Source of the DNA: an uncultured Solibacteraceae bacterium
Lineage (GTDB): Bacteria; Acidobacteriota; Terriglobia; 20CM-2-55-15
Assembly: GCA_964584785.1 (NCBI GenBank)
Contig: CAZPBY010000001.1
Location: forward strand, 74,718-138,717
Length of the DNA: 64,000 nt
Reading direction: 5' to 3'
Part shown: positions 1 to 64,000 of the stretch, one piece after another
Position numbering within the stretch: the first letter of the stretch is position 1
Layout of the letters: every line of letters begins with the position of its first letter
The notes under the pieces: model-generated
Databases searched by the model: none
Seen by the model: only the letters and a program-made list of their open reading frames with translations
What the model was told of the DNA's origin: nothing
Position numbers and translations under genes: made by a program

Positions 1-190
1 GCTGGTGTGTTGCGGATTCAGCGCCCACTGGGGCCACGATTGAGCATTGGCGAAAAAAGCAAAAAGCACCATTAGGCTGCTGAATCGGACTATCGATAAC
101 AAGCGTTTCACGGGACCTCCTTCAAGTCGTGCGCAGCACGGCTGTTTTCGCCACTATCACTACACTTCGACGGGGCCTCCGATGGCTTAT

Positions 191-1639
191 TCAGCCCACG
201 ATTTGGGGAATCAAATCACCGTAAACGTCCGTCAGGCGCATATCGCGGCCATTGAAGCGATAGGTGAGTTTCGTGTGATCCAGACCGAGCAAATACAAAA
301 TGGTCGCGTGCAGGTCGTGAACGGACATCACCTGTTGTTCCGCCTTGAGGCCGAATTCATCGCTCGCTCCGATCACCTGGCCGCCCTTGATTCCCGCGCC
401 GGCCATCCAGACGGTCATGGCGCCGGGATTGTGATCGCGTCCGACACCGCGCTGGGAGATCGGCATCCGTCCGAACTCGCCATGCCAGACGATCAACGTG
501 GAATCCAGCAGGCCGCGGGCTTTCAAGTCCGTCAGCAGGCCGGCAATCGGACGGTCTGTTTCCGCAGCATGCAGCGAATGGTTGGCTTTGACATCGCCAT
601 GTGCGTCCCATGTGTCCGTGTTCTGATCGCCCAGACCTCCCGAAAAAACCTGAACGAAACGCACTCCGTGCTCCACCAGCCGCCGCGCCAGCAGGCACTG
701 CCTGCCGAAGCCTTCTGTGATCTTCTCGTCCATTCCATACAATTTTCGCGTCTCGGCCGTCTCATGCTCGAGGTCTACCGCTTCGGGCGCACAACCCTGC
801 ATGCGGAATGCGAGTTCGTAAGACGATATCCGCGCCGCCAGTTCGGAATCGCCGGGATACTTTTCGAGATCGTGCTCGTTAAGTTTTGCGAGAAGGTCCA
901 GCCGCGACCGCTGCTGTTCGACCGTCAAGCCGTCGGGGGGCTTCAAGTCCATGATCGGATCGCCGCCGGAAGAGCGGAAGGCTGTACCCTGATACGCAGC
1001 CGGCATGAAACCCGAATTCCAGACGCTGACGCCGCCGATGGGCCCGCCTCGCGCATCCGGTATCACGACGAATGCGGGCAGGCCGCTGCTCTCCGAGCCG
1101 AGTCCATAAGTGATCCACGATCCGATCGAGGGATAGCCGGCGCGAATCTGTCCCGACTGCAGCTCATACGTCGATTGCACGTGATCGTTGGACCGCGCAT
1201 AGATCGAACGCAGGATCGCGAGATCGTCAACGTGCCGGGCAAGATTCGGAAAGATCTCCGAGATCTCGATTCCGCTCTGTCCGTATTTCTGGAACTGAAA
1301 TGGGCTTGGCATCAGCGGACCCGGCCAGCCCTGCCGCACGATGATGTCGCCCTTGCCCGTGAGCGGCTGTCCCGCGTACCTGGCCAGCGCGGGTTTGGGA
1401 TCGAACGTATCCACGTGGCTCGGACCGCCGCTCATGAACAGCGAAATGACCGCTTTCGCGCGCGACTTGAAATGAGGCGCTCTTGCAGCGTACGGGTTTC
1501 CGGAAAGCGATGTGCCGCTGCAGCTTTTTTCGGTGGCCGCGAGCAGCCGGTCTTTGTCGAGCAAATAAGCGAGAGCAAGGCCGCTGATGCCGCCACCGGA
1601 TTCAAACAGGAACTTACGCCGGGACCAGAAATATTTCAC
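191..1639 (-). CDS. DUF1501 family protein (sulfatase-like), probably Tat-exported
   Basis: 482-aa ORF with a GTG start and an N-terminal twin-arginine motif (SRRKFL). DUF1501-type sequence, e.g. WHGEFGRMP and GRDHNPGAMTVWMAGAGIKGG. It starts 4 nt after the stop of the upstream DUF1553 gene, so the two are an operon. Confidence 0.8.
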   Translation of the reverse strand: MKYFWSRRKFLFESGGGISGLALAYLLDKDRLLAATEKSCSGTSLSGNPYAARAPHFKSRAKAVISLFMSGGPSHVDTFDPKPALARYAGQPLTGKGDIIVRQGWPGPLMPSPFQFQKYGQSGIEISEIFPNLARHVDDLAILRSIYARSNDHVQSTYELQSGQIRAGYPSIGSWITYGLGSESSGLPAFVVIPDARGGPIGGVSVWNSGFMPAAYQGTAFRSSGGDPIMDLKPPDGLTVEQQRSRLDLLAKLNEHDLEKYPGDSELAARISSYELAFRMQGCAPEAVDLEHETAETRKLYGMDEKITEGFGRQCLLARRLVEHGVRFVQVFSGGLGDQNTDTWDAHGDVKANHSLHAAETDRPIAGLLTDLKARGLLDSTLIVWHGEFGRMPISQRGVGRDHNPGAMTVWMAGAGIKGGQVIGASDEFGLKAEQQVMSVHDLHATILYLLGLDHTKLTYRFNGRDMRLTDVYGDLIPQIVG

Positions 1640-1642
1640 GCG

Positions 1643-4294
1643 TCACCTCACATAGAGGAATTCGCTCAAATTCAACAGGACGTGAGCCAAATCGACCAGG
1701 GAGTGAGTTCCCAAAAGGTCGGTCGCCATTGCCAGTTCGGAATCGTCGGGAGACCGCGTCAACGCAATCCGGAACGCCAGCTGAATCTGCTTGACCGGAT
1801 CGTCTCCCGCTTCTTTCTTCACTCTGTCTGCAAAGATTTGCGCCTGCTTCAGAACAAAGTCGTTGTTCATGAGAGTCAGCGCCTGTGTAGGAACGGTGGA
1901 GACCGTCCGCCTGCCGGCGCTGAAATTCGGGTCCGGTGTGTCGAACACCTCGAACATCGGAAACGCCATGCCGCGTTTGCGATATACGTAGATGCTGCGC
2001 CGCCAGACGCCGCTTCCGTCGTCCTGATTTTTCCAGACGTTGTAGATCGTCGACTTGACCAGCGTTTCCGGGAGAGGCGGACGAATGGGCTTGCCGCCGA
2101 CTTCTAAATTGATGGCTCCGCTTGCCGTCAGGATGCTGTCGCGCACGATTTCCGCGTCCAGTCTCTGCGGCCGGAAGCGCCATAAATAGAGGTTCTGCGA
2201 ATCCTTTTCCATGTCCTCGGCGACGGTATACGCCGACGCCATTTGATAGGCCTCCGAAGTCATGATCATCTTGTGAAGCTGTTTGATGCTCCAGCCGCGA
2301 TTCATGAATTCGACGGCCAGCCAGTCCAGCAATTCCGGATGGGTCGGCGCTTCGCCCATCTTGCCGAAATTATCCAGCGTGGCGACGATGCCTCGTCCGA
2401 AATGATGGTGCCAGACGCGATTGACGATCACGCGCGCCGTGAGCGGGTTCTCCCGTGAAGCGAGCCACTCGGCGAGGGCCCTTCGGCGTCCGGACGTCTT
2501 TCCATCCGCCGGCGGAATCTCCGTCGGCGGATTGCCGTAAGTGGCGACGGTGATAAATCCCGGCTTCATCCGGGATCCTCTGCTGTTCGGATCGCCTCGA
2601 ACGAGAAAATACGATGCTGGAACTTCATATCGGCCGGGGCCGCTATGCAGATAAGTCCCCTCGCTTTCCTGGATTCTGCACTTCACGCAACCCACCACGT
2701 CGTCGCCGTCTCCGAGAGGCGTGAATCGATAATCGCCGTCTGTAACGATGTCCGCCTCAGGAATCGGTTGCGGCTTCATTTTTTCGAGAGCGGCGACGCG
2801 ATCCGTCAGAGCCTTCCGTTCCGCGGCGTCTTTGGGACTCAGCGCGTTGGTCAAAGCACGCGCGTTGACGTTGAGTCCGCCTTCGAGGATTTGCGTCGCT
2901 AGCAATACCTCTCCAGGCGTCCGGTCTTTTTCGGGTTTCAACACCGCTCGCTGAACGTTGTCGGGAAACTTGCGAAGCGCATCCGCCTTCAACTTTTCCC
3001 GATACGGCGCTTCGATCGTTGAAACCTGCTCCTTCAGCGGCTTGATTTGCGTGTCGATTTCCGCGATTGTCCTGGCGTACGCATCGGCTTCTGCTTTGGA
3101 CACCAGCGGCGTGGTCGTTTCCACATAGCCGAAGATGGCGGCCTGCAGCGCGTAATAGTCTTTTTGCGGAATCGGATCGAACTTGTGGTTATGGCAGCGC
3201 GCGCACTGGATGGTGAGTCCGAGGATGCCGCGCCCGATCGTCGCAAGGACGTCGTCGAGATAGTCGAGCCGGCGTTCCGGATTGTCTTTTTCTCTGAAGT
3301 GCACTCGAGGGCCGGCACGGAGGAATCCGGTGGCAATCAAGGTGTCGAGACTTTTGTTTTCGAGTTCGTCACCCGCGATCTGCTCCTTGATAAAAACATG
3401 GTACGGCTTGTCTTCATTAAAGGACCGGATGACGTAGTCGCGATACATCCAGGCATTCGGACGATCGTAATCGTGCTCGAAACCGTCGGAGTCGGCGTAG
3501 CGCGCCACATCCAGCCAGTGGCGGCCCCACCGCTCCCCGTAATGGGGCGAGGCCAGAAGCTTGTCGATCAACCGCTCCCACGCACCCGGGGCATTGTCCG
3601 CTAAGAAACTCGCAGCTTCGGAAGGGCTCGGCGGCAGGCCGATGAGATCGAGATAGGCGCGCCGCAACAGTGTCAGCCGGTCGGCGCGTGGAGCCGCGGT
3701 GATGCCTTTTTCACGGCGGGATCTTTCGAGAAAACGATCGATGGGATTCGTCAGAGTTGAGGAAACATCCGGCACTGACGCCTGCACGGGAAGCTTGAAT
3801 GCCCAGTAATTGCGCGCCTCGGGCGGGATCTCCATGTTTTCGAGCGCTGCCAGCGCCGATGCGTCCACGGATTGCGGGCGTGCCTCAACCCCGGTATCCC
3901 AGTGCGCGCCTTGATCGATCCAGCCTTTGATCGCGGCAATCTGATCCGCATTGAGCTTGCCGTCCATGGGCATGGCCGGCCGTTCCAGACCGGCAACGCG
4001 CCGGTACAGCCGGCTTTCCTCGGCATTGCCCGGAACAATCGCTGTGCCTTTTTCGCCACCCTTGAGGGCGCCTTCGAGCGTCCGCAGATCCAGCTTCGAA
4101 AGCTGCATCGCCTCGCCATGGCATTTCCAGCAGCTGTTCAGGAAAATCGGCTGGATCTCCTTCGCGAACGAAACCGGCGCCTGGGCGCCGGACAACGCGT
4201 TGGACAAGTAAAATATGCCCGCGCTGAAAACCACTCCACAAACAGACCACGCGGCGGCTGTTGGTTTGGTCACGTTTCCCTCCGCGGCTGGCAA
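1643..4294 (-). CDS. PSCyt1/DUF1549/DUF1553 protein (usual partner of DUF1501)
   Basis: 883-aa ORF with a TTG start, verified in frame. CxxCH heme motif near the N-terminus (NSCWKCHGE). DUF1549-type block CARCHNHKFDPIPQKDYY and a C-terminal DUF1553-like region. Directly followed by the DUF1501 gene. Confidence 0.8.
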   Translation of the reverse strand: MPAAEGNVTKPTAAAWSVCGVVFSAGIFYLSNALSGAQAPVSFAKEIQPIFLNSCWKCHGEAMQLSKLDLRTLEGALKGGEKGTAIVPGNAEESRLYRRVAGLERPAMPMDGKLNADQIAAIKGWIDQGAHWDTGVEARPQSVDASALAALENMEIPPEARNYWAFKLPVQASVPDVSSTLTNPIDRFLERSRREKGITAAPRADRLTLLRRAYLDLIGLPPSPSEAASFLADNAPGAWERLIDKLLASPHYGERWGRHWLDVARYADSDGFEHDYDRPNAWMYRDYVIRSFNEDKPYHVFIKEQIAGDELENKSLDTLIATGFLRAGPRVHFREKDNPERRLDYLDDVLATIGRGILGLTIQCARCHNHKFDPIPQKDYYALQAAIFGYVETTTPLVSKAEADAYARTIAEIDTQIKPLKEQVSTIEAPYREKLKADALRKFPDNVQRAVLKPEKDRTPGEVLLATQILEGGLNVNARALTNALSPKDAAERKALTDRVAALEKMKPQPIPEADIVTDGDYRFTPLGDGDDVVGCVKCRIQESEGTYLHSGPGRYEVPASYFLVRGDPNSRGSRMKPGFITVATYGNPPTEIPPADGKTSGRRRALAEWLASRENPLTARVIVNRVWHHHFGRGIVATLDNFGKMGEAPTHPELLDWLAVEFMNRGWSIKQLHKMIMTSEAYQMASAYTVAEDMEKDSQNLYLWRFRPQRLDAEIVRDSILTASGAINLEVGGKPIRPPLPETLVKSTIYNVWKNQDDGSGVWRRSIYVYRKRGMAFPMFEVFDTPDPNFSAGRRTVSTVPTQALTLMNNDFVLKQAQIFADRVKKEAGDDPVKQIQLAFRIALTRSPDDSELAMATDLLGTHSLVDLAHVLLNLSEFLYVR

Positions 4295-4380
4295 TAATCA
4301 GACAGTGTTACTTGCGACGATACTCCGACTGTCCGCCTATGTCATCGGCAAAGGCCTGAACAGCGATACGGCTCCTCCGA

Positions 4381-5574
4381 TCAGCGTCGTCGTGAACTGG
4401 CTGGCCTCTTTTCATCGCTGGAGAGAGTTTCAAAACCGACGGCCTCAATGTGCCGATCTAAACGCGCGCGGCGTTTGCCTGGGTAGACAAAGTACAAGCG
4501 GTCGAGGCGGAGATCCTGTTGAGCAATGCGCATGGATCGGGTGATCGCCGGCTCGGCTGTGTACTTGACTTCATACCCGACGCGCTTGCCATCCCTGATG
4601 ATCAGTAAATCGAGATCGGCCTCATTATGAGTTCCCCAGAAATAAACCTCTTCCGGACGCGCTTTTTCTTTGCGGATGACTTCTTCGAGCGCGAACCCTT
4701 CCCAGCTCGCGCCAAGTTTCGGATGATGGATCACCTCTGCCTCAGAGTGGACGCCGAGAAGCGTGTGATACAGACCGGAATCGCGAAAATAAATCTTCGG
4801 AGATTTGATCTGCCGCTTTCCGAGGTTTTCGAACCATGGCGAGAGACGCCGAATCATGAACGTGCCGGTAAGGACGTCGAGGTAATGCGCGACGGTGTGG
4901 CCATCGATCGACATGGATTTCGCCAGATCGGCGGCGTGGAAGATCTGACCATGATAATGAGCCAGCATCAGCCAGAAACGGCGAAGCGTCTCAGCGGGAA
5001 TGCGGACGCCTAACGCAGGCACGTCCCGCTCGAGGAAGTTTCGGATGTAGGCTCTTCTCCATTCGGCGCTCGCCGCTTCGGTCCTCGCGGTATAGGAGAG
5101 AGGATATCCGCCGCGGCGCCACAACCGGCGGTAGTGTTGAGTTCCGGCTTCTTCTATCGAAAAGGGAGACAACTCGATGTAGTCGATTCGTCCAGCCAGG
5201 GTTTCGGAACTCTGCCGGAGCAGTTCCGGGAAGGCGCTTCCGAGTATGAGATATTTTACGCGACGCCGCTGCTCGTCAACCAGCACCCGCAATCGCCGGA
5301 ATAGATCGGGGAGACGCTGCACTTCATCGATAACGACGAGCCCTTGGAGCGGCGATAAAACCTCGGCCGGATGCCGGAACAGGGCCAGGTCCTCGTCCCT
5401 CTCGAGATCGAAGTACGTTACGTGGCCGCCTCTCGTCTTCTGCACTCGTGCAAACTCGCCGGCAAGCGTGCTCTTCCCGACCTGACGGGGACCGAGAATT
5501 CCCACGATCGGATGCACAGCTAACGCCTTTCGGATGCGCTGAAGATACCCTGTACGGTCGATCATCGAATGCAA
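4381..5574 (-). CDS. AAA+ ATPase with DUF4143-type C-terminus (COG1373-like)
   Basis: 397-aa ORF with a TTG start and Walker A GPRQVGKST. It is a paralogue of the ORF at 23409..24575. Confidence 0.75.
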   Translation of the reverse strand: MHSMIDRTGYLQRIRKALAVHPIVGILGPRQVGKSTLAGEFARVQKTRGGHVTYFDLERDEDLALFRHPAEVLSPLQGLVVIDEVQRLPDLFRRLRVLVDEQRRRVKYLILGSAFPELLRQSSETLAGRIDYIELSPFSIEEAGTQHYRRLWRRGGYPLSYTARTEAASAEWRRAYIRNFLERDVPALGVRIPAETLRRFWLMLAHYHGQIFHAADLAKSMSIDGHTVAHYLDVLTGTFMIRRLSPWFENLGKRQIKSPKIYFRDSGLYHTLLGVHSEAEVIHHPKLGASWEGFALEEVIRKEKARPEEVYFWGTHNEADLDLLIIRDGKRVGYEVKYTAEPAITRSMRIAQQDLRLDRLYFVYPGKRRARLDRHIEAVGFETLSSDEKRPASSRRR

Positions 5575-5680
5575 CTTACCATGAAATTATGGAGATAGAC
5601 TCCATAATTTCCGACGCGACTTTTTCAAAAGCAAATCGCAATCGGTGGCAGCGCTCGGTTATCGTTAAATTCGCCACGCC

Positions 5681-6517
5681 TCAAGCCGGCTGACCGTGCT
5701 GTGCCTTGCCACCAGGGGCTGGAGACCAGTCGGTCGGCGCCATCTCCGACATGTCGGGCTCCAGTTGTAGAACATCGGCGATCTTCGTATAGCTTGAGAA
5801 CATCTGGGTCATACCGAGCACTTCCATCACGCCATGGTCACCGACACCCAGCTTGCGCATTTGATCGAGGTGAAACGGCGCGCCAAACGTGGAGTGTGTC
5901 GTCACGGAAACAGCAAAGGCGAGTGCTTCCTTCAGCCGGCGCGTCAGACGATTGTCCGAGAACGCATGCCGGGTCGCGGCCCAGAAATCGGCGACATAGC
6001 CACTGTCATGAGCCATCACTCGGAATACGGCGGGCACATGATCGATTTGATAGAAAGTTCGGATGTCGGCGAAGACGGCGGACAGCTTGGGATTCGCATC
6101 TTCGTTGGCGACCGGTTCGATCAGCATCGCGCAACCTGGAATAGCCACGGCATCGGCAAGCACATTGATGGCGTTGGTGATCCCGGTCACAAACGCGGCC
6201 TCGTACCAGTACGAATCTTCCGGCAAACCTTGCAGCTTCCCGGCTGCAACATGCGACGTCACTCAATAGTCGCAGGCATTCACGCCACTCACCACCGCCG
6301 CTATCATTTCTTTTTCAGCGCGTGTGAACTCACCCGGATCGGCCGCACGCTTCATCGCACGGCGGTGCGGACCACCAAAGGCGGAATCCCATCCCATCAC
6401 GCGCGACATCGCGGGAGCTTGTTTAAAATCGTATTTGAACCACTCCTTAATGGATTCAAACAGCTTTTGAGTTTCCTCCGGATATTCGGAAGCATCGCGA
6501 ATTCGAACGGTCGGCAT
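5681..6517 (-). CDS. AhpD-like / carboxymuconolactone-decarboxylase family protein with in-frame UGA (candidate selenocysteine, residue 85)
   Basis: ATG at 6517..6515 with GGAGG 6 nt upstream. The reading frame is continuous through TGA at 6265..6263 into the 193-aa downstream ORF. The TGA replaces the second Cys of the family redox motif N-x-C-x-Y-C-x-x-x-H (here NACDY-U-VTSH). A second, degenerate CMD-like half follows. Confidence 0.6.
6230..6249 (-). promoter_or_regulatory. candidate bacterial SECIS hairpin downstream of the in-frame UGA
   Basis: mRNA 5'-UUGCAGC CGGGAA GCUGCAA-3': a perfect 7-bp stem with a G-rich 6-nt loop. The stem starts 13 nt after the UGA. Confidence 0.45.
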
Positions 6518-7111
6518 GGCAACCTCCAGGTGAGTGAAGGATTCTACCGCCAACCTCGCAATTTCGTAGAATGATTGGACGTTGCAGGCGCAAACCCGCG
6601 GGGCAGGACGCGGGGTCAGGCGGCTACTTGAGCTAAGGCCGCTCTGATGCGAAACGCTTGACTGGAAATCTGGGACGGAGGAAAGTTTTGAAACGTTGAG
6701 TATCGTTTGGCGCTCAAAATTTTTCCTCCGTCCACATTCCTCCTGTTTAGATGACCACGTCGGGAAGGCGCCACCCTGATCCACCGTTAAATGGGTTGCC
6801 GCTCCGGTAACGCTGTCCAGCGCCCAGATCGGCGATCCGACGGAGGGTTGGAGAATGTTGACGGCGATTTGCCGCTGGTTTGGAGAGAGCCTCAGATTCT
6901 GTGTCCGCTTCCCTTCCCGGGCGACCTGTTGCAATCAAGGCGCGCGTATTTTAGCAAATCGCGCGGCAAGTCCTTTCACCCCAGAGGACACAGAGGACCT
7001 CTATCCGGAAATTTCCACAGGCGGATGATGCATAATTTTGGTTTTTACGCTGGAACGGATACCCGTCAGGTAACGAAAATGCCGGACGGCGGCGTGGAGC
7101 TTGGTGAACGG

Positions 7112-8035
7112 ATGAAGGTCATGCTCTGGACAGCTTACGGGCCGCCCGAGGTTCTTCAGCCCGGCGAACTCCCCACGCCGGAACCGAAGCGGGGCCAGGT
7201 TCGGATCCGGATGCACGCAACCTCAGTCACTTATAGCGACGCCTTCGCGCGCGGGCTCGACATCCCGCCCGCCATTCGATTCGTGGCGCGGTTGTTCGTC
7301 GGCTTCCGCCGACCGAAGCGGTGGCCCGTGCTTGGCATCGTGGTCGCGGGCAGGATCGATCGCATCGGCGCGGGCGTGACGTCGTTTCGCGAAGGAGACG
7401 AAGTCTTCGGGATGAACCCTTTCGGTGCCGGCGCGTACGCGGAGTATCTGTGCATGAAGGCCGGGAAGTTGCTGGTCACCAAGCCGGCGAACCTGACCTA
7501 TCGTGAAGCCGCAGCGATTCCCTACGGCGGACTCCTGGCCCTCCACTTTTTGAGAGCGGCGAAGATCGCCGCGGGAATGCGCGTGCTCATCTATGGCGCC
7601 TCGGGCGCCACCGGCACCTCTGCGGTGCAGCTTGCGAAACACTTCGGCACTCATGTGACCGGCGTCTGCAGCGCGCGGAATCTCGACCTGGTGAAGTCAC
7701 TCGGCGCCGACGCGGTCATCGATTACGCGACCGACGACTTCAATACGATGACCGACCGGTACGACCTCATTTTCGCCGCCGTCGGCGGCCGATATCATCC
7801 GCCGTCCGAAGATGCGTGTCGCAGAGTCCTGGTTCCAGGCGGCCGATACGTTTCTGTAGATGGATGGAACCCGAAGATGACCTTGGCGCGATTGGTACAA
7901 CTCCGAGACTTCGCGGCGTCGGGCGCGCTCAGGGCGGTCATCGACCGCTGCTACCCGCTCGCCGACCTCGCGGAGGCGCATCGGTATGTCGAGACGCGGC
8001 GCAAGAAGGGAAACGTGGTGATCGACATCGCCTGA
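7112..8035 (+). CDS. zinc-type alcohol dehydrogenase / quinone oxidoreductase (MDR superfamily)
   Basis: ATG at 7112 (alternative 7079). GASGATGTSAVQLAK Rossmann motif. Overall MDR architecture. Confidence 0.8.
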   Translation: MKVMLWTAYGPPEVLQPGELPTPEPKRGQVRIRMHATSVTYSDAFARGLDIPPAIRFVARLFVGFRRPKRWPVLGIVVAGRIDRIGAGVTSFREGDEVFGMNPFGAGAYAEYLCMKAGKLLVTKPANLTYREAAAIPYGGLLALHFLRAAKIAAGMRVLIYGASGATGTSAVQLAKHFGTHVTGVCSARNLDLVKSLGADAVIDYATDDFNTMTDRYDLIFAAVGGRYHPPSEDACRRVLVPGGRYVSVDGWNPKMTLARLVQLRDFAASGALRAVIDRCYPLADLAEAHRYVETRRKKGNVVIDIA

Positions 8036-8052
8036 CGAAACGGCCCCACAGT

Positions 8053-9195
8053 TCATTTGCTCTCGAGCGTTGCCGGCAGTCCTTGACCGCTGATCCAGGT
8101 GTCCTTGTCGCGGATGATCGCCTGTGGCGGCAGGGTATCCGATCGCGGCGCGATATTCGCGGCGCGTTTCACGGCAGTGCCGACAGCCATGAATTCGAGA
8201 AGACTTCCCATTTCGTGAATGTGCGTGCGTATACCCACAACATTGTCCGCGCCGATGCCGGCTGCTTCGTCGCGGATGAGTCCGATGGCATGTTCGCGGG
8301 CATCGTAAATCAGCGAGGTGAGTTCCTGGATTTCGCCTTTGGCGAGGCTCTTGAATGCAGCCGTCAATCCGCCGACCACACCTAACGCATAAACCGCCGT
8401 GCCGAGGACCAGCTTGAGCGGCGCGTAGCCCATCGCTGCAAGGTTCCAGGTTTCTTCGGCAGTCATATCTGAAGTCACAATCGAACCGGTGGACGGCGCG
8501 GCCGGCAGACCGGGATGGTGACATGCGGTGCCCATCATCAACATTTCGTGGACACCCTGAAACGGAAGCACGGTCGTCTCGATGCCGATGACGGCGTTTG
8601 CGCCGTAACGTTTTGCGTCGTCGACGATGCGTTCCAAGGCCACATGCCGCGTGTGATTGAAGACGTCTGAAAATTCCTTAACCTCGCCGCGTCCGAGGGA
8701 CTTGAGCGTACCGAGAATGCCTCCGCCGACGCCGACCGAATACGCAATATTTCCGAAAGCGAAATGTCGTGGTGAGTAACCGGCGTCGAGCATGCAATAG
8801 AGTTCCTGCGCGTTGTGCGCGGTCGAAAAACTCAACTTCTCGATGGGTCCGCCTGCGACAGGAGATCGCGCGGCACCGTGAAGCGTCGAGCCAACCGAGA
8901 GAAATTCGATATTGCCGTGGAAATGACGCAGATCCGAGGTCACCCCGCTGATCCCCACTCCGCCGTGGCTTTCGGCTTCCTTCACCATGCGCTGAAACGC
9001 CTGCTGCCGGCCTTCATGGATGATTTCGGTAACCTGCGAAACCTCACCACCGATGATGTTCCGAAGTCCCGCGCCCAGCGATCCAACGAAACCCAGCGAG
9101 TGCACCGAATTTCCAACAACCAGCTCGCCCGCCGTCATTCCTTTGAGGTGCAGGCAATACATTTCGTTTCCCGAGAGTCCTGTCGCAATCGGCAT
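8053..9195 (-). CDS. protein with three tandem YbjQ/DUF74 (UPF0145) domains
   Basis: 380 aa. Three ~110-aa repeats, each with YbjQ-like blocks (GANAVIGIETTV, GADNVVGIRT, GGVGISGVTSD). Strong SD (AAGGAGAAGG) before the ATG at 9195. Confidence 0.65.
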   Translation of the reverse strand: MPIATGLSGNEMYCLHLKGMTAGELVVGNSVHSLGFVGSLGAGLRNIIGGEVSQVTEIIHEGRQQAFQRMVKEAESHGGVGISGVTSDLRHFHGNIEFLSVGSTLHGAARSPVAGGPIEKLSFSTAHNAQELYCMLDAGYSPRHFAFGNIAYSVGVGGGILGTLKSLGRGEVKEFSDVFNHTRHVALERIVDDAKRYGANAVIGIETTVLPFQGVHEMLMMGTACHHPGLPAAPSTGSIVTSDMTAEETWNLAAMGYAPLKLVLGTAVYALGVVGGLTAAFKSLAKGEIQELTSLIYDAREHAIGLIRDEAAGIGADNVVGIRTHIHEMGSLLEFMAVGTAVKRAANIAPRSDTLPPQAIIRDKDTWISGQGLPATLESK

Positions 9196-9301
9196 CGCCT
9201 TCTCCTTACCGGATGATCCTAATGCTTTCTCCTGCGCGACGCCAACGGCTTATTCCGCGATTAAGGATCAGCGAAAACGCCGGACGGGGCGGCGTGACCT
9301 G

Positions 9302-12148
9302 TCAGCGCGATGGTTTCGGAACCCAATTCAGGATGACTGTAATCGGAGAACTCAGAGAATCGCCTACTGTTGAATTGAGCATGAAAGATTGACCGTCCGG
9401 TAAGACAACGTACTGCTGCCGAAAGACGTTGACCGCGGTGCTGCCGATATTCGTCAGGAAGAGCGGAACCGGAGTACCGGGTTCCAACTCTTCGCCGTTA
9501 CGCAGGGATTGGATCGGAACCGCCATCATTCGATCATCCGGAGCAATGTAGAACAATTCCTTACCGTTCGGGTTCCAGCGCACCTGAGTGCCCCCGTCTG
9601 CGGTGACTGGCGTATCCGATCCCGAACCTGGAAATCTCCGCAGGTAGATTTCATTGCGGCCGGTCTTGTCGGATTGATAGGCGATCCATTTCCCATCCGG
9701 AGAGAACTGCGCGAGCTGTTCGTTGAATTCAGTTTTAATGACCTCTCGCGGAGTTTTGTCGCCTTCCATCGGGAGAACCCAAAGGTCTATGCCAGTTTGC
9801 GAAGTCAGGATGCCGTATAGCAGGAATCGCCCATCGCGTGACCAGTCCATCGGAAACTTCGGCTCTGCCGTGGACAGGAGAGTACTCTCGCCTTCCCCAG
9901 TTGGGGCGCTGAGTAGTTTCGAGTGCAAGTTGATGGCCCCACCAGCGCCTTCGTCTTCGGCGAACACGATGCGTAAGCCGTCCGGAGACCAAAGCGGATA
10001 GAGGTCGTCTCGCGGACTGACGGTGATTCGATCCCAAAGATGGCGCACGCGGTCATAGGACCAGATATCCATGTTCTCATTGACGAGCCTGAAAACACCC
10101 ACGTGACGGCCGTCCATGGAAAGGCCCGGACCGAGGGCAGCCGAGTCGGGATAGGTGACACGTTCGAGTTCTTTGCCTGTTCGATCGACCCAGACGAGCT
10201 GCCGTAGATTGCTGTCCGGTGACGGCGTTCGATATGCGATGGGCCCTGCCTGCGACGCCGACAGATAAGTTCCTCCGTTGACACCCTGCGCAATTGGAAA
10301 TGGCTCTCCCGTGACCTCCAGGCGATCTGCATCGAACGCCTGCGCGAACAGTGTTTGCTGGCGAACGAACAAGAGATGTCCAGTGGCGCTATACACGGCG
10401 GCTGAATCCGCATCGAACAAGCGTTTGGCATCCGGCTTATCAAGCTGGCCAACATACACGCCGCGAGCTTCAGCATTTCCACCGACGAAAAAAACAAAAT
10501 GACGGCCATCCGGCAGGAACTGGGGAAAGACGTGAGACCGATGAGTGGATTCGAGCCGCGTTACCGGCATCGGCTCTCCGCCCGCCGCTGGAATTCTAAG
10601 CAGAGGAACGCCAGGAGTCTTCGAAAACAGGATCACGTCGTCCGTGTTCCAGGTAAGCCCTTGCGGCAAGCCCGCGACCTTGAGGATGGTCGTCGCCACT
10701 CCCTTGTCGAGGTCGAAACGCTTGAGCTTGGAATCCGCATTGAAGACAATCGACCGGCTATTGGGTGACCAGCTCGGCGCCCCACCTCCCGCCGTTCCCG
10801 GACGAGGACGGGCAGACGTGGAGTCCAACGAACTCAGCCACAAGTGCACCTGCCCCTCAAATGGGGCATTGAAGACAATACTTCGCCCATCCGGCGAAAG
10901 GGCAATAGAACGGCTGCGTGCCGGTGGCGTATTGATCTCGAGACGGACCTCCGCCGCGGCAGCACGAGGTCTCGAGGCCAAAACACCGAAGACAACGGCT
11001 GCAATCGTTACCAGAGCTAATACGGATACCCAGGCAATGCGTTCGCCACGGCGCGAATCCGATTTCGCGGTTTCAAAGCGGTCCGCTGTATTCACTCGCG
11101 AATCGGCGACCTCGAGCTGCACATCATGGAAGTCGCGCAGCCGCAATGCCTGGTCTTTCTGCAAACTGCGCCGCAGCAAACGGCGGATACTCTCCGGCGT
11201 CGAGGCAGGCAATCGGCTCCAATCCGGCTCGCTCTTTAAAATCACGGCAATTATTTCGCCCACCGTCTCACCTGGAAAGGCGCACTGTCCAGTGAGCATT
11301 TCATAGAGCACGCAGCCAAATGCCCACACGTCCGAACTGCGATCGGCCTCCTTTCCGCTCGCCTGTTCCGGTGACATGTATTGCGCGGTTCCCAAAATCA
11401 TTCCGGGTATGGTGGGAGCCATTGTCGGCGAATTTGAAAGCTCGGAAACCGTGCCACTCGCCGCACGCGTCTTCGCCAGGCCAAAGTCGAGGACTTTAAC
11501 GGTGCCCTTCTCCGTAACTTTGATGTTCGCGGGCTTCAGGTCGCGATGAATGATCCCTTGTTCGTGCGCCGCTTCGAGTGCCTGAGCAATCTGACGCGAA
11601 ATCGATAGCGCCTCCTCGAGTGGAATGGGTTGCCGCGCGATGCGTTCCGCCAGCGTCGGTCCTTCAATCAACTCGAGCACGAGTGCGTGGCGCCCCTCAC
11701 CCTGTTCCAGGCCATAGATCGCGCCAATGTTGGGATGACTCAACGAAGCGAGAACGTGCGCTTCGCTGGTAAAACGGGCGAGCCGGTCGGCGTCCAGAAT
11801 AAAGCTCTGCGGCATGACTTTGACGGCGACATCGCGCCGGAGCTTCAGATCATGCGCGCGATACACTTCCCCCATGCCGCCTCTACCAATTAAAGAGTGA
11901 ACCTGGTAATGCGCGATCGTCCGGCCGATCAGCTCCGATGAATCGTTTCCAACGAGATTGGCTGCGATATTGGATAAGTCCCTGTCGAGGACGTTGTCTG
12001 CGATTCGCTGAAGTAATAAAGACTCCACCTCACGCCGCAATTCCGCATCGGCACATGCTTGCGTCAGAAAAGAAGAACGTTCAGGCGCGGCCAGCTCAGC
12101 GGCCGCCTGATAGAGTTTTTCAACTTCTTTCCAGCGCTCCGGCGTCAT
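9302..12148 (-). CDS. Ser/Thr protein kinase with C-terminal TolB-like (PD40) beta-propeller
   Basis: Hanks kinase motifs (GRGGMGEVYRA, VAVK, HRDLKPANI, DFGLAK). A transmembrane segment. PD40-type repeats (FSPDGKWIAYQSD...). ATG chosen at 12148 (MTPERWKEVEKLY); the track ORF extends to 12340. Confidence 0.85.
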   Translation of the reverse strand: MTPERWKEVEKLYQAAAELAAPERSSFLTQACADAELRREVESLLLQRIADNVLDRDLSNIAANLVGNDSSELIGRTIAHYQVHSLIGRGGMGEVYRAHDLKLRRDVAVKVMPQSFILDADRLARFTSEAHVLASLSHPNIGAIYGLEQGEGRHALVLELIEGPTLAERIARQPIPLEEALSISRQIAQALEAAHEQGIIHRDLKPANIKVTEKGTVKVLDFGLAKTRAASGTVSELSNSPTMAPTIPGMILGTAQYMSPEQASGKEADRSSDVWAFGCVLYEMLTGQCAFPGETVGEIIAVILKSEPDWSRLPASTPESIRRLLRRSLQKDQALRLRDFHDVQLEVADSRVNTADRFETAKSDSRRGERIAWVSVLALVTIAAVVFGVLASRPRAAAAEVRLEINTPPARSRSIALSPDGRSIVFNAPFEGQVHLWLSSLDSTSARPRPGTAGGGAPSWSPNSRSIVFNADSKLKRFDLDKGVATTILKVAGLPQGLTWNTDDVILFSKTPGVPLLRIPAAGGEPMPVTRLESTHRSHVFPQFLPDGRHFVFFVGGNAEARGVYVGQLDKPDAKRLFDADSAAVYSATGHLLFVRQQTLFAQAFDADRLEVTGEPFPIAQGVNGGTYLSASQAGPIAYRTPSPDSNLRQLVWVDRTGKELERVTYPDSAALGPGLSMDGRHVGVFRLVNENMDIWSYDRVRHLWDRITVSPRDDLYPLWSPDGLRIVFAEDEGAGGAINLHSKLLSAPTGEGESTLLSTAEPKFPMDWSRDGRFLLYGILTSQTGIDLWVLPMEGDKTPREVIKTEFNEQLAQFSPDGKWIAYQSDKTGRNEIYLRRFPGSGSDTPVTADGGTQVRWNPNGKELFYIAPDDRMMAVPIQSLRNGEELEPGTPVPLFLTNIGSTAVNVFRQQYVVLPDGQSFMLNSTVGDSLSSPITVILNWVPKPSR

Positions 12149-12276
12149 CGTTTTCGCGTCATTGTCGCACACAGTTTCAACTGCTTCCCGTGGTATGTTC
12201 AGTCCATGAGCGGGTGGCGTCAAACACCATGCGCCTGTTGGCGCACGCGGCGACTGGACACGGAAAATGAGGAGAA

Positions 12277-12963
12277 ATGACGACCAACGAAGTAATCCAG
12301 AAACTGAAATCGATGGGGACTGAACAGACTCGCAAGACATACCGGCGGCATGGCGTTCAGGGTGAATTGTTTGGTGTGAGCTACGCCGGCTACTCTGCGT
12401 TAAAGAAGCAGATCAGAGTCGATGCGGACCTTGCGGGGCAATTGTGGAAATCCGGCAATCACGACGCGCGAATTCTAGCCACGATGATTGTGGACCCGGC
12501 CGAAGGCCTCCGGCTGCTCGACGATTGGGTGAAGGATCTGGATAGCTATCCAATCGTGGACGCGCTTGCAACGTTTGCAGCTCAAACGGCTGTCGATGCT
12601 AAAAAAGTCGAGAAGTGGATGAACAGCAAAGACGAGTGGACGGGCAGTTTTGGTTGGACGCTGTTCGCCAGGCTCGCGCGAGAGGATGCGCATTTTTCAG
12701 ACGCGTCGCTCGCGAGCTATCTCGACGTCATCGAACGCAACATCCATCGGGCAACGAACCGCGTGCGCCATTCCATGAACTCGGGCCTGATTTCAATCGG
12801 CGCTCGCAATAAGGACCTGCAAAAGAAGGCGCTCGCTGTTGCGGCCCGCATCGGCAAAGTTGAAGTCGATCATGGCGACACCGACTGCAAAACACCCGAC
12901 GCTGCGCAATACATCCTGAAGATCGCCGCTCGCAACGCCAGGTCCAGGAGCGCCAAAGCCTGA
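12277..12963 (+). CDS. DNA alkylation repair enzyme (AlkD/AlkC-like HEAT-repeat family)
   Basis: 228-aa ORF that resembles the PF08713-type DNA alkylation repair protein family in size and composition. It is divergent from the kinase gene. Confidence 0.65.
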   Translation: MTTNEVIQKLKSMGTEQTRKTYRRHGVQGELFGVSYAGYSALKKQIRVDADLAGQLWKSGNHDARILATMIVDPAEGLRLLDDWVKDLDSYPIVDALATFAAQTAVDAKKVEKWMNSKDEWTGSFGWTLFARLAREDAHFSDASLASYLDVIERNIHRATNRVRHSMNSGLISIGARNKDLQKKALAVAARIGKVEVDHGDTDCKTPDAAQYILKIAARNARSRSAKA

Positions 12964-12993
12964 CGCTCAAAGTTTCCGCGAAAAATCGCAGCC

Positions 12994-13073
12994 CGAAAAA
13001 TCGAGGTCAGCCCGGTTGTTGTCTTTTTTCGGAACAATAAAAGGATCACAACCAGGCTGACCTCGATTTTTTC
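12994..13073. terminator. bidirectional intrinsic terminator between convergent genes
   Basis: CGAAAAATCGAGGTCAGCC ... GGCTGACCTCGATTTTTTC: a 19-nt inverted repeat with an A-run upstream and a T-run downstream. The ~42-nt centre can itself fold. GAAAAATCG and CGATTTTTTC are duplicated on either side. Confidence 0.45.
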
Positions 13074-13089
13074 CCGATTTTTTCACGCA

Positions 13090-13503
13090 TCACACTGGAG
13101 GGGCCAAGAAGCTGATGGGATCGCGGCCGAAGCGGCGGTACACCGTAAAATCAGCTCGATCGATCGTGATTACTGTGGATTCGCGCCAGACTTCCGCCAT
13201 ACGAACCATTGCGGCATCGGCCAGTGATACCTTTCTATCGGAGTAGTGCTCGATAATCCGGCGCAAGTCGGCGGTATGTTCTTCGAGTGTCAGTCCAACG
13301 ATCAAGTCTCCCGCCTCGACCATCTCCAGCAAAGGAACTGCGGTATTGAGCCAGTAGGCAGTTTCGGTGAGCACCGGCTCATTGGTATAGAGCGGCCATT
13401 GCAACGACTGAAGAGTTTCGGTCGCCCATATCCTCAACTTCTTGTTCTTTTCATTGCGATTGAGGAATGCCGCCAAAGGACCGGTGTCGACCAGATATTT
13501 CAA
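13090..13503 (-). CDS. vapC: type II toxin VapC (PIN domain)
   Basis: 137 aa with PIN acidic motifs (LVDTGPL, TNEPVLTE, DAAMV). Its ATG overlaps the antitoxin stop as ATGA. Confidence 0.8.
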   Translation of the reverse strand: MKYLVDTGPLAAFLNRNEKNKKLRIWATETLQSLQWPLYTNEPVLTETAYWLNTAVPLLEMVEAGDLIVGLTLEEHTADLRRIIEHYSDRKVSLADAAMVRMAEVWRESTVITIDRADFTVYRRFGRDPISFLAPPV

Positions 13504-13730
13504 TTGTGAAATTTTGCACGGATGGCGGCGTTGGTGGCAGTCGCGTTCGGGCCGGAGACCGCGCCCGCCCAGCGGGCTGCCACCGGAGGAAGACCGCGGC
13601 CCGAACGCCGGATCTTCTCGTCAATTCCGTTGCGGACAACCTCCGCCTTAGTCAGACCGTTCTTTTTACAGAACGCTTCCAGGTCAGCCGCCCGTTTTTT
13701 GCCAAGTCGAATCGTCAATAGGTCCTTCAT
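13500..13730 (-). CDS. vapB: ribbon-helix-helix type antitoxin (VapB-like)
   Basis: 76 aa. N-terminal beta-strand plus helix (LLTIRLGKKRAADLEAFCKKNGLTKAEVVRNGI). Translationally coupled to vapC. Confidence 0.6.
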   Translation of the reverse strand: MKDLLTIRLGKKRAADLEAFCKKNGLTKAEVVRNGIDEKIRRSGRGLPPVAARWAGAVSGPNATATNAAIRAKFHN

Positions 13731-14011
13731 GACTCAATGTTATACAAATTTGTGCAAAGTGCAATACATCACAGCCGCGCGACTCAGACGAGGATCACCC
13801 ACGTCAGGGTGGAGTACGGATTCACGGATTCGGAATCGACATCGACAATGCGTGCGGCGTTGAGACACGAATCCGTTCAGTTTTCGGTGGGATGGGCGAC
13901 GCTGTCGATGAGAATGAAATCGAGTTCGCCCTTGGGCGACAACCAGCGGACGGAATGACTGACTCACGCCAATACTTGCACGCGGCGTTCAAACATTCTA
14001 TCGTCCTGCTC

Positions 14012-15097
14012 ATGACGAAAATGTCGACTCTGCTCAGTGATCCCAACGGACAGATGATTTCCCGTCGCGAGTTGTTCGCCGCCATTGGCGCTGCGGCGGT
14101 CACGATACCGGTCGCGTCGTTCGGCCAGACGAGTGCCGGCGCGCAGCGCGGAACTGGGCGAGGCGGCGCTCAGCGCGATACCACGCCGCTTGTTCCGCCG
14201 TTCGCAGCGACCGGTTGGAAAACCGTGTGGCTCGATCACCTCTCCTATCGATGTTCGGACTACGCGAAGGCAGCGGCATTCTATGTCGCGCTCATGGGTT
14301 GGAAGGTGAAGAGCGACAACGGAACGCAGGCGGTGCTCGAAATCGGCGACGACTGCGGCGATATCATCATGCGGAGCGGTCTAACGGTGACTGCGCCGGC
14401 GGCGCTCACGGACGCCAGCCCCGGCGCCACACACGCACAAGCCATCTTCGACGGCTTCGCCTGGGGCATCGAGCCGTGGAATACGGATCAGGTGAAGGCG
14501 GAGTTGGACCGCCGCGGGCTTTCACCGGTCGCGGACCACGCGGGATCGGACTACAAGGCATTCCACATCAAAGATCCGGACGGCTTCGATCTCTGGATCA
14601 CCAATGGAACGCGATCGCTGCGACGGAAAACAGTCGCGAACGGAAAACTTCGGGCATCCTTGCCGTTCAAGCCCACGAACTGGACCACGCGTTTCGTCGA
14701 TCATCTCTCATTCGAGGTAGCGGACTATCGCCGCTCGACCGCGTTCTACCAGGCGCTGCTGGGCTGGCAGGTGCGTGGCGCGCCGGGCCCCGGCCCCGCC
14801 TGGCCGGACTCGCCCAACTCGTTCACGGTAAGGATGGGCGATGCGGCCGGCGCGATTATCCGTAACGGCGCAAGCGGCCAGGCCAATCGTGTCACGGCAA
14901 CCATCGGTCACATCAGCTTCGGAATCGCAGACTGGGACAAAGATCGCGTACGCGCCGAACTCATCGACCGCGGCATCGTGTACGACATCAATGGTCAACG
15001 CATGCCACGCGCCGATATGGCCGGAGGCCTGGAGAGTTACCACGTCCCCGATGCCATGGGCTGGGATCTACAGATCAGCAATCGAGTGACGCCCTAG
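14012..15097 (+). CDS. VOC (glyoxalase/bleomycin-resistance/extradiol dioxygenase) family protein with two VOC domains, Tat signal
   Basis: SRRELFAAIGAAAV twin-arginine signal. Two repeats, each with VDHLS...Y..A..FY..L.GW. ATG at 14012 (alternative 14021). Confidence 0.7.
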   Translation: MTKMSTLLSDPNGQMISRRELFAAIGAAAVTIPVASFGQTSAGAQRGTGRGGAQRDTTPLVPPFAATGWKTVWLDHLSYRCSDYAKAAAFYVALMGWKVKSDNGTQAVLEIGDDCGDIIMRSGLTVTAPAALTDASPGATHAQAIFDGFAWGIEPWNTDQVKAELDRRGLSPVADHAGSDYKAFHIKDPDGFDLWITNGTRSLRRKTVANGKLRASLPFKPTNWTTRFVDHLSFEVADYRRSTAFYQALLGWQVRGAPGPGPAWPDSPNSFTVRMGDAAGAIIRNGASGQANRVTATIGHISFGIADWDKDRVRAELIDRGIVYDINGQRMPRADMAGGLESYHVPDAMGWDLQISNRVTP

Positions 15098-15202
15098 CTC
15101 ATGAACCGAAAACGAAGACAGGCGGGTGCGGATGGAGTACAGCCGGAATCTTGAGAGAAATCTCTGTTGCACCTTTTTCTGAAGTGTTTTAAGAAATCTG
15201 AC

Positions 15203-15916
15203 ATGAATGCTGCGGCTACCGGCTCAAAATCTGCTATCGAACACAAACGGACGCAACCAAAACCGTGGCACTTGAAGTTGGAGGCCTACAAACGAGAGCA
15301 AGCCCGGATATCGCGGAAGAGCCTTTACAAGACGTCACTCTTTTATGCCAGCTACGGAATGATCGTTCTCGTCTTCACGTTGCGGTCGAAACATCCTGTG
15401 ATCGGCCTCATTTTCTATTTGCTGGGTATGGCCTCGTACACTCTGGTCGAGTACGTCACACACCGCTGGCTTTTCCACTTCAAGTTCCGGGACAGACCCG
15501 GAATCGAGCACTACCTGTACAAGATTTTCGACTCGCTGCACAGTGGGCATCACGCGAACCCTATAGATGGAGATCACATCAACGGTGACCTGCGTGATCT
15601 GTTGCCTCTCTTCATCGTCGCAGCTCCGCTGAGTTTTATCGCCCCGATTTACACGTTGCCGGTCATGCTCGCCGGCAACGTGCAGGGCTACGTCGTGACG
15701 GAGTGGATTCATCATTCGATGCACTTTTATAAATTCCGCGATCCTTATTTCCGCTACGTGCGCCGGCACCACTTCTATCATCACAGCCCCAAAGGTGTCG
15801 GTCGAGGGTTCGGAGTGACCAATGGCTTCTGGGACATCTGGTTCAGGACCCGCTATCCGGCTGAAATACGGTGGGCCCTGCATAAGAGGCCCAGAAGCAA
15901 AGTACCGCAGTCATAA
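15203..15916 (+). CDS. fatty acid hydroxylase / sterol desaturase superfamily membrane protein
   Basis: Histidine boxes HRWLFH, HSGHH, HHSMH and RRHHFYHH. Hydrophobic segments. The start is uncertain (ATG 15203 versus TTG 15167). Confidence 0.7.
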   Translation: MNAAATGSKSAIEHKRTQPKPWHLKLEAYKREQARISRKSLYKTSLFYASYGMIVLVFTLRSKHPVIGLIFYLLGMASYTLVEYVTHRWLFHFKFRDRPGIEHYLYKIFDSLHSGHHANPIDGDHINGDLRDLLPLFIVAAPLSFIAPIYTLPVMLAGNVQGYVVTEWIHHSMHFYKFRDPYFRYVRRHHFYHHSPKGVGRGFGVTNGFWDIWFRTRYPAEIRWALHKRPRSKVPQS

Positions 15917-15929
15917 TGATGAACCCATC

Positions 15930-16709
15930 ATGAATCCCCGGGGTTACGCTCTGGTAACCGGGTCTTCGCGAGGCATTGGAAGTTCCTTCGCTCGGGCTCT
16001 CGCCGCGCGTTCCTGGAATCTCATCCTGGTTGCCCGAACGAAGGATCAACTCGACCGGCTTGCGAGTGAGTTGTCAACCGCGTTCGGTATTCGCGTCGAA
16101 ACAGTCGCGCTCGACTTGGTGTCGCCTGAAGCCGCTGCCGATCTTGCCCGGTTCCTGTCGGAGCGAGCACTCGACGTGGAATTACTTGTCAACAATGCGG
16201 GGTTCGGCGATCGCGGAGAGTTCTCGAAGCTGTCCATAGACGAACAATTGAACATGATCCGGTTGAATGTTTTCACGCTGGTCGAGATCACACATCGGCT
16301 GCTGCCGGCGATGATCGCCAAAAAGCGCGGCGCGGTCATCAACGTATCTTCGACAGCCGGCTTTCAGCCCATGCCTTACGCCGCCGTTTACGCCGCAACG
16401 AAAGCCTTTGTCACAAGTTTTTCGATGGCACTATCCGAAGAGTGTCGACCTCATGGGATCGCCGTCGTGACCTTGTGTCCGGGCCCCACACGCACGGAAT
16501 CCCACACCAACGAAGATGCCCGGTCCGGTTTTCCTGGCGGACGCCAGCCCGCCGCCGAAGTTGTCGAGGAAGCTTTACGGCAAATGGATCACTCGGGCCT
16601 GGTCGTCCCACGGCTGATCAATAAACTGATGGCGTTTTCAAATCGTTTGATGCCGCTTCAAGTGAGCGCGAAGATTGTTGCACGCACCATGCGCGTAGAG
16701 GACACATAG
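15930..16709 (+). CDS. short-chain dehydrogenase/reductase (SDR)
   Basis: TGSSRGIG cofactor motif, NNAG, and the YAATKAF catalytic Y-x-x-x-K. ATG at 15930, 14 nt after the upstream stop. Confidence 0.85.
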   Translation: MNPRGYALVTGSSRGIGSSFARALAARSWNLILVARTKDQLDRLASELSTAFGIRVETVALDLVSPEAAADLARFLSERALDVELLVNNAGFGDRGEFSKLSIDEQLNMIRLNVFTLVEITHRLLPAMIAKKRGAVINVSSTAGFQPMPYAAVYAATKAFVTSFSMALSEECRPHGIAVVTLCPGPTRTESHTNEDARSGFPGGRQPAAEVVEEALRQMDHSGLVVPRLINKLMAFSNRLMPLQVSAKIVARTMRVEDT

Positions 16710-16818
16710 CTTCCCGAAAGACGAAGCGTAATTGTCGGCAAGTGGTTTGCCTCAAGAGTTCTAATGAGGAACGAAACAGTACCCGAACGGGCCACTTTTC
16801 GCCAAGACGATGACTTTT

Positions 16819-16852
16819 GAGGCAAAGCCTCCGGCAAGCCTTTTTTTGCCTC
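16819..16852 (+). terminator. possible intrinsic terminator after the SDR gene
   Basis: GAGGCAAA...(GCC-UCC-GGC)...UUUGCCUC with an internal U7 run. The structure is ambiguous. Confidence 0.3.
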
Positions 16853-16876
16853 TTCTTCCCCGTCTTTAGTTTTTGT

Positions 16877-16946
16877 TAATTAAATCAATTTATAAATTGA
16901 ATAAATTAATTGACACGTCTATTTAAATTCATTAATAATCGTTCAT
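16877..16946 (+). promoter_or_regulatory. AT-rich promoter/operator region with a 16-bp perfect palindrome
   Basis: About 80% AT island in a high-GC genome. Perfect palindrome TCAATTTATAAATTGA at 16885..16900. TTGACA (16910..16915), a 17-nt spacer, then TAATAA (16933..16938). The ATG at 16948 lies ~9 nt after the -10 element, so the leader is very short or absent. Confidence 0.4.
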
Positions 16947-16947
16947 C

Positions 16948-17331
16948 ATGGATATTTCGAAGGCGCTCTGCCCCGATTGCCGACAGCCCTTGAAAGTTGG
17001 TCGAATGTCTTGTTCGTCGTGCGGTCTCTCGATGGAGGGTGATTTCGACCTGTCCCCGCTCGGCAAACTATCACCCGACGATCAGGCCTTCGTCATCGCC
17101 TTCGTCCGGCATCACGGATCGATCAAGAAAATGGAGAGCCTGTTCGACATCAGTTACCCCACCGTTAAAAACCGGCTCAACGCCATCGGAGCCCTGCTCG
17201 ACAAAAGCTTCGAAGCCCCGACCCCGAACTTATATGTGCTCGAGCAACTCTCCCGCGGCGAGCTAACCGTCAGCGAAGCCCTCGACCGTCTCAGCTCTTC
17301 AGGTTCGGCTAAAGAAAAAGGAGAAAAATGA
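16948..17331 (+). CDS. DUF2089-type zinc-ribbon + HTH protein
   Basis: CPDCRQPL...CSSCG zinc ribbon followed by a helix-turn-helix-like C-terminal half. 127 aa. Confidence 0.65.
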   Translation: MDISKALCPDCRQPLKVGRMSCSSCGLSMEGDFDLSPLGKLSPDDQAFVIAFVRHHGSIKKMESLFDISYPTVKNRLNAIGALLDKSFEAPTPNLYVLEQLSRGELTVSEALDRLSSSGSAKEKGEK

Positions 17332-17735
17332 TTATGTCGGTTGAAACCAGGAAAGTGCTCGAAATGCTGGCTGCCGGAAAGATTACACCGGACGACGCCG
17401 AAAAACTTCTGGATGCGCTGAACGCATCTCCCACGGATTCCCCGGAAGCTTCAGCGGAGGCTGGAGCAGCCGGAACCAGGAAGCAGCGATTCCTGCGCAT
17501 CGTTGTCGAGAAGCCAGGAGAAAAACAGACCAATGTTCGAATACCGCTGGCGTTTGCAGGTTTGAAACTCCTCGGTGTACTTCCCACTAATGTCAGCGAG
17601 GGGCTGAGCGAGTACGGGATCGACGTGCGGAATCTCAGCTCGATGAAGGAAGAGGATCTGGCGAGGATTTGCGAGCAGATGAATATCGACATCGACAAAG
17701 GAAACGGCAAGAAGGTGCGGATCTTTTGCGAATGA
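17328..17735 (+). CDS. small SHOCT-like/YvlB-N-terminal-like protein, partner of DUF2089
   Basis: ATGA overlap with the upstream stop and an AGGAG SD. N-terminus VETRKVLEMLAAGKITPDDAEKLLDAL. Confidence 0.5.
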   Translation: MIMSVETRKVLEMLAAGKITPDDAEKLLDALNASPTDSPEASAEAGAAGTRKQRFLRIVVEKPGEKQTNVRIPLAFAGLKLLGVLPTNVSEGLSEYGIDVRNLSSMKEEDLARICEQMNIDIDKGNGKKVRIFCE

Positions 17736-17772
17736 CTGTCGTTCCTTCGAACAAAATCCGTTCTGGAGATGC

Positions 17773-20397
<2,625 letters not shown>

Positions 20398-20628
20398 CGA
20401 TGGTCTGCGGACAGCATCTTACCAAAAGGTGCCCTTCATGCATCCGAGGCTGTCGCGCCCTAGTATCGGCGGGTGGGTATGGATTTTCGTTTCGGCTTAC
20501 AACCGCTGGATTATCGCGCCCTGGCGCTGCTCCATGAACTGGTCATTTGATGGGAAGACTCAAGCCGGACGCCTCGAATACCGAGTTATCGACAACCTAC
20601 ACGCTTGTCCTCGAAAATTGCTTCTGAG

Positions 20629-23298
20629 TTATTTCTTCTGGGTAGCAGCGAGCCAGTTGACGACGACCGCGATGGGCGGAACGGCAGATGGTTCGGAGGC
20701 CGGCGGTTGCAGCACCAGGAATCTCTCACCATCCGGGGTGACATCATACTTGCCGTTGGTAAAATCCGAACCGGTGTTCCGCGTTTGAAACAGCGGCCTT
20801 GGAATGCCCGTTTCAATGGTGGTTCCGTTCGGCTTGACATCGACTGCCATCAACTTTCCATCTGGAGCGAGATAGAATATTTCCTTTCCATCCTTCCGCC
20901 AACGAGGTATTCCGCCTCCCGCATTTGATACCTGACGTCGGTCCGTCATGGACGGAAAGGCGGCGACCCATACTTGGGTCGAACCCGACTCATCGGAGTT
21001 GTAGGCTATCCAGCGGACGTCATACGACAGATTGAACTGCCTGCTTGTCGAAGGACCACCAACCAGCCGCACGGGTGTTGGATCACCGGTCAACGGGATA
21101 GCGGATACCGATTGATCTTCCGAACTTCGGTAAATGATGTAACGTCCATCCTTTGACCAGTCATCGATGGTTCCACTGTCCTTAAAGAGCGACGTCTCCT
21201 CACTTCCTCCTACATTCTTTCTATAAACGTGGTTGGAGCCTTTGCGGTTGGACGCGAATACAACTTCTTGTCCATTGGGTGACCAGACTGGATCAATGGA
21301 GCTGGAGGGTCCGAAGGTGAAGCGCGATAGGATGCCGGTCGATAGCTCTGCGAGCCAGAGCTCGTAACTGCCGATCCTCGGATCGAAACGGTCGAAAACC
21401 GCTCGCTTACCGTCGAGTGAAAGGTGGACATTATTGAAAAAATCGGGGTCGCCAATTGTTCCGAGCGGTCGCCCTGAGCGGTCGAACCAAGCCAATTGAG
21501 CGCCCCGAGCGTTTTCGGGGCCTCCATAAGCAAGAATGCCCGTACTCGACGTAGATACGCTGGCGAGCCAACCATTCTGGCCCACATCTTCTGCTACAAG
21601 AAACGCCTCTCCTCGAGTCTCCAGGTCGGCTAAGTCAAATGGCTGTGCCATCAAGGAATTTCCTCGCACCCACAGCAGATGACCGTCGCTATAGATTGTG
21701 CGAGTGTTCACATTCAGGACCCGCTTTCGGTCCCTCGAATCGAGAGAGCCAACGTAGATTCCACTTACTTCGGCCTCCGAGCTGACGACCCCATATAGAA
21801 AATGCCGGCCATCTGGTAGGAAAAAGGGGAATATGTGCCGAGCTTCATGTGAATTCAGCAATGTTACCGGTGCGCGATCTCCCCCTCTGGCGGAGAGGCT
21901 GTAGATACCCGTGTCCGAGCCGCCGCAGAGAAGGACGCCATCGCGATTCCACGTGCCGAACCCACACGGTGTGTTACTGACCAGTTCAGGAGGGCCGCCG
22001 CCAACCGCGATCTTCTTGAATTTTCCACCGGCGTTAAAACCAATAAACTTGCTGTCCGTCGACCAGGACGGCGCACCTCCGCCATCCGTGCCTTGCAAAA
22101 TTCGCGCGTCTAGTGAATCAATCCCACGAACCCATAGCTTCGATGTAGGTTCGTCTATTGCACTGAAAACAAGGTACCGGCCATCGGGAGACAGTGCAAA
22201 CTCCGGAACACCCGAACTCTGAAAGACCTTCTGAGGTGGTGGAGGAATCGTGAAACGAACAACGGTTGTGTTGCGAGTCGGCGGCGAACGCCAATACGCA
22301 ATCGCAACGCTGGCTGCGGCGACGACAAGCGCGATGCCAGCCACGAACCACGCCCAACGTTCACGAGTCTGTCGAGGCTGTTGGATAACACCCGCGGCAG
22401 CGTTCGACGCCTCTTCGATCTCGATTCGTGCGTCAGCAATGTCGTGAAGACGGCGGTTTGGATCCTTCTGAAGTGCGCGTCGCAGGAGCGTCCGAATCGA
22501 AAGTGGTGTTTCGGCGGGGAGCCTCGTCCAGTCAGGCTCTTCGGCGACGATCTGCGCAAGGACATCGGTTGTTGTCTCGCCGTCGAATGTGGGGCGTCCG
22601 CTTAACATCTCGTACAACACGCAGCCCCAGGCCCAGATGTCCGTGCGCTTATCGATGTCTTTGCCGCGCGCCTGCTCCGGCGACATGTAGCCTACGGTGC
22701 CGAGGATGAGGTTGTCTTCGGTCGAGACAACCGCCTTCGTCACCATGTCCGATGACGCAATCTTGGACTCGAAAATCTTTGCCAACCCGAAGTCGAGGAC
22801 CTTCACCGTGCCGTCTCGCGTGATCTTGATGTTGGCGGGTTTCAGATCGCGATGAACGACTCCCTTCGCGTGAGCCGCTTCCAGTGCCTCAGCTATCTGG
22901 CGAGCGATCGCCAACGCTTCTTCTACCGGCACACGGCCACGAGCAATACGCTCGGCGAGCGCGTCGCCATCGATGAACTCCAGGGCCAGACCACAGAGCC
23001 CATCGCTTTCTTCGAGACCGTAGATGGCTGCGATTCGCGGATGATTCAAGGAGGCAAGAAGCTGCGCTTCGCGATGAAATCGGGCGACCCGTTCGCGATC
23101 CTGAGCGAACGCTTCGGGCAGCACTTTGATCGCAACGTCACGATTCAGTTTCGAGTCGCGCGCCCGATAGACTTCAGCCATTCCACCGGCCCCGATGGAC
23201 GCGATGATTTCGTACGGTCCGAGCCGTGTTCCGGCAGCCAGCCGCCAGGACGACTGAATCCCACTGACCATTTGCTGCCGGTCTTCAGGCCGATCCAT
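20629..23298 (-). CDS. Ser/Thr protein kinase with TolB-like beta-propeller (paralogue 3)
   Basis: GAGGMAEVYRARD, HRDLKPANIKI, DFGLAK. A transmembrane segment. PD40 repeats. Alternative start at 23271. Confidence 0.85.
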   Translation of the reverse strand: MDRPEDRQQMVSGIQSSWRLAAGTRLGPYEIIASIGAGGMAEVYRARDSKLNRDVAIKVLPEAFAQDRERVARFHREAQLLASLNHPRIAAIYGLEESDGLCGLALEFIDGDALAERIARGRVPVEEALAIARQIAEALEAAHAKGVVHRDLKPANIKITRDGTVKVLDFGLAKIFESKIASSDMVTKAVVSTEDNLILGTVGYMSPEQARGKDIDKRTDIWAWGCVLYEMLSGRPTFDGETTTDVLAQIVAEEPDWTRLPAETPLSIRTLLRRALQKDPNRRLHDIADARIEIEEASNAAAGVIQQPRQTRERWAWFVAGIALVVAAASVAIAYWRSPPTRNTTVVRFTIPPPPQKVFQSSGVPEFALSPDGRYLVFSAIDEPTSKLWVRGIDSLDARILQGTDGGGAPSWSTDSKFIGFNAGGKFKKIAVGGGPPELVSNTPCGFGTWNRDGVLLCGGSDTGIYSLSARGGDRAPVTLLNSHEARHIFPFFLPDGRHFLYGVVSSEAEVSGIYVGSLDSRDRKRVLNVNTRTIYSDGHLLWVRGNSLMAQPFDLADLETRGEAFLVAEDVGQNGWLASVSTSSTGILAYGGPENARGAQLAWFDRSGRPLGTIGDPDFFNNVHLSLDGKRAVFDRFDPRIGSYELWLAELSTGILSRFTFGPSSSIDPVWSPNGQEVVFASNRKGSNHVYRKNVGGSEETSLFKDSGTIDDWSKDGRYIIYRSSEDQSVSAIPLTGDPTPVRLVGGPSTSRQFNLSYDVRWIAYNSDESGSTQVWVAAFPSMTDRRQVSNAGGGIPRWRKDGKEIFYLAPDGKLMAVDVKPNGTTIETGIPRPLFQTRNTGSDFTNGKYDVTPDGERFLVLQPPASEPSAVPPIAVVVNWLAATQKK

Positions 23299-23408
23299 TC
23301 AACACACCCGCGGTTTCGATTCCAACCAGTTCATCATTGATTTTCGAGTCGTAGCTTAACACTGATAGTTTTTCGACAGCATCTCAGGCTGGGTCGACTC
23401 GATCGCCT

Positions 23409-24575
23409 CTAGGATTCGATCAGCCTGAAGAGTTCGTCGACCGCCAGTACTTTCATATTCCCAGCGGACACGGTTGTGGAGGGTGCGCCTCGCACGGCCC
23501 GGTGAACGATGAACCCATCGACCTGATAGCCCTTGCCGGCCTCGCGGAGCCGCCGATATGGACCTGCCATGGCAGGCGTCACGGTTCGGGTTGCTTTCGC
23601 TTCGATGGCCATCAGTCTCCGCCGGGAACCGGGAACAACAAAATCGATCTCGAGTCCCTGTTGATCGCGAAAAAAGTACAGCGTTCTGGCCTTTCCAAGC
23701 GAAAGCTGCAGCTTCACGATCTCAGACGCAACGAAGCCTTCAAAGACAGGGCCGAGAAACGGCGATCCGTTGAGCATCGATTGAGATTCGATTCCGAGAA
23801 GGTGGCACGCCAGGCCCGAATCCGCAAAATACAACTTTGGCGATTTGATGAGTCGCTTCCCAAAGTTCTCGTAAAACGGAGGAATCAGGAAAATTTGTGA
23901 TGTCACTTCAAGGATCCCGAGCCATTCCGAAATCGTCGGAACAGAAACTCCGAGCGGGGCTGCGAGTTCCGTCCGATTGAGAATTTGCCCGCATCTCGTG
24001 GCGAGCAGCGACAGGAACCGCCGAAATGTCGCGAGGTCGCGAATGGAGCTAATGGCGCGGACATCCCGTTCCAGGTAGGTCTGCACGTATGAACGAAACC
24101 AGATGTCGGATGTTGATGGCCGCGCCAAAACCTCCGGAAACCCACCGCGAAGAAGCGATACCTTTGGTGATTCCTTCAATGAGAGCGGCATCAACTGAAA
24201 CACCGCGGCACGTCCGGCCATGGACTCGCTAACGCCGCGCATTAACGGAGCATCCTGCGAACCGGTAAGCAGCCACTGTCCTTTCTTTTCCGGATGGCGG
24301 TCAATACGCGTCCGGATGTAATTGAGAACCTCCGGCACGTTTTGAATTTCGTCGAAAATCGCCGGAACGGAAGTCTCTTCAACAAACGTTCGCGGATCGT
24401 AGCTGAGGCGCGCGACAACATCCGGATCCTCGAGGAGGTAATACGCCGCGTTGGGAAACATCCGGCGTAGCAGAGTGGTCTTTCCGGAGCGGCGCGGGCC
24501 CGTCAAGATCACCGCCGAAAAAGATTTGACGGCACGCGCCAGGGGATTGCTCAAGAGCCGCGGGATGAATTTCAT
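23409..24575 (-). CDS. AAA+ ATPase with DUF4143-type C-terminus (paralogue of 4381..5574)
   Basis: Walker A GPRRSGKTT. Same architecture as the first copy. Confidence 0.8.
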   Translation of the reverse strand: MKFIPRLLSNPLARAVKSFSAVILTGPRRSGKTTLLRRMFPNAAYYLLEDPDVVARLSYDPRTFVEETSVPAIFDEIQNVPEVLNYIRTRIDRHPEKKGQWLLTGSQDAPLMRGVSESMAGRAAVFQLMPLSLKESPKVSLLRGGFPEVLARPSTSDIWFRSYVQTYLERDVRAISSIRDLATFRRFLSLLATRCGQILNRTELAAPLGVSVPTISEWLGILEVTSQIFLIPPFYENFGKRLIKSPKLYFADSGLACHLLGIESQSMLNGSPFLGPVFEGFVASEIVKLQLSLGKARTLYFFRDQQGLEIDFVVPGSRRRLMAIEAKATRTVTPAMAGPYRRLREAGKGYQVDGFIVHRAVRGAPSTTVSAGNMKVLAVDELFRLIES

Positions 24576-25066
24576 TTGAGAATCCTAAGGTAGAATCTTA
24601 AAAAACTCAAAGCAGGTATGGTGTCCGCATGCGCAGCCGCTGGCCTGTCCGGGGCGGGTGCCTCCCCAGGAGGTAATTCACCTTGTAAGAGGTCGTTATT
24701 TTGCCGGGGCGCTTCAGCGTCCAGGTGTTTCTGCACTCACCCAGTGGCCAGGCGAAGCAGCTGTTCAGCGCGCCTCTCGCAACCACGGCCAACAAGCCAC
24801 AAGGCGCTGCAGACCGTCGAGCGGCGTGTGGGCCGGCTAGTCGTCAGTTGGACCGGCATATTGCGTCTCGACGGCTAAGCCTTGGAAATGATCAGGATGC
24901 CTGCGGGGCCAGACCCGGACCATAGTACCATTCGCGAGGACATGGCTCGGTTTTACGATCTCTTTCACCAAGGATTGGTACAGCGGATCAGGAAGATCCG
25001 CCGGACAAGGAAGTCACGCGAGGCAGGATACTCAGGAACATCAAAAACAAGGACTCTTAAGAGTTG

Positions 25067-25112
25067 ACGGAGCGAATCAGCCAAGATGGCGGGTTCGCTC
25101 CGTTTTCATTTT
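25067..25112 (+). terminator. rho-independent terminator
   Basis: ACGGAGCGAA (25067..25076), a 17-nt loop, then TTCGCTCCGT (25094..25103), followed by TTTCATTTT. It sits directly after the TGA of a 61-codon ORF (24882..25067). Confidence 0.5.
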
Positions 25113-25130
25113 AAGCTGCATCGTGATAAC

Positions 25131-25420
25131 TCTTTCATCCACCACAGTCGTTCTCCGAGGCCATTTTATTTGCGGCCGCGAAGATCGTTTGCGGCGCGAA
25201 GAAGATCATTTCGGAAGCGGAAAAGGTTTTGTCCGTTCCGCTAAATACCTTTTCCATCACCGTCAAAGTCTTGTCCGACAGAGAGAACGCCTTTTCCGCC
25301 GATCAAATCATCGTTGCCGCGTCGGCAAAGGCTTTTTGTAGTTCCGCGAATACCTTGTCCGGCACGAACAAAATCATTTCCATCGATGAAAAGATCTTTT
25401 CCGGCGCTGAAATGATGGCC
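25131..25420. repeat. array of ~14 degenerate, head-to-tail ~21-bp direct repeats (noncoding)
   Basis: Units of 19-22 nt with consensus tTCCGnnnnGnaAAAnnnCtt. Examples: gtccgttccgctaaatacctt, ttccatcaccgtcaaagtctt, gtccgacagagagaacgcctt, ttccgccgatcaaatcatcgt. Each unit alternates a GC-rich dyad (e.g. GCCGCGTCGGC, TTCCGCGAA) with an A3-N3-T3 block. The period is about two helical turns. Confidence 0.6.
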
Positions 25421-25592
25421 TCAGCCGGCCACCCTTACAACCAATAGATTGTGTGTTACTTACGCCGTAACCAAACGATCGTTTCAGCGGCTCAAATGAT
25501 CTTTTCAGTGACGGAAAGATCATGTCCGTCTCCCACCAACCTTTTCCCGTGGCGAAGCGAACCGTGGGAGACGGCCAGATCGTCTTGTTCAC

Positions 25593-25817
25593 CTAAAAGA
25601 TGAAGCGCGCCTGCAGTTGGAACATTCGCGGCGGATCGATGTTGGCGAACACCGGGATCGCATTTGTTGCGGCGCCGGCAGCGACGAACTGTCCGAACGT
25701 CGGGTTAACCGTTCCGCTGTCACTGTACACGGTTTGTCCGCGTCTCCTTGCCCATCCGGTGAACCGGGGCCACTCCTCAAAGACATGTCGTACGAACGCC
25801 ACAGGGAACAGCCACAC
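25593..25817 (-). pseudogene. C-terminal remnant of a TonB-dependent-receptor-like outer-membrane protein gene
   Basis: The 74-aa ORF ends ...NIDPPRMFQLQARFIF. This resembles the C-terminal beta-barrel signature of the intact gene at 56613..59630 (...SRQIQLALRFDF). No upstream body is present. It is followed by hairpins GTCTCCCAC/GTGGGAGAC and TGATCTTT/AAAGATCA. Confidence 0.35.
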
Positions 25818-25952
25818 GCGAAAACGTCAATGCTGTGTTGAACATTGGTCCTCCTTGTAATGATGTCTGTATGCCGTGGCGGGTCAGAAATATTCCCTCG
25901 ACTCTGAGGGGCCCTAACACGTGGTAAAGTCTCCCTGCTGTTTGGAGAGACC

Positions 25953-27152
25953 ATGAGCTACATCAGTGGGGCGGCGGCGGACGAAAGAGACTTTCCGACC
26001 CTTCTCGCCATCGAGGCTCAGTTCGGCTTTATCCCGAACTTCTTCCGAGCCCAAACGATTCGGCCCGACCTGATCGATGCGGAAGTCGGTCTTGTCGGAG
26101 CGGTGATGCTGCAAGAACGCGCGCTGAGCCGGAAACAGAAGGAGTACATCTTTCTGGCGTGCTCGGCCGACAACCTCAGCACCTATTGCGTCACGGCGCA
26201 CTGTGAGATCGTTCGCATGCTCGGCATCGAAGGGCCCGAGCCGGAGCAGATCGCGCTCGACCATACTGTGGCCGATATTGCCGACGCCGATAAAGCTCTC
26301 CTGGACTTTGCGGTGAAATTAAACAACCACCCCACGAACCTGAGTCGTTCGGACATCGACTCGCTGCGCGGGCACGGCTTTGGCGATGGTCATATCCTCG
26401 AGACGGTCCTCATGGTCGGCCTGGCTAAGTTCGCGAACTTTGTGGCGTTCGGCCTGGGGACGGCGCCGGATTTCGATTCGACGAAAGTGGCCAGTGTTCT
26501 TGGATTGGGAGAGGTTTCCGAAGGACGCGAAAAAGATTTGAATCCTCCGGCCCGAAATTTCACTCTAATAAAGGATGATGATGCGGGTTTAGTCGAACGC
26601 ACTCGACGCGGCGAGCTGGAAGCCTTCGACGAACTCGTGCGGCGCCATCAACAAAGGATCTACCGGACGTTGATGGCAATCACCCGCAAGCCGGACGAAG
26701 CGGAAGATGGGGTCCAGAACGTGTTTATCAAAGCGTTCGAGCATATCGCCGGATTTCAGGGGGCGTCGAAATTCGTGACGTGGCTGACTCGCATCGCAAT
26801 CAATGAAGGGGCGGAACACCTGCGCATGCGTAAGAACCTGGACAGTCTGGACGATCCAGCCGCCGGCGATGACGCCGCCTTTCGGCCACGCAACGTCTCG
26901 CCCTGGGGAAACCCCGAGCAGCTCTATTCCCAGTCAGAACTGCGGCGCACCGTGGAACAAGAACTCCTGAAGCTGCCGGCGAAATACCGCGTACCCGTCA
27001 TACTGCGCGATCTTCAGGAATTTACCGCCGAAGAAACTGCCGAAGTTCTAGGCATCGCCGTGCCGGCGCTGAAATCCCGTTTGTTGCGCGGGCGGATGAT
27101 GTTGCGAGAGGCCCTGGCTCCCAGCATGGGAAGGAGAGCGGCGAATGTTTAA
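25953..27152 (+). CDS. fusion protein: N-terminal AhpD-like/CMD (peroxidase-related) domain + C-terminal ECF sigma-70 family factor
   Basis: Residues 1-~200: CMD family (FGFIPNFFRAQ..., redox motif reduced to S-x-x-x-Y-C-V-T-A-H). Residues ~205-399: sigma region 2 (FDELVRRHQQRIYRTLMAIT...FVTWLTRIAINEGAEHLRMRK) and region 4 (LPAKYRVPVILRDLQEFTAEETAEVLGIAVPALKSRLLRGR). It is a single uninterrupted ORF. Confidence 0.75.
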   Translation: MSYISGAAADERDFPTLLAIEAQFGFIPNFFRAQTIRPDLIDAEVGLVGAVMLQERALSRKQKEYIFLACSADNLSTYCVTAHCEIVRMLGIEGPEPEQIALDHTVADIADADKALLDFAVKLNNHPTNLSRSDIDSLRGHGFGDGHILETVLMVGLAKFANFVAFGLGTAPDFDSTKVASVLGLGEVSEGREKDLNPPARNFTLIKDDDAGLVERTRRGELEAFDELVRRHQQRIYRTLMAITRKPDEAEDGVQNVFIKAFEHIAGFQGASKFVTWLTRIAINEGAEHLRMRKNLDSLDDPAAGDDAAFRPRNVSPWGNPEQLYSQSELRRTVEQELLKLPAKYRVPVILRDLQEFTAEETAEVLGIAVPALKSRLLRGRMMLREALAPSMGRRAANV

Positions 27153-27381
27153 GTGTGAAGAAGTCCTGGCCGAACTGTCGAATTATCTCGACGACCAGGC
27201 AAGCCGGAACATTCGCCAAAAGGTGGAAGAGCATATGCTGCACTGCAACTCGTGCCGGGCGGTATATGACTCGACCCGCAAAACGCTCCGCATCGTGACG
27301 GAAACCGGTTCGTTCGAGTTGTCCGAAAGCGTCTCTACCCGAATCGCGAACAACATCCGAGCCAGGATTCGCGCCAAATAA
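27145..27381 (+). CDS. small soluble zinc-finger (ZAS-type, RsrA-like) anti-sigma factor
   Basis: 78 aa. C4...H30-x3-C34-x2-C37 (MFKCEE...EEHMLHCNSCRAV). It overlaps the sigma gene stop by 8 nt and has an AGGAG SD. Confidence 0.7.
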   Translation: MFKCEEVLAELSNYLDDQASRNIRQKVEEHMLHCNSCRAVYDSTRKTLRIVTETGSFELSESVSTRIANNIRARIRAK

Positions 27382-27714
27382 TGTCTCAGCTTGCATCCTG
27401 GCAGCGGCTGAGAAAGATTTTTTGAATCCTACCGCCCGGCTGATTCATCTAACTTCCCAGAGCAGCACAAAAGCGTATGCGATCCGCCGGAAACCAAGAC
27501 TTCGAAGCCTTACTGTTGCCGCACTTGAACGCTTGTTTCAAACGGCGTTGCGGCCCACGGATCATCGAATCGCGGAGGAGACAGCCGTTCACGAGGTTTA
27601 CAGCCGGGCGTTGAGGACATCGAGTTCGCACGAGTGACAAGTTTCTCTTTCGGGAATAAGACCGCGCCCCGATGTTTTTTGTCGGCAGGACGCGAATTGC
27701 CTGAGGATCTATAA

Positions 27715-28275
27715 GTGCTTTTTGCAAGGAAAGTCGAGTCTGGAGAATTTGAGGCTGTAGCCCTTCCACACCTGAATGATCTGTACCGGACGGCCGTGCA
27801 CCTTGTACGGGACCGGACCGAGGCTCAGGACCTGGTGCAAGAAGCGTATATGCAGGCCTGGAAGGCGTTTCATCGATTCCAGCCGGGGACTAATTGCAGG
27901 GCGTGGCTCTTCAAGATTCTCATCAATGAAGTCCGGCACTATCGCCGCCGTTGGTTCAATAAGAAGACCGTTCCGGAAGGGGAGCAATCGTTCGAAGAGA
28001 CATTGGCCTTCGAGCCGCCGATTCCGGAAGACATCACAGACGAAGACATCCTGGCCGCGCTGGCCGATGTTCCGAAAGATTTTCGTGAGGTCGTTCTGCT
28101 GGCCGACGTCCAGGAGTTTTCGTACAACGAGATTGCGGAGATGCTGGGCATCCCCGTCGGAACAGTGATGTCTCGATTGAGCCGAGGAAGAAAGCGCCTG
28201 CGCGAAAAACTGTCCGGCTATGCGAGTTCGAGCGGGATTGGCAGGACGCTACGGGAGGGCGCCTTGACGGGCTGA
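27715..28275 (+). CDS. ECF (sigma-24) RNA polymerase sigma factor with no adjacent anti-sigma
   Basis: GTG start with a GAGGA SD. Region 2 (DLVQEAYMQAWKAFHRFQ...AWLFKILINEVRH) and region 4 (VVLLADVQEFSYNEIAEMLGIPVGTVMSRLSRGRKRL). Confidence 0.8.
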   Translation: MLFARKVESGEFEAVALPHLNDLYRTAVHLVRDRTEAQDLVQEAYMQAWKAFHRFQPGTNCRAWLFKILINEVRHYRRRWFNKKTVPEGEQSFEETLAFEPPIPEDITDEDILAALADVPKDFREVVLLADVQEFSYNEIAEMLGIPVGTVMSRLSRGRKRLREKLSGYASSSGIGRTLREGALTG

Positions 28276-28638
28276 GCGCATTGTTAGCCAGCGTTCTTGT
28301 TCAGGGACTTCCTCCAGTTTGCAAGTCTCGTCCAACGTCGTCTGACCGGTATCCGTCCAGATTACCTTTCTGAGTCGACGAGCCATTTCTTCCGGAGAGC
28401 TTCGGCGACTTGTTCATGGGACATCGTACGCCCTGCTCGGGAATCGGCCTGGCCCTGCTCAATTGTCTGGATTACGTGAAGATGATACAGAACGTCGTCC
28501 AAGCTACAGTCGCCATTCGGCTAGTGCGAGAATACTCAGCGCCGGCTGTTTGAAAGAACCCGGAACGCGTGTCGGAAGTCACGGATACCTTGCACTTCGA
28601 CACGTGGTTGCGCTAACGTGTCGAAGGGCGAGGTATCG

Positions 28639-28986
28639 ATGGCAATTTCCCAACCGGATCTGCCCCAGGGCACGCTCGACATGCTGATTCTGAAAGTCGT
28701 TGCAGCGGGCCCGATTCACGGTTACGCGATCGCTCAGCGAATCCAGCAAATCTCCAAAGACGCTTTGCTGGTGAGGCAGGGTTCGCTTTATCCCGCTCTC
28801 CATCGTTTGGAAAACCGCGAACTGCTCGACGCGGAATGGAAAGGTTCCGACACCGGGCGTGAAGCGAAGTTCTACCGCCTCACACGAAAGGGCAGGAAGG
28901 AACTCGAAGCCGAAAGCGAAAACTGGAACCACCTGCGAAACGCCATCGAACTCATCATGCGGGGCGTGGGAGGAGAGTCGGCATGA
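28639..28986 (+). CDS. PadR-family transcriptional regulator (acidobacterial type)
   Basis: GTLDMLILKVVAAGPIHGYAIAQRI...GSLYPALHRLE winged helix. ATG at 28639 preceded by GAGG (track ORF from GTG 28618). ATGA overlap with the downstream permease gene. Confidence 0.8.
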   Translation: MAISQPDLPQGTLDMLILKVVAAGPIHGYAIAQRIQQISKDALLVRQGSLYPALHRLENRELLDAEWKGSDTGREAKFYRLTRKGRKELEAESENWNHLRNAIELIMRGVGGESA

Positions 28987-31580
28987 ACTGGCTGAAGCGA
29001 CTCTTCAATCGACGCCGGATGGAAGCGGATCTGGAGAAGGAACTTGAATTTCACCTCGACGAACAGACTCGCGACGCATTAAAAAATGGCGCGGACGAAG
29101 CGGAAGCGCGGCGAGCCGCACGGCTCGCGTTCGGAACGCTGGACGGGATTAAGGAAGAGTGCCACGACGCGCGGGGGACGCGCTGGTTGGAGGATTTCGT
29201 TCAAGACTGCCGTTATGGATTGCGCGTGTTGCGGCGAAGTCCGGTGTTCACTGCCGTCGCGATTCTCTCGTTGGGACTCGGCATCGGCGCGAACACGGCA
29301 ATCTTCAGTCTGATGGATCGCGTGATGTTCCGAATGCTGCCGGGCGTTCGCGAGCCTCGGCAACTGGTCGAAGTCGGCCCGTGCTGCTTCTCATATCCAA
29401 TGGTGTCTGAACTTGCGAAGCTGACGAGTTTCGATGGCATCTTTGCGCGCATGAATCTTGGCGTGATGGACATCGTGGTCGATGGACATCCGGAAACCGC
29501 CCAAACGGATCTCGTGTCCGCTTCCTATTATTCCGCGCTCGGCGTCAAGGCAGCCGCCGGCCGCGCGTTTAGCGAAGATGCGGCGGTCGCCGTAATCAGT
29601 CATCCATACTGGAAGCGGCGGTTCGCGGCCGATCCTGCGGTGATCGGTCGAACGTTTCGGCGGCTGAATTCGGTGTTTACGATCGTCGGTGTGACGCCAC
29701 CCGAATTCTTCGGCACCACCGTCGGGCAGCAACCGGACATCGCCATTCCACTATCCATGGAGCCTTTCGTCCGCGGTGGGCCCTCCTATTTAGGTGAGCA
29801 GGAGTACTGGTGGCTGGCCGTTATGGGACGGCTGAAACCGAGCGTCACCGTGGCGCAGGCACAAGCGGAGATTGAAGCGCTTCGCGGCGATGCAGTGGAC
29901 GCCTGGAGAGCGAATTACGCTCCGCACGGCGTGAAGTTGCAACTGCAGCCAGGCGGCAACGGATTCGACAGCCTTCGCGAACGTTACAGCGAACCGCTGA
30001 CGATTCTCATGTTCACCGTCGGCATGGTGTTGCTGCTGGCATGCGCAAATCTCGCGAACTTATTGCTTGCGAAATCCGCGGCACGCCAGCGCGAAATCGC
30101 CGTGCGGCTGGCGATCGGCGCGCGGCGTGGCCGCGTGATTCGTCAGTTGTTCGTCGAAGGCATGTTGCTTTCTTTGGGTGGCGCGATTCTCGGCGTGGCC
30201 GTCGCTTACGTATTCGCCGACAACCTCCTGAACATGACTTCGTTGGGCGGGCCGCGCATGCCTTTGGACGTCCGTCCCGACGCCCGTGTTCTTCTTTTTG
30301 CTCTCGTTATTTCTGTCGTCGCGTGTGTTTTGTTTTCGCTGGCGCCGGCGCTGCATGCCACCCGCCGCAGCGTCAGGGTCGCGATTGCAAATTCGAAGCT
30401 TCGTGGCTGGCGATTGGGTCGTATGTTGATCGGCGCTCAAATGGCGATCTCCGTTGTGCTGCTCGTCGGCGCGGGATTGTTCGGCCGCACAATCTTGAAT
30501 TTCTACACGATCGATGCCGGTTTCGACGCGCGCGATGTCACGGTGTTTTCGAGCAACCTGGCGTTTCTTGGATTCGATTCGAAGCGAGTTCAAACGCTGC
30601 AGGCTCAGGTCCTCGCGTCGTTGAATGCGATGCCTGGCGTGCATTCCGCCACCGTGTCGAAATATCCGCCGGTCAGCCGCGGCAGTTGGCAACAAGGACT
30701 CATGGTTCAGGCGCAATCCGCCGCCGATGGAAAGCCGGATCACCTCAATTCCGTAGGACCGAAGTTCTTCGAGACATACGGAACGCCTCTTGTGTCGGGC
30801 CGCGAGTTCGACGACCGAGACACTGAGACGTCGCCGCGTGTTGCGATCGTCAACGAATCGTTCGCGAGGCGCTATGTCAACGGGAGTTCGCCTGTGGGGC
30901 AATGGGTCGCATTCAAAGGTCGCGAGAAAGATGTCCACTACACGATCGTCGGCGTGGTGAAGGACGCCAGGTACGAAAGCCTTCGCACAGAAAGTCCGGC
31001 GACAGTCTATTTCTCGTCCGCGCAGGTACCGCCTGGTGCAAGCTCGCACACTTTCGCGGTTCGAATGAAACCCGGAGTGGTTCTCAGCGCAGCGGAATTA
31101 CAAAACGCATTCGCCCGGGTCGATCCGTCGGTGCATGGGGGCCTGGTGCTGAGTCTGTCCAATCATGTCGCGCGATCGCTCATGCCGGAACGCATGTTGG
31201 CAACGCTCGGGGCGTTCTTCGCCCTGCTCGCTCTGATGCTGAGTGCGATCGGAGTGTACGGAATGATGGCGTTCCAGGTGGCTCGGCAGCGGAGAGAAAT
31301 CGGAATCCGCATGGCGCTCGGTGCGGACGCACGATCAGTCGTCCGGATGATCCTCCGCGAAACTACCCGGTTGACAGTCGCCGGCTGTCTTATCGGCGCC
31401 GTGGCGGGCCTCGTTCTGACGCGAGGCTTGCAGCAAGTGCTGTACGGCATCCAGCCGCACGATCCCGCGACATTCGCAGCTGCGATCCTCGTGCTCCTGC
31501 TGGTGTCTTTGTTAGCCTCATACCTGCCGGGTCGAACGGCGGCTCGCACCAATCCCATAGACACCCTTCGCTCCGAATAG
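28983..31580 (+). CDS. duplicated FtsX/MacB-type ABC permease (acidobacterial duplicated orphan permease, ADOP family)
   Basis: 865 aa. N-terminus MNWLKRLFNRRRMEADLEKELEFHLDE. Two FtsX 4-TM modules, each preceded by a MacB-like periplasmic domain. Confidence 0.85.
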   Translation: MNWLKRLFNRRRMEADLEKELEFHLDEQTRDALKNGADEAEARRAARLAFGTLDGIKEECHDARGTRWLEDFVQDCRYGLRVLRRSPVFTAVAILSLGLGIGANTAIFSLMDRVMFRMLPGVREPRQLVEVGPCCFSYPMVSELAKLTSFDGIFARMNLGVMDIVVDGHPETAQTDLVSASYYSALGVKAAAGRAFSEDAAVAVISHPYWKRRFAADPAVIGRTFRRLNSVFTIVGVTPPEFFGTTVGQQPDIAIPLSMEPFVRGGPSYLGEQEYWWLAVMGRLKPSVTVAQAQAEIEALRGDAVDAWRANYAPHGVKLQLQPGGNGFDSLRERYSEPLTILMFTVGMVLLLACANLANLLLAKSAARQREIAVRLAIGARRGRVIRQLFVEGMLLSLGGAILGVAVAYVFADNLLNMTSLGGPRMPLDVRPDARVLLFALVISVVACVLFSLAPALHATRRSVRVAIANSKLRGWRLGRMLIGAQMAISVVLLVGAGLFGRTILNFYTIDAGFDARDVTVFSSNLAFLGFDSKRVQTLQAQVLASLNAMPGVHSATVSKYPPVSRGSWQQGLMVQAQSAADGKPDHLNSVGPKFFETYGTPLVSGREFDDRDTETSPRVAIVNESFARRYVNGSSPVGQWVAFKGREKDVHYTIVGVVKDARYESLRTESPATVYFSSAQVPPGASSHTFAVRMKPGVVLSAAELQNAFARVDPSVHGGLVLSLSNHVARSLMPERMLATLGAFFALLALMLSAIGVYGMMAFQVARQRREIGIRMALGADARSVVRMILRETTRLTVAGCLIGAVAGLVLTRGLQQVLYGIQPHDPATFAAAILVLLLVSLLASYLPGRTAARTNPIDTLRSE

Positions 31581-31787
31581 AGAGGCAAAGCCGGGATCGA
31601 GCGTCACGGCTTACCCGAATGTGACAAGGCCTGCTCGAGATCCACGTTTGTCCCTAGCGCATTTAAGATCGTCGACGGCACAGGACGGAAGAACCGAGCA
31701 GTTGAAGGCGGGAACGTACACAGGACGTCTGTTTGCCGGATGGGCCGCTCGTTTCCGAGTATCGACTTCAGATCCAAAGGTAGTAAG

Positions 31788-34700
31788 ATGCGCCGCATGT
31801 TCGCACAACTTTTGGCTGTGTTGGGTTTGTTGTTACCCGGCGCGGCTTTTGGGCAGGACGTCCCGCTCGAGACTGGACACGTTGTCCAGCGCGAGATTAA
31901 GGGAGGCGCGACACACACCTATCCGTTGCACCTCGATCGGGATCAGTACATTCACGTCATTGCCGATCAGGACGACATCGATGTGTCGATGACACTCCGC
32001 GCGCCCGATGGCAAAACGTTGGTGGATGTAAACCGGCTCGCAGAAGGCCCTGAGGACCTCTTCTGGATTGCCGCAGAGGCCGGCAACTACGCCGTAGCGA
32101 TTCAGGCAGAGAAAGCCGTCGAGTCGGGTCACTACAGAATTGCACTGGAAAGCCGGCTCGTTCCTGCTGCCGAGGACCGAAATCGCTTCACCGCGTTTCG
32201 CACGACCGTTGTGGAAGCGAACGCGCTGATGGCGCAAGGGACTGCGGATTCGCTCAACAAAGCCGCCACCAAATATGAAGAGGCGCTGGCGCTTTGGCGC
32301 GAAGTGAAGGATCTGCGGTGGAATGGCTATACCGCCCATCAACTGGGGGCGCTTTACGAACAACTCAGCCAGCTGCCACGCGCCAGGGATCTGTTGCTCG
32401 AGGCGTTGTCGATGCGGCGGACGACCAGCGAGCGCAGAGGAATATCTTCAACGCTGAACTCGCTCGGTTACGTGTATTACAGGCTTGGAGATTCACGCCT
32501 CGCCTTGCAGCACTACGCCGAAGCCATCGATTTGCGTCGTGAATTGCACGATCGACGGGGTGAAGCAATATCACTGAATAACGAAGGATTGGCTTATGAG
32601 CGCCTAGGCGAAAGAGAGAAGGCGCTCGAGGCGTATCAGGGTTCACTGAAGATTCGCCGCGAGGTTGGTGATACTCGAGGCGAGGCGGTCACGTTAAGCA
32701 ACCTCGCCATTACCTACAGGTACATGGGAGACCTTCAAAAATCGCTGGATTTGCTCGTCGAGTCGTTACCTCTCCGCCGCAGCAGCGGTGATCGCCGTGG
32801 CGAGGGAAGCACGCTCAACGGTATCGCTCAGGCCTATAGCCAGCTGGGTGATTACCGAAAGGCTGAAGAATACTGGATTCAGGCGGAGAAGATCTTCGAA
32901 GAAACCGGTGAGATCAACGGGCGGGCCAGTGTCCTGGAAGGACTTGGACGAGTCAGCCAGTCACTGAACAATTACAGGGATTCGCAGAATTATTACGAGC
33001 GGTCGCTGGTCCTCAGACGGCAAAGCGGAAGCAAGCAGGGCGAGCTCAACGGATTGGTCGGTCTGTGTTACACATTTCAAAATCTGTCGGACTTCAGCAA
33101 AGCTCGTGATAATGCCGAGCACGCGCTGACGCTTGCGACGGAGATTGAGGACCGCTTCGGGATCTCGGAAGCTCACAGCTGCCTCGGTGAGTCTCTCTAC
33201 CGATTGGGCGACCTCACTAACGCGCTGGAGCACCTCCAGGCCGCTGCGACGCTGACTCGAACAATCGGCAATGACTCCGCTCTTGGCGTCGCATTAGCCC
33301 TGATGGCCATGGTGGAGGCCGACATGGGCAGGTTGCCGGAAGCCCTTTCGCGAGTCCAGGAAGCCCTTATCCTGAAGGAGGCGACGCGGGCCGGCGTAGC
33401 GAATCCAGACCTTCGAGCCTCCTACCGCTCATTGCAGGCGGACTTGTATGCCGTCGAAACGGATGTGCTCATGCGGATGCACGCGGCGAATCCGCAAGGC
33501 GGCTTCGCCGCCCGCGCCCTCGATGCGAATGAGCATTGGCGAGCTCGCAGCCTGATCGAGATGGTTGCCGAATCCGGCACGGATTTGCGACAGGAATTAA
33601 CAGACGCACAGCGCAAACGTGAAGACGGAATTGTGACGCGCATCACTTCAATCCAACGAGAACTGTTTCGCACCGATGTCTCGACGGCGCGTAAGAAGGA
33701 ACTCCAACAGCAATTGGCTGCCGCCGAGCGCGATCTCGATTTGTATCAGGTTGAATTGAGATCGGCCGGAAGCCGGTACGCAGCGGTACACTACCCGCCG
33801 CCGTTGCAAACGGACCGGCTACGAACCGAGTTGCTCGGACCAAACGCGGCGCTGATCGAGTACGCGCTGGGAGAGAAACGATCATACGCCTGGGTGCTCA
33901 CACCGGAAGGGTTGAGCAGTGCCACATTACCGGGCCGGCAGGAGATTGAGCGTGAAGTCTCCGCGTACCGGAAGGAACTTTCAGAGCGTGTTTCGAGCCT
34001 CACGGTGGGGCAATCACTGGCGCGCCTGAACTCACAAAGCAGACAGCTATACAGGACGCTGTTGTGGCCTTTCGAAAGGACGCTGTCGACAAGCCATTCG
34101 CTGATCGTCGTGACGGATGGAATCCTTGCGTATCTGCCGTTCGAAACATTAATGAATGTCGACCAATCTCCGCTCATCGAACACTTCTCCGTCTCGTATG
34201 CTCCATCTGGCACGACCCTGGCTGTTTTGAAGTCACGCAAAGACCAGCAAAGGCCTTTCAAGACCCTGCTCGCGTTCGCGGATCCGAAGGTTGTCACAAC
34301 AGGAAAAGCAGAGCTGAATAGTGCCGCCGAACGCGGCCTGGACCTGACTCCTCTTCCCAATTCGAGATCGGAAGTGACCGCCATCGGTTCCTTATATAAA
34401 GCGGGACAGACCCGGATCTACATGGGTGCTGAAGCAACGGAGCAGACGGTAAAGGCGGAAGACCTGAGCGGCTACCGGTTTCTCCATTTCGCCACACATG
34501 GTTACTTCGATGAAGAGCGACCTTCGCGGTCCGGCATTGTGCTCGTTCCCGGCCCCGACAATAGCCAGGACGGAATACTGCAGGTTGGAGAGATCATGCA
34601 TCTCCATTTGAATGCAGACCTGGTGACGCTGTCCGCGTGCCAGACCGGGCTGGGGCAGGTGTTGGCCGGCGAGGGCGTCATGGGTATGACGCGCGCCTTC

Positions 34701-34898
34701 TTGTATGCGGGCGCGCAAAGCGTCGTCGTGAGCCTTTGGAACGTCAACGACGCGGCCACGGCGCAGCTGATGAAGGCGTTCTACAGAGAACTCAGCCGTG
34801 GGGTGTCTCGTGAAGAGGCCCTGAGAAAAGCCAAGCTCTCTATGATGCATCCCAAAACGTCTGGCGACACCCTTATTTCTGGGCTCCTTTCATCCTGA
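31788..34898 (+). CDS. secreted multidomain protein: N-terminal PPC-like domain, ~12 TPR repeats, C-terminal CHAT (caspase-like) peptidase domain
   Basis: Signal peptide MRRMFAQLLAVLGLLLPGAAFGQ. TPR consensus repeats. CHAT His/Cys dyad context FLHFATHGYFDE and LVTLSACQTGLG. ATG at 31788 preceded by AAGGTAG. Confidence 0.8.
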   Translation: MRRMFAQLLAVLGLLLPGAAFGQDVPLETGHVVQREIKGGATHTYPLHLDRDQYIHVIADQDDIDVSMTLRAPDGKTLVDVNRLAEGPEDLFWIAAEAGNYAVAIQAEKAVESGHYRIALESRLVPAAEDRNRFTAFRTTVVEANALMAQGTADSLNKAATKYEEALALWREVKDLRWNGYTAHQLGALYEQLSQLPRARDLLLEALSMRRTTSERRGISSTLNSLGYVYYRLGDSRLALQHYAEAIDLRRELHDRRGEAISLNNEGLAYERLGEREKALEAYQGSLKIRREVGDTRGEAVTLSNLAITYRYMGDLQKSLDLLVESLPLRRSSGDRRGEGSTLNGIAQAYSQLGDYRKAEEYWIQAEKIFEETGEINGRASVLEGLGRVSQSLNNYRDSQNYYERSLVLRRQSGSKQGELNGLVGLCYTFQNLSDFSKARDNAEHALTLATEIEDRFGISEAHSCLGESLYRLGDLTNALEHLQAAATLTRTIGNDSALGVALALMAMVEADMGRLPEALSRVQEALILKEATRAGVANPDLRASYRSLQADLYAVETDVLMRMHAANPQGGFAARALDANEHWRARSLIEMVAESGTDLRQELTDAQRKREDGIVTRITSIQRELFRTDVSTARKKELQQQLAAAERDLDLYQVELRSAGSRYAAVHYPPPLQTDRLRTELLGPNAALIEYALGEKRSYAWVLTPEGLSSATLPGRQEIEREVSAYRKELSERVSSLTVGQSLARLNSQSRQLYRTLLWPFERTLSTSHSLIVVTDGILAYLPFETLMNVDQSPLIEHFSVSYAPSGTTLAVLKSRKDQQRPFKTLLAFADPKVVTTGKAELNSAAERGLDLTPLPNSRSEVTAIGSLYKAGQTRIYMGAEATEQTVKAEDLSGYRFLHFATHGYFDEERPSRSGIVLVPGPDNSQDGILQVGEIMHLHLNADLVTLSACQTGLGQVLAGEGVMGMTRAFLYAGAQSVVVSLWNVNDAATAQLMKAFYRELSRGVSREEALRKAKLSMMHPKTSGDTLISGLLSS

Positions 34899-34948
34899 CT
34901 ATGCCCCAGTCGTAAGTTCGTTAACGATGACTTGACGGGAGGTTCCTG

Positions 34949-35109
34949 ATGACCCGCAGACTGCGGACCCTTGCCCTTCTTCTCGCATCCTTATTTACTG
35001 TCGCCTCGCTTGCGTGTGCGCAGGGCGGCAGCACGGCAGCCTCGCTCTCCGGGACCGTCGCCGACACGTCGGGCGCCCTCAATGCGACGCACCGATCAAG
35101 TGCCGTTTC
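34949..35109 (+). pseudogene. N-terminal fragment of a TonB-dependent-receptor-like gene, truncated at the adjacent toxin-antitoxin module
   Basis: GGGAGG SD, signal peptide MTRRLRTLALLLASLFTVASLACAQG, then SLSGTVADTSGA. This resembles the N-terminal carboxypeptidase-regulatory-like start of 56613..59630 (VTGRVTDSTGAV). After ~45 codons the frame runs into the convergent vapC. Confidence 0.25.
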
Positions 35110-35496
35110 TCACCAGGCCGTTCGAACGATGGACGCTTCACGGAGGCTTCGGTCTTTGGTAATCAATAGTGCGGAGTGCAAGGTCGCCGTCGCGGTGATC
35201 AACCGGTCGGCAGGATCGCCTGGGAAATCCGCGGGTAACTCCGCTGCTTTCACGGCAACTGCCGGGGTAAGGGCGAGCAGATCGACACGGTCAAGCGCCC
35301 GGCTGTCTTGCAACCACTGAAGCAGAGGTCGATCCAACGTGATTCGTCCACGGGCTGCAAGCGTTGCAACCTCCATACAACAAACCGCGGGAACCCCTAT
35401 CTTCGTCGTGCGATGGATCTCCTGCTTTGCGGCTCGTCCGAGCTTATGGGGATCGCTCACCCACCAGATCCAGGCGTGCGTGTCGAGAACAATCAC
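35110..35496 (-). CDS. vapC: type II toxin VapC (PIN domain)
   Basis: PIN motifs (VLDTHAWIWW..., CMEVA, ITATA...D). The likely GTG start at 35496 overlaps the antitoxin TGA as GTGA. The track ORF starts at TTG 35511. Confidence 0.75.
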   Translation of the reverse strand: MIVLDTHAWIWWVSDPHKLGRAAKQEIHRTTKIGVPAVCCMEVATLAARGRITLDRPLLQWLQDSRALDRVDLLALTPAVAVKAAELPADFPGDPADRLITATATLHSALLITKDRSLREASIVRTAW

Positions 35497-35717
35497 CGCG
35501 CCATGTCCCAATCACCAAGAATCGGGCCGACGATATCTCCATGAATCTTGACGCTGCCGCGGAGCGGTTTAGGAGCTTCAACCTGTGCTGGGATGACCTC
35601 GACGACGGGCTGACCCCGCTTCGTGACAATGACGGACTCACGCGTCTTCGCCACTATATCTATCAGACCGAGGCATTCGGCTTTGAACTTACCAGCGGGT
35701 ATCGTGCGTTTCTTCAT
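35493..35717 (-). CDS. Phd/YefM-family antitoxin
   Basis: MKKRTIPAGKFKAECLGLIDIVAKTRESVIVTKRGQPVVEVIP is the typical Phd/YefM fold sequence. ATG at 35717. Confidence 0.75.
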   Translation of the reverse strand: MKKRTIPAGKFKAECLGLIDIVAKTRESVIVTKRGQPVVEVIPAQVEAPKPLRGSVKIHGDIVGPILGDWDMAR

Positions 35718-35813
35718 AGTCACGATCAAATGACCACTTAATAACCGCGTCAACGCAGAGCAACCCGGCTGCCCGAACGACGCTCACGAGTTCCACATAA
35801 AGTCCAAGGTTTT

Positions 35814-36206
35814 TCATTTAACGAAGACTTCGAGGATTTCGACCGCACTGGATCCGTTGTTGTGAAAACCATGCAAAGTTCCGCGCTTCATGAGATAGGG
35901 CTGCCACGGCTTGACCTCAACGGACTTGCCGTCGGCCAATCGGAGTTCCATCGGTCCGGTTATTGGAATGAAAAGATGATATTGCACGTCGTCATGCTGA
36001 TGCATGACTCGGGTTGCACCGGCCTCGACGAGCACGCGAAGGATCCGCGCTTCCTGATCCAGCAACGTCGCATTGCTCACTCCGACGTTGCCCTCCCCGG
36101 CAAGTGGACGCAGGGGCGTGCTTCTGTCTCCTGTCGCGATCTGGCCGATCACACAAACAGGTTGTAGCATCGTCGCTAATGTCAGCAATGCCGCTACTCT
36201 TTTCAT
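35814..36206 (-). CDS. secreted cupin-domain protein
   Basis: Signal peptide MKRVAALLTLATMLQPV. Cupin-like core (HQHDDVQYHLFI...GTLHGFHNNG). Confidence 0.55.
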   Translation of the reverse strand: MKRVAALLTLATMLQPVCVIGQIATGDRSTPLRPLAGEGNVGVSNATLLDQEARILRVLVEAGATRVMHQHDDVQYHLFIPITGPMELRLADGKSVEVKPWQPYLMKRGTLHGFHNNGSSAVEILEVFVK

Positions 36207-36405
36207 CGAACGGCTCTCCTTTCGTGACCGCGCCAATGTTATGACGTTCTCATTACACCCGGCTACAAGATATGATTCGCGACGACAAACCGAAACTCTG
36301 CTGAATGAACCGGCTCATCCGACAAGTTTTGTTTACTGCCACGGCCGATCTGGATCGCAGTGTCGCACCGATCCGAATCCACGCAACATACGGCGCTTCC
36401 AAAGA

Positions 36406-37065
36406 ATGGGTTCTGTCGTGACGGGTCTTTTTGACAGACAACCGATGGTGCGGGCGCGCGAACCGCTTGGAGAAGGTGCCGTGTTGTTGCGCGGCTTTGT
36501 CGCGGCCGAAGTCGCTTTGCTGTTGGAAGGAGTGGCCCAGGTGGCGGACGCGGTTCCGTTCCGCCACCTCGTGACGCCCGGTGGTTATTCCATGTCTGTC
36601 GCGATGACGAACTGCGGCCGTGTGGGTTGGGTGTCCGACCGAACCGGATACCGGTATGATCCCCTGGACCCGCAGACCGGAGTCCGCTGGCCCGCGATGC
36701 CCGCGTTGTTTCTCGAAGTTGCTGCACGAGCGGCAGCGGACGCCGGATTCGCTCACTATGATCCTGACGCTTGCCTGATCAATCGCTATGTTCCGGGCAG
36801 CAAACTCAGTCTTCATCAAGACCGCGACGAAAACGATGCATGGGCTCCGATTGTTTCCGTCTCGCTTGGCGTGCCGGCCACATTCCTTTGGGGCGGCAAC
36901 CGGCGTTCCGACCAGGTGCGCCGTCTGTATCTTGAAAGCGGTGACATCGTGGTGTGGGGCGGTCCCGCTCGTTTCACCTATCATGGTGTCGCGCCTCTGC
37001 GCGAAGCCGAGCATCCGCTGACCGGCAAGGAGCGCTTCAATCTCACTTTCAGAAAAGTGTTCTGA
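36406..37065 (+). CDS. alkB: alpha-ketoglutarate/Fe(II)-dependent dioxygenase AlkB (DNA/RNA alkylation repair)
   Basis: Near-colinear similarity to E. coli AlkB: VTPGGYSMSVAMTNCG, DACLINRY.PG.KLSLHQD.DE, APIVSVSLG.PA.F, GD.VVWGG..R..YHG..PL, NLTFR. Confidence 0.85.
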   Translation: MGSVVTGLFDRQPMVRAREPLGEGAVLLRGFVAAEVALLLEGVAQVADAVPFRHLVTPGGYSMSVAMTNCGRVGWVSDRTGYRYDPLDPQTGVRWPAMPALFLEVAARAAADAGFAHYDPDACLINRYVPGSKLSLHQDRDENDAWAPIVSVSLGVPATFLWGGNRRSDQVRRLYLESGDIVVWGGPARFTYHGVAPLREAEHPLTGKERFNLTFRKVF

Positions 37066-37082
37066 CCGACGTTCATGTAGCC

Positions 37083-37895
37083 TCAGTGGCTCAGCGCGTA
37101 CACAATCAAATTGATGGCCATCTGATACGCGAAATCCGAAAACGGAAGTGGGTACTTCGGATCGTCGGCGAACTCGAAAGCTTCGTTCAGGTGCGTGTTG
37201 TGGTTGATAACAACCATCAACCGACCTTGACGGTCCCTCACGCCTTTGCATTCCACGACCACCCCGTCGAGTTCGTAAGTAATTCCGCCATTCAGTGTGT
37301 ACGCGTAGCTGGGGACCTGGACCAATTCGTCAATGTGGTAAAAAGCGCCAAAGAGTGGATCTATCAGTTCGATATCCTCAATCGTTGCGCCGGGGAGCAC
37401 CTTCTTGAATTCTGCGGCAAAGTTGTCCCATTCGAGTGAGCCCCAGAAGTCATCCAGTATCCAGAAGCCACCGCGTGCGAGATATTCACGTAAGATCGCG
37501 GCATCGCCCTCGGTCAGGACCATTTGGCCCGGCTGGCTCGTATAGATGAATGGATATTTGAAGAGATCGGAATCGTTGATCGCGACGACACGTTCGTAAT
37601 TGGCGATATTGAGATTCGTCAGCCTTTTCAGTCCGGCGATCAGTAGTAGATCGCTCTTGGGATAGTCGTTGAACCAATTTTTGTAGTACCGCGGCATGCG
37701 GCCGTTATAGATCATCCGCGCGAATACAAACTGGTCGGTCGGGCGTTTGTCTTGTTTGATGCGCTCTTCGTCGTTATAGTTTCCGTCGAAGAGCGGACGG
37801 AACTGAGCAACCAAACCGGACGCGCCCACCATGAGCGCTAAAACAAAACTAAAGTGTTTCAACGGTCCGCCAGGGTCTTCCAGTTTTTGGCGCAA
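37083..37895 (-). CDS. secreted DUF4159-like protein
   Basis: Signal-peptide-like N-terminus (LKHFSFVLALMVGASGLVAQ). Block LREYLARGGFWILDDFWG. The DUF4159 assignment is from memory of the family, not a search. It overlaps the 3' end of the upstream PDZ gene by 37 nt. Confidence 0.5.
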   Translation of the reverse strand: MRQKLEDPGGPLKHFSFVLALMVGASGLVAQFRPLFDGNYNDEERIKQDKRPTDQFVFARMIYNGRMPRYYKNWFNDYPKSDLLLIAGLKRLTNLNIANYERVVAINDSDLFKYPFIYTSQPGQMVLTEGDAAILREYLARGGFWILDDFWGSLEWDNFAAEFKKVLPGATIEDIELIDPLFGAFYHIDELVQVPSYAYTLNGGITYELDGVVVECKGVRDRQGRLMVVINHNTHLNEAFEFADDPKYPLPFSDFAYQMAINLIVYALSH

Positions 37896-39085
37896 TCCGG
37901 GTAGGTTACCGCCAAGTAATCGTAAACACTTTGCCAGTCCGGCTTACCTTTCCATTTCATGACGAGACTTGTGGCTTCGTCTTTGTGGTTTGTAGAAACA
38001 AGGACGAACGCCCGAAAAGCGTCTAGATATGGTGGGAGAGATTGAAACATGGGTCCGCCGAATCCCTGCGCCAACCTTAATGCCTCCTGGAATACATCGA
38101 TGTCTCTTAAGTGAGCGGCAAGCGCGACATGTCGAAGGGCGGAGTCTCTCGCGTAAGCGCCTGTTCCGTAACCTTCCGCGCTTTTCAGTTGGTATTCGAT
38201 GGCTTGGACATGGTGCTCGTACGCCTCACGCCATTGTTCTCGGTTCGCGGCAATCGTGCTCAGGCAGTCTTCTTCAACAGAGAACCCATGGTTATTCAGC
38301 GGTAGTCTGTGCTCGACGCGATAACGGATGTTTTGTTCGGCTTCGTCGCTGAGTTTTTGCCGCGCCAGAAGTTGCGCCAGGTTCAATCTATGGTTCACGT
38401 CATTCGGCGCCATCGCGACGAGTTTGCGACGCACGGGTATCGCCGGCCACGGCCGTCCATAGTGTTGAAGCCTGAAGGCGGTCGCCGAGAGTTCCACCGT
38501 TGTGGATATGGTTTCGACTAACTCCCGAGTGAGCTTGTCCTGTTCGCTGCCGGGAACAGGAACATCATTTGGCAGAAGCAGAAGTTTCGCGATGAGCGAG
38601 TTCCTCTGCGTCAAGAGATGGGCAGCTTCAGCCTGTTGAGCCAGCGTGCCGGCCGTGTCCATGTCCCCAGCTTCGATGCGCAGCAGTATTTGCGACATCG
38701 AATACGACCATTCTTCACCGGTTATTCCCACCGCCGGAGGCATAACAATTTCTGAAGAAGTGATGTACTTCCCTTCCCGCCAGAAGGTGAATTTCACGAG
38801 AGAACCGCGGAGCCGATCCCGAATTGACACAAACTGGGTAGTACTGCTGACAGGTTCGTCGTTGATCTTGAGAATCAGATCTCCTTCGAGTAGTCCCGCT
38901 TCGTCGGCAGCGCCGCCCTTAGTCATCGAGGCGACGAGTACTCCAGACTCAATTCGAGTGGCTCGCAGTTTTTCACGAATGGGCTCAAGCATCTTCTCAA
39001 TCGGGTCGTCTTGGCTGAACCCGTTTGTCGTCTGCAAGACGACAAAGAAAAGAACGCCACGTAGAACACGCATCGTGCGTTGCAT
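37859..39085 (-). CDS. secreted PDZ-domain protein with ~300-aa C-terminal domain of unknown function (paralogue A)
   Basis: Signal peptide, PDZ (GVLVASMTKGGAADEAGLLEGDLILKINDEPV), conserved C-terminal domain ending CAKNWKTLADR. Its ATG at 39085 overlaps the upstream stop as TGATG. Confidence 0.7.
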   Translation of the reverse strand: MQRTMRVLRGVLFFVVLQTTNGFSQDDPIEKMLEPIREKLRATRIESGVLVASMTKGGAADEAGLLEGDLILKINDEPVSSTTQFVSIRDRLRGSLVKFTFWREGKYITSSEIVMPPAVGITGEEWSYSMSQILLRIEAGDMDTAGTLAQQAEAAHLLTQRNSLIAKLLLLPNDVPVPGSEQDKLTRELVETISTTVELSATAFRLQHYGRPWPAIPVRRKLVAMAPNDVNHRLNLAQLLARQKLSDEAEQNIRYRVEHRLPLNNHGFSVEEDCLSTIAANREQWREAYEHHVQAIEYQLKSAEGYGTGAYARDSALRHVALAAHLRDIDVFQEALRLAQGFGGPMFQSLPPYLDAFRAFVLVSTNHKDEATSLVMKWKGKPDWQSVYDYLAVTYPDCAKNWKTLADR

Positions 39086-40290
39086 CAGCGTTCGGCCAGG
39101 GTTTTCCAGGATTGTGCACACTGCGGAAAGGCGCCTGCCCAGTAGTCGTACACCCTTTTCCATTCCGGCTTATCCTTCCAACGATTGACGAGTTCACGCG
39201 CGTCATCCTTATGGTTCGCCGCGACAAGCACGTAAGCCTCAAGAGCATCGACAAATGCTGTCCATTCCGCAAAGCCTTTTCCGCCGAAACTGAGGGCGAA
39301 ACTTCTTGCCTGTCGGAATACATCGATATCCCTCAGATGTGCGGCGATGTTGAGGTGCCGAAGGGCTGAGTTCCGGGCTTGCGCTTCCGTATCAAAATCC
39401 GATTCGTACTTCAGGGATCGCAGATTGTGGTCGTAGGCACCTTGCCAGTCTTCGCGGTTTCCGGCGACAACCCCTAAAACTCTTTCGGCAACATGAAACC
39501 CGTGCGCGCTCAGTCCGGGTCGGGTGCGGTCCAGAATGTAGTGAACGTTCTTCTCCGCCTCATCGTTCTGCTCGAGATCGGCAAGCAACGATGCGAAATT
39601 CAGGCGCTTGCTGACGTCTTCCGGCGCGGACGCGACAATCTTCCGATGTAATGGGATTGCGGGCCACGGACGTCCATGGGTCTGCAATAAGGAAGCCGGC
39701 GCGATGCTCTCATTCGGCGTAAGCATGTTCGTCAATTCGCGCGTCAGCTTATCCTGATCGCTTCCAGGCCCGGGCGCCTCTCCAGGCAAGACCAGCAATT
39801 TGACGATCAGCAAGTCTTTCGGGCTGAGTGAATGGTTTTCCTCCGCTTGCTGGACAAGCGTGCCGACCGTATCCACATCACCAGCATCCAGACGAAAGAG
39901 GATTTGCGCCATTAGATAGGACCAGTCCGATCCACTAATGTTCACGGCAGCCGGAAGTACAATCGGTGTCGTTGTGATGTACTGTCCATCCCGCCAGACT
40001 GTAAATGTCGACACAGTTCCACGGTATTTATCTCGAAGGTTCGCGAATGATCCGGCGTCGCTGACGGTGTCACCATTCAACTTCACAATGAGATCTCCCA
40101 GCTTCAATCCCGCACGATCTCCCGCTCCGTCCCTGGCGATGCTCGTCACAATCAACCCGGAATCGACTTTTGCCGCCCTCAGCTTCTCAGCCACCGACGC
40201 CACTATCTTATCGGCGGGCGTCTGTTGAGCATCTATGGCAGTGCTCTGGAAGAATGCGATCAGACAGATCAAAACGGCGCGATGTGACAT
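39085..40290 (-). CDS. secreted PDZ-domain protein (paralogue B, tandem duplicate)
   Basis: MSHRAVLICLIAFFQSTAIDAQQ signal. PDZ (GLIVTSIARDGAGDRAGLKLGDLIVKLNGDTV). Same C-terminal domain, ending CAQSWKTLAER. Confidence 0.7.
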   Translation of the reverse strand: MSHRAVLICLIAFFQSTAIDAQQTPADKIVASVAEKLRAAKVDSGLIVTSIARDGAGDRAGLKLGDLIVKLNGDTVSDAGSFANLRDKYRGTVSTFTVWRDGQYITTTPIVLPAAVNISGSDWSYLMAQILFRLDAGDVDTVGTLVQQAEENHSLSPKDLLIVKLLVLPGEAPGPGSDQDKLTRELTNMLTPNESIAPASLLQTHGRPWPAIPLHRKIVASAPEDVSKRLNFASLLADLEQNDEAEKNVHYILDRTRPGLSAHGFHVAERVLGVVAGNREDWQGAYDHNLRSLKYESDFDTEAQARNSALRHLNIAAHLRDIDVFRQARSFALSFGGKGFAEWTAFVDALEAYVLVAANHKDDARELVNRWKDKPEWKRVYDYWAGAFPQCAQSWKTLAER

Positions 40291-40620
40291 ACCATCAGGA
40301 GGATATCCCGGCAAACGGGATGTAACAAACAAAACACTGGCGTCTGGAAATGGCCTTCAGTCTTCCCCGTCAATACGAACAGAAATGCAAAGCGACATCG
40401 GTTCAGAGCACCTGGCGGACAAAAGTGTCGCAGGCCGCCGGCACAGGTAGGGATAGTCGACAGATTTCGGGGCGCGCGGTAGAATTCGCCGTCCTGCATG
40501 TCCCGCGACGACAACGTGAGCGCCGGCTTCGATGCTGCTCATGATCTTCGGGCGAGCTTTAGAGGCGTCGCCGCGCGTTGCGGAACCGGCGCACCAACGG
40601 TTGGGAGGATTTGAGTTCCC

Positions 40621-40710
40621 GATGAGCGGAGCGAATGCAAGCCCGACAGGGCGCAGCTATTAAACGATGAGCGGAGCGAATGCAAGCCCGACAGGGCGCA
40701 GCTATTAAAT
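40621..40710 (+). repeat. two tandem copies of a 45-nt element carrying a 13-codon ORF ([13 protein letters not shown]), abutting the MFS start codon
   Basis: GATGAGCGGAGCGAATGCAAGCCCGACAGGGCGCAGCTATTAAAC, then the same ending ...AAAT. Each copy contains ATG...TAA. The second TAA is 3 nt before the MFS ATG (40712). A third copy lies at 50635. Confidence 0.7.
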
Positions 40711-40711
40711 A

Positions 40712-42154
40712 ATGTCACGGATTGCTGCAAGATTGGAGAGGCTGCCATTCTCGGTGTTTCATCGCCGCCTGCTGCTGATGGGCGGTCTTGGTTACTGCTT
40801 TGACGCCATGGACGCCGCGGTCATCGCCTTCGTGTTACCGGCGTTAATGACTCAGTGGTCGTTGACGAGCGTGCAAGCAGGCGTTCTCTCGAGCGCCACC
40901 TTCATCGGGTACTTCTTTGGGGCATTGGGGGCAGGCACGGCCGGCGATCTGATCGGCCGGCGCAGGATCATGATGTGGGCTCTGGTGATCTACTGCGTGG
41001 CCTCCTTCATCAGTGCCTTCGTTACATCGGCCACTCCGTTTTTCTGGCTGCGCGTCCTTGCGGGCGTCGGCACAGGCGCGGAAAGCGTCATCGTCGCTCC
41101 GTTTCTTTCGGAGTTCGTGCCGAAAACCTACCGCGGTCGATTCATTGGCGCCTTGGCGGGTTTCTTTTCATTCGGATTTTTCGGTGCCGCCGTCCTCGGC
41201 TACGCGCTGGTGCCGGCCACACTGTGGGGATGGCGGCTTGCGATCGTCATTACCGCACTCCCGATCCTGTTGCTCCTGTGGTGGCGAAGGGCGTTGCCGG
41301 AGTCGCCGCGCTGGCTCGAGAGCCGCGGCCGAATATCCGCGGCCGAAGCCGTTATGACGCGCATCGAAGAGGAAATTCTCCAGACACGCCGGCAACCGCT
41401 GACGCAGCCGGAACCCGTGCCGGCTTTCGATTTCAATCAGCAAGGCGGGTCGCAGGGCGGATCGGTCTGGACCAATATCGCAACCCTCGTTTCTCCTCCG
41501 CTGACGCGTATCGCCGTAATGACGTGGGCGCTGTGGCTGTCGATCACGTTTTCCTATTACAGCTTCTTTACCTGGATACCGACTCTGCTGGTTCAAAGCG
41601 GCATGACCATGACGCGCAGTTTCGCCTATTCGATCTCGATTTATGCCGCGATGATTCCCGGCTACTACTCTGCAGCTTTTTTCAACGACCGCATCGGCCG
41701 TCGGGCGATCATTGTGTCGTACCTGCTCCTGGGTGGTGTGGCGGCGATAGGGCTTGCCATGGCCCACTCCAACCCGCAGATTATTCTTGCCGGCGTGTGT
41801 TTATCTTTCTTTATGAACGGGGTCTACGCAGGCGTGTATGCCTACACTGCCGAGGTCTTTCCGACGCGGATCCGAACGACGGGAGTCGGTCTGGCGTCAG
41901 CGGTGGGCCGACTGGGCGCCATCAGTGCTCCGATTCTCGTCGGAGCGATCTTCCCCAGATTCGGTTTCGCAGGTGTGTTCGGTGTGACGACATTCGTTTT
42001 GATCGCCGGAGCGGTGGTGGTTTTTGTGTTCGGGATACGCACGGAGGGGCGTTCCCTGGAGGCCATTGCTGCCGGGGCACAACTGACACGGAAGAGGAAT
42101 TCGAAATTGAACGAGTCCTGCATCTCAAATCCGAAATCCGAAATTTCAAAATGA
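40712..42154 (+). CDS. MFS transporter (metabolite:H+ symporter type)
   Basis: 480 aa with 12 predicted TM segments. MFS motifs (GDLIGRRRIM, ...FNDRIGRR). Confidence 0.85.
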   Translation: MSRIAARLERLPFSVFHRRLLLMGGLGYCFDAMDAAVIAFVLPALMTQWSLTSVQAGVLSSATFIGYFFGALGAGTAGDLIGRRRIMMWALVIYCVASFISAFVTSATPFFWLRVLAGVGTGAESVIVAPFLSEFVPKTYRGRFIGALAGFFSFGFFGAAVLGYALVPATLWGWRLAIVITALPILLLLWWRRALPESPRWLESRGRISAAEAVMTRIEEEILQTRRQPLTQPEPVPAFDFNQQGGSQGGSVWTNIATLVSPPLTRIAVMTWALWLSITFSYYSFFTWIPTLLVQSGMTMTRSFAYSISIYAAMIPGYYSAAFFNDRIGRRAIIVSYLLLGGVAAIGLAMAHSNPQIILAGVCLSFFMNGVYAGVYAYTAEVFPTRIRTTGVGLASAVGRLGAISAPILVGAIFPRFGFAGVFGVTTFVLIAGAVVVFVFGIRTEGRSLEAIAAGAQLTRKRNSKLNESCISNPKSEISK

Positions 42155-42238
42155 ACCTCGACACCCCGCGTCCCGGCGTTCAATTTTGAGATTTCGGTTT
42201 TCGGATTTGAGATGCAGGACGGGTGCAATTTCAAAATT
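42097..42238. repeat. ~140-bp foldback (two ~60-bp imperfect inverted arms) spanning the MFS stop codon
   Basis: Left arm gaattcgaaattgaacgagtcctgcatctcaaatccgaaatccgaaatttcaaaatgaac. The reverse complement of the right arm matches it at ~88%. A ~21-nt spacer separates the arms. The MFS stop (42152..42154) and its last ~19 codons lie in the left arm. Confidence 0.5.
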
Positions 42239-42280
42239 CCTTTGCCTCGGTCAAGTATGTTGCAGCCGTGAGGTAAATCC

Positions 42281-43525
42281 ATGCAGCAGGAAAGCTACCT
42301 GTTTCGAAACCTGATGCTCCTCGACCCGCGCTTCGAGGAATCCCGCGGCGGGTACGAAGTGCTGGTCGAGGATGGTCATTTCAAGGAAGTCTCAGACCGG
42401 CCGGTTTCTTCGAAGACAGCGCGAGTCATCGATTGCGGCGGACGAACACTGATGCCGGGCCTCATCGACTGCCACGTGCATGTCTACTTGAGCGAGGTCA
42501 ATCTCTCGATGCTGGAGCACTTGTCGGTATCGCTGCTCGCGGCGCGTGCGGCACCGGTTTTGGCAGGGATGCTCAATCGGGGGTTTACAACGGTTCGCGA
42601 TACCGGCGGCGCCGATTGGGGAATCCGGGAAGCCGTCGAAAAAGGGTACTTCGCAGGGCCGCGAATGTTCATCTGCGGGCGCGCCATCGGTCCGACGGGC
42701 GGCCATTCCGACATGCGCCGACGAACCGACCAACGCCACGACGGCTGCCGGTGTTGCGATGGCCTGAAGTTTACGATGGCCACGGCCGACGGTGCGGATC
42801 AGGTGCGCGCGACAGTTCGCGAGGAACTGCGGCAGGGCGCGGATGCCATCAAGATCATGGTCTCCGGCGGTGTGGCCTCGCCTTACGATCCGCTCGATTC
42901 GCGTCAATTCTCACTGCCGGAAATTGCCGCGGCCGTCGAAGAGGCCACCGCATTCAAACGGTATGTTCTCGCGCACGCGTACACGGCGGAGGCCATCACC
43001 CGGGCCGTCAGTCAGGGCGTCCGAACGATCGAGCATGGCAACTTGATCGATGCGACCTCCGCTCAGTTGCTCGCCGAACGCAAGGGCTACATGGTCGCCA
43101 ACCTTGTGGCCTACGTCGTCATGAAGGAGCGCGCCGCACAGCTCGGCATGAGCGCTGAAAAGCTCGAAAAGAACGACCTGGTTATCAAAGGCGGATTCGA
43201 ATCTCTCGAGATCTGCAGGCGGGCAGGCGTGAAGGTGGCGTATGGCAGCGACCTGCTCGGGCAATTACAGGATGAGCAATCGCGCGAATTCGTGCTGCGC
43301 CGTGAGGTCGTGAGTCCCATCGAGATCATCCGCTCGGCGACATCGATCGGTGCCGAGGTGGTACGGATGCAGGGCAAGCTCGGCATCATCGACCCCGGTG
43401 CGATTGCGGATCTGCTCATCGTGGACGGCGATCCGCTGAAGAACTTGAGCCTGCTCCAGGACCAGGGCCAGCACCTCTCGCTCATCATGAAAGACGGGCG
43501 CCTTCATAAAAATCGGCTAACGTGA
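42281..43525 (+). CDS. metal-dependent amidohydrolase family protein
   Basis: LMPGLIDCHVHVY metal-binding HxH motif. Later metal ligands (H, H, D). 414 aa. Confidence 0.8.
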   Translation: MQQESYLFRNLMLLDPRFEESRGGYEVLVEDGHFKEVSDRPVSSKTARVIDCGGRTLMPGLIDCHVHVYLSEVNLSMLEHLSVSLLAARAAPVLAGMLNRGFTTVRDTGGADWGIREAVEKGYFAGPRMFICGRAIGPTGGHSDMRRRTDQRHDGCRCCDGLKFTMATADGADQVRATVREELRQGADAIKIMVSGGVASPYDPLDSRQFSLPEIAAAVEEATAFKRYVLAHAYTAEAITRAVSQGVRTIEHGNLIDATSAQLLAERKGYMVANLVAYVVMKERAAQLGMSAEKLEKNDLVIKGGFESLEICRRAGVKVAYGSDLLGQLQDEQSREFVLRREVVSPIEIIRSATSIGAEVVRMQGKLGIIDPGAIADLLIVDGDPLKNLSLLQDQGQHLSLIMKDGRLHKNRLT

Positions 43526-43562
43526 AGTTAGTTGATCGGATATTCCATGGTAAATTATAGCT

Positions 43563-43796
43563 ATGAAGACTATACAGATTACTGTGGACGAAGAGTTGTT
43601 GAAAAAGGTCGACGCACACGAAGAAACGCAGCGTGACGGAAGATCTGCGGTCTTTCGGCGTGCAGTCAGCGAATACCTTCGACAAAGCAAACGGGATGCG
43701 ATCGCCAGCAGTTATCGTAGAGGCTATTCGAGGAAAGCCGGCCTCGGTCCGGAATTCGAAAACTGGGAGAAGGAGAGTTCATGGCCGAACGATTGA
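43563..43796 (+). CDS. ribbon-helix-helix (CopG/MazE-like) antitoxin
   Basis: KTIQITVDEELLKKVD beta-strand plus helices. It overlaps the toxin gene by 16 nt. Confidence 0.65.
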   Translation: MKTIQITVDEELLKKVDAHEETQRDGRSAVFRRAVSEYLRQSKRDAIASSYRRGYSRKAGLGPEFENWEKESSWPND

Positions 43797-44110
43797 TGCG
43801 CGGCCAAATCTGGCAATACCAGTTTTCGCGTCCAGACAAAAGGCGGCCCGTTGTAATTCTGACCCGACCGGAGGTCATCGATCTGTTGCACACGGTTATG
43901 GTCGCGCCGGTCACTTCCACAATTCATGGCATCCCCAGCGAGGTGCTGGTTGGGGTCGACGAGGGTTTGAAAGCAGATTCCGCGATAAATCTGGACCACG
44001 TCCAGACTGTTGAGAAATCCAGGCTGCATCGCTTGATCGGCTCGGTCGCCCCCCAAAAGATGAAAGCGGTTTGCCGTGCGCTTGCCGTCGCGACCGGCTG
44101 TGGCGACTGA
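43781..44110 (+). CDS. mazF: MazF/PemK-family endoribonuclease toxin
   Basis: GQIWQYQFSRPDKRRPVVILTRPEV...VMVAPVTSTIHGIPSEVLV...DSAINLDHVQTVEKSRL is the characteristic PemK/MazF signature. Confidence 0.8.
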   Translation: MAERLMRGQIWQYQFSRPDKRRPVVILTRPEVIDLLHTVMVAPVTSTIHGIPSEVLVGVDEGLKADSAINLDHVQTVEKSRLHRLIGSVAPQKMKAVCRALAVATGCGD

Positions 44111-44237
44111 ACATTTCCCGCCTGGGCACTCGACGATTGTCGCGACGAGGTTCGGTCCGTGAAGTTGGGCGCCACGGGAAAAAGGGCGCCACCAGCCTCA
44201 ACGGTGGAATGACAAACCGCGATGTATACTTGGCGGC

Positions 44238-46733
44238 ATGTCTACATCCAGACGAACATTTCTGCGACTCTCGGCGTCCACGCTCGCTGCCACGACGCTC
44301 CGTCCGTATATGTCCGAAGGCGGTACAGCAGGTCAGCTGACGGCGGTAAGCGCCCTCGAACAGAACCTGCTCAAGGCGCATCCGGTCCCGCTATCGAAAG
44401 TCCGCGTGCTTGGCGGTCCGCTAAAACTTGCGCAGGATGCGGACGCGAAATATCTGCTCGAACTCGAACCCGACCGGATGATGGCCTTCTACCGCGTGCG
44501 CGCCGGACTTCCGCAAAAGGCGCAGGCTTACGGCGGTTGGGATGCCGGCGGCCGCAACCTGACAGGTCATATCGCAGGACATCACCTGTCGGCCGTAAGC
44601 CTGATGTATCTCGCCACAGGCGATGCGCGCTTCAAATCACGTGCCGATTATCTTGTCGCCGAACTCCAGGAAGTGCAGGACAAGAACGGCGATGGATATT
44701 TGAGCGCGCTCGAAGGCGGACGCGAAATGTGGGCCTCAGTATCGAAAGGTGAAATTCGCTCGAGCGGCTTTGACCTCAACGGTCTTTGGTCACCGTGGTA
44801 CACGCTGCACAAAACTTTTGCCGGACTCCGCGATGCTTACCGGCATGCCGGCAATCGCACGGCGCTTGATCTCGAAGTCAAATATGCAGACTGGGCTGCC
44901 GGCGTGCTTGCGCCGATGAGCGACGTTCAGATTCAACGCATGCTCAATACCGAGCACGGTGGGATGAACGAAGTGCTTGCCGATCTCTACGCCGACACCG
45001 GAAATCGGCGCTGGCTCGATCTTTCGTACAAGTTCGAACACCGCGCCTTCACCGATGCGCTGAAGCGCCATCAAGACAATCTCAACGGCAAGCATGGAAA
45101 TTGTCAGATCCCGAAACTCATCGGATCGGCCGTTCGTTACGGCTATACAGCCGACGCCGGCGATATCGAAGCCGCATCCTTCTTCTGGGATCGCGTCACG
45201 CAGCACCACACTTATGCCAGCGGTGGGCACGGCCTGGCGGAATACTTCGGACCGGCGGATCAACTCAGTCCGCGCGTCGATGGACGCACCTGCGAGACGT
45301 GCAACGTGTACAACATGCTCAAGCTCACGCGCCGGCTTTTTTCGATTCGACCGGACGCGTTTTACGCCGATTTTCACGAGCGGGCTCTCTTTAATCACAT
45401 TCTCGCGTCGCTCGATCCGCAGACCGGCCGGTCATCATATATGGTGCCCGTCGGACGCGGCGTCCAACAGGAATACCAGAACATGCTGCAGAGCTTTACG
45501 TGCTGCGTCGGAACCGGTATGGAGAGCCATGCGCTGCACGGCTACGGAATCTATTACGAGTCGGCCGACACAGCGAGTCCGATGCTCTGGGTAAATCTCT
45601 TCGTGCCATCGACAGCCGAGTTTGCGGCGGGTGTGAATCTCAGGATGGACACCGGTTTTCCCGATGAAGACAACGCGACGATCTCGCTGACGATGGCGGC
45701 GCCAAAGAAATTCACACTGGCGATCCGGCGGCCGAGTTGGGCCGGTGATGGATTCAGGGTGAAACTGAATGGCGCCGCGGTTGAGGTTCCGCCATTGGCG
45801 AGTCTGCGTGCAGGAAGCGCCGGCGGCCGCAACGTCGGTACGGATGAAAGGGTGCTGCAGCCGAGCTCGTACGTCGAGATCGATCGCACCTGGAACTCGG
45901 GCGATAAGATTGAGCTTCAACTGCCAAAGTCGCTGCGACTGGAAGCCACAGCCGACAATCGCCGCGTTGCCGCAGTCATGTGGGGCCCGCTGGTACTTGT
46001 GGGCGATTTGGGTCCGCGACGCGAGGGTCCCGGCACCGCTGCCGTAGCGCCGGTTCCGGTACTTGTTGCCGCCGAACGCCCGCCGGCCGAGTGGATCGTT
46101 CCTTCACAAGCGCGACCGGGTGACTTTCTCGCAAGCAACGTCGCGCGAGTTCCGGCTCAACCGGCTCCGCCCGGCGATGTGACGCTCACACCGTTCTATC
46201 GAACGCATGGCCGTACTTACAGCTTGTACTTCGATGTGATCTCGCCTGAGGAATTCGACGTCCGGGCCACTGAAGTCGTTGCGGAGCGCGAACGGCTCCG
46301 TCGCCTGGATGCTGCGACAATCGCCCTCGTGCAACTCGGCGACGCGCAGAGCGAACAACATTTCAACTATCAGAGCGATCCCGCAAATCGTCCCGCACCG
46401 CGTACCAACGGCCGCGCGAACCGCAGCGGCACGGGATGGTTTTCTTTGGACCTTCCGGTTGACGGCAACAAAGAGATGGCCGTCGTTGTGACCTATTTGA
46501 ATGAACTGGGACTCGAGCCCGCGGCCGGCAACTTCCAGATCCTGGTCGACGGCACAGAGATCGCACGGTTCCAATCCAATCCCATGTCGACCGGCTTCTA
46601 TGATGCACAGTACGCCATTCCTTCAAATCTGCTCAGCGGCAAAACTAAAGTGACGGTCCGCTTTCAAGCGCTGGCCAACGGCAGGATCGCTCCGGTGTTC
46701 GGAGTGCGCATGATCCGCGCGAAGGAGGCATGA
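44238..46733 (+). CDS. glycoside hydrolase family 127 (DUF1680; beta-L-arabinofuranosidase-like), Tat signal
   Basis: SRRTFLRLSASTLAATT twin-arginine signal. Conserved Cys-rich blocks CETCN and CCVGTG, typical of GH127. Confidence 0.8.
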   Translation: MSTSRRTFLRLSASTLAATTLRPYMSEGGTAGQLTAVSALEQNLLKAHPVPLSKVRVLGGPLKLAQDADAKYLLELEPDRMMAFYRVRAGLPQKAQAYGGWDAGGRNLTGHIAGHHLSAVSLMYLATGDARFKSRADYLVAELQEVQDKNGDGYLSALEGGREMWASVSKGEIRSSGFDLNGLWSPWYTLHKTFAGLRDAYRHAGNRTALDLEVKYADWAAGVLAPMSDVQIQRMLNTEHGGMNEVLADLYADTGNRRWLDLSYKFEHRAFTDALKRHQDNLNGKHGNCQIPKLIGSAVRYGYTADAGDIEAASFFWDRVTQHHTYASGGHGLAEYFGPADQLSPRVDGRTCETCNVYNMLKLTRRLFSIRPDAFYADFHERALFNHILASLDPQTGRSSYMVPVGRGVQQEYQNMLQSFTCCVGTGMESHALHGYGIYYESADTASPMLWVNLFVPSTAEFAAGVNLRMDTGFPDEDNATISLTMAAPKKFTLAIRRPSWAGDGFRVKLNGAAVEVPPLASLRAGSAGGRNVGTDERVLQPSSYVEIDRTWNSGDKIELQLPKSLRLEATADNRRVAAVMWGPLVLVGDLGPRREGPGTAAVAPVPVLVAAERPPAEWIVPSQARPGDFLASNVARVPAQPAPPGDVTLTPFYRTHGRTYSLYFDVISPEEFDVRATEVVAERERLRRLDAATIALVQLGDAQSEQHFNYQSDPANRPAPRTNGRANRSGTGWFSLDLPVDGNKEMAVVVTYLNELGLEPAAGNFQILVDGTEIARFQSNPMSTGFYDAQYAIPSNLLSGKTKVTVRFQALANGRIAPVFGVRMIRAKEA

Positions 46734-46737
46734 AACG

Positions 46738-49455
46738 ATGAATTCAGCCGGCGCCAGGAAGAGCGTGCCTGCTCTCCTCCTTGTCCTCGGATTGCTTACA
46801 CTGTCGGTCGCGGCTGCGCAAGCTCTAGACACGCTGACTTTGGATACTCCCGATTTCACGCTGAAGCTTCTGGCATCGTCTCAAACCATGGCCTCGCTTC
46901 AACCTAAAGGGGCAGGTAGTTTTGATTTCGCTCCGGCGGATCGACTCGAGAGCCGTGCCGGCGACGGATTCAACGCAATTGGTGACATAACCCTGCGCAT
47001 ACGCAAAGGCACATCTGGATCCTGGGAAAACTATTCAACGAGCGCAGCGCGGCATCCGGTTCGTGCAATGAGTGGGCCCGGTTTCCTTGCCGTCGCTGAT
47101 CTTTCGCCGACTCTGGCGCCGGACTGTCCAATCCAGGTCACGCGACGCTGGTTGCTGGACGATGGCCGCCTTGTCCTCCGTTTCGAATTGAAGAACACGT
47201 CTTCAGACACCGTGCAAGTCGGCGCCCTCGGTCTGCCGATGGTCTTCAACAATATGCTGAAGGGCCGTCCGCTGACGGAAATGGTTGAGGTCAATTCCTT
47301 CTCGGACCCTGCGATCAATCAGGATGGCGGTTATCTTCAGGTCACGCGGCTGAACGGTCATGGTCCGGCGCTTGTTGTCGTACCGGCCGACGGCAAGACA
47401 CCCTTCGAAGCATGGCGATTACTTAATGAACCTAACGGGCCAAACAACCTCTTCAGCCGGGGCAATCCATACGAAGGCGCGTTCGAGTGGATGGTTCACT
47501 CCGCGGCTTATGCGGAAAACGAGTGGAAGGGCAAAGAGCAGTGGAGTCCACCGACGATGGCTTCACTGGAGCCGGGCCAAAGCCGAAGTTACAGTGTGAA
47601 GTTCCTCGTCTCACCCGACATCCGCAACATTGAAAAAACGCTGATCGCCAACAAACGGCCTGTGGCCGTCGGAATCCCGGGCTATATCCTCCCGATGGAT
47701 TTGAACGCGAAGTTGTTTTTGAACTATCCATCCAGAGTCACCTCCATCAAAAGTGAACCAGCCGGTGCGATTGTTGTTCAGGAGAACAAACCCACACAAG
47801 GTGGCTGGAAAGATTACACGCTGCAAGGCAAAACCTGGGGACGTGTGCGCCTCTCCATAAGCTATGCGGACCGCACGACTCAGGCCTTGAGTTATTACGT
47901 CATCAAGCCCGCGTCCCAACCGGTGGCCGACCTGGGAAACTTCCTGTTCACAAAACAGTGGTACGTCAATCCTGACGATCCTTTCCATCGCAGTCCGTCC
48001 GTGATGACATACGATCGTGCCAACAACCGCCTCGTCCTGCAGGACGCGCGCGCCTGGATTGCCGGCCTCGGCGATGAAGGAGGCGCCGGTTCATGGCTGG
48101 CCGCGGCGATGAAGGAATTTGGCCAGCCGCGCAAAGACGAGATTGCGAAGTTCGAACAGTTCGTGGATGGAGTTCTGTGGGGACAACTGCAGTACAGCGA
48201 AGGTCCGCGCCAATACGGCGTGAAAAAGAGTTTGTTCTATTACGATCCCGCCGCGCTTCCCTCCTTTCCTTATGAAGAACGGTTCAATTGGACGACATGG
48301 ACCAGCTGGAACAAACCCGCCGCAGAGTCCGTGAATCGCGCTTATGACTATCCACACGTTGTAGCGGCGTATTGGGCCATGTACCGGATTGCGCGAAACT
48401 ACGACGGTCTGGTGACGCACCATGCATGGGATTGGTATCTGAATCAGGCCTTCCAGACCGCCAACTATCTCGGCACTCATGCCAACATCGGCAACAGTCG
48501 CGACGGTCTCATGGACGGCACTATTTTTCTGATGTTGCTGGATGATCTGAAACGCGAGGGCTGGAAGAGTCAGTCCGAGACGCTCGAGGGCCAACTGAAA
48601 ACGCGCGCCGAAGACTGGAACAAGCGTGCTTTACCATACGGCAGCGAAATGGCGTGGGATTCCACAGGTCAGGAGCAGATTTACGGAATCACCAAATACT
48701 TCGGCAATGACGAAAAGGCGCGAATCACTCTGGACTCCGTGTTGGGTTACATGCCGTCCATTCCGCATTGGGGCTACAACGGCAGCGCCCGCCGTTTTTG
48801 GGACTTCTTTTACGGCGCGGCGCCAGGAGGTACCGCCGAACGGCAGTTGCATCATTACGGCTCCGGACTCAACGCGATTCCGGTGCTTTCCGCATTCCGC
48901 GGCGATCCCGATGATTTCCACCTGCTGCGCACCGGCTACGCCGGCGCTATGGGCGGATTAAGCAACATCGATCAGGAAGGCTTCGCCGGCACTGCGTTTC
49001 ACTCCTTTCCGCAGAACATGCGGTGGGATACCTACTCCGGCGATTATGGTCCGAACTTTTTCGGCGTTGCCGTGAATGCGGGAACTTACATTATCAATCA
49101 TCCGGAATTCGGCTGGCAGGCCTTTGGCGGGAACACGAAGACCGATAGCGACTGGATTCGAGTTCAACCGCTCGATGCGTTTCGGCAACGCGTTTATGTC
49201 GGACCGCTGGGATTGTGGCTCACCCTCGATTCCGGGACGTTCGACAACATCGAAATCAACAGCAGGACGCACGCCGTGCGCGCCGGTCTTGCCGCCGCTA
49301 CACCATCCACGAAGTCCGCGCGGCTGCGCATTGAACAGCCCGCGAAAATTCCAGGAGTCGGCGTTTACCATCCCAAAGGAAACTTCGAGAAGGAACGGGA
49401 CGCATTTACGATCGCGCTTCAGAACGGAATTTCATGGATCGAGTTGGTTCCGTGA
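46738..49455 (+). CDS. large secreted protein of unknown function (possible glycoside-hydrolase accessory/enzyme)
   Basis: Signal peptide, 905 aa. GGAGG SD. It starts 4 nt after the GH127 stop. No recognisable catalytic motif. Confidence 0.55.
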   Translation: MNSAGARKSVPALLLVLGLLTLSVAAAQALDTLTLDTPDFTLKLLASSQTMASLQPKGAGSFDFAPADRLESRAGDGFNAIGDITLRIRKGTSGSWENYSTSAARHPVRAMSGPGFLAVADLSPTLAPDCPIQVTRRWLLDDGRLVLRFELKNTSSDTVQVGALGLPMVFNNMLKGRPLTEMVEVNSFSDPAINQDGGYLQVTRLNGHGPALVVVPADGKTPFEAWRLLNEPNGPNNLFSRGNPYEGAFEWMVHSAAYAENEWKGKEQWSPPTMASLEPGQSRSYSVKFLVSPDIRNIEKTLIANKRPVAVGIPGYILPMDLNAKLFLNYPSRVTSIKSEPAGAIVVQENKPTQGGWKDYTLQGKTWGRVRLSISYADRTTQALSYYVIKPASQPVADLGNFLFTKQWYVNPDDPFHRSPSVMTYDRANNRLVLQDARAWIAGLGDEGGAGSWLAAAMKEFGQPRKDEIAKFEQFVDGVLWGQLQYSEGPRQYGVKKSLFYYDPAALPSFPYEERFNWTTWTSWNKPAAESVNRAYDYPHVVAAYWAMYRIARNYDGLVTHHAWDWYLNQAFQTANYLGTHANIGNSRDGLMDGTIFLMLLDDLKREGWKSQSETLEGQLKTRAEDWNKRALPYGSEMAWDSTGQEQIYGITKYFGNDEKARITLDSVLGYMPSIPHWGYNGSARRFWDFFYGAAPGGTAERQLHHYGSGLNAIPVLSAFRGDPDDFHLLRTGYAGAMGGLSNIDQEGFAGTAFHSFPQNMRWDTYSGDYGPNFFGVAVNAGTYIINHPEFGWQAFGGNTKTDSDWIRVQPLDAFRQRVYVGPLGLWLTLDSGTFDNIEINSRTHAVRAGLAAATPSTKSARLRIEQPAKIPGVGVYHPKGNFEKERDAFTIALQNGISWIELVP

Positions 49456-49475
49456 GGATGTCACGATCGAGCTGT

Positions 49476-49570
49476 GTTTCGTCACGAAGCCCGTCGCTGC
49501 GCTCCGGGTTCTGCACAATGTGCCAAACCTGACAGAACCCGGAGCGCAGCGACGGGCTTCGTGACGAAAC
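49476..49570. repeat. perfect 38-bp inverted repeat (95-bp hairpin element) between the secreted-protein gene and galT
   Basis: GTTTCGTCACGAAGCCCGTCGCTGCGCTCCGGGTTCTG, a 19-nt loop, then the exact reverse complement. There is no U-tract after it. Confidence 0.8.
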
Positions 49571-49598
49571 GCAAAGTCCGCTCCCGTGGATAACGCGA

Positions 49599-50675
49599 AT
49601 GAATGATCCAAACAAGTGGGAAGAACGATGGCATCCGCTGCGGGAGGAATGGGTCATCATCGCGGCGCACCGTCAGGACAGGCCGTGGCATGGCGAAACG
49701 AAAGGTGCGACGTCCGCTAATGCCTCTACGCCGGAGTACCACGAGCGATGCTATTTCTGTCCCGGTAACCGGCGAGTCGGCGGCGCCCGTAACGAAAACT
49801 ACAGCGGCATATTTGTTTTCGATAACGATCATCCCTGCGTTGGACCAAACGCGCCAGATGTGCTTGATCCTGCGACCGGCATCTACCGCAATCGGCCGGC
49901 ACAAGGCCTGGCCCGCGTCATCTGCTACAGCCCGAAACATAACCTCACGCTCGCCGAGATGGAGATTCCTGAAATCGAAAACCTTATGAAAGCCTGGCGA
50001 GATCAGTACGTCGAACTAGGCGACAGGCCGCAAGTCCGCCACGTTTTGGTGTTCGAGAATAAGGGCGAGGTCGTCGGCGTTTCGAACCCGCATCCACACT
50101 GTCAGATCTACGCGACCAATTTTGTGTTCAAGTTCATCGAGACCGAGGCGGAGGTTTCACGCAAGTATTACGAAGACAAAGGCCGGAGCCTGTTCGAAGA
50201 CATCATCAAAACCGAACGTGACGATGGACGCCGCGTCATTTATGAAAACTCTTCGGCGATCGCATTCATGCCGTACTTCGCGAGGTACGCTTACGAATCC
50301 TATGTTGCGCCCCGGGCGATGCATCCGGATCTGGCGAGTCTCAACAAAGACGAAATAAAGGACCTCGCCGAGGCTTTGAAAATCATGCTGGTGCGTTATG
50401 ACAACTTATGGCGGATGCCGTTTCCGTACGTGATGACGCTGCACCACGCTCCGCTGGATGGCGCGAATCACGACGGCTTTCATTTCCACATCGAGTTCCA
50501 TCCTCCACTGCGCAAACCGAATCTGCTGAAATATCTCGCCGGCCCGGAGATCGGCGGCGGTAACTTTCTCAGTGACACATTGCCGGAAGAAAAGGCGCAA
50601 GAGCTGAGGAACTTACCTGACGTTCACTACAAACATGAGCGGAGCGAATGCAAGCCCGATAGGGCGCAGCCTTAA
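49599..50675 (+). CDS. galT: galactose-1-phosphate uridylyltransferase (HIT superfamily)
   Basis: Zn site CYFCPGN. Active-site HPHCQ. Overall GalT colinearity. The C-terminal 13 residues and the stop come from the 45-nt repeat copy. Confidence 0.85.
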
Positions 50676-50679
50676 GTAA
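50635..50679 (+). repeat. third copy of the 45-nt element/13-14-codon ORF ([14 protein letters not shown]) at the galT/IMPase junction
   Basis: ATGAGCGGAGCGAATGCAAGCCCGATAGGGCGCAGC is near-identical to 40621..40710. It overlaps the galT 3' end in another frame. Its TAA (50677..50679) is 1 nt before the downstream ATG at 50681. Confidence 0.6.
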
Positions 50680-50680
50680 G

Positions 50681-51685
50681 ATGAACCCGCGTAGCCTCCT
50701 TCAGCCGCTGAAAACCATTCACGACCGCATTCGGGACGCTGTTCAGGCAGCGACTGAAAATCAGCAACCCGGCGAACTCGCCCGCGTCCGGAGAGACGAT
50801 GCCGGCGACACGATCTACGGAATCGACGTCGTCAGCGAAGAGACGCTGCTGGACCTTTTTGAAGAGTTGAGTCAACGCGAGTCGTTTGTGTTGGTCGCTG
50901 AAGGACTGCGTGACGGCCAGATTGTTTTTCCTCGCGGCGCCGACGAAGCGAAAGTGACCTGGCGGATCATCGTGGATCCGATCGACGGAACACGCGGGAT
51001 CATGTATCAGAAGCGCAGCGCGTGGGTGCTGACGGGTCTCGCTCCGAATCGTGGACCTGAGACGTCGCTGCAGGATGTTGTGCTCGCGATTCAAACGGAA
51101 ATTCCCCTCATCAAACAACACCTTTCGGATCAGCTGTGGGCAATTCGTGGCCAGGGAGCCGAGGCGCTGCGCTACAACCGGCTCACCGGAACATACTCCA
51201 CATTCGTGCCTCGGCCGTCACAAGCGAGCACGATCGCGCATGGTTTCGCGATGATTTCGAGATTCGTTCCCGGCGTGCGTGACGAATTGGCCGCAATCGA
51301 TGAAGAGATCGTGATCGCCGCGCTGGGGCCGGTCGAACCAGGAAAGGCGCACTGCTTCGAGGATCAGTACATTTCCAATGGCGGCCAGCTTTACGAATTG
51401 ATGGCCGGCCACGACCGGTTTGTCGCCGACTTGCGGCCGTTGCTGGAACCCATTGCCGCACGACGCGGAATGCGGCTTGGCCTTTGCTGTCATCCTTATG
51501 ATCTCTGCACTGCGTTGATCGCAACGGAACTGGGTGTGATGATCACCGACGTCCGCGGCGGAGTCCTGGACGCGCCCATGAATGTTTCTGCAAATGTCGC
51601 GTGGGCCGGATATGCGAATGAGCAGATCCGGCGCCAGATCGAGCCCCTGCTGCAATCGGCTTTGCGTAAACGCGGGTTGTTGTGA
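50681..51685 (+). CDS. inositol-monophosphatase/FBPase superfamily protein
   Basis: IVDPIDGT metal-binding motif and a WVLTGLA-type second motif. 334 aa. Confidence 0.6.
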
Positions 51686-53043
51686 TGCCTGCCGAACAGC
51701 CAAACGGCTTGCCCGAATTCCTGGAGACCATCCGAAGGCAAAAGTTATTTGAACCTGGAGCATCGTTGATTGTCGCGCGAGCGCCTGGACGTCTGGACGT
51801 GATGGGAGGGATTGCGGATTATTCGGGCTCGCTCGTCCTGCAACGTCCCCTCGCTGAAGCAACATTCGCGGCGTGCCAGCGGCGGCGTGAAGCGATTATC
51901 GAGATGGTCAGCGTGGGTCGACGGCCTGTAACGATACCGGGTGCTTCGTTCGCTCCGCATGGTGAGCCGATCGATTACGACGAGGCGCGGACACTTTTTC
52001 GTCGCGTCGAGGAGGATCGCTGGTCGGCATACGTGGCCGGAGTCTTACTTACGCTGATGCGTGAACGCAACTTGTCTTTCGCTGAGGGCTCCGATGGCGT
52101 CAGAATCGTCATTTCATCCACCGTCCCTCAAGGCAAGGGTGTTGCGTCATCCGCGGCCGTCGAGGTCGCGGCGATGACAGCCGTAGCTGCGGCTTTCGAT
52201 ATTCCACTCGAGCCTCACGAGATCGCGCTGCTTTGTCAGAAGGCAGAGAATCTCGTCGCAGGCGCGCCGTGCGGAGTGATGGACCAGATGACTTCGGTCT
52301 TTGGTGAACCGGATGCCTTGATGGCGCTGCTCTGCCAGCCCGCTGAATTGCAGGCGCCGGTGCCCGTTCCGGAAGGAATCTCGTTTTGGGGGTTGGATTC
52401 CGGTGAGCGCCACTCGGTGGGCGGCTCCGATTATGAATCGGTCCGAACGGGAACTTTTATGGGGCGTCGCCTGATCGCTGAAATCGATGCGACACGCGGC
52501 TACCTGGCGAACATTTCACCTGAAGACTTCGAACATCAGTTTATCCCGCACCTGCCTGAAGAGATGTCCGGCAAGGCGTTTCTGTCTCGGTATTCCGGAA
52601 CAGCGGATCCCGTCACGACGGTTTCATCCGAGCGCACGTACAAAATCCGTCAACCAACAGCGCATCCTATCTACGAAAATCATCGAGTTCATGCATTCCG
52701 GCGACTGCTGCTGGACCGCGTCGGCGAAAGTGAACGAATCGAGCTCGGTCAGCTGATGTATCAATCGCACGCGAGCTATTCCGCCTGCAGGCTGGGCTCG
52801 CGAGGAACGGACTTAATTGTGGAGCTTGTACGCAGGCAAGGACCACGAAACGGATTCTATGGCGCGAGGATCACGGGCGGAGGCAGTGGCGGAACGGTCG
52901 CCATCCTCGGCCGCAACGACGCAGGTACAGCCATCGCGAAAGTCGTTGATGAGTACGAACGCATCACCGGCTATCGCCCATACGTCTTCTCCGGCTCGTC
53001 AGCCGGAGCTTTAGCATTCGGCAAAGTCGCTCTGGTCTTCTAA
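51682..53043 (+). CDS. GHMP-family sugar kinase (galactokinase-like)
   Basis: Galactokinase-type signature [16 protein letters not shown] (canonical GRVNLIGEHxDY with E-H replaced by G-G). GHMP motif [15 protein letters not shown]. The start overlaps the upstream stop (GTGATG). Confidence 0.75.
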
Positions 53044-53104
53044 CGAGCGATGCGGATTCGCTTGGACGCTTGACGTTAGTAGAACTTCTCCGCCGCGTGA
53101 CCGT

Positions 53105-55846
53105 CTAGTGGAGAAGCGCCGGCCAGTTCACGATCACGTTTAACTGAGGGGAATCCTGGAGAGTCGCGCTTACTAAAAAGGGGCGGCGGGCATCGGCCGT
53201 TACCTCATAAAAGTTACTGCCGCTGGGCAGCAAAAACAACTCGTGAGGGGACGAAGTCGTGATGGAGCGACCTTCCAGCTTGATGTCGACGCTCTGCAAC
53301 TTTTTTTCGGGTGAGATGTAAAACAACTTGTGCCCGTCGGCGCTCCAGGCTGGGACGGTTCCTCCGCGTGCGGAAATCTGGAACTTCCGCTCCGCATCCG
53401 GAAAAGAACGAACATAGATTTCATACCGCCCCGATTCGTCGGACTCATATGCAACCCAGCGGGGACTCGGCTCCGGGGAGAATCGCGCGTTGAGTTCATT
53501 AAACCGCGTGCGGAGGTACGGTCTGGGTTGCGCGTCCTCGGGTGAACTTCCCGTGGACGCCACGGGCAGGATCCAAAGATCGCGATTGGTTTGCGTATCG
53601 CTGCTGAAGTAGATGATTTGACGGCCGTCGCCCGACCAGTCCGTCGCATGAGCAAATTGGTGGGTCATCTGACGTTCGCTGCCGTTTCCTGTTACGTCTT
53701 TGAGGAACAGGTAAGGGGGCCGTGTGAACACCATCTGCCGGCCATCGGGCGACCACAACGGATCAAAATTAATGCCCGGGCCGAATGTAAATCTCGTCGA
53801 TACATCCCGATCGATATCGACGATCCACAAATCGTAGTCCGGACCGCTCGTGTTGCGCGCTAAAACAATACGGCGGCCATCGGGCGACAAAGCGAAGTTC
53901 CTGACCAATCCCGGTTCTCCGACTGTGCCAATGGGCCTGCCCGATGAATCCACCCATGTCAACTGGCGATGATTGCCGGAAGAGCGATAAAGAAGAACGC
54001 CACTGCCCGACGCGTCCGCCTCTATTCGATATGAGTATCCGCTGTCAACCGGATCTGCGATGGCCGTAAGTTCGCCCGTCAGTTTGAGGGAGGTTGCATC
54101 AAACTCCTGTGCCACAAGGGTCCCATTGCGCCGCCATAGAAGGTACGTATTCCCACGCACTCCTTTCGCAAAAACTGCATTCGAATCCGTAATCAAAATC
54201 CGAATGGCCTCGTCGGGTTTTGTCAACGATGCAACGTATATGCCCGTGTCGCTGGAATTCTCGCTGACGCTGAAATACAAGAAGTGACCACCGGACAAGA
54301 ACTGCGGCCACATATGAAATCTTTCGCGACGTGCGGCGTTGAGCGCCGTGAACTGCACCGGTTCGCCGCCCGACGCAGGCACTCGGAACAACGTTTGTGC
54401 GGCGACCGAAAAAATAATTTGTCCGTCCTCACTCCAGGCGCCGCCTCGTGTTCCGAGCGCCATTTTGCAGATTATGGCCGGTGCCCCACCTGCAAGATCG
54501 ATGCGTTGCAGCTTTCCTGCGGCAAAGAATGCAAGAGACTTGCTGTCGGGAGACCCCAAAGGTTGCTGTGCTCCTTCCGTATCAGGAATCAATCTGGCCT
54601 CGGCGGCATCCAGAGGCCGGATCCACAGTCCCGTCTTCTCCTTCACCGTGGCAACAAACGCGATGGTTGTTCCGTCTGGCGATACGGCAAAACTAGCCTG
54701 AAAAAACTGGCCCCCCTCGGGGGGCACAATCTGCAAACGGAATGCGCGTTGTCCATTCGAGGTGTTGCCGCGGAAGCGAAACATCGACCAGCCGACAGCT
54801 ACAACGCCGAGCAACAACGCCACAGCGATTATCCATCGCCACGCGGAACGCGAAGTTGTGGCCAGCTGCTTTGGCGTTTGCGCCGCCCATTCCAATTCCG
54901 CCTTAACATCCGCCGCGTTCTGCCAGCGATCGTCCGGTTCAAGAGCCAAACATCTTTCCATGATGTGAGCGCACTTCTCATCAAACACGCGGATGGTGCT
55001 TTGACCTTGTACATAGAAATGTCCGGCCGCCATCTCGAACAGGATGAGGCCCAACGCGAAGATGTCGGTCCGCGCATCCGTCTCGCGGCCGGCGGTCTGC
55101 TCGGGCGCCATGTATTGCGGCGTCCCCATCACGGCTCCACGCTGCGTTATTGTCGCGTCGCCTTTGAATTTTGCCAAACCGAAGTCCAGAACTTTCACTC
55201 CGGATTTCGTGACCATGATGTTGCCGGGTTTCAGGTCGCGATGAGTAATCCCGCGACTGTGTGCGACGGCGAGAGCGTCCGCAATCTGTGCCCCATATCG
55301 CAGTACTTGCGGTATTGCGAGAGCGCCACTCTTCAGCCGGACCGACAACGATTCTCCTTCGACGAGTTCCATCACCAGATAATCCAGGCCGTCAATCTGC
55401 AGCACGTCGTGGAGAACGCAGATGTGTGGGTGATTCAACGCCGCGAGAGCCTGAGCTTCGCGCTCGAAGCGCTGCTTCATTGCGACATCGGTGGAGAATT
55501 GCGGCGGTAGTGCTTTGATGGCAACGGTACGGCCCAGCCGGGAGTCGCGGGCGCGAAAGACCTGGCCCATGCCGCCCTGGCCCAACAGTTGTTCGATGAC
55601 ATAAGGTCCGATGCGAGCACCGATCGTGAGCAGGCTTTTCGTTTCATTCACTTCATTGTTCATAGCACCAACGGCCCGAATGAAGTCGCCGGTTTTGTTG
55701 TCCTGCTCGAGCAACCCTTCCACTTCGCGCCGCAGCTCGGTATCCGTACCGCACTGTTCATTGAGGAATTGCCGACGCGCCTCCGGTCCGAGTTCGTTTG
55801 CAGCGTGATACAACGACTCCACTTTTTTCGACGATTCACGTTTCAT
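53105..55846 (-). CDS. Ser/Thr protein kinase with TolB-like beta-propeller (paralogue 4)
   Basis: GQGGMGQVFRARD, HRDLKPGNIMV, DFGLAK. A transmembrane segment. PD40 repeats. ATG at 55846. Confidence 0.85.
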   Translation of the reverse strand: MKRESSKKVESLYHAANELGPEARRQFLNEQCGTDTELRREVEGLLEQDNKTGDFIRAVGAMNNEVNETKSLLTIGARIGPYVIEQLLGQGGMGQVFRARDSRLGRTVAIKALPPQFSTDVAMKQRFEREAQALAALNHPHICVLHDVLQIDGLDYLVMELVEGESLSVRLKSGALAIPQVLRYGAQIADALAVAHSRGITHRDLKPGNIMVTKSGVKVLDFGLAKFKGDATITQRGAVMGTPQYMAPEQTAGRETDARTDIFALGLILFEMAAGHFYVQGQSTIRVFDEKCAHIMERCLALEPDDRWQNAADVKAELEWAAQTPKQLATTSRSAWRWIIAVALLLGVVAVGWSMFRFRGNTSNGQRAFRLQIVPPEGGQFFQASFAVSPDGTTIAFVATVKEKTGLWIRPLDAAEARLIPDTEGAQQPLGSPDSKSLAFFAAGKLQRIDLAGGAPAIICKMALGTRGGAWSEDGQIIFSVAAQTLFRVPASGGEPVQFTALNAARRERFHMWPQFLSGGHFLYFSVSENSSDTGIYVASLTKPDEAIRILITDSNAVFAKGVRGNTYLLWRRNGTLVAQEFDATSLKLTGELTAIADPVDSGYSYRIEADASGSGVLLYRSSGNHRQLTWVDSSGRPIGTVGEPGLVRNFALSPDGRRIVLARNTSGPDYDLWIVDIDRDVSTRFTFGPGINFDPLWSPDGRQMVFTRPPYLFLKDVTGNGSERQMTHQFAHATDWSGDGRQIIYFSSDTQTNRDLWILPVASTGSSPEDAQPRPYLRTRFNELNARFSPEPSPRWVAYESDESGRYEIYVRSFPDAERKFQISARGGTVPAWSADGHKLFYISPEKKLQSVDIKLEGRSITTSSPHELFLLPSGSNFYEVTADARRPFLVSATLQDSPQLNVIVNWPALLH

Positions 55847-56109
55847 AGGGCAGCGCGGCAAAGTTCACTGACGGCCAGATGGCGCTAAAAATATTGCCTC
55901 GCGACCCAATGTGCAACCTGATTTGGTCTGGTCCGCCTGACGAATCGATTCACAGCGCTTGGCTATGCGCCGGTATCTGAAGGCGGTGAGGCGTGAACGT
56001 CGCGTGTGGCAGCGACCTGCAAGGGCAAACAGTCGAAAATTGACGAGGTGTATTGGCCGCGCTATGCTCACGCGCCATCAACCAGCACGACAACCCGAGG
56101 GGACGTTCA

Positions 56110-56427
56110 ATGGCCAAGATCAAGGGCATCGAAGGCATGACCGACGAGCTCATCATGTTCGAAGTGCAAAACGGCGCCAAATTCGTCATCTATGAATACT
56201 GCATCTCGGCTTTGATCGTCACGTTCAGACGCAGTTCGGATGTCTACTTCATCAGGCCGGGAGAAAGCGCCGTGGCGAAGGGAATGCCTTATACGCTCTT
56301 GTCTCTGGTCGCCGGGTGGTGGGGCTTCCCGTTTGGATTCATTTACACGCCCATGAGTCTTTATACGAATCTGCGGGGCGGCAAGAACGTCACCGCGCAG
56401 ATTGTCTCGGCGGTGAGGACGAAGTAA
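56110..56427 (+). CDS. small hypothetical protein (hydrophobic C-terminal half)
   Basis: 105-aa ORF from the ATG at 56110. No recognisable motif. Low confidence. Confidence 0.35.
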   Translation: MAKIKGIEGMTDELIMFEVQNGAKFVIYEYCISALIVTFRRSSDVYFIRPGESAVAKGMPYTLLSLVAGWWGFPFGFIYTPMSLYTNLRGGKNVTAQIVSAVRTK

Positions 56428-56612
56428 CCGGCGCGTTAGCCGAGCATACGCACTTTTGCGGCTCCCGATGATCATCGATTGCAATCGCTTGTGCCCTCCA
56501 TGACGGCCGAGGACACCCGCTATGTTTGCTGGCCGTATCTTGACAACGCATGTTGGGCGGAGCACGATAACTCAAAATCTTCAAGCACAAGCTGGGTAGA
56601 AGGAGGACGGTC

Positions 56613-59600
56613 ATGGAGCAGCGTCGCTGTCTCGCCATAGCTACGGTCCTGATGGGTCTTTTCGCATCGGGCGTTGCAGTTATCGCGCAAACGACGTCGG
56701 GCATGGTAACCGGCCGTGTCACCGATTCTACGGGCGCGGTCCTGCCCGGCGTCACGGTCACTGTCGTCAACGTGCGTACCGGGGATACGCGCGTCGCGTT
56801 GACCAATGAGCAGGGATTATTTCGAGCGCCGAACCTCAACCCGAGCCGGTACGAAGTGCGTGTGGAATTGTCCGGCTTTCGCAAGATCATTCAGCAGAAC
56901 CTCGAACTGGGCGTCAGCGAGACGATCAACCTGACGTTCAAGCTCGAGATCGAAACCGTTGAACAGGCCATCACCGTGAGCGGCGAATCGCCGCTCATCA
57001 ACACGACGAATGCGGAGGTCGGAACGAAGATCGAAGCCCGGCAGGTCGTGGACCTGCCGATCAATAGCCGTGACTTCTCACGTCTGGCGCTCTTTTCACC
57101 TGCAGCCAAGGCGACAAGCAGTGGCGTTGCCTCGCTAACATTCAATGGCACCGATTCGGCGCAGAACAACTTCCTGCTCGACGGCACGGACGCAACACAC
57201 GTGGACAATTCATTTATGTCGAACGGGCGCGAGCGGGGCGCCCGTTTGCAGACGGCGAGCAGCGAGAGTGTCGAAGAATTCCGCGTCTTATCCACCAACT
57301 ACTCCGCAGAATATGGCCGGGCGGCCGGCGCCGTCGTCACCGCGATAACGAAGTCCGGGACCAATCAATTCCACGGCTCAACTTACTTCTTCCTGCGCAA
57401 TGACCGCCTGGACGCGCGGAACTTCTTCGATCCTCCGGCGAAGCCGGACTTCAACCTGAAGCAGTTCGGCGCGAGTCTCGGTGGTCCCCTTCGTCACGAC
57501 CGCCTCTTTTTCTTCGGCAACTATGAAGGATCGCGCAAGCATCTCGGCTCGAGTCAGACCGGTACGGTTCCCAGTGAGTCGCTGCGAGCGCGTGTCGATC
57601 CACGGCTGCGGCCAATTCTGGACACGATTCCACTGCCCATTGAGCCGACGACGAACCCGGACGTCGGCATTGCTCGGCTCAGCGGCGTTACAGATATCAC
57701 CGAAAACATCGGTTCGTTGCGCGTGGACTGGCACCCCACCCCGAAAGACAACGTGTTCGGGCGGTTCAACGTCCAGGACTCGTTGGTCGACGGTCCGCTG
57801 TTTGTTCTCACGGGCTCGCGGTTTGCGAACCAGCGTCAATACGCCCCTATCATTACAGGCTCGTCGACGGTCTCTTATACGCGGACGATCCGGTCGAACT
57901 TGATCAATGAAGCAAAGTTCGGATTCAATCGCGTGCACCTGATCCTCAACCAGACAATCAACGGCGCGTTTCCGGATTCGGCTTCGCTGCGGACGCCGAC
58001 GGCGAAAGGATTTCCATCGGTCACGATCACTGGCGTTGATGTCCAGCCCGGGCAACTGCAGGACATCGATCGCACCAACACCGGCTTCGAGTTGATCGAC
58101 GGCGTGAGCTGGTTCAGAGGGAAGCATGCTGTCACTACCGGCGTCAATGTTCGCCACAAGCAGACACTGGCGTTCTCCGGTGGTTATCCCACAATCAGCT
58201 TCGCCTCGCTTGCTGATTTCGCCGCGAACCGCATCCTCAACATGACCGCGCAGGAAGATGGTGGGCCCGGGACCGTGTATGGATGGGAATACAGCGGCTA
58301 TTTCCAGGACAACATCAAAGCCGCCAAACGTCTCACGTTGAACTTAGGTTTGCGGTACGACTACGGTACGCCCGTCAAAGGTGGCGCCCATACCCGAATT
58401 GCGAACTTCGATCTCACGACGCTCTCGCTGGTGTTCAATGCGCCTTTTTACGAGGCCGATCGAAACAACTTCGCGCCGCGTATCGGCGTTACTTATGACG
58501 TGACCGGTTCGGGACGTACCATTCTCGGCGGTGGGTACGGGATTTATTACAACCCGTATGCGCTCCAATCGTTCTTTGGGGACACGCTGTTTTCCAACGT
58601 GCAGGCTTCGGTTACGCTGAACCAAACAACGACGCCCGGTCTGTCGTTCCCATTACCTTCGTTGACCGGAGGCATATCCCCCGCACCGAACGAAACGGCG
58701 ATTAATCCGCACCGTCGCGATAACTACAATCACCAATTCAATGTCAACATCCAGCAACAGTTCGGAAGCGCGATGTCGGGACAGATCTCGTATGTCGGCA
58801 ATCGCACGCGGAACAATCCGCGGTCGAAGCCGGGCAACCTCATCGATCCCGCGCTCGGTCGTCGACCATATCCTCAGTTCTCCGAGTTTACGATCCGGAC
58901 CGAAACCGGTACGGGGCAGTATGATGCGCTGCAGCTGCAGGTCAACCGGCGGCTGGTGAGAGGCGTCGCCTTCAACCTGGCGTACACCTGGTCGAAGTTC
59001 ATGAACGACATTACCTCGCCGCAGACGCCTTGCCCGAACTTCCTTGACTTCAAGTCATGCCCCGCCTGGGATCTGGAGTGGGCGCCCGCATCGGAGGATA
59101 CGCCGCACAACCTGTCGCTCAATTCCATCTGGGAATTACCGCTCGGCAAAGGGTGGCTGCGCAGCGGTTGGCAACTGAACACGGTGTTTTTGGCCAGGAG
59201 CGGCTTGCCCTATACGGTAAATCTCGGAACCTCTCGCGCCGGCCAGGGCTGGTTTACAAACCAGCGGCCTGATCGCGTCGCCGGCGTGTCCACCGGTCAT
59301 CCGCAAGGGCCAATCGGTTGGCTGAATCGCGATGCCTTCGCTGACGTCCCCTCCGGTCTCTACGGAAACCTGGGACGCAATACGGAATACGGTCCGCGGT
59401 TCGTTCAACTCGATGCGTCGCTGCTGAGGAACATCCGGATCGGCGACCTGGGACGCGTTCAGTTCCGCGCAGAAGTCTTTAACGTGCCGAACAAACCGAT
59501 TTGGGCCACTGCTCCCCAGCGAACGTACCTGACGCCGGCCTCGTTCGGGCGCGTTCTGAACACATTCGGCCGTACCGAGTCGCTTGGCACTTCGCGTCAG

Positions 59601-59630
59601 ATCCAGCTCGCCTTGCGCTTCGATTTCTAA
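56613..59630 (+). CDS. TonB-dependent-receptor-like outer-membrane protein with N-terminal carboxypeptidase-regulatory-like domain
   Basis: Signal peptide. N-terminus VTGRVTDSTGAVLPGVTVTVVNVRTGDTR. ~1000 aa. C-terminal beta-barrel terminus ...QLALRFDF. Confidence 0.8.
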   Translation: MEQRRCLAIATVLMGLFASGVAVIAQTTSGMVTGRVTDSTGAVLPGVTVTVVNVRTGDTRVALTNEQGLFRAPNLNPSRYEVRVELSGFRKIIQQNLELGVSETINLTFKLEIETVEQAITVSGESPLINTTNAEVGTKIEARQVVDLPINSRDFSRLALFSPAAKATSSGVASLTFNGTDSAQNNFLLDGTDATHVDNSFMSNGRERGARLQTASSESVEEFRVLSTNYSAEYGRAAGAVVTAITKSGTNQFHGSTYFFLRNDRLDARNFFDPPAKPDFNLKQFGASLGGPLRHDRLFFFGNYEGSRKHLGSSQTGTVPSESLRARVDPRLRPILDTIPLPIEPTTNPDVGIARLSGVTDITENIGSLRVDWHPTPKDNVFGRFNVQDSLVDGPLFVLTGSRFANQRQYAPIITGSSTVSYTRTIRSNLINEAKFGFNRVHLILNQTINGAFPDSASLRTPTAKGFPSVTITGVDVQPGQLQDIDRTNTGFELIDGVSWFRGKHAVTTGVNVRHKQTLAFSGGYPTISFASLADFAANRILNMTAQEDGGPGTVYGWEYSGYFQDNIKAAKRLTLNLGLRYDYGTPVKGGAHTRIANFDLTTLSLVFNAPFYEADRNNFAPRIGVTYDVTGSGRTILGGGYGIYYNPYALQSFFGDTLFSNVQASVTLNQTTTPGLSFPLPSLTGGISPAPNETAINPHRRDNYNHQFNVNIQQQFGSAMSGQISYVGNRTRNNPRSKPGNLIDPALGRRPYPQFSEFTIRTETGTGQYDALQLQVNRRLVRGVAFNLAYTWSKFMNDITSPQTPCPNFLDFKSCPAWDLEWAPASEDTPHNLSLNSIWELPLGKGWLRSGWQLNTVFLARSGLPYTVNLGTSRAGQGWFTNQRPDRVAGVSTGHPQGPIGWLNRDAFADVPSGLYGNLGRNTEYGPRFVQLDASLLRNIRIGDLGRVQFRAEVFNVPNKPIWATAPQRTYLTPASFGRVLNTFGRTESLGTSRQIQLALRFDF

Positions 59631-59726
59631 TAACGACGTCATGCTGAAAATGAATTTTCGCCAGGCCGCCGTACGGCGAATGAGATAGGACTTTTGCGGG
59701 CAAAGCCTCGCCGCTGCGGAGAAAAC

Positions 59727-61331
59727 ATGGATCGCCGTGAGTCCGATCTGAAGTTTATTAAAGCTCTTAGCCGAACCGGCGGACTTCGTTCCGAATCGTC
59801 ACCATTTCGTGAACAACTCGCCGGCTTGTTCGCGCTGGAAAAAGTCGACCTGCATGTGCTCGGGCATGTGGCGGTCGGATCACTGAGGCTCCAACCCCGC
59901 TTTGACGAACTCGTTAAAGACGCCGAGCTTGCGGACCTTGCCGGCCTTCAGCGCAAGTTGACGGTTTCTGAATACTGCGAATCACTGGACCAGCCTTTGT
60001 TTCATCGATTGCTGCGCAGAACCGTTGTGCGTGATCTCGCGATAGAACATTTATTGACGAAGGTGCGCCGGTTGTATCTGCAGTGGGTGGATGAGGGCAA
60101 ACTCGACGGAAATCCCGGTCAGTTTCGCATCATGGTGTCGGTTGCGGCGCAGGCATTCAACAACGAGTACGTACAACCCTGCGAAGCTGTCGAGGCGGAG
60201 ATACTCGAACGCGTGCGGTCGCGTTTGATGCAGCAGATTGCGGCCGAAGACGGCGAGTGCTTGATCGAGAGGCTGGTCGTTTCCGCCATGTATGCGCCGT
60301 TATGGACGCTTGGCCACGACGTCAGAATTCTGTCGATTCAGCCGCTGGCCAACAGATCGGACTTCGTCGAACTTGTCGAGCGCCAGGTTCGAGAGCACAT
60401 GGAAGAGCAGCGGATCCGCAAGGAAATCCGGTCCTTCGGGGTCGATGAAGGAGGAGTAGCTACACGAGTTCGAAGGCAATATGAAGAGTCGCCCTATCCG
60501 CGGTGGATCGATGTCACCGTGGCGCGTTCGGTTCCGTTCGCCCAGGCAATCACCGGCCGCTTTCCCTTTTTGGAGCCGCGGGAAATCCCGTCCCCAATCC
60601 AAATCCTCGTTGCCGGCTGCGGCACAGGCCATGACGCCATTCGCACGGCTACGAGTTTCTCCGATGCGTCGGTCATCGCCGTCGATGTAAGCAAGGCAAG
60701 CCTCGCTTACGCCATTCGGCAGGCGCGGCGCTACAAACTGTCCAACATCGAGTTTTTACACGGCGACCTTCACTATATTGAAAGGCTCGGGGTTCAGTTT
60801 GATTTCATCGAATCCGCTGGAGTTCTGCACCACCTCGAGGATCCGCTGCAAGGTTTTCGTGCGCTGACGGCTGTACTGAAGCCCGGAGGATTGATGATGG
60901 TCGCAGTTTACAGTAGACGAGATCGCCTGTGTCTGGAACTCACGAAACGTTGGCTCGATTCACGTCCCCTTGATCTTACGCCACGAGGCTTGCGCGCTTT
61001 GCGGCAAGAGATTCTGGCAAATCACCCCGAACAAGTGCGGACCCTCGTGACATGTACCGAATTTTTCTATCTGAGCGGTTTTCGGGATTTGCTGTGTCAT
61101 GTACACGAGGTCGCTTTCACGCCGGCGGAATTACGGACATTCTTGCAGGATTCCAACGTTTCATTCCTCGGCTACGAGATGGACGGAAAGGCGCGCAGAG
61201 CCTACGCGGAGCATTTTCCCGACGACGCCGTCATTCTTGATCTCGATAAAGTCGACCGCTTTGAAGCGGAGAATCTCCACCTGACCAGCGGCCTGCATCG
61301 ATTCTGGGTCCGCAAGAACTTCTCGCGATAG
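59727..61331 (+). CDS. class I SAM-dependent methyltransferase with large N-terminal domain
   Basis: Motif I ILVAGCGTGHDAI. Later LKPGGLMMV. ATG at 59727 with a GGAG SD. Confidence 0.7.
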   Translation: MDRRESDLKFIKALSRTGGLRSESSPFREQLAGLFALEKVDLHVLGHVAVGSLRLQPRFDELVKDAELADLAGLQRKLTVSEYCESLDQPLFHRLLRRTVVRDLAIEHLLTKVRRLYLQWVDEGKLDGNPGQFRIMVSVAAQAFNNEYVQPCEAVEAEILERVRSRLMQQIAAEDGECLIERLVVSAMYAPLWTLGHDVRILSIQPLANRSDFVELVERQVREHMEEQRIRKEIRSFGVDEGGVATRVRRQYEESPYPRWIDVTVARSVPFAQAITGRFPFLEPREIPSPIQILVAGCGTGHDAIRTATSFSDASVIAVDVSKASLAYAIRQARRYKLSNIEFLHGDLHYIERLGVQFDFIESAGVLHHLEDPLQGFRALTAVLKPGGLMMVAVYSRRDRLCLELTKRWLDSRPLDLTPRGLRALRQEILANHPEQVRTLVTCTEFFYLSGFRDLLCHVHEVAFTPAELRTFLQDSNVSFLGYEMDGKARRAYAEHFPDDAVILDLDKVDRFEAENLHLTSGLHRFWVRKNFSR

Positions 61332-61403
61332 AGCATCCTTTTTCCTAGATGCTGCTTCGATATCGCAGAACGCGATGTGTAGAATTGTGTGTAGAGACAA
61401 CAC

Positions 61404-61604
61404 ATGGCGACGAACCTTTCCCTGGATCCGGATTTGCTTGAAAGAACCTTGCGTGTGAGCGGTGAAAAGACAAAAAAAGCAGCCGTGACCAAAGCTTTGA
61501 AGGAATTTGTTGCAAGACATGAACAGCGACGAGTGGCCAGGCTCTTCGGCAAGCTCGATTGGGACTCATCGTACGATTACAAAAAAGGCAGATCGCGGAA
61601 GTGA
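61404..61604 (+). CDS. vapB: VapB-type antitoxin (DUF2191 family)
   Basis: MATNLSLDPDLLERTLRVSGEKTKKAAVTKALKEFVARHEQRR...KLDWD has the family-typical TKK.AV..AL.E motif. Confidence 0.75.
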   Translation: MATNLSLDPDLLERTLRVSGEKTKKAAVTKALKEFVARHEQRRVARLFGKLDWDSSYDYKKGRSRK

Positions 61605-61916
61605 ATGGTCTCGTCGACACGAGCGTCTGGTCGCTGGCATTTCGTCGCGATGCACCACCTGACGTTGCGGGAACACGAATTCTCGCTCGTTGTCTCGAAA
61701 GGCAAGACATCCTTTTCTCGACCGGAATCATTGTTCAGGAGTTGCTACAGGGATTCCGCGGACCGAAGCACGTGCCGCCGGAAAGGCATTCAGGTCGGAA
61801 CGGTTGACGCCCTGCTGGCTCAACTGGCAATCGGTCACGATCTTGAATTCCTCACAACGGACAACGATTTCATTTTGATATCCCGTCATGTGCCGCTCCG
61901 TATCCTGGCAAACTAG
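61601..61916 (+). pseudogene. vapC: vapC (PIN toxin) disrupted by ~90-nt internal deletion plus frameshift
   Basis: GTG at 61601 overlaps the vapB TGA (GTGA). The N-terminal half is LVDTSVWSLAFRRD...LLQGFRGPKH and stops at 61807. The C-terminal half (RRKGIQVGTVDALLAQLAIGHDLEFLTTDNDF) is in the +1 frame. About 30 residues between them are missing relative to intact PIN proteins. Confidence 0.6.
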
Positions 61917-64000
61917 TGAAGGACAATGTTGAACAAAGACGCACTCCACGCGTTTAAAGATGTGTCGATGCGCAGGGCGCCCGATGGGTGATTCAAGCTC
62001 GTGTAAAAGAGCGTGCCATTCTTCCAGTAACGGACGACAGTTCCCTGAACTTCAACACGCAGACGGTCGCCGGCGACGTAGGTGCCAAAGTCACCCTTGT
62101 AGGCACCGGCCTCGTATATGCCAATCGTGGTATCGGAGCGCAGGAGGATCGCAAAATCAATGTCGGTGTAATCCTGGTTCGAGTCTCCGTTGCTCAGACC
62201 CGCAATGCGGTAGGTCGATGCTTCGGATGCCGTGAACTCCATATATCCCGACGTGATTGTCCGCGTCGAAACCGCCCCCGCGTTCCATGTTGCACTGGTG
62301 GAAGTTTTCAACAACGTGCGTCCTTGAACGCGTGTGTTGACGCTATTCATCCAGACAAGATCGCCCATGGCCACATCGAAGAGTGTCGCGCCCTGCGAGT
62401 AGAGTGCCGTCTCAACGTGCAGGGGATAAGCCGGCGAAACCGCGCTGGAGTACATCAGCACGTCGTTCCTGAGGTATCTGACGATCCCATTCTGAATGTC
62501 GATTCGGAAGCGGTCACCGTTTTGATAGGAGCCGAACGGACCGCGGCTGTTACCGAGTTCGACCACTTCGACGATGCCCGTTTCATTCAGAGCGATCGCA
62601 AAATCGATCTGCTGAAGCGACTGCGCCGAGCCGGCCGTCTTGAGTCCCAGGCCGCGACGGCTGTTGGTTTCGAGGGCTGTGAACTCCACATAGCCATCGC
62701 CGGATTGGAGGTTGTTGGTTGACGACGACGTGCTTGTCCAGCCGTCGGTGCTTGTCTTGATGAGTAGTGCGCCATCGGTATACACGCTCTGCGCGGCTGC
62801 CCACACAATCGGTTCGAGACTGACGTCGGTGAGCGTGGCCCCAGGCGTGTTCAGAGCCGAGTCGGCCCGAAGAGGATAGGTTGGTATTTGAAGACTCATG
62901 TAGAGCTGGATGTTGTTTCGGAAATAGCGGACCACGCCGTTGACAAGTTCGACGCGGAACCGATCACCTGTGACGTATCCACCGAAAACGCCGCGCGATG
63001 CTCCACCTTCCACTACTTCGACCGTTCCATCGCTGTTCAGCAACACGCCAAACTGAATGTCGGCGACAGCCACTCCCGTGACGAGGTTCCCGAGACCTCC
63101 AACACGCTGGGTATTTGTCTCGCTTGCAGTGAATTCCAGATAGCCGTCACCGGATTCGATCGTGTTCGTCGAAACGGCTCCCGCGTTCCACCCGGCGGCG
63201 CCGGTTTTGACCAGACTCTCGCCCGAAATGCGTACGCCGGTGCCATCCGTCCAAACAAAGTTGCCTACTCGAACATCACTCAGCGTAGCGCCGGGAGTGA
63301 ATAGCGAAGTATCGACACGAGTGGGATACCTGACGGTAACCGGAGACGTGAAAAACAGTGCTCCATTTCGATAGTAGCGGACCACTCCGTAACGGACTTC
63401 GACACGAAACCGGTCGCCGGCCGCATACGAGCCGAATTCACCGCGGTACACTCCACTTTCATAGATCGCCAGGCTGCTATCGCTCCGGAGCAGGACGCCC
63501 CAATCCAGGTCGGTGTAATCCTGATTCGAATCCGCCACGCCGAGGCCGGCCATTCGTGCAGTATTCGTCTCCGTCGCCGTGAACTCGACGAAACCATACC
63601 CATCGCGCAGCACCTGTGCGCTATCCGCGCCCGAGTTCCACGCACTGGAGGCATTGGTCTTGGTCAGACTGTTCCCAGGCGTGGCTACGCCGACTGCATT
63701 GATCCACGAAACGGCGGCCGGCCCAAAAGGCGGCGGCACGAATGTGGTCAGATTGACACTCACCGACGACATGGTCTGATTGCCGGCGGCATCGACGGCG
63801 GACACATTAATCGTGTTCGATCCCTCCGCCAGGTTGAGCGCGCAACTGAAGGCGCTTCCGGAAACCGAAGCGCCGACGCCATTGCAAGTGACGCCGGATA
63901 CTCCGGAAAGGCCATCCGACGCCGTTCCCGTCAGAGTCAGCCCTGAACTGGAGACCGTTGGCGGCGGCGACACGATGGACATAGCCGGCGGAGTTTTGTC
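61913..64000 (-). CDS. large repeat-containing (probably cell-surface) protein, 5' end beyond window
   Basis: At least 5 tandem ~130-aa modules (W.AGAVST.TI.SGDGY.EFTA.ETN...D..F..LL.SD....IYE.G...G.FG.Y..GDR.RVEV..G.VRY..NG). The N-terminal part is Ser/Thr/Gly-rich and Ig-like. No stop upstream of 63982 up to the window end. Confidence 0.55.
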   Translation of the reverse strand, partial: DKTPPAMSIVSPPPTVSSSGLTLTGTASDGLSGVSGVTCNGVGASVSGSAFSCALNLAEGSNTINVSAVDAAGNQTMSSVSVNLTTFVPPPFGPAAVSWINAVGVATPGNSLTKTNASSAWNSGADSAQVLRDGYGFVEFTATETNTARMAGLGVADSNQDYTDLDWGVLLRSDSSLAIYESGVYRGEFGSYAAGDRFRVEVRYGVVRYYRNGALFFTSPVTVRYPTRVDTSLFTPGATLSDVRVGNFVWTDGTGVRISGESLVKTGAAGWNAGAVSTNTIESGDGYLEFTASETNTQRVGGLGNLVTGVAVADIQFGVLLNSDGTVEVVEGGASRGVFGGYVTGDRFRVELVNGVVRYFRNNIQLYMSLQIPTYPLRADSALNTPGATLTDVSLEPIVWAAAQSVYTDGALLIKTSTDGWTSTSSSTNNLQSGDGYVEFTALETNSRRGLGLKTAGSAQSLQQIDFAIALNETGIVEVVELGNSRGPFGSYQNGDRFRIDIQNGIVRYLRNDVLMYSSAVSPAYPLHVETALYSQGATLFDVAMGDLVWMNSVNTRVQGRTLLKTSTSATWNAGAVSTRTITSGYMEFTASEASTYRIAGLSNGDSNQDYTDIDFAILLRSDTTIGIYEAGAYKGDFGTYVAGDRLRVEVQGTVVRYWKNGTLFYTSLNHPSGALRIDTSLNAWSASLFNIVLH

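Follow-up and report, generated by a model that had tools for sequence, protein, structure and literature searches.

A perfect inverted repeat before galT is probably a young copy of a dispersed palindromic repeat family in an uncultured member of the Acidobacteriota

Introduction

Between a DUF5695 gene and galT, a compact sugar-utilization operon of an uncultured acidobacterium carries a hairpin that is paired without a mismatch over 38 bp. Where such a palindrome comes from, and whether it serves the galactose genes beside it, is the question raised by this locus. The first-pass annotation of the window (the whole 64-kb stretch of DNA that was analyzed) had considered a recent foldback, a MITE-like insertion and a strongly selected RNA structure. 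With a probability of about 0.82, we read the hairpin as a young, undecayed copy of a dispersed, non-autonomous palindromic family of the foldback REPIN/MITE type, residing in an uncultured member of the Acidobacteriota.

Results

A long hairpin in a compact operon

The two arms of the hairpin (49476–49513 and 49533–49570, + strand) are exact reverse complements of 38 nt, and the hairpin measures 95 bp in all. The left arm, GTTTCGTCACGAAGCCCGTCGCTGCGCTCCGGGTTCTG, equals the family consensus described below at core positions 5–38, and its outer 4 nt (GTTT) belong to the variable part of the family arm. A CGTC tag, read from the sequence, forms the outer end of the conserved arm core (49480–49483, + strand) and is mirrored by GACG at 49563–49566. 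The 19-nt loop or spacer between the arms, CACAATGTGCCAAACCTGA (49514–49532, + strand), resembles the short-loop class of the family, with an orientation that was weakly called (alignment score of 6 vs 3). The whole paired stem extends over 49473–49573 on the + strand and has 41-nt arms with a single T:G, which would be a G.U pair in the + strand RNA. The perfect 38-bp inverted repeat, its 19-nt loop and its position in a 143-bp gap before galT, all described in the first-pass annotation, were borne out by the sequence, and a second assembly agrees.

The 143-nt gap (49456–49598) runs from the stop of the DUF5695 gene (905 aa, 46738–49455, + strand), whose stop codon lies 20 nt 5′ of the hairpin, to the start of galT (galactose-1-phosphate uridylyltransferase, 49599–50675, + strand), 28 nt 3′ of it. 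The hairpin had been placed at the boundary between the GH127 genes and the galT-kinase genes. This is correct on the galT side; on the upstream side the adjoining gene is DUF5695, and the GH127 gene (44238–46733, + strand) is one gene further away. The same-strand block comprises five genes, all on the + strand: GH127, DUF5695, galT, an inositol-phosphatase-like gene and a GHMP kinase gene. GH127 and DUF5695 are separated by 4 nt, the phosphatase-like gene and the kinase gene overlap by 4 nt, and among the junctions read only the two holding repeats (143 nt and 5 nt) are not tight. Considering these five + strand genes with tight junctions except at the repeats, the operon mRNA probably includes the hairpin. 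Folded as RNA, the gap reached −99.3 kcal/mol vs −48.0 ± 3.8 kcal/mol for shuffled sequences (z = −13.5), and none of the 200 shuffles was as stable.

No terminator-like site was called in 49000–50000, and no T-tract follows the stem, the 3′ flank being GCAAAGTCC, so that the lack of a U-tract reported earlier was confirmed. A promoter-like site was not called in the gap either. At the gathering threshold, Rfam gave no match in the window; its E-value-mode matches to the gap were sub-threshold animal and plant miRNA precursor models, which fit any long hairpin, and were rejected. An attC site was dropped because the termini are GTTTC...GAAAC and do not follow the attC inverse-core/core order, and a CRISPR repeat was dropped because two inverted units around a single 19-nt spacer do not make an array. 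Elsewhere in the 64-kb window, the arm sequence was not found even when 3 mismatches were allowed, and shuffles of the window yielded no match to the arm.

A dispersed family of hairpin doublets

Public metagenome contigs were searched with the 22-mer CGTCACGAAGCCCGTCGCTGCG, which covers basal and apical parts of the arm. It matched 56 contigs, 55 of which come from the metagenome assembly JACXTT01 (GCA_016853205.1). The sole match outside JACXTT01 (L058) is without a second arm, looks like a chance match and was set aside. Two of the 56 contigs represent the window locus itself (L054 and L001/L083), and the other 53 are non-redundant, with a GC content of 57.8% vs 57.4% in the window. An ungapped scan yielded 57 distinct doublets, the window copy included, and an arm-profile search found 135 arm matches in 377 kb, which resolved into 62 doublets and 11 orphan arms. 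Because the orphans are contig-end truncations, arms with a decayed or internally deleted partner, or chance matches, the hairpin doublet, and not the single arm, is the unit that was copied. That the copies share one genome rests on their GC content, their non-redundancy and the one contig in common with the window, in metagenome contigs and not in a closed genome.

With the arm profile, neither the rest of the 64-kb window nor the 21-kb locus of a relative with 76% identity gave a further copy, and the viral contigs searched contained no match. An origin of the roughly 60 copies by segmental duplication of larger blocks is contradicted by their unrelated flanks. The search beyond the window proposed in the first-pass annotation has thus returned about 60 doublets instead of a single genomic copy.

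The consensus arm is GTGACGTCACGAAGCCCGTCGCTGCGCTCCGGGTTCTG. Its positions 8–38 are conserved at 82–100% and positions 1–4 are variable; the conserved 34-nt core begins with CGTC (arm positions 5–8), which is 77–96% conserved in both arms of 56 copies. A weak palindromic consensus, aaTGAAAc ... gTTTCAtt, extends about 7 nt beyond the arms, and past this point the flanks are unrelated between sites. The elements, with 38-bp TIRs and spacers of 18–38 nt (most commonly 19–20, 28 or 37 nt), are 94–114 bp long, have a start-to-start arm spacing of 56–76 bp and lack coding capacity. The short spacer is conserved and was found in two reverse-complement forms; the element thus has a polarity and has been inserted in both directions. 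For a single arm, the folding energy is −4.9 to −5.2 kcal/mol (z about 0.2 vs shuffles); its predicted structure is an interrupted stem of 4 + 3 bp with an 11-nt loop, and the arm tail is TG.

Four copies (L044:2705, L055:7152, L056:5830 and L078:7884) have an extended right flank in common (GAGAC TTTTCATTCAAAGAGCGTT...). Those in L055 and L078 also have a common left flank, in contigs that are otherwise dissimilar. These four copies may therefore be part of a larger composite repeat unit or form a subfamily.

A probable insertion at a junction that is tight in relatives

The closest GalT homologues are metagenomic and 80–82% identical, and more distant ones are labelled Acidobacteria or Terriglobia. 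Two of the closest keep the same gene order (contigs P0003 and P0002). According to the gene coordinates, 25 nt separate the end of the DUF5695 gene of P0003 (3572) from the start of its galT (3598), and the two genes of P0002 overlap by 4 nt; in both contigs, the end of galT meets or overlaps the start of the next gene. In the window, 95–101 nt of the 143-nt gap are taken up by the hairpin. Since the closest syntenic relatives have 25 nt or a 4-nt overlap where the window has 143 nt, the hairpin is, to judge from the relatives' gene coordinates, an insertion at the DUF5695–galT junction. It would lie upstream of an intact start, as the GalT N-terminus of the window aligns cleanly with the homologues. 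The contig L028 was considered as an empty site and rejected; its upstream gene looks like another glycosidase, which we take, by eye from the translation, to be a putative arabinofuranosidase, and not like DUF5695. The MITE-like insertion named in the first-pass annotation gains support here, with an arm that recurs at about 60 unrelated sites and closest syntenic relatives without the 143-nt gap.

Arm-to-arm mismatches average 5.1 per 38 nt in the family, whose copies degenerate through point mutations and small deletions that are not compensated. The two arms match the consensus throughout the 34-nt core in 3 of 57 copies (the window, L060 and L045), the outer 4 nt are fully paired in 7 of 57, and both features occur together only in the window copy. 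The best reading of these comparisons is that the window copy represents the intact end of a decay series, as would be expected of a recent copy of a master sequence. A recent local foldback is not required to explain the hairpin, because both arms already equal the family consensus, as they do over the 34-nt core in the two other copies.

In the relative with 76% identity, a large serine recombinase gene (L026:12982–14739; Resolvase, Recombinase, Zn_ribbon_recom) lies between the inositol-phosphatase-like and GHMP kinase genes, a further sign that the gene boundaries of this operon accept mobile DNA.

Mobility and a candidate enzyme

Target-site duplications were sought as had been proposed, and no direct repeat of 2–9 bp was enriched at any of the boundary offsets tested, from −12 to +10. 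Arm pairs bracketing an IS-sized segment were absent from the 377 kb of element-bearing contigs and from the window, and no transposase recurred among the 327 ORFs of these contigs. These results weigh against the reading of the family as classical MITEs, that is, internally deleted derivatives of an IS that were moved via their TIRs by the DDE transposase of that IS. Such an origin would fit the size of about 95–115 bp, the long TIRs and the non-coding, intergenic character of the elements, and the single arm, which does not fold by itself as a REP palindrome would, is more like a TIR than a REP unit. However, the best case for a duplication was a 2-bp repeat in 8/56 copies vs 2.3 expected, reached after hundreds of offset combinations, neither an IS-sized segment nor a recurring transposase was found, and little of the element is left outside the arms, an uncommon makeup for an IS derivative. 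We therefore regard the classical MITE as quite unlikely.

The lack of a target-site duplication would favor a single-strand HUH/Y1 mechanism of the RAYT/TIRYT-like kind over a DDE transposase, since a hairpin unit without duplication agrees with the HUH/Y1 single-strand transposition suggested for REPINs and RAYTs (PMC3116915). Among the Y1 transposases, those encoded by Acidobacteria and termed TIRYT form a group of their own and are flanked by long TIRs (Di Nocera et al. 2013, PMC3733652), and the TIRYT-flanking TIRs of Koribacter versatilis form a repeat family (PMC3733652). The CGTC-tagged repeats were without a known transposase as of that report (PMC3733652).

Y1 genes were searched by a motif scan with RAYT signatures and then checked by Pfam and NCBIfam. 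One Y1 transposase gene (IS200/RAYT-like, 188 aa) was found on an element-bearing contig (L072:3350–3916). It scored 41.8 bits with Pfam Y1_Tnp (cut-off of 23), 51 bits with NCBIfam REP_Tyr_transpos ("REP-associated tyrosine transposase"), which is below the 80-bit cut-off, and 18 bits with IS200. No hairpin arms flank this gene, the nearest element being 2 kb off, and no second copy of its type was present in the 377 kb of contigs or in the window. It is no more than a candidate for the mobilizing enzyme, since one Y1 gene among about 330 ORFs could be a chance occurrence. A 41-nt tandem repeat of 6 copies (L072:2597–2848) lies about 500 nt upstream of it.

Genomic placement of the copies

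According to crude ORF calls, the copies occupy short gaps of about 100–250 nt, which they nearly fill, often 1–30 nt after a stop codon, and they lie between convergent genes in 15 cases, tandem genes in 25 and divergent genes in 7. A similar genomic distribution has been described for REPs and MITEs (PMC3733652). The neighboring genes have nothing to do with galactose metabolism. The protein clusters found on more than one contig consist of large proteins, possibly ordinary paralogues, and one cluster includes the Ser/Thr kinase genes of the window. Within the window, four paralogous large minus-strand ORFs (9302–12340, 17773–20397, 20629–23298 and 53105–55861) account for the direct-repeat families D1–D3; the ORF at 53105–55861 matches a Ser/Thr kinase domain and PD40 (WD40-like) repeats.

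This placement can also be read as co-option of the whole family by the host, as a U-tract-independent terminator, an mRNA-stabilizing 3′ hairpin or an insulator. Copies mostly follow stop codons within 1–30 nt and many exactly fill convergent gaps of about 100 nt, the divergent promoter regions are least used (7/47), the flank consensus prolongs the palindrome, and REPs and MITEs have been reported to affect mRNA stability (PMC3733652). However, the arms decay without compensation and deletion derivatives persist. The arrangement bias is weak and comes from crude ORF calls, and the same pattern would be expected if insertions were best tolerated at 3′ ends. Co-option of the family is thus rather improbable.

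Pairing within and between elements

An RNA structure selected at this locus, such as an attenuator, RNase III site or terminator tuning galT against the upstream glycosidase genes, would account for an extremely stable stem in a co-directional operon gap and for the fact that the sole non-Watson-Crick position of the 41-nt stem is a G.U on the sense strand. However, the pairing per stem position within elements was about the same as that obtained when left arms were matched with right arms from different elements; the values for the two most variable stem positions were 0.29 and 0.32 within vs 0.31 and 0.32 between elements. A covariation pair-count test on 28 aligned short-loop copies gave 91.3% paired vs 90.2 ± 0.4% in 500 shuffles, 7 of which reached the observed value. 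The covariation score of 0.082 vs 0.068 in shuffles was reached by 14 of the 500 and is marginal, a range that unconstrained related sequences often reach in the calibration of this tool. The signal came from the outer pairs 3, 4 and 7, where the GGCACG/CGTGCC subfamily represents one shared double change. Outer-stem covariation that had been seen by eye (GTGAC/GTCAC, GTGGC/GCCAC and similar) was gone under the between-element control. In 15 elements between closely flanking co-directional genes, the sense-strand mismatches were 26 G.U vs 21 A.C (p = 0.56).

With pairing within elements equal to that between them, marginal covariation and no G.U bias, the pairing is explained, as far as these alignments indicate, by both arms copying one consensus and not by upkeep of an RNA helix. 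In addition, the same sequence adjoins unrelated genes, whatever their arrangement, at about 60 sites, the junction of the relatives is 25 nt or overlapping, and neither an Rfam family nor a U-tract goes with the stem. The strongly selected RNA structure (RNase III site or attenuator) once suggested for this boundary therefore found no backing from the relatives' junction, where it is absent, from the distribution of the family or from the pairing data. As an origin of the hairpin it is largely refuted, and we consider it very improbable.

If co-transcribed in the operon mRNA, the element would fold into a duplex of about 41 bp, which would abolish the stop-start translational coupling seen in relatives. 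The duplex could also halt 3′ exonucleases or be cleaved by a double-strand-specific RNase. Any such RNA effect would be a by-product of the insertion and not its cause, and the family-wide pairing data gave no sign of selection for it.

An independent assembly of the locus

The assembly JACXTT01 contains this exact locus at 99.94% identity. Its contig L054 corresponds to window 43203–49544, has the same left arm and loop, and stops within the right arm, and its contig L001/L083 runs from the DUF5695 stop through galT, with a right arm identical to that of the window. The assembly breaks at the hairpin (window 49455–49544), leaving two overlapping contig ends; inverted repeats fragment short-read metagenome assemblies, and this break, exactly at the hairpin, is a practical example. 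L001 shows 8 differences, all within its first 65 or so bases. Some lie outside the arm (in the spacer and loop) and some at family-invariant positions, and the differences are therefore best taken as probable contig-end errors. Since L054 and L001 together give both arms and the loop, the palindrome is independently confirmed. A local accident, either a template-switch foldback that made a quasi-palindrome perfect or an artefact of assembly, would agree with the perfect 38-nt complementarity and with an assembly that breaks at the hairpin and has one deviant contig end, but it is scarcely credible and is refuted as the sole cause by the family: both arms are identical to the consensus of 57 copies, so that no local correction is needed, a separate assembly reproduces the arms and loop, and the position of the L001 differences fits contig-end error.

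Other repeats and related modules

The motif GAGCGNAGCGA occurs 5 times in the window vs 0.49 expected, twice in the hairpin arms and three times in copies of a 45-nt repeat, and the hairpin family and the 45-nt family have a GAGCG[C/G]AGCGA box in common. The motif link between the arms and the 45-nt repeat that was noticed earlier holds as a shared enrichment; it does not extend to membership of one family, for these are two separate dispersed families. The 45-nt repeat, with the consensus ATGAGCGGAGCGAATGCAAGCCCGAYAGGGCGCAGCCATAAAT, forms a perfect tandem pair at 40620–40709 and has one copy at 50633–50677 that overlaps the galT 3′ end, and 8 further distinct copies, some of them tandem (L079), are present in JACXTT01 contigs. 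The copy at galT encodes a 13-aa tail after the conserved ...HYK, together with the stop codon; homologues have 4–6 variable residues there.

Two further hairpins were observed in the window. The one at 42100–42235 has 53-nt arms of 89% complementarity and a 30-nt spacer, and is A/T-rich with GAAATCCGAAAT motifs; partial matches in L034, L047, L057 and L059 indicate that it probably belongs to a third repeat family of the same organism. The other, at 12996–13071, has 33-nt arms of 88% complementarity and is flanked by AAAAA and, at its opposite end, by TTTTT. It lies between minus- and plus-strand genes (crude ORF calls) and looks like a bidirectional terminator, and no relatives of it were found in the element-bearing contigs searched.

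A collection of genomes was scanned with a 20-mer from the GC-rich arm core, giving at least 24 loci. Among the matches listed, most were single-strand and chance- or coding-like in GC-rich genomes, and L013, L007 and possibly L018 were informative. The apical 26-nt arm module CAGAACCCGGAGCGCAGCGACGGGCT recurs as inverted repeats in a Blastocatellia MAG (JADIYM010000003.1, L013). There, a non-coding repeat cluster (L013:1317–1673) contains one 36-nt inverted pair, 92% complementary around a 77-nt spacer, and additional copies; these repeats are without the CGTC-bearing basal part, and their spacers are longer than in the hairpin family. In a Paludibaculum MAG (L007:2976–3152), two direct copies of a 27-nt unit with the 21-nt arm core lie 150 nt apart. 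Modules that appear related by sequence are thus present in other acidobacterial classes. Literature searches for the motif strings and the JACXTT accession returned nothing relevant.

Discussion

On this reading, the hairpin before galT belongs to a common type of selfish DNA and is no dedicated regulator of the galactose genes. Its insertion into a formerly tight GH127–DUF5695–galT–kinase operon would have relied on an enzyme provided in trans. Explaining a perfect palindrome as ordinary genome biology guards against annotating a riboswitch, attenuator or terminator in a galactose operon. Two repeat families were inserted at gene boundaries of one compact sugar-utilization operon: the hairpin parted genes that overlap or nearly abut in relatives, and the 45-nt unit gave GalT a different C-terminal tail. 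This poorly studied, uncultured acidobacterial lineage contains at least three small repeat families (the hairpin, the 45-nt unit and the second hairpin type).

A broader and speculative reading, which we consider unlikely, is that the family belongs to a CGTC-tagged, REPIN-like replicator lineage native to the Acidobacteriota. The Blastocatellia copies of the apical module and the box in common with the 45-nt family would then imply long vertical persistence and a dedicated mobilizing or binding protein. If this were true, the transposase of CGTC repeats could come to light in a genome that has an active-looking family and, in an operon disrupted recently, a copy identical to the consensus. 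Such an enzyme, if found, would bear on how CGTC-tagged repeats spread.

Among known systems, intrinsic (Rho-independent) terminators have a short G+C-rich stem and a U-tract, whereas no U-tract is present here. A conserved cis-regulatory RNA is not matched either, as the structure is absent at the junction of the relatives, pairs without excess and has no Rfam match. Bacterial MITEs are closer: their size range of 70–300 bp, terminal inverted repeats and absence of coding capacity all apply to the family, but it shows no enriched target-site duplication, and no parent IS was found in the 377 kb of contigs and the window. Correia/NEMIS, ERIC and RUP elements are likewise small, non-coding inverted-repeat elements beside or between genes, which are co-transcribed and form long RNA hairpins; unlike the family here, they have identifiable target-site duplications or a parent IS. 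All three are named by Di Nocera et al. (PMC3733652).

REPINs (Bertels & Rainey 2011, PMC3116915) also consist of two highly conserved inverted units and a less conserved spacer, with one long predicted hairpin. Their replicating unit is the doublet and singlets are remnants (PMC3116915), to which the 62 doublets vs 11 orphan arms correspond, and their copies are dispersed and extragenic, as they are here in 53 other non-redundant contigs of one metagenome, which is not a closed genome. The start-to-start spacing is 71–110 bp in Pseudomonas vs 56–76 bp here (PMC3116915), and the absence of a target-site duplication is a further likeness. However, the arms here are not self-folding REP palindromes (z about 0.2), the tag is CGTC and not GTAG, no arm-flanked RAYT gene was found in the 377 kb of element-bearing contigs and the window, and the host is an acidobacterium and not a gamma-proteobacterium. 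Compensatory stem changes, reported to be common in REPINs (PMC3116915), were not seen here.

The CGTC-tagged repeats (PMC3733652) carry CGTC at the outer end of each unit, as the arms do, occur mainly as inverted dimers with conserved spacers (roughly 20–100 bp there vs 18–38 nt here) and have units downstream of coding regions. In those families, the unit has a stem of 8–9 bp, a loop of 4–5 nt and a CCA tail (PMC3733652), whereas the arm here has a weak 4 + 3 bp stem, an 11-nt loop and TG. The TIR/TIRYT family of Koribacter versatilis (PMC3733652) is likened to the family by description and not by TIR sequence. Strict membership of the REPINs, the CGTC families and the MITEs fails in each case, and we file the family as a small, non-autonomous palindromic repeat that appears closest to REPINs and TIR repeats.

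Follow-up and report, generated by a model that had tools for sequence, protein, structure and literature searches.

A short dispersed repeat with MIRU-like architecture adjoins a start codon at the galT 3' end of an uncultured acidobacterium and may have remodelled the GalT C-terminus

Introduction

Mycobacterial interspersed repetitive units (MIRUs; Supply et al. 1997, as summarised in PMC12548453 and PMC3184786) are units of 40-100 bp present at 40-50 loci, with tetranucleotide direct repeats at filled sites and with ORF ends that overlap the adjacent genes (PMC3184786). They were described as repeats that 'insert themselves at start codons' with -4 coupling (PMC12548453). Small repeats placed directly 5' of genes in a fixed orientation, with initiation signals including an ATG, are also represented by Neisseria REP2 and the Borrelia IR, which were reported to carry a promoter and an RBS (PMC3184786). 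The synthetic bicistronic design, as cited in PMC12548453, likewise places the stop codon of a leader ORF over the start codon of the target gene.

The DNA analysed here, referred to as the window, is a stretch of 64,000 nucleotides from an uncultured Solibacteraceae bacterium, in which a short repeat unit lies between galT and a gene of the inositol-monophosphatase (IMPase) family. The closest known analogue of this unit appears to be the mycobacterial MIRU, by architecture and not by descent: MIRUs belong to Actinobacteria, the present unit belongs to Acidobacteria, and no sequence relationship between them is known. MIRUs, whose insertion at a start codon leaves the gene unsilenced, have been studied almost entirely in one genus, at about 40 loci, and to our knowledge neither their mode of spread nor the reason for their placement on start codons has been settled since 1997.

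Two further groups of short repeats are relevant to the comparison. REP/REPIN elements (RAYT, Y1 HUH-mobilised) possess a 5' GTAG and a dominant palindrome, occur in both orientations or as inverted pairs, and are found mostly at gene 3' ends. Rickettsia palindromic elements (RPE) are palindromes of 100-150 bp located inside ORFs, with no tie to start codons.

Results

Repeat units in the window

A 36-nt string, ATGAGCGGAGCGAATGCAAGCCCGATAGGGCGCAGC, occupied positions 50635-50670 of the window and recurred at 40622-40657 and 40667-40702 with one mismatch each, a C/T difference in the hairpin loop. Dinucleotide-preserving shuffles of the window gave no match to the 36-nt string (0 expected) compared with the three real copies. 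A repeat finder returned the same three copies as a 45-nt family, and a profile search over the whole window detected no copy beyond these three. The third copy of a 45-nt element that the earlier note had proposed was thus real by the 36-nt match, the repeat finder and the profile, but its length had to be corrected to 46 nt (50635-50680) according to the family boundaries. The units, genes, small ORF, Shine-Dalgarno-like motif and hairpin placed by coordinates here and below are all on the + strand.

Copy 3 (50635-50680) is inserted exactly before the ATG of the next gene and consists of an 11-nt head ATGAGCGGAGC, a core GAATGCAAGCCCGATAGGGCGC and a tail AGCCTTAAGTAAG. Copies 1 (40622-40666) and 2 (40667-40711) are 45 nt each, and the second is an exact tandem duplicate of the first. 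The unit-ORF stop of copy 1 lies 3 nt before the next ATG, and copy 2 ends directly at the ATG (40712) of an MFS sugar-transporter gene (40712-42154, assigned by Pfam), which follows the two-unit array on its 3' side. A Shine-Dalgarno-like GGGAGGA (40603-40609) was found 13 nt 5' of the first unit's ATG; this would have been the RBS that served the MFS start codon before the insertion. A promoter-like site was located at 40457-40485, 5' of the MFS array. Exact-protein look-ups of the MFS and IMPase proteins of the window for strain variants returned no record of either.

The galT-IMPase junction

The galT gene (galactose-1-phosphate uridylyltransferase; Pfam and homologues) extends from 49599 to 50675 and encodes 358 aa, compared with 345-353 aa in relatives. 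Its remodelled 3' end, codons 346-358 and the TAA stop (50634-50675), is derived from the repeat except for the first C, and in the galT frame it reads CAT GAG CGG AGC GAA TGC AAG CCC GAT AGG GCG CAG CCT TAA with the stop at 50673-50675. The small ORF in the unit's own frame (50635-50679) starts at ATG 50635, comprises 14 codons and stops at TAA 50677-50679. The IMPase-family gene (50681-51685; Pfam) begins directly after the unit, and in alignments its N-terminus coincides with the point at which this gene begins in relatives. The other flanking gene was GHMP or galactokinase-like by Pfam.

The galT stop and the unit-ORF stop therefore lie 5 nt and 1 nt, respectively, before ATG 50681, and the three units of the window have their in-frame TAA 3, 3 and 1 nt before the next ATG. 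The unit tail CTTAAGTAAG at the galT junction holds stops in both relevant frames. These coordinates agreed with the earlier note in three respects: the window translation confirmed that the unit supplies the last 13 galT residues and the stop, the unit's own frame ends 1 nt before ATG 50681, and the element adjoins a start codon at a gene junction in a second operon. Because the Pfam GalT C-terminal domain stops at residue 346 of 358, the repeat-encoded tail lies outside the fold.

Comparison with GalT relatives

The 120 best GalT homologues (proteins) and 78 further galT loci read as DNA, about 200 relatives in all, were compared with the galT 3' end of the window. The 120 best homologues came from Acidobacteria or Terriglobia with identities of at most 82%, and they were conserved up to ...HYK, after which 1-9 variable residues followed. 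The 13-residue tail was present in none of the 120 homologues and in none of the 78 further loci. In the closest relatives (78-82% identity) the next gene begins 1, 4 or 14 nt before the galT end, and among the 78 loci read as DNA a 4-nt ATGA/GTGA stop-start overlap was the commonest arrangement, with overlaps of 8 and 13-20 nt found too. An overlap between galT stop and following start codon was thus present in the majority of the relatives.

Removal of 50635-50680 leaves AAA CAT GAA CCC GCG TAG, that is, a 349-aa GalT ending in HYKHEPA and a stop, and without these 46 nt galT overlaps the IMPase ATG by 14 nt. The relative P0005, with the tail HDRA and a stop, has the same phase and the same 14-nt overlap with its next gene. 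The empty site, AAAC-ATGAACCCGCGTAG, is accordingly presented as a reconstruction rather than as an observation in a sister strain. One relative with 76% identity (L119) carries an independent array of four units with the other head type at the same galT junction, where the TGA of galT overlaps the first unit's ATG. The junction thus holds a unit in two of the approximately 200 relatives, namely the window and L119.

The earlier note had suggested insertion-driven remodelling of the GalT C-terminus, and this reading survived the comparison of galT 3' ends: none of about 200 relatives natively carries the 13-residue tail, and deletion of the unit restores the overlap. The comparison shows that, in the predicted GalT, 13 residues encoded by the repeat stand where there were about four, and it supports the view that an inserted element at the gene junction would have remodelled the C-terminus. 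The insertion reading is further supported because the unit is a member of a large dispersed family that adjoins start codons far above chance.

It is scarcely conceivable that the 13 residues are native galT sequence, with the 40.6-kb copies being chance look-alikes or derivatives of it, or that the junction is an assembly chimera, and both proposals are already refuted on comparative grounds. Strings resembling ERS or SGGNA in the tails of a few relatives would speak for a native origin, but no relative among about 200 has the tail, many genomes carry the unit, at more than 100 loci that are unrelated to one another, and the similar-looking tails form a separate native Q-x-G-G family in another frame. 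The resemblance of these tails (LSGGNA, QAGGNV, HTGRK) to the unit's own-frame peptide was rejected as a coincidence; on the contigs of relatives with Q-x-G-G tails, a direct stop/start overlap leaves no space for a unit. An identical galT junction was present on the independent metagenome contig L113 (JACXTT010451487.1), and the junction is therefore no assembly artefact.

Census and consensus of the repeat family

An exact-pattern scan with 21 specified core bases, applied to one public genome per species, detected at least 112 loci; this census is a lower bound and is biased by the demand for a core of 21 nt without mismatch, and the calls of gene starts and ends were heuristic. Nearly all of the loci listed were from MAGs assigned to Bryobacterales, Solibacteraceae, Ca. 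Sulfopaludibacter or 'Terriglobia'. A single MAG contributed at least 17 of them, and the number of copies per genome is apparently higher than for MIRUs.

The units of the loci listed always start with ATGAGCGG, measure 44-48 nt and follow the consensus ATGAGCGG-(CT/A/AT)GC-GAATGCAAGCCCGAYAGGGCGC-AGCCATCAA-RAR. Each has an ATG(A) of its own at the 5' end and a short GC hairpin ahead of an A-rich tail. The 5' boundary was sharp, since the base before the ATG is variable and ATGAGCGG is near invariant though outside the search pattern; the 3' end of the unit decays past CATCAA. Two main subfamilies were distinguished by an 11-nt or a 12-nt head, a difference of 1 nt, and head and unit length co-varied (11-nt heads with 45-nt units, 12-nt heads with 47-nt units). 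In a further subfamily of about 81 nt, a diverged second core is nested in the loop. Arrays at the loci listed contained 1-9 units with a period of 44-48 nt.

Several of these properties are those of MIRUs. The unit sizes (44-48 nt and the subfamily of about 81 nt) fall within the 40-100 bp of MIRUs, the copies are dispersed over at least 112 loci, and they form tandem arrays of variable copy number, from 1 to 9 units in total, with 1, 2 or 3 at the DUF1552 locus and 1 compared with 4 at galT. Size classes are likewise shared (here about 46 nt and about 81 nt), and for neither family is a mobilising enzyme known. Unlike MIRUs, the present unit is at the short end of the size range and possesses a single hairpin.

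The core string occurred in no paper in a literature search, and no paper found there joins Acidobacteria with such a repeat; within the limits of the literature searched, the family appears to be undescribed. Taken together, the unit at the galT junction is a copy of a small, dispersed, tandemly amplifiable and gene-co-oriented repeat family of Bryobacterales-type Acidobacteria, which is probably non-coding and of MIRU-like character.

Position of the units relative to genes

Among the loci listed, all copies were co-oriented with the downstream gene. The 3' end of the unit adjoined an ATG in 46 of 122 arrays, and the first co-oriented long ORF began exactly 12-13 nt past the core in about 40 arrays. 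In 43 more of the 122 arrays a gene start was found within about 80 nt; an SD-like motif was present in 26 of these 43 spacers, with many units lying directly on it. With heuristic gene calls, a co-oriented gene start was thus located at most 80 nt downstream in 89 of 122 arrays. A start within 16 nt was detected on the downstream side in 43 of 109 cases, compared with 12 of 109 on the opposite side and 90 of 545 at random positions, and the downstream peak was absent from both of these controls.

An SD-like motif 5' of the unit's own ATG was found in 18 of 46 ATG-abutting arrays compared with 2 of 38 SD-abutting arrays, which indicates that in the ATG-abutting class the unit's ATG stands where the gene formerly had its start codon. 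This class is exemplified by the MFS locus at 40.6 kb, with GGGAGGA 13 nt before the first unit's ATG. About a third of the arrays lie on or just 5' of an SD rather than on an ATG; such placement could be accounted for, though not proven, by selection acting on very short intergenic spacers. The large fraction adjoining a Shine-Dalgarno motif instead of an ATG distinguishes the family from MIRUs.

On the upstream side, a GC3-supported co-oriented gene ended at the unit in 66 of 120 arrays, so that about half of the arrays are operon-internal. The modal ending of the upstream gene was a TGA inside the unit's ATGA (18 cases among the 120 arrays), and eight upstream genes read on into the unit, as galT does. 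Co-oriented placement at gene junctions inside operons (here 89 of 122 downstream and 66 of 120 upstream) is shared with MIRUs. The downstream genes were unrelated and included groEL, rplT, carB, dnaX, secD, tgt, purE and a pilin gene; the copies preceding the first seven of these are counted as support for the view that insertion at a start codon is tolerated.

Reading frames of the units

Of 97 units with an ATG next to them, 27 run in frame into that ATG, 16 terminate by an ATGA overlap and about 35 have their stop at most 5 nt from it. In about 19 the unit ORF enters the gene in another frame, and the neat hand-over is thus not universal. With a length of 45 or 47 nt, the unit ORF shares the frame of the next ATG or falls into the frame that gives the ATGA overlap. 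MIRUs are comparable in their insertion at start codons and in unit-ORF ends that overlap or adjoin the stops and starts of neighbouring genes, including the -4 ATGA arrangement, with the exception of the approximately 19 of 97 out-of-frame units.

Owing to the 1-nt indel in the head, the same DNA is read as MSGANASP... or as an unrelated peptide, depending on the subfamily, and the reading frame of the second subfamily is the one that galT uses here. The unit peptide is therefore not conserved, since the frame in which the common DNA is read differs between the two subfamilies; what is conserved is the nucleotide sequence, and the peptide probably has no function. A functional micropeptide or leader peptide (MSGANASP(T/I)GRS...), the translation of which would regulate the downstream gene, is accordingly a very improbable explanation and is close to refuted. 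It could draw on the ATG at the start of every unit, on the many unit ORFs that finish at the next start codon and on the SD-like motif before the first ATG in 18 of 46 start-abutting arrays. These features are outweighed by the frame shift between the two main subfamilies, which leaves the DNA unchanged and makes the peptides unrelated, and by ORF ends that vary among stop, read-through and frameshift.

Dispersal and nesting of the units

The number of copies differed at an orthologous DUF1552 locus, with two units in L001, one in L087, and three plus a nested copy in L108. One groES-groEL junction carried a unit and another did not. Copies were found nested within one another, within GTAG-type hairpin loops and within two further palindromic repeats; such frequent nesting in other repeats is a difference from MIRUs. 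The position of the unit as a guest inside the loops of GTAG-type hairpins was observed in one genome. In degenerate transposase genes of the IS91 family, some of them on contigs that had been binned as Verrucomicrobia, one copy was located at a Met codon inside the gene. A link to IS91 through the tail CAAG was considered and rejected, as this tetranucleotide is variable (CAAT, TAAG, TAAT) and the IS91-family genes are disrupted hosts, not drivers.

All-vs-all clustering of 2,119 ORFs from the 112 loci yielded ordinary paralogue families only and no recurrent mobilising gene near the units. When an autonomous version was sought, in which an insert would separate the two halves of the unit, only the nested subfamily of about 81 nt was retrieved. 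Terminal inverted repeats were not found either: the ends ATGAGC... and ...CAAGAA are not inverted, and one subfamily alone has a subterminal 6-bp GGCTGC/GCAGCC. No clear or general target-site duplication was seen across the loci listed. At the galT junction, and in 31 of the 46 arrays that adjoin a start codon, ATGA was present on both the 5' and the 3' side, and a 5' ATGA is found in every copy, even in those without a following ATG. The ATGA-type tetranucleotides on the two sides may be comparable with those of MIRUs; here the 5' ATGA is in every copy and the empty site is reconstructed.

From these patterns we infer that ATG(A) is the target of the element and that copies are retained by selection where they fall on start codons or in dispensable genes. 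The signs point to selfish spread rather than to a conserved regulon.

Hairpin, promoter and terminator analyses

The unit contains a conserved hairpin (50649-50668), in which TGC at 50649-50651 pairs with GCA at 50666-50668 and GCCC at 50654-50657 pairs with GGGC at 50662-50665. The loop is GATA, an AA bulge separates the two parts, and the stem is only 4+3 bp. Elsewhere in the family a few compensatory variants (GCGC/GCGC and GGCC/GGCC) were found. The inner stem varied in 8 of 141 distinct unit sequences, with three compensated changes and one wobble, and the covariation signal is limited since the units are too invariant, partly through ascertainment by the search pattern. Paired and unpaired bases were both near invariant, also outside the part forced by that pattern.

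Folding energy was no better than that of shuffled sequences on either strand (z about -0.9). No match in the window reached the gathering thresholds of Rfam 15, and permissive scans of both unit types gave only noise with E>0.7. A structured RNA or riboswitch was rejected on the Rfam result and on folding that was no better than that of shuffles. No promoter-like (sigma-70-like) or terminator-like site was found inside the unit. Two further candidates were rejected: a hammerhead-like (C)UGAUGAG...CGAA reading, because the base or bases before the ATG are not conserved, and an apparent 8-nt complementarity of GCGGCUGC to the 530-loop of 16S rRNA, made out by eye and of a length that chance would be expected to give.

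The conserved sequence and the hairpin together most likely serve as the site recognised by the agent that copies the element, and the near-invariance of the unpaired bases would fit a binding site for a host factor also. An alternative proposal is that the unit, as a hairpin with an invariant bulge placed right before ribosome-binding sites, is a cis-regulatory RNA module of the host, bound by a trans-acting protein or sRNA or acting as a bicistronic design or insulator, which sets or co-regulates the initiation of hundreds of genes and was spread by selection. We consider this proposal unlikely. Strict orientation, exact placement on an ATG or SD, near-invariant bases outside the pattern-forced part, the few compensatory stem changes and tolerance ahead of essential genes are all compatible with it, as is the position of the unit in transcribed 5' UTRs and operon junctions, exemplified by the promoter-like site at 40457-40485 before the MFS array. 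However, a module of this kind is not easily reconciled with its sporadic presence at orthologous junctions (2 of about 200 for galT, and one groES-groEL junction with a unit and one without) or with downstream genes that have no common functional theme. Arrays of up to 9 units, nested copies and a disrupted transposase gene are typical of selfish spread, and the fold, no more stable than shuffled sequence, had no match in Rfam.

Discussion

The comparison with relatives supports a mechanism in which the unit landed on the ATG of the IMPase-family gene, which then lay 14 nt inside the galT 3' end. By the same comparison, the insertion removed the last four galT codons (HEPA and the stop in the reconstruction), and in their place galT acquired 13 codons and a stop from the repeat. 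The unit's ATG 50635 would now stand at the old start position of the downstream gene. Ribosomes that end galT 5 nt upstream, or the unit ORF 1 nt upstream, could reinitiate at 50681 by termination-reinitiation. With both stops just before ATG 50681, ribosomes would be handed on to the IMPase gene, so that the insertion would be cheap for the operon and nearly neutral. Translational coupling to the IMPase gene would fit the stop positions, from which it is inferred only.

More far-reaching readings of the family are possible, although we regard them as doubtful: the unit may be an active start-codon-homing element with a novel way of targeting, which recognises an ATG(A)/RBS context via its invariant head and hairpin with the aid of a putative enzyme, or it may have become a domesticated, genome-wide 'natural bicistronic' module for translation initiation that precedes hundreds of genes, groEL, rplT and carB among them.

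The other known systems resemble the unit in single features. Like the short (21-65 nt), GC-rich, hairpin-forming, high-copy extragenic REP/REPIN elements, it occurs in nested and clustered copies; in contrast to them, it lacks GTAG, has a weak 4+3-bp hairpin, is co-oriented at gene 5' ends and has no RAYT-like neighbour, and it is therefore not assigned to this class. It is not a MITE either, having no terminal inverted repeats and no target-site duplication of a general kind. As with RPE, the repeat adds residues without destroying the protein (here the GalT tail, elsewhere in the family in-frame N-terminal extensions), whereas the unit is tied to start codons and is much shorter than 100-150 bp. 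Neisseria REP2 and the Borrelia IR share the location directly 5' of genes; the present unit differs from them in that it is without a sigma-70-like promoter, usually without its own SD and often operon-internal. The synthetic bicistronic design has the same architecture, a short ORF whose end at or beside the real start codon brings ribosomes there, a function that the present unit may have, but that design is engineered and its SD lies inside the leader ORF.

In annotations of Acidobacteria, the units give rise to spurious small ORFs, to extended N-termini and to changed C-termini, as illustrated by a GalT of 358 compared with about 349 aa. They could also act as VNTR-like strain markers.

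The findings provide a second, unrelated family of MIRU architecture in a new phylum, with many more copies, several subfamilies and frequent differences in presence and copy number among MAGs. This gives comparative power to define the target site, to seek a co-occurring enzyme by phyletic profiling and to test whether coupling makes the insertions tolerable. If the homing or the domesticated reading were true, the family would be the first tractable high-copy comparative system for the movement and role of MIRU-type repeats.

Variants of the unit and its nesting in other repeats

A long subfamily of the unit, about 81 nt in length, has, within its loop, a further core copy that has diverged (…CGCGAAGCGTGAGCGCGATAGCGCGAAAC…). 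Members were found in L119 (2535-2790), the relative with an array at the galT junction, and at eight further loci carrying the unit core (L035, L009, L080, L108, L026, L056, L058, and L077), and the ~81-nt and short units can share one array. The 5' end of the unit, extending 7-20 nt beyond the ATG, is also common to some downstream genes (L022, L101, L054, and L013), as exemplified by the purE start ATGAGCGGAGCGAAGCC. This sequence identity suggests either that truncated units were fused to gene starts or that microhomology was involved at insertion. The match in L027, from a MAG labelled proteobacterium, is the sole pattern match among those listed that has neither the head nor the tail of the family; it seems to have arisen by chance or to be a fragment, rather than being a true unit.

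Units were also located inside other mobile or repeat DNA. In degenerate IS91-family transposase genes, an internal Met codon is the site of the insertion (CPSCGGRRM|ADTAAHLVDRVF; L020, 3360-3406; L063, 511-557; L069, about 630-675). Two of these contigs were binned as Verrucomicrobia or Chthoniobacterales, perhaps because the IS moved horizontally or because the contigs were mis-binned. Other hairpin-forming repeats likewise hold units in their loops, both in one Terriglobia MAG and its relatives (L002, L017, L025, L030, L043, L047, and L048) and at other loci (L019, L031, L032, L098, and L111; L066). Among these hosts are a REP-like hairpin of the GTAG type (CTGTAGGCGCGGTC…CCGCGCACAG), a CCCTCCGGGAG…CCGGATGAGGG element, and a ~150-nt GGGGTGG palindrome, the empty forms of which are visible in L049, L051, and L071.

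Other repeats in the window and at the galT junction

The repeat finder (D1-D8) also returned four diverged paralogous segments with 60-85% identity (10872-11881, 19325-20346, 22166-23187, and 53725-55576), which bear no relation to the unit; judging from the HRDLKPxN motif, they are presumably Ser/Thr-protein-kinase genes.

A palindromic element of 136 nt (42100-42235; arms of 53 nt, 89% complementary) begins inside the final 55 nt of the MFS gene, whose stop ends at 42154, and runs toward the amidohydrolase gene (42281). Related copies in L097 and L094 indicate that it is a member of another dispersed repeat family.

The spacer between the DUF5695 gene (end, 49455) and galT (start, 49599) is taken up by a near-perfect palindrome of 101 nt (49473-49573; arms of 41 nt, 98% complementary). 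Because relatives have only 25 nt between the two genes, or an overlap, this palindrome seems to be another insertion into the galT operon, distinct from the unit. In the independent metagenome contig L113, its version shows only 94% identity, though the rest of that contig is identical to the window.

In several galT relatives (L117, L138, L125, L136, L153, L130, and L127), the start of the IMPase-family gene is itself a palindromic insert (about 2537-2600 in L117), which is in frame with the gene in L117 and its closest matches. One example is ATGACGAAATTGGGGAATGATGGGCCATC-AAGA-GATGGCCCATCATTCCCCAATTT, translated as MTKLGNDGPSRDGPSFPNF. The insert comes after an ATGA overlap with galT, indicating that the galT/IMPase-family junction is also host to other small elements that likewise keep the ATGA.
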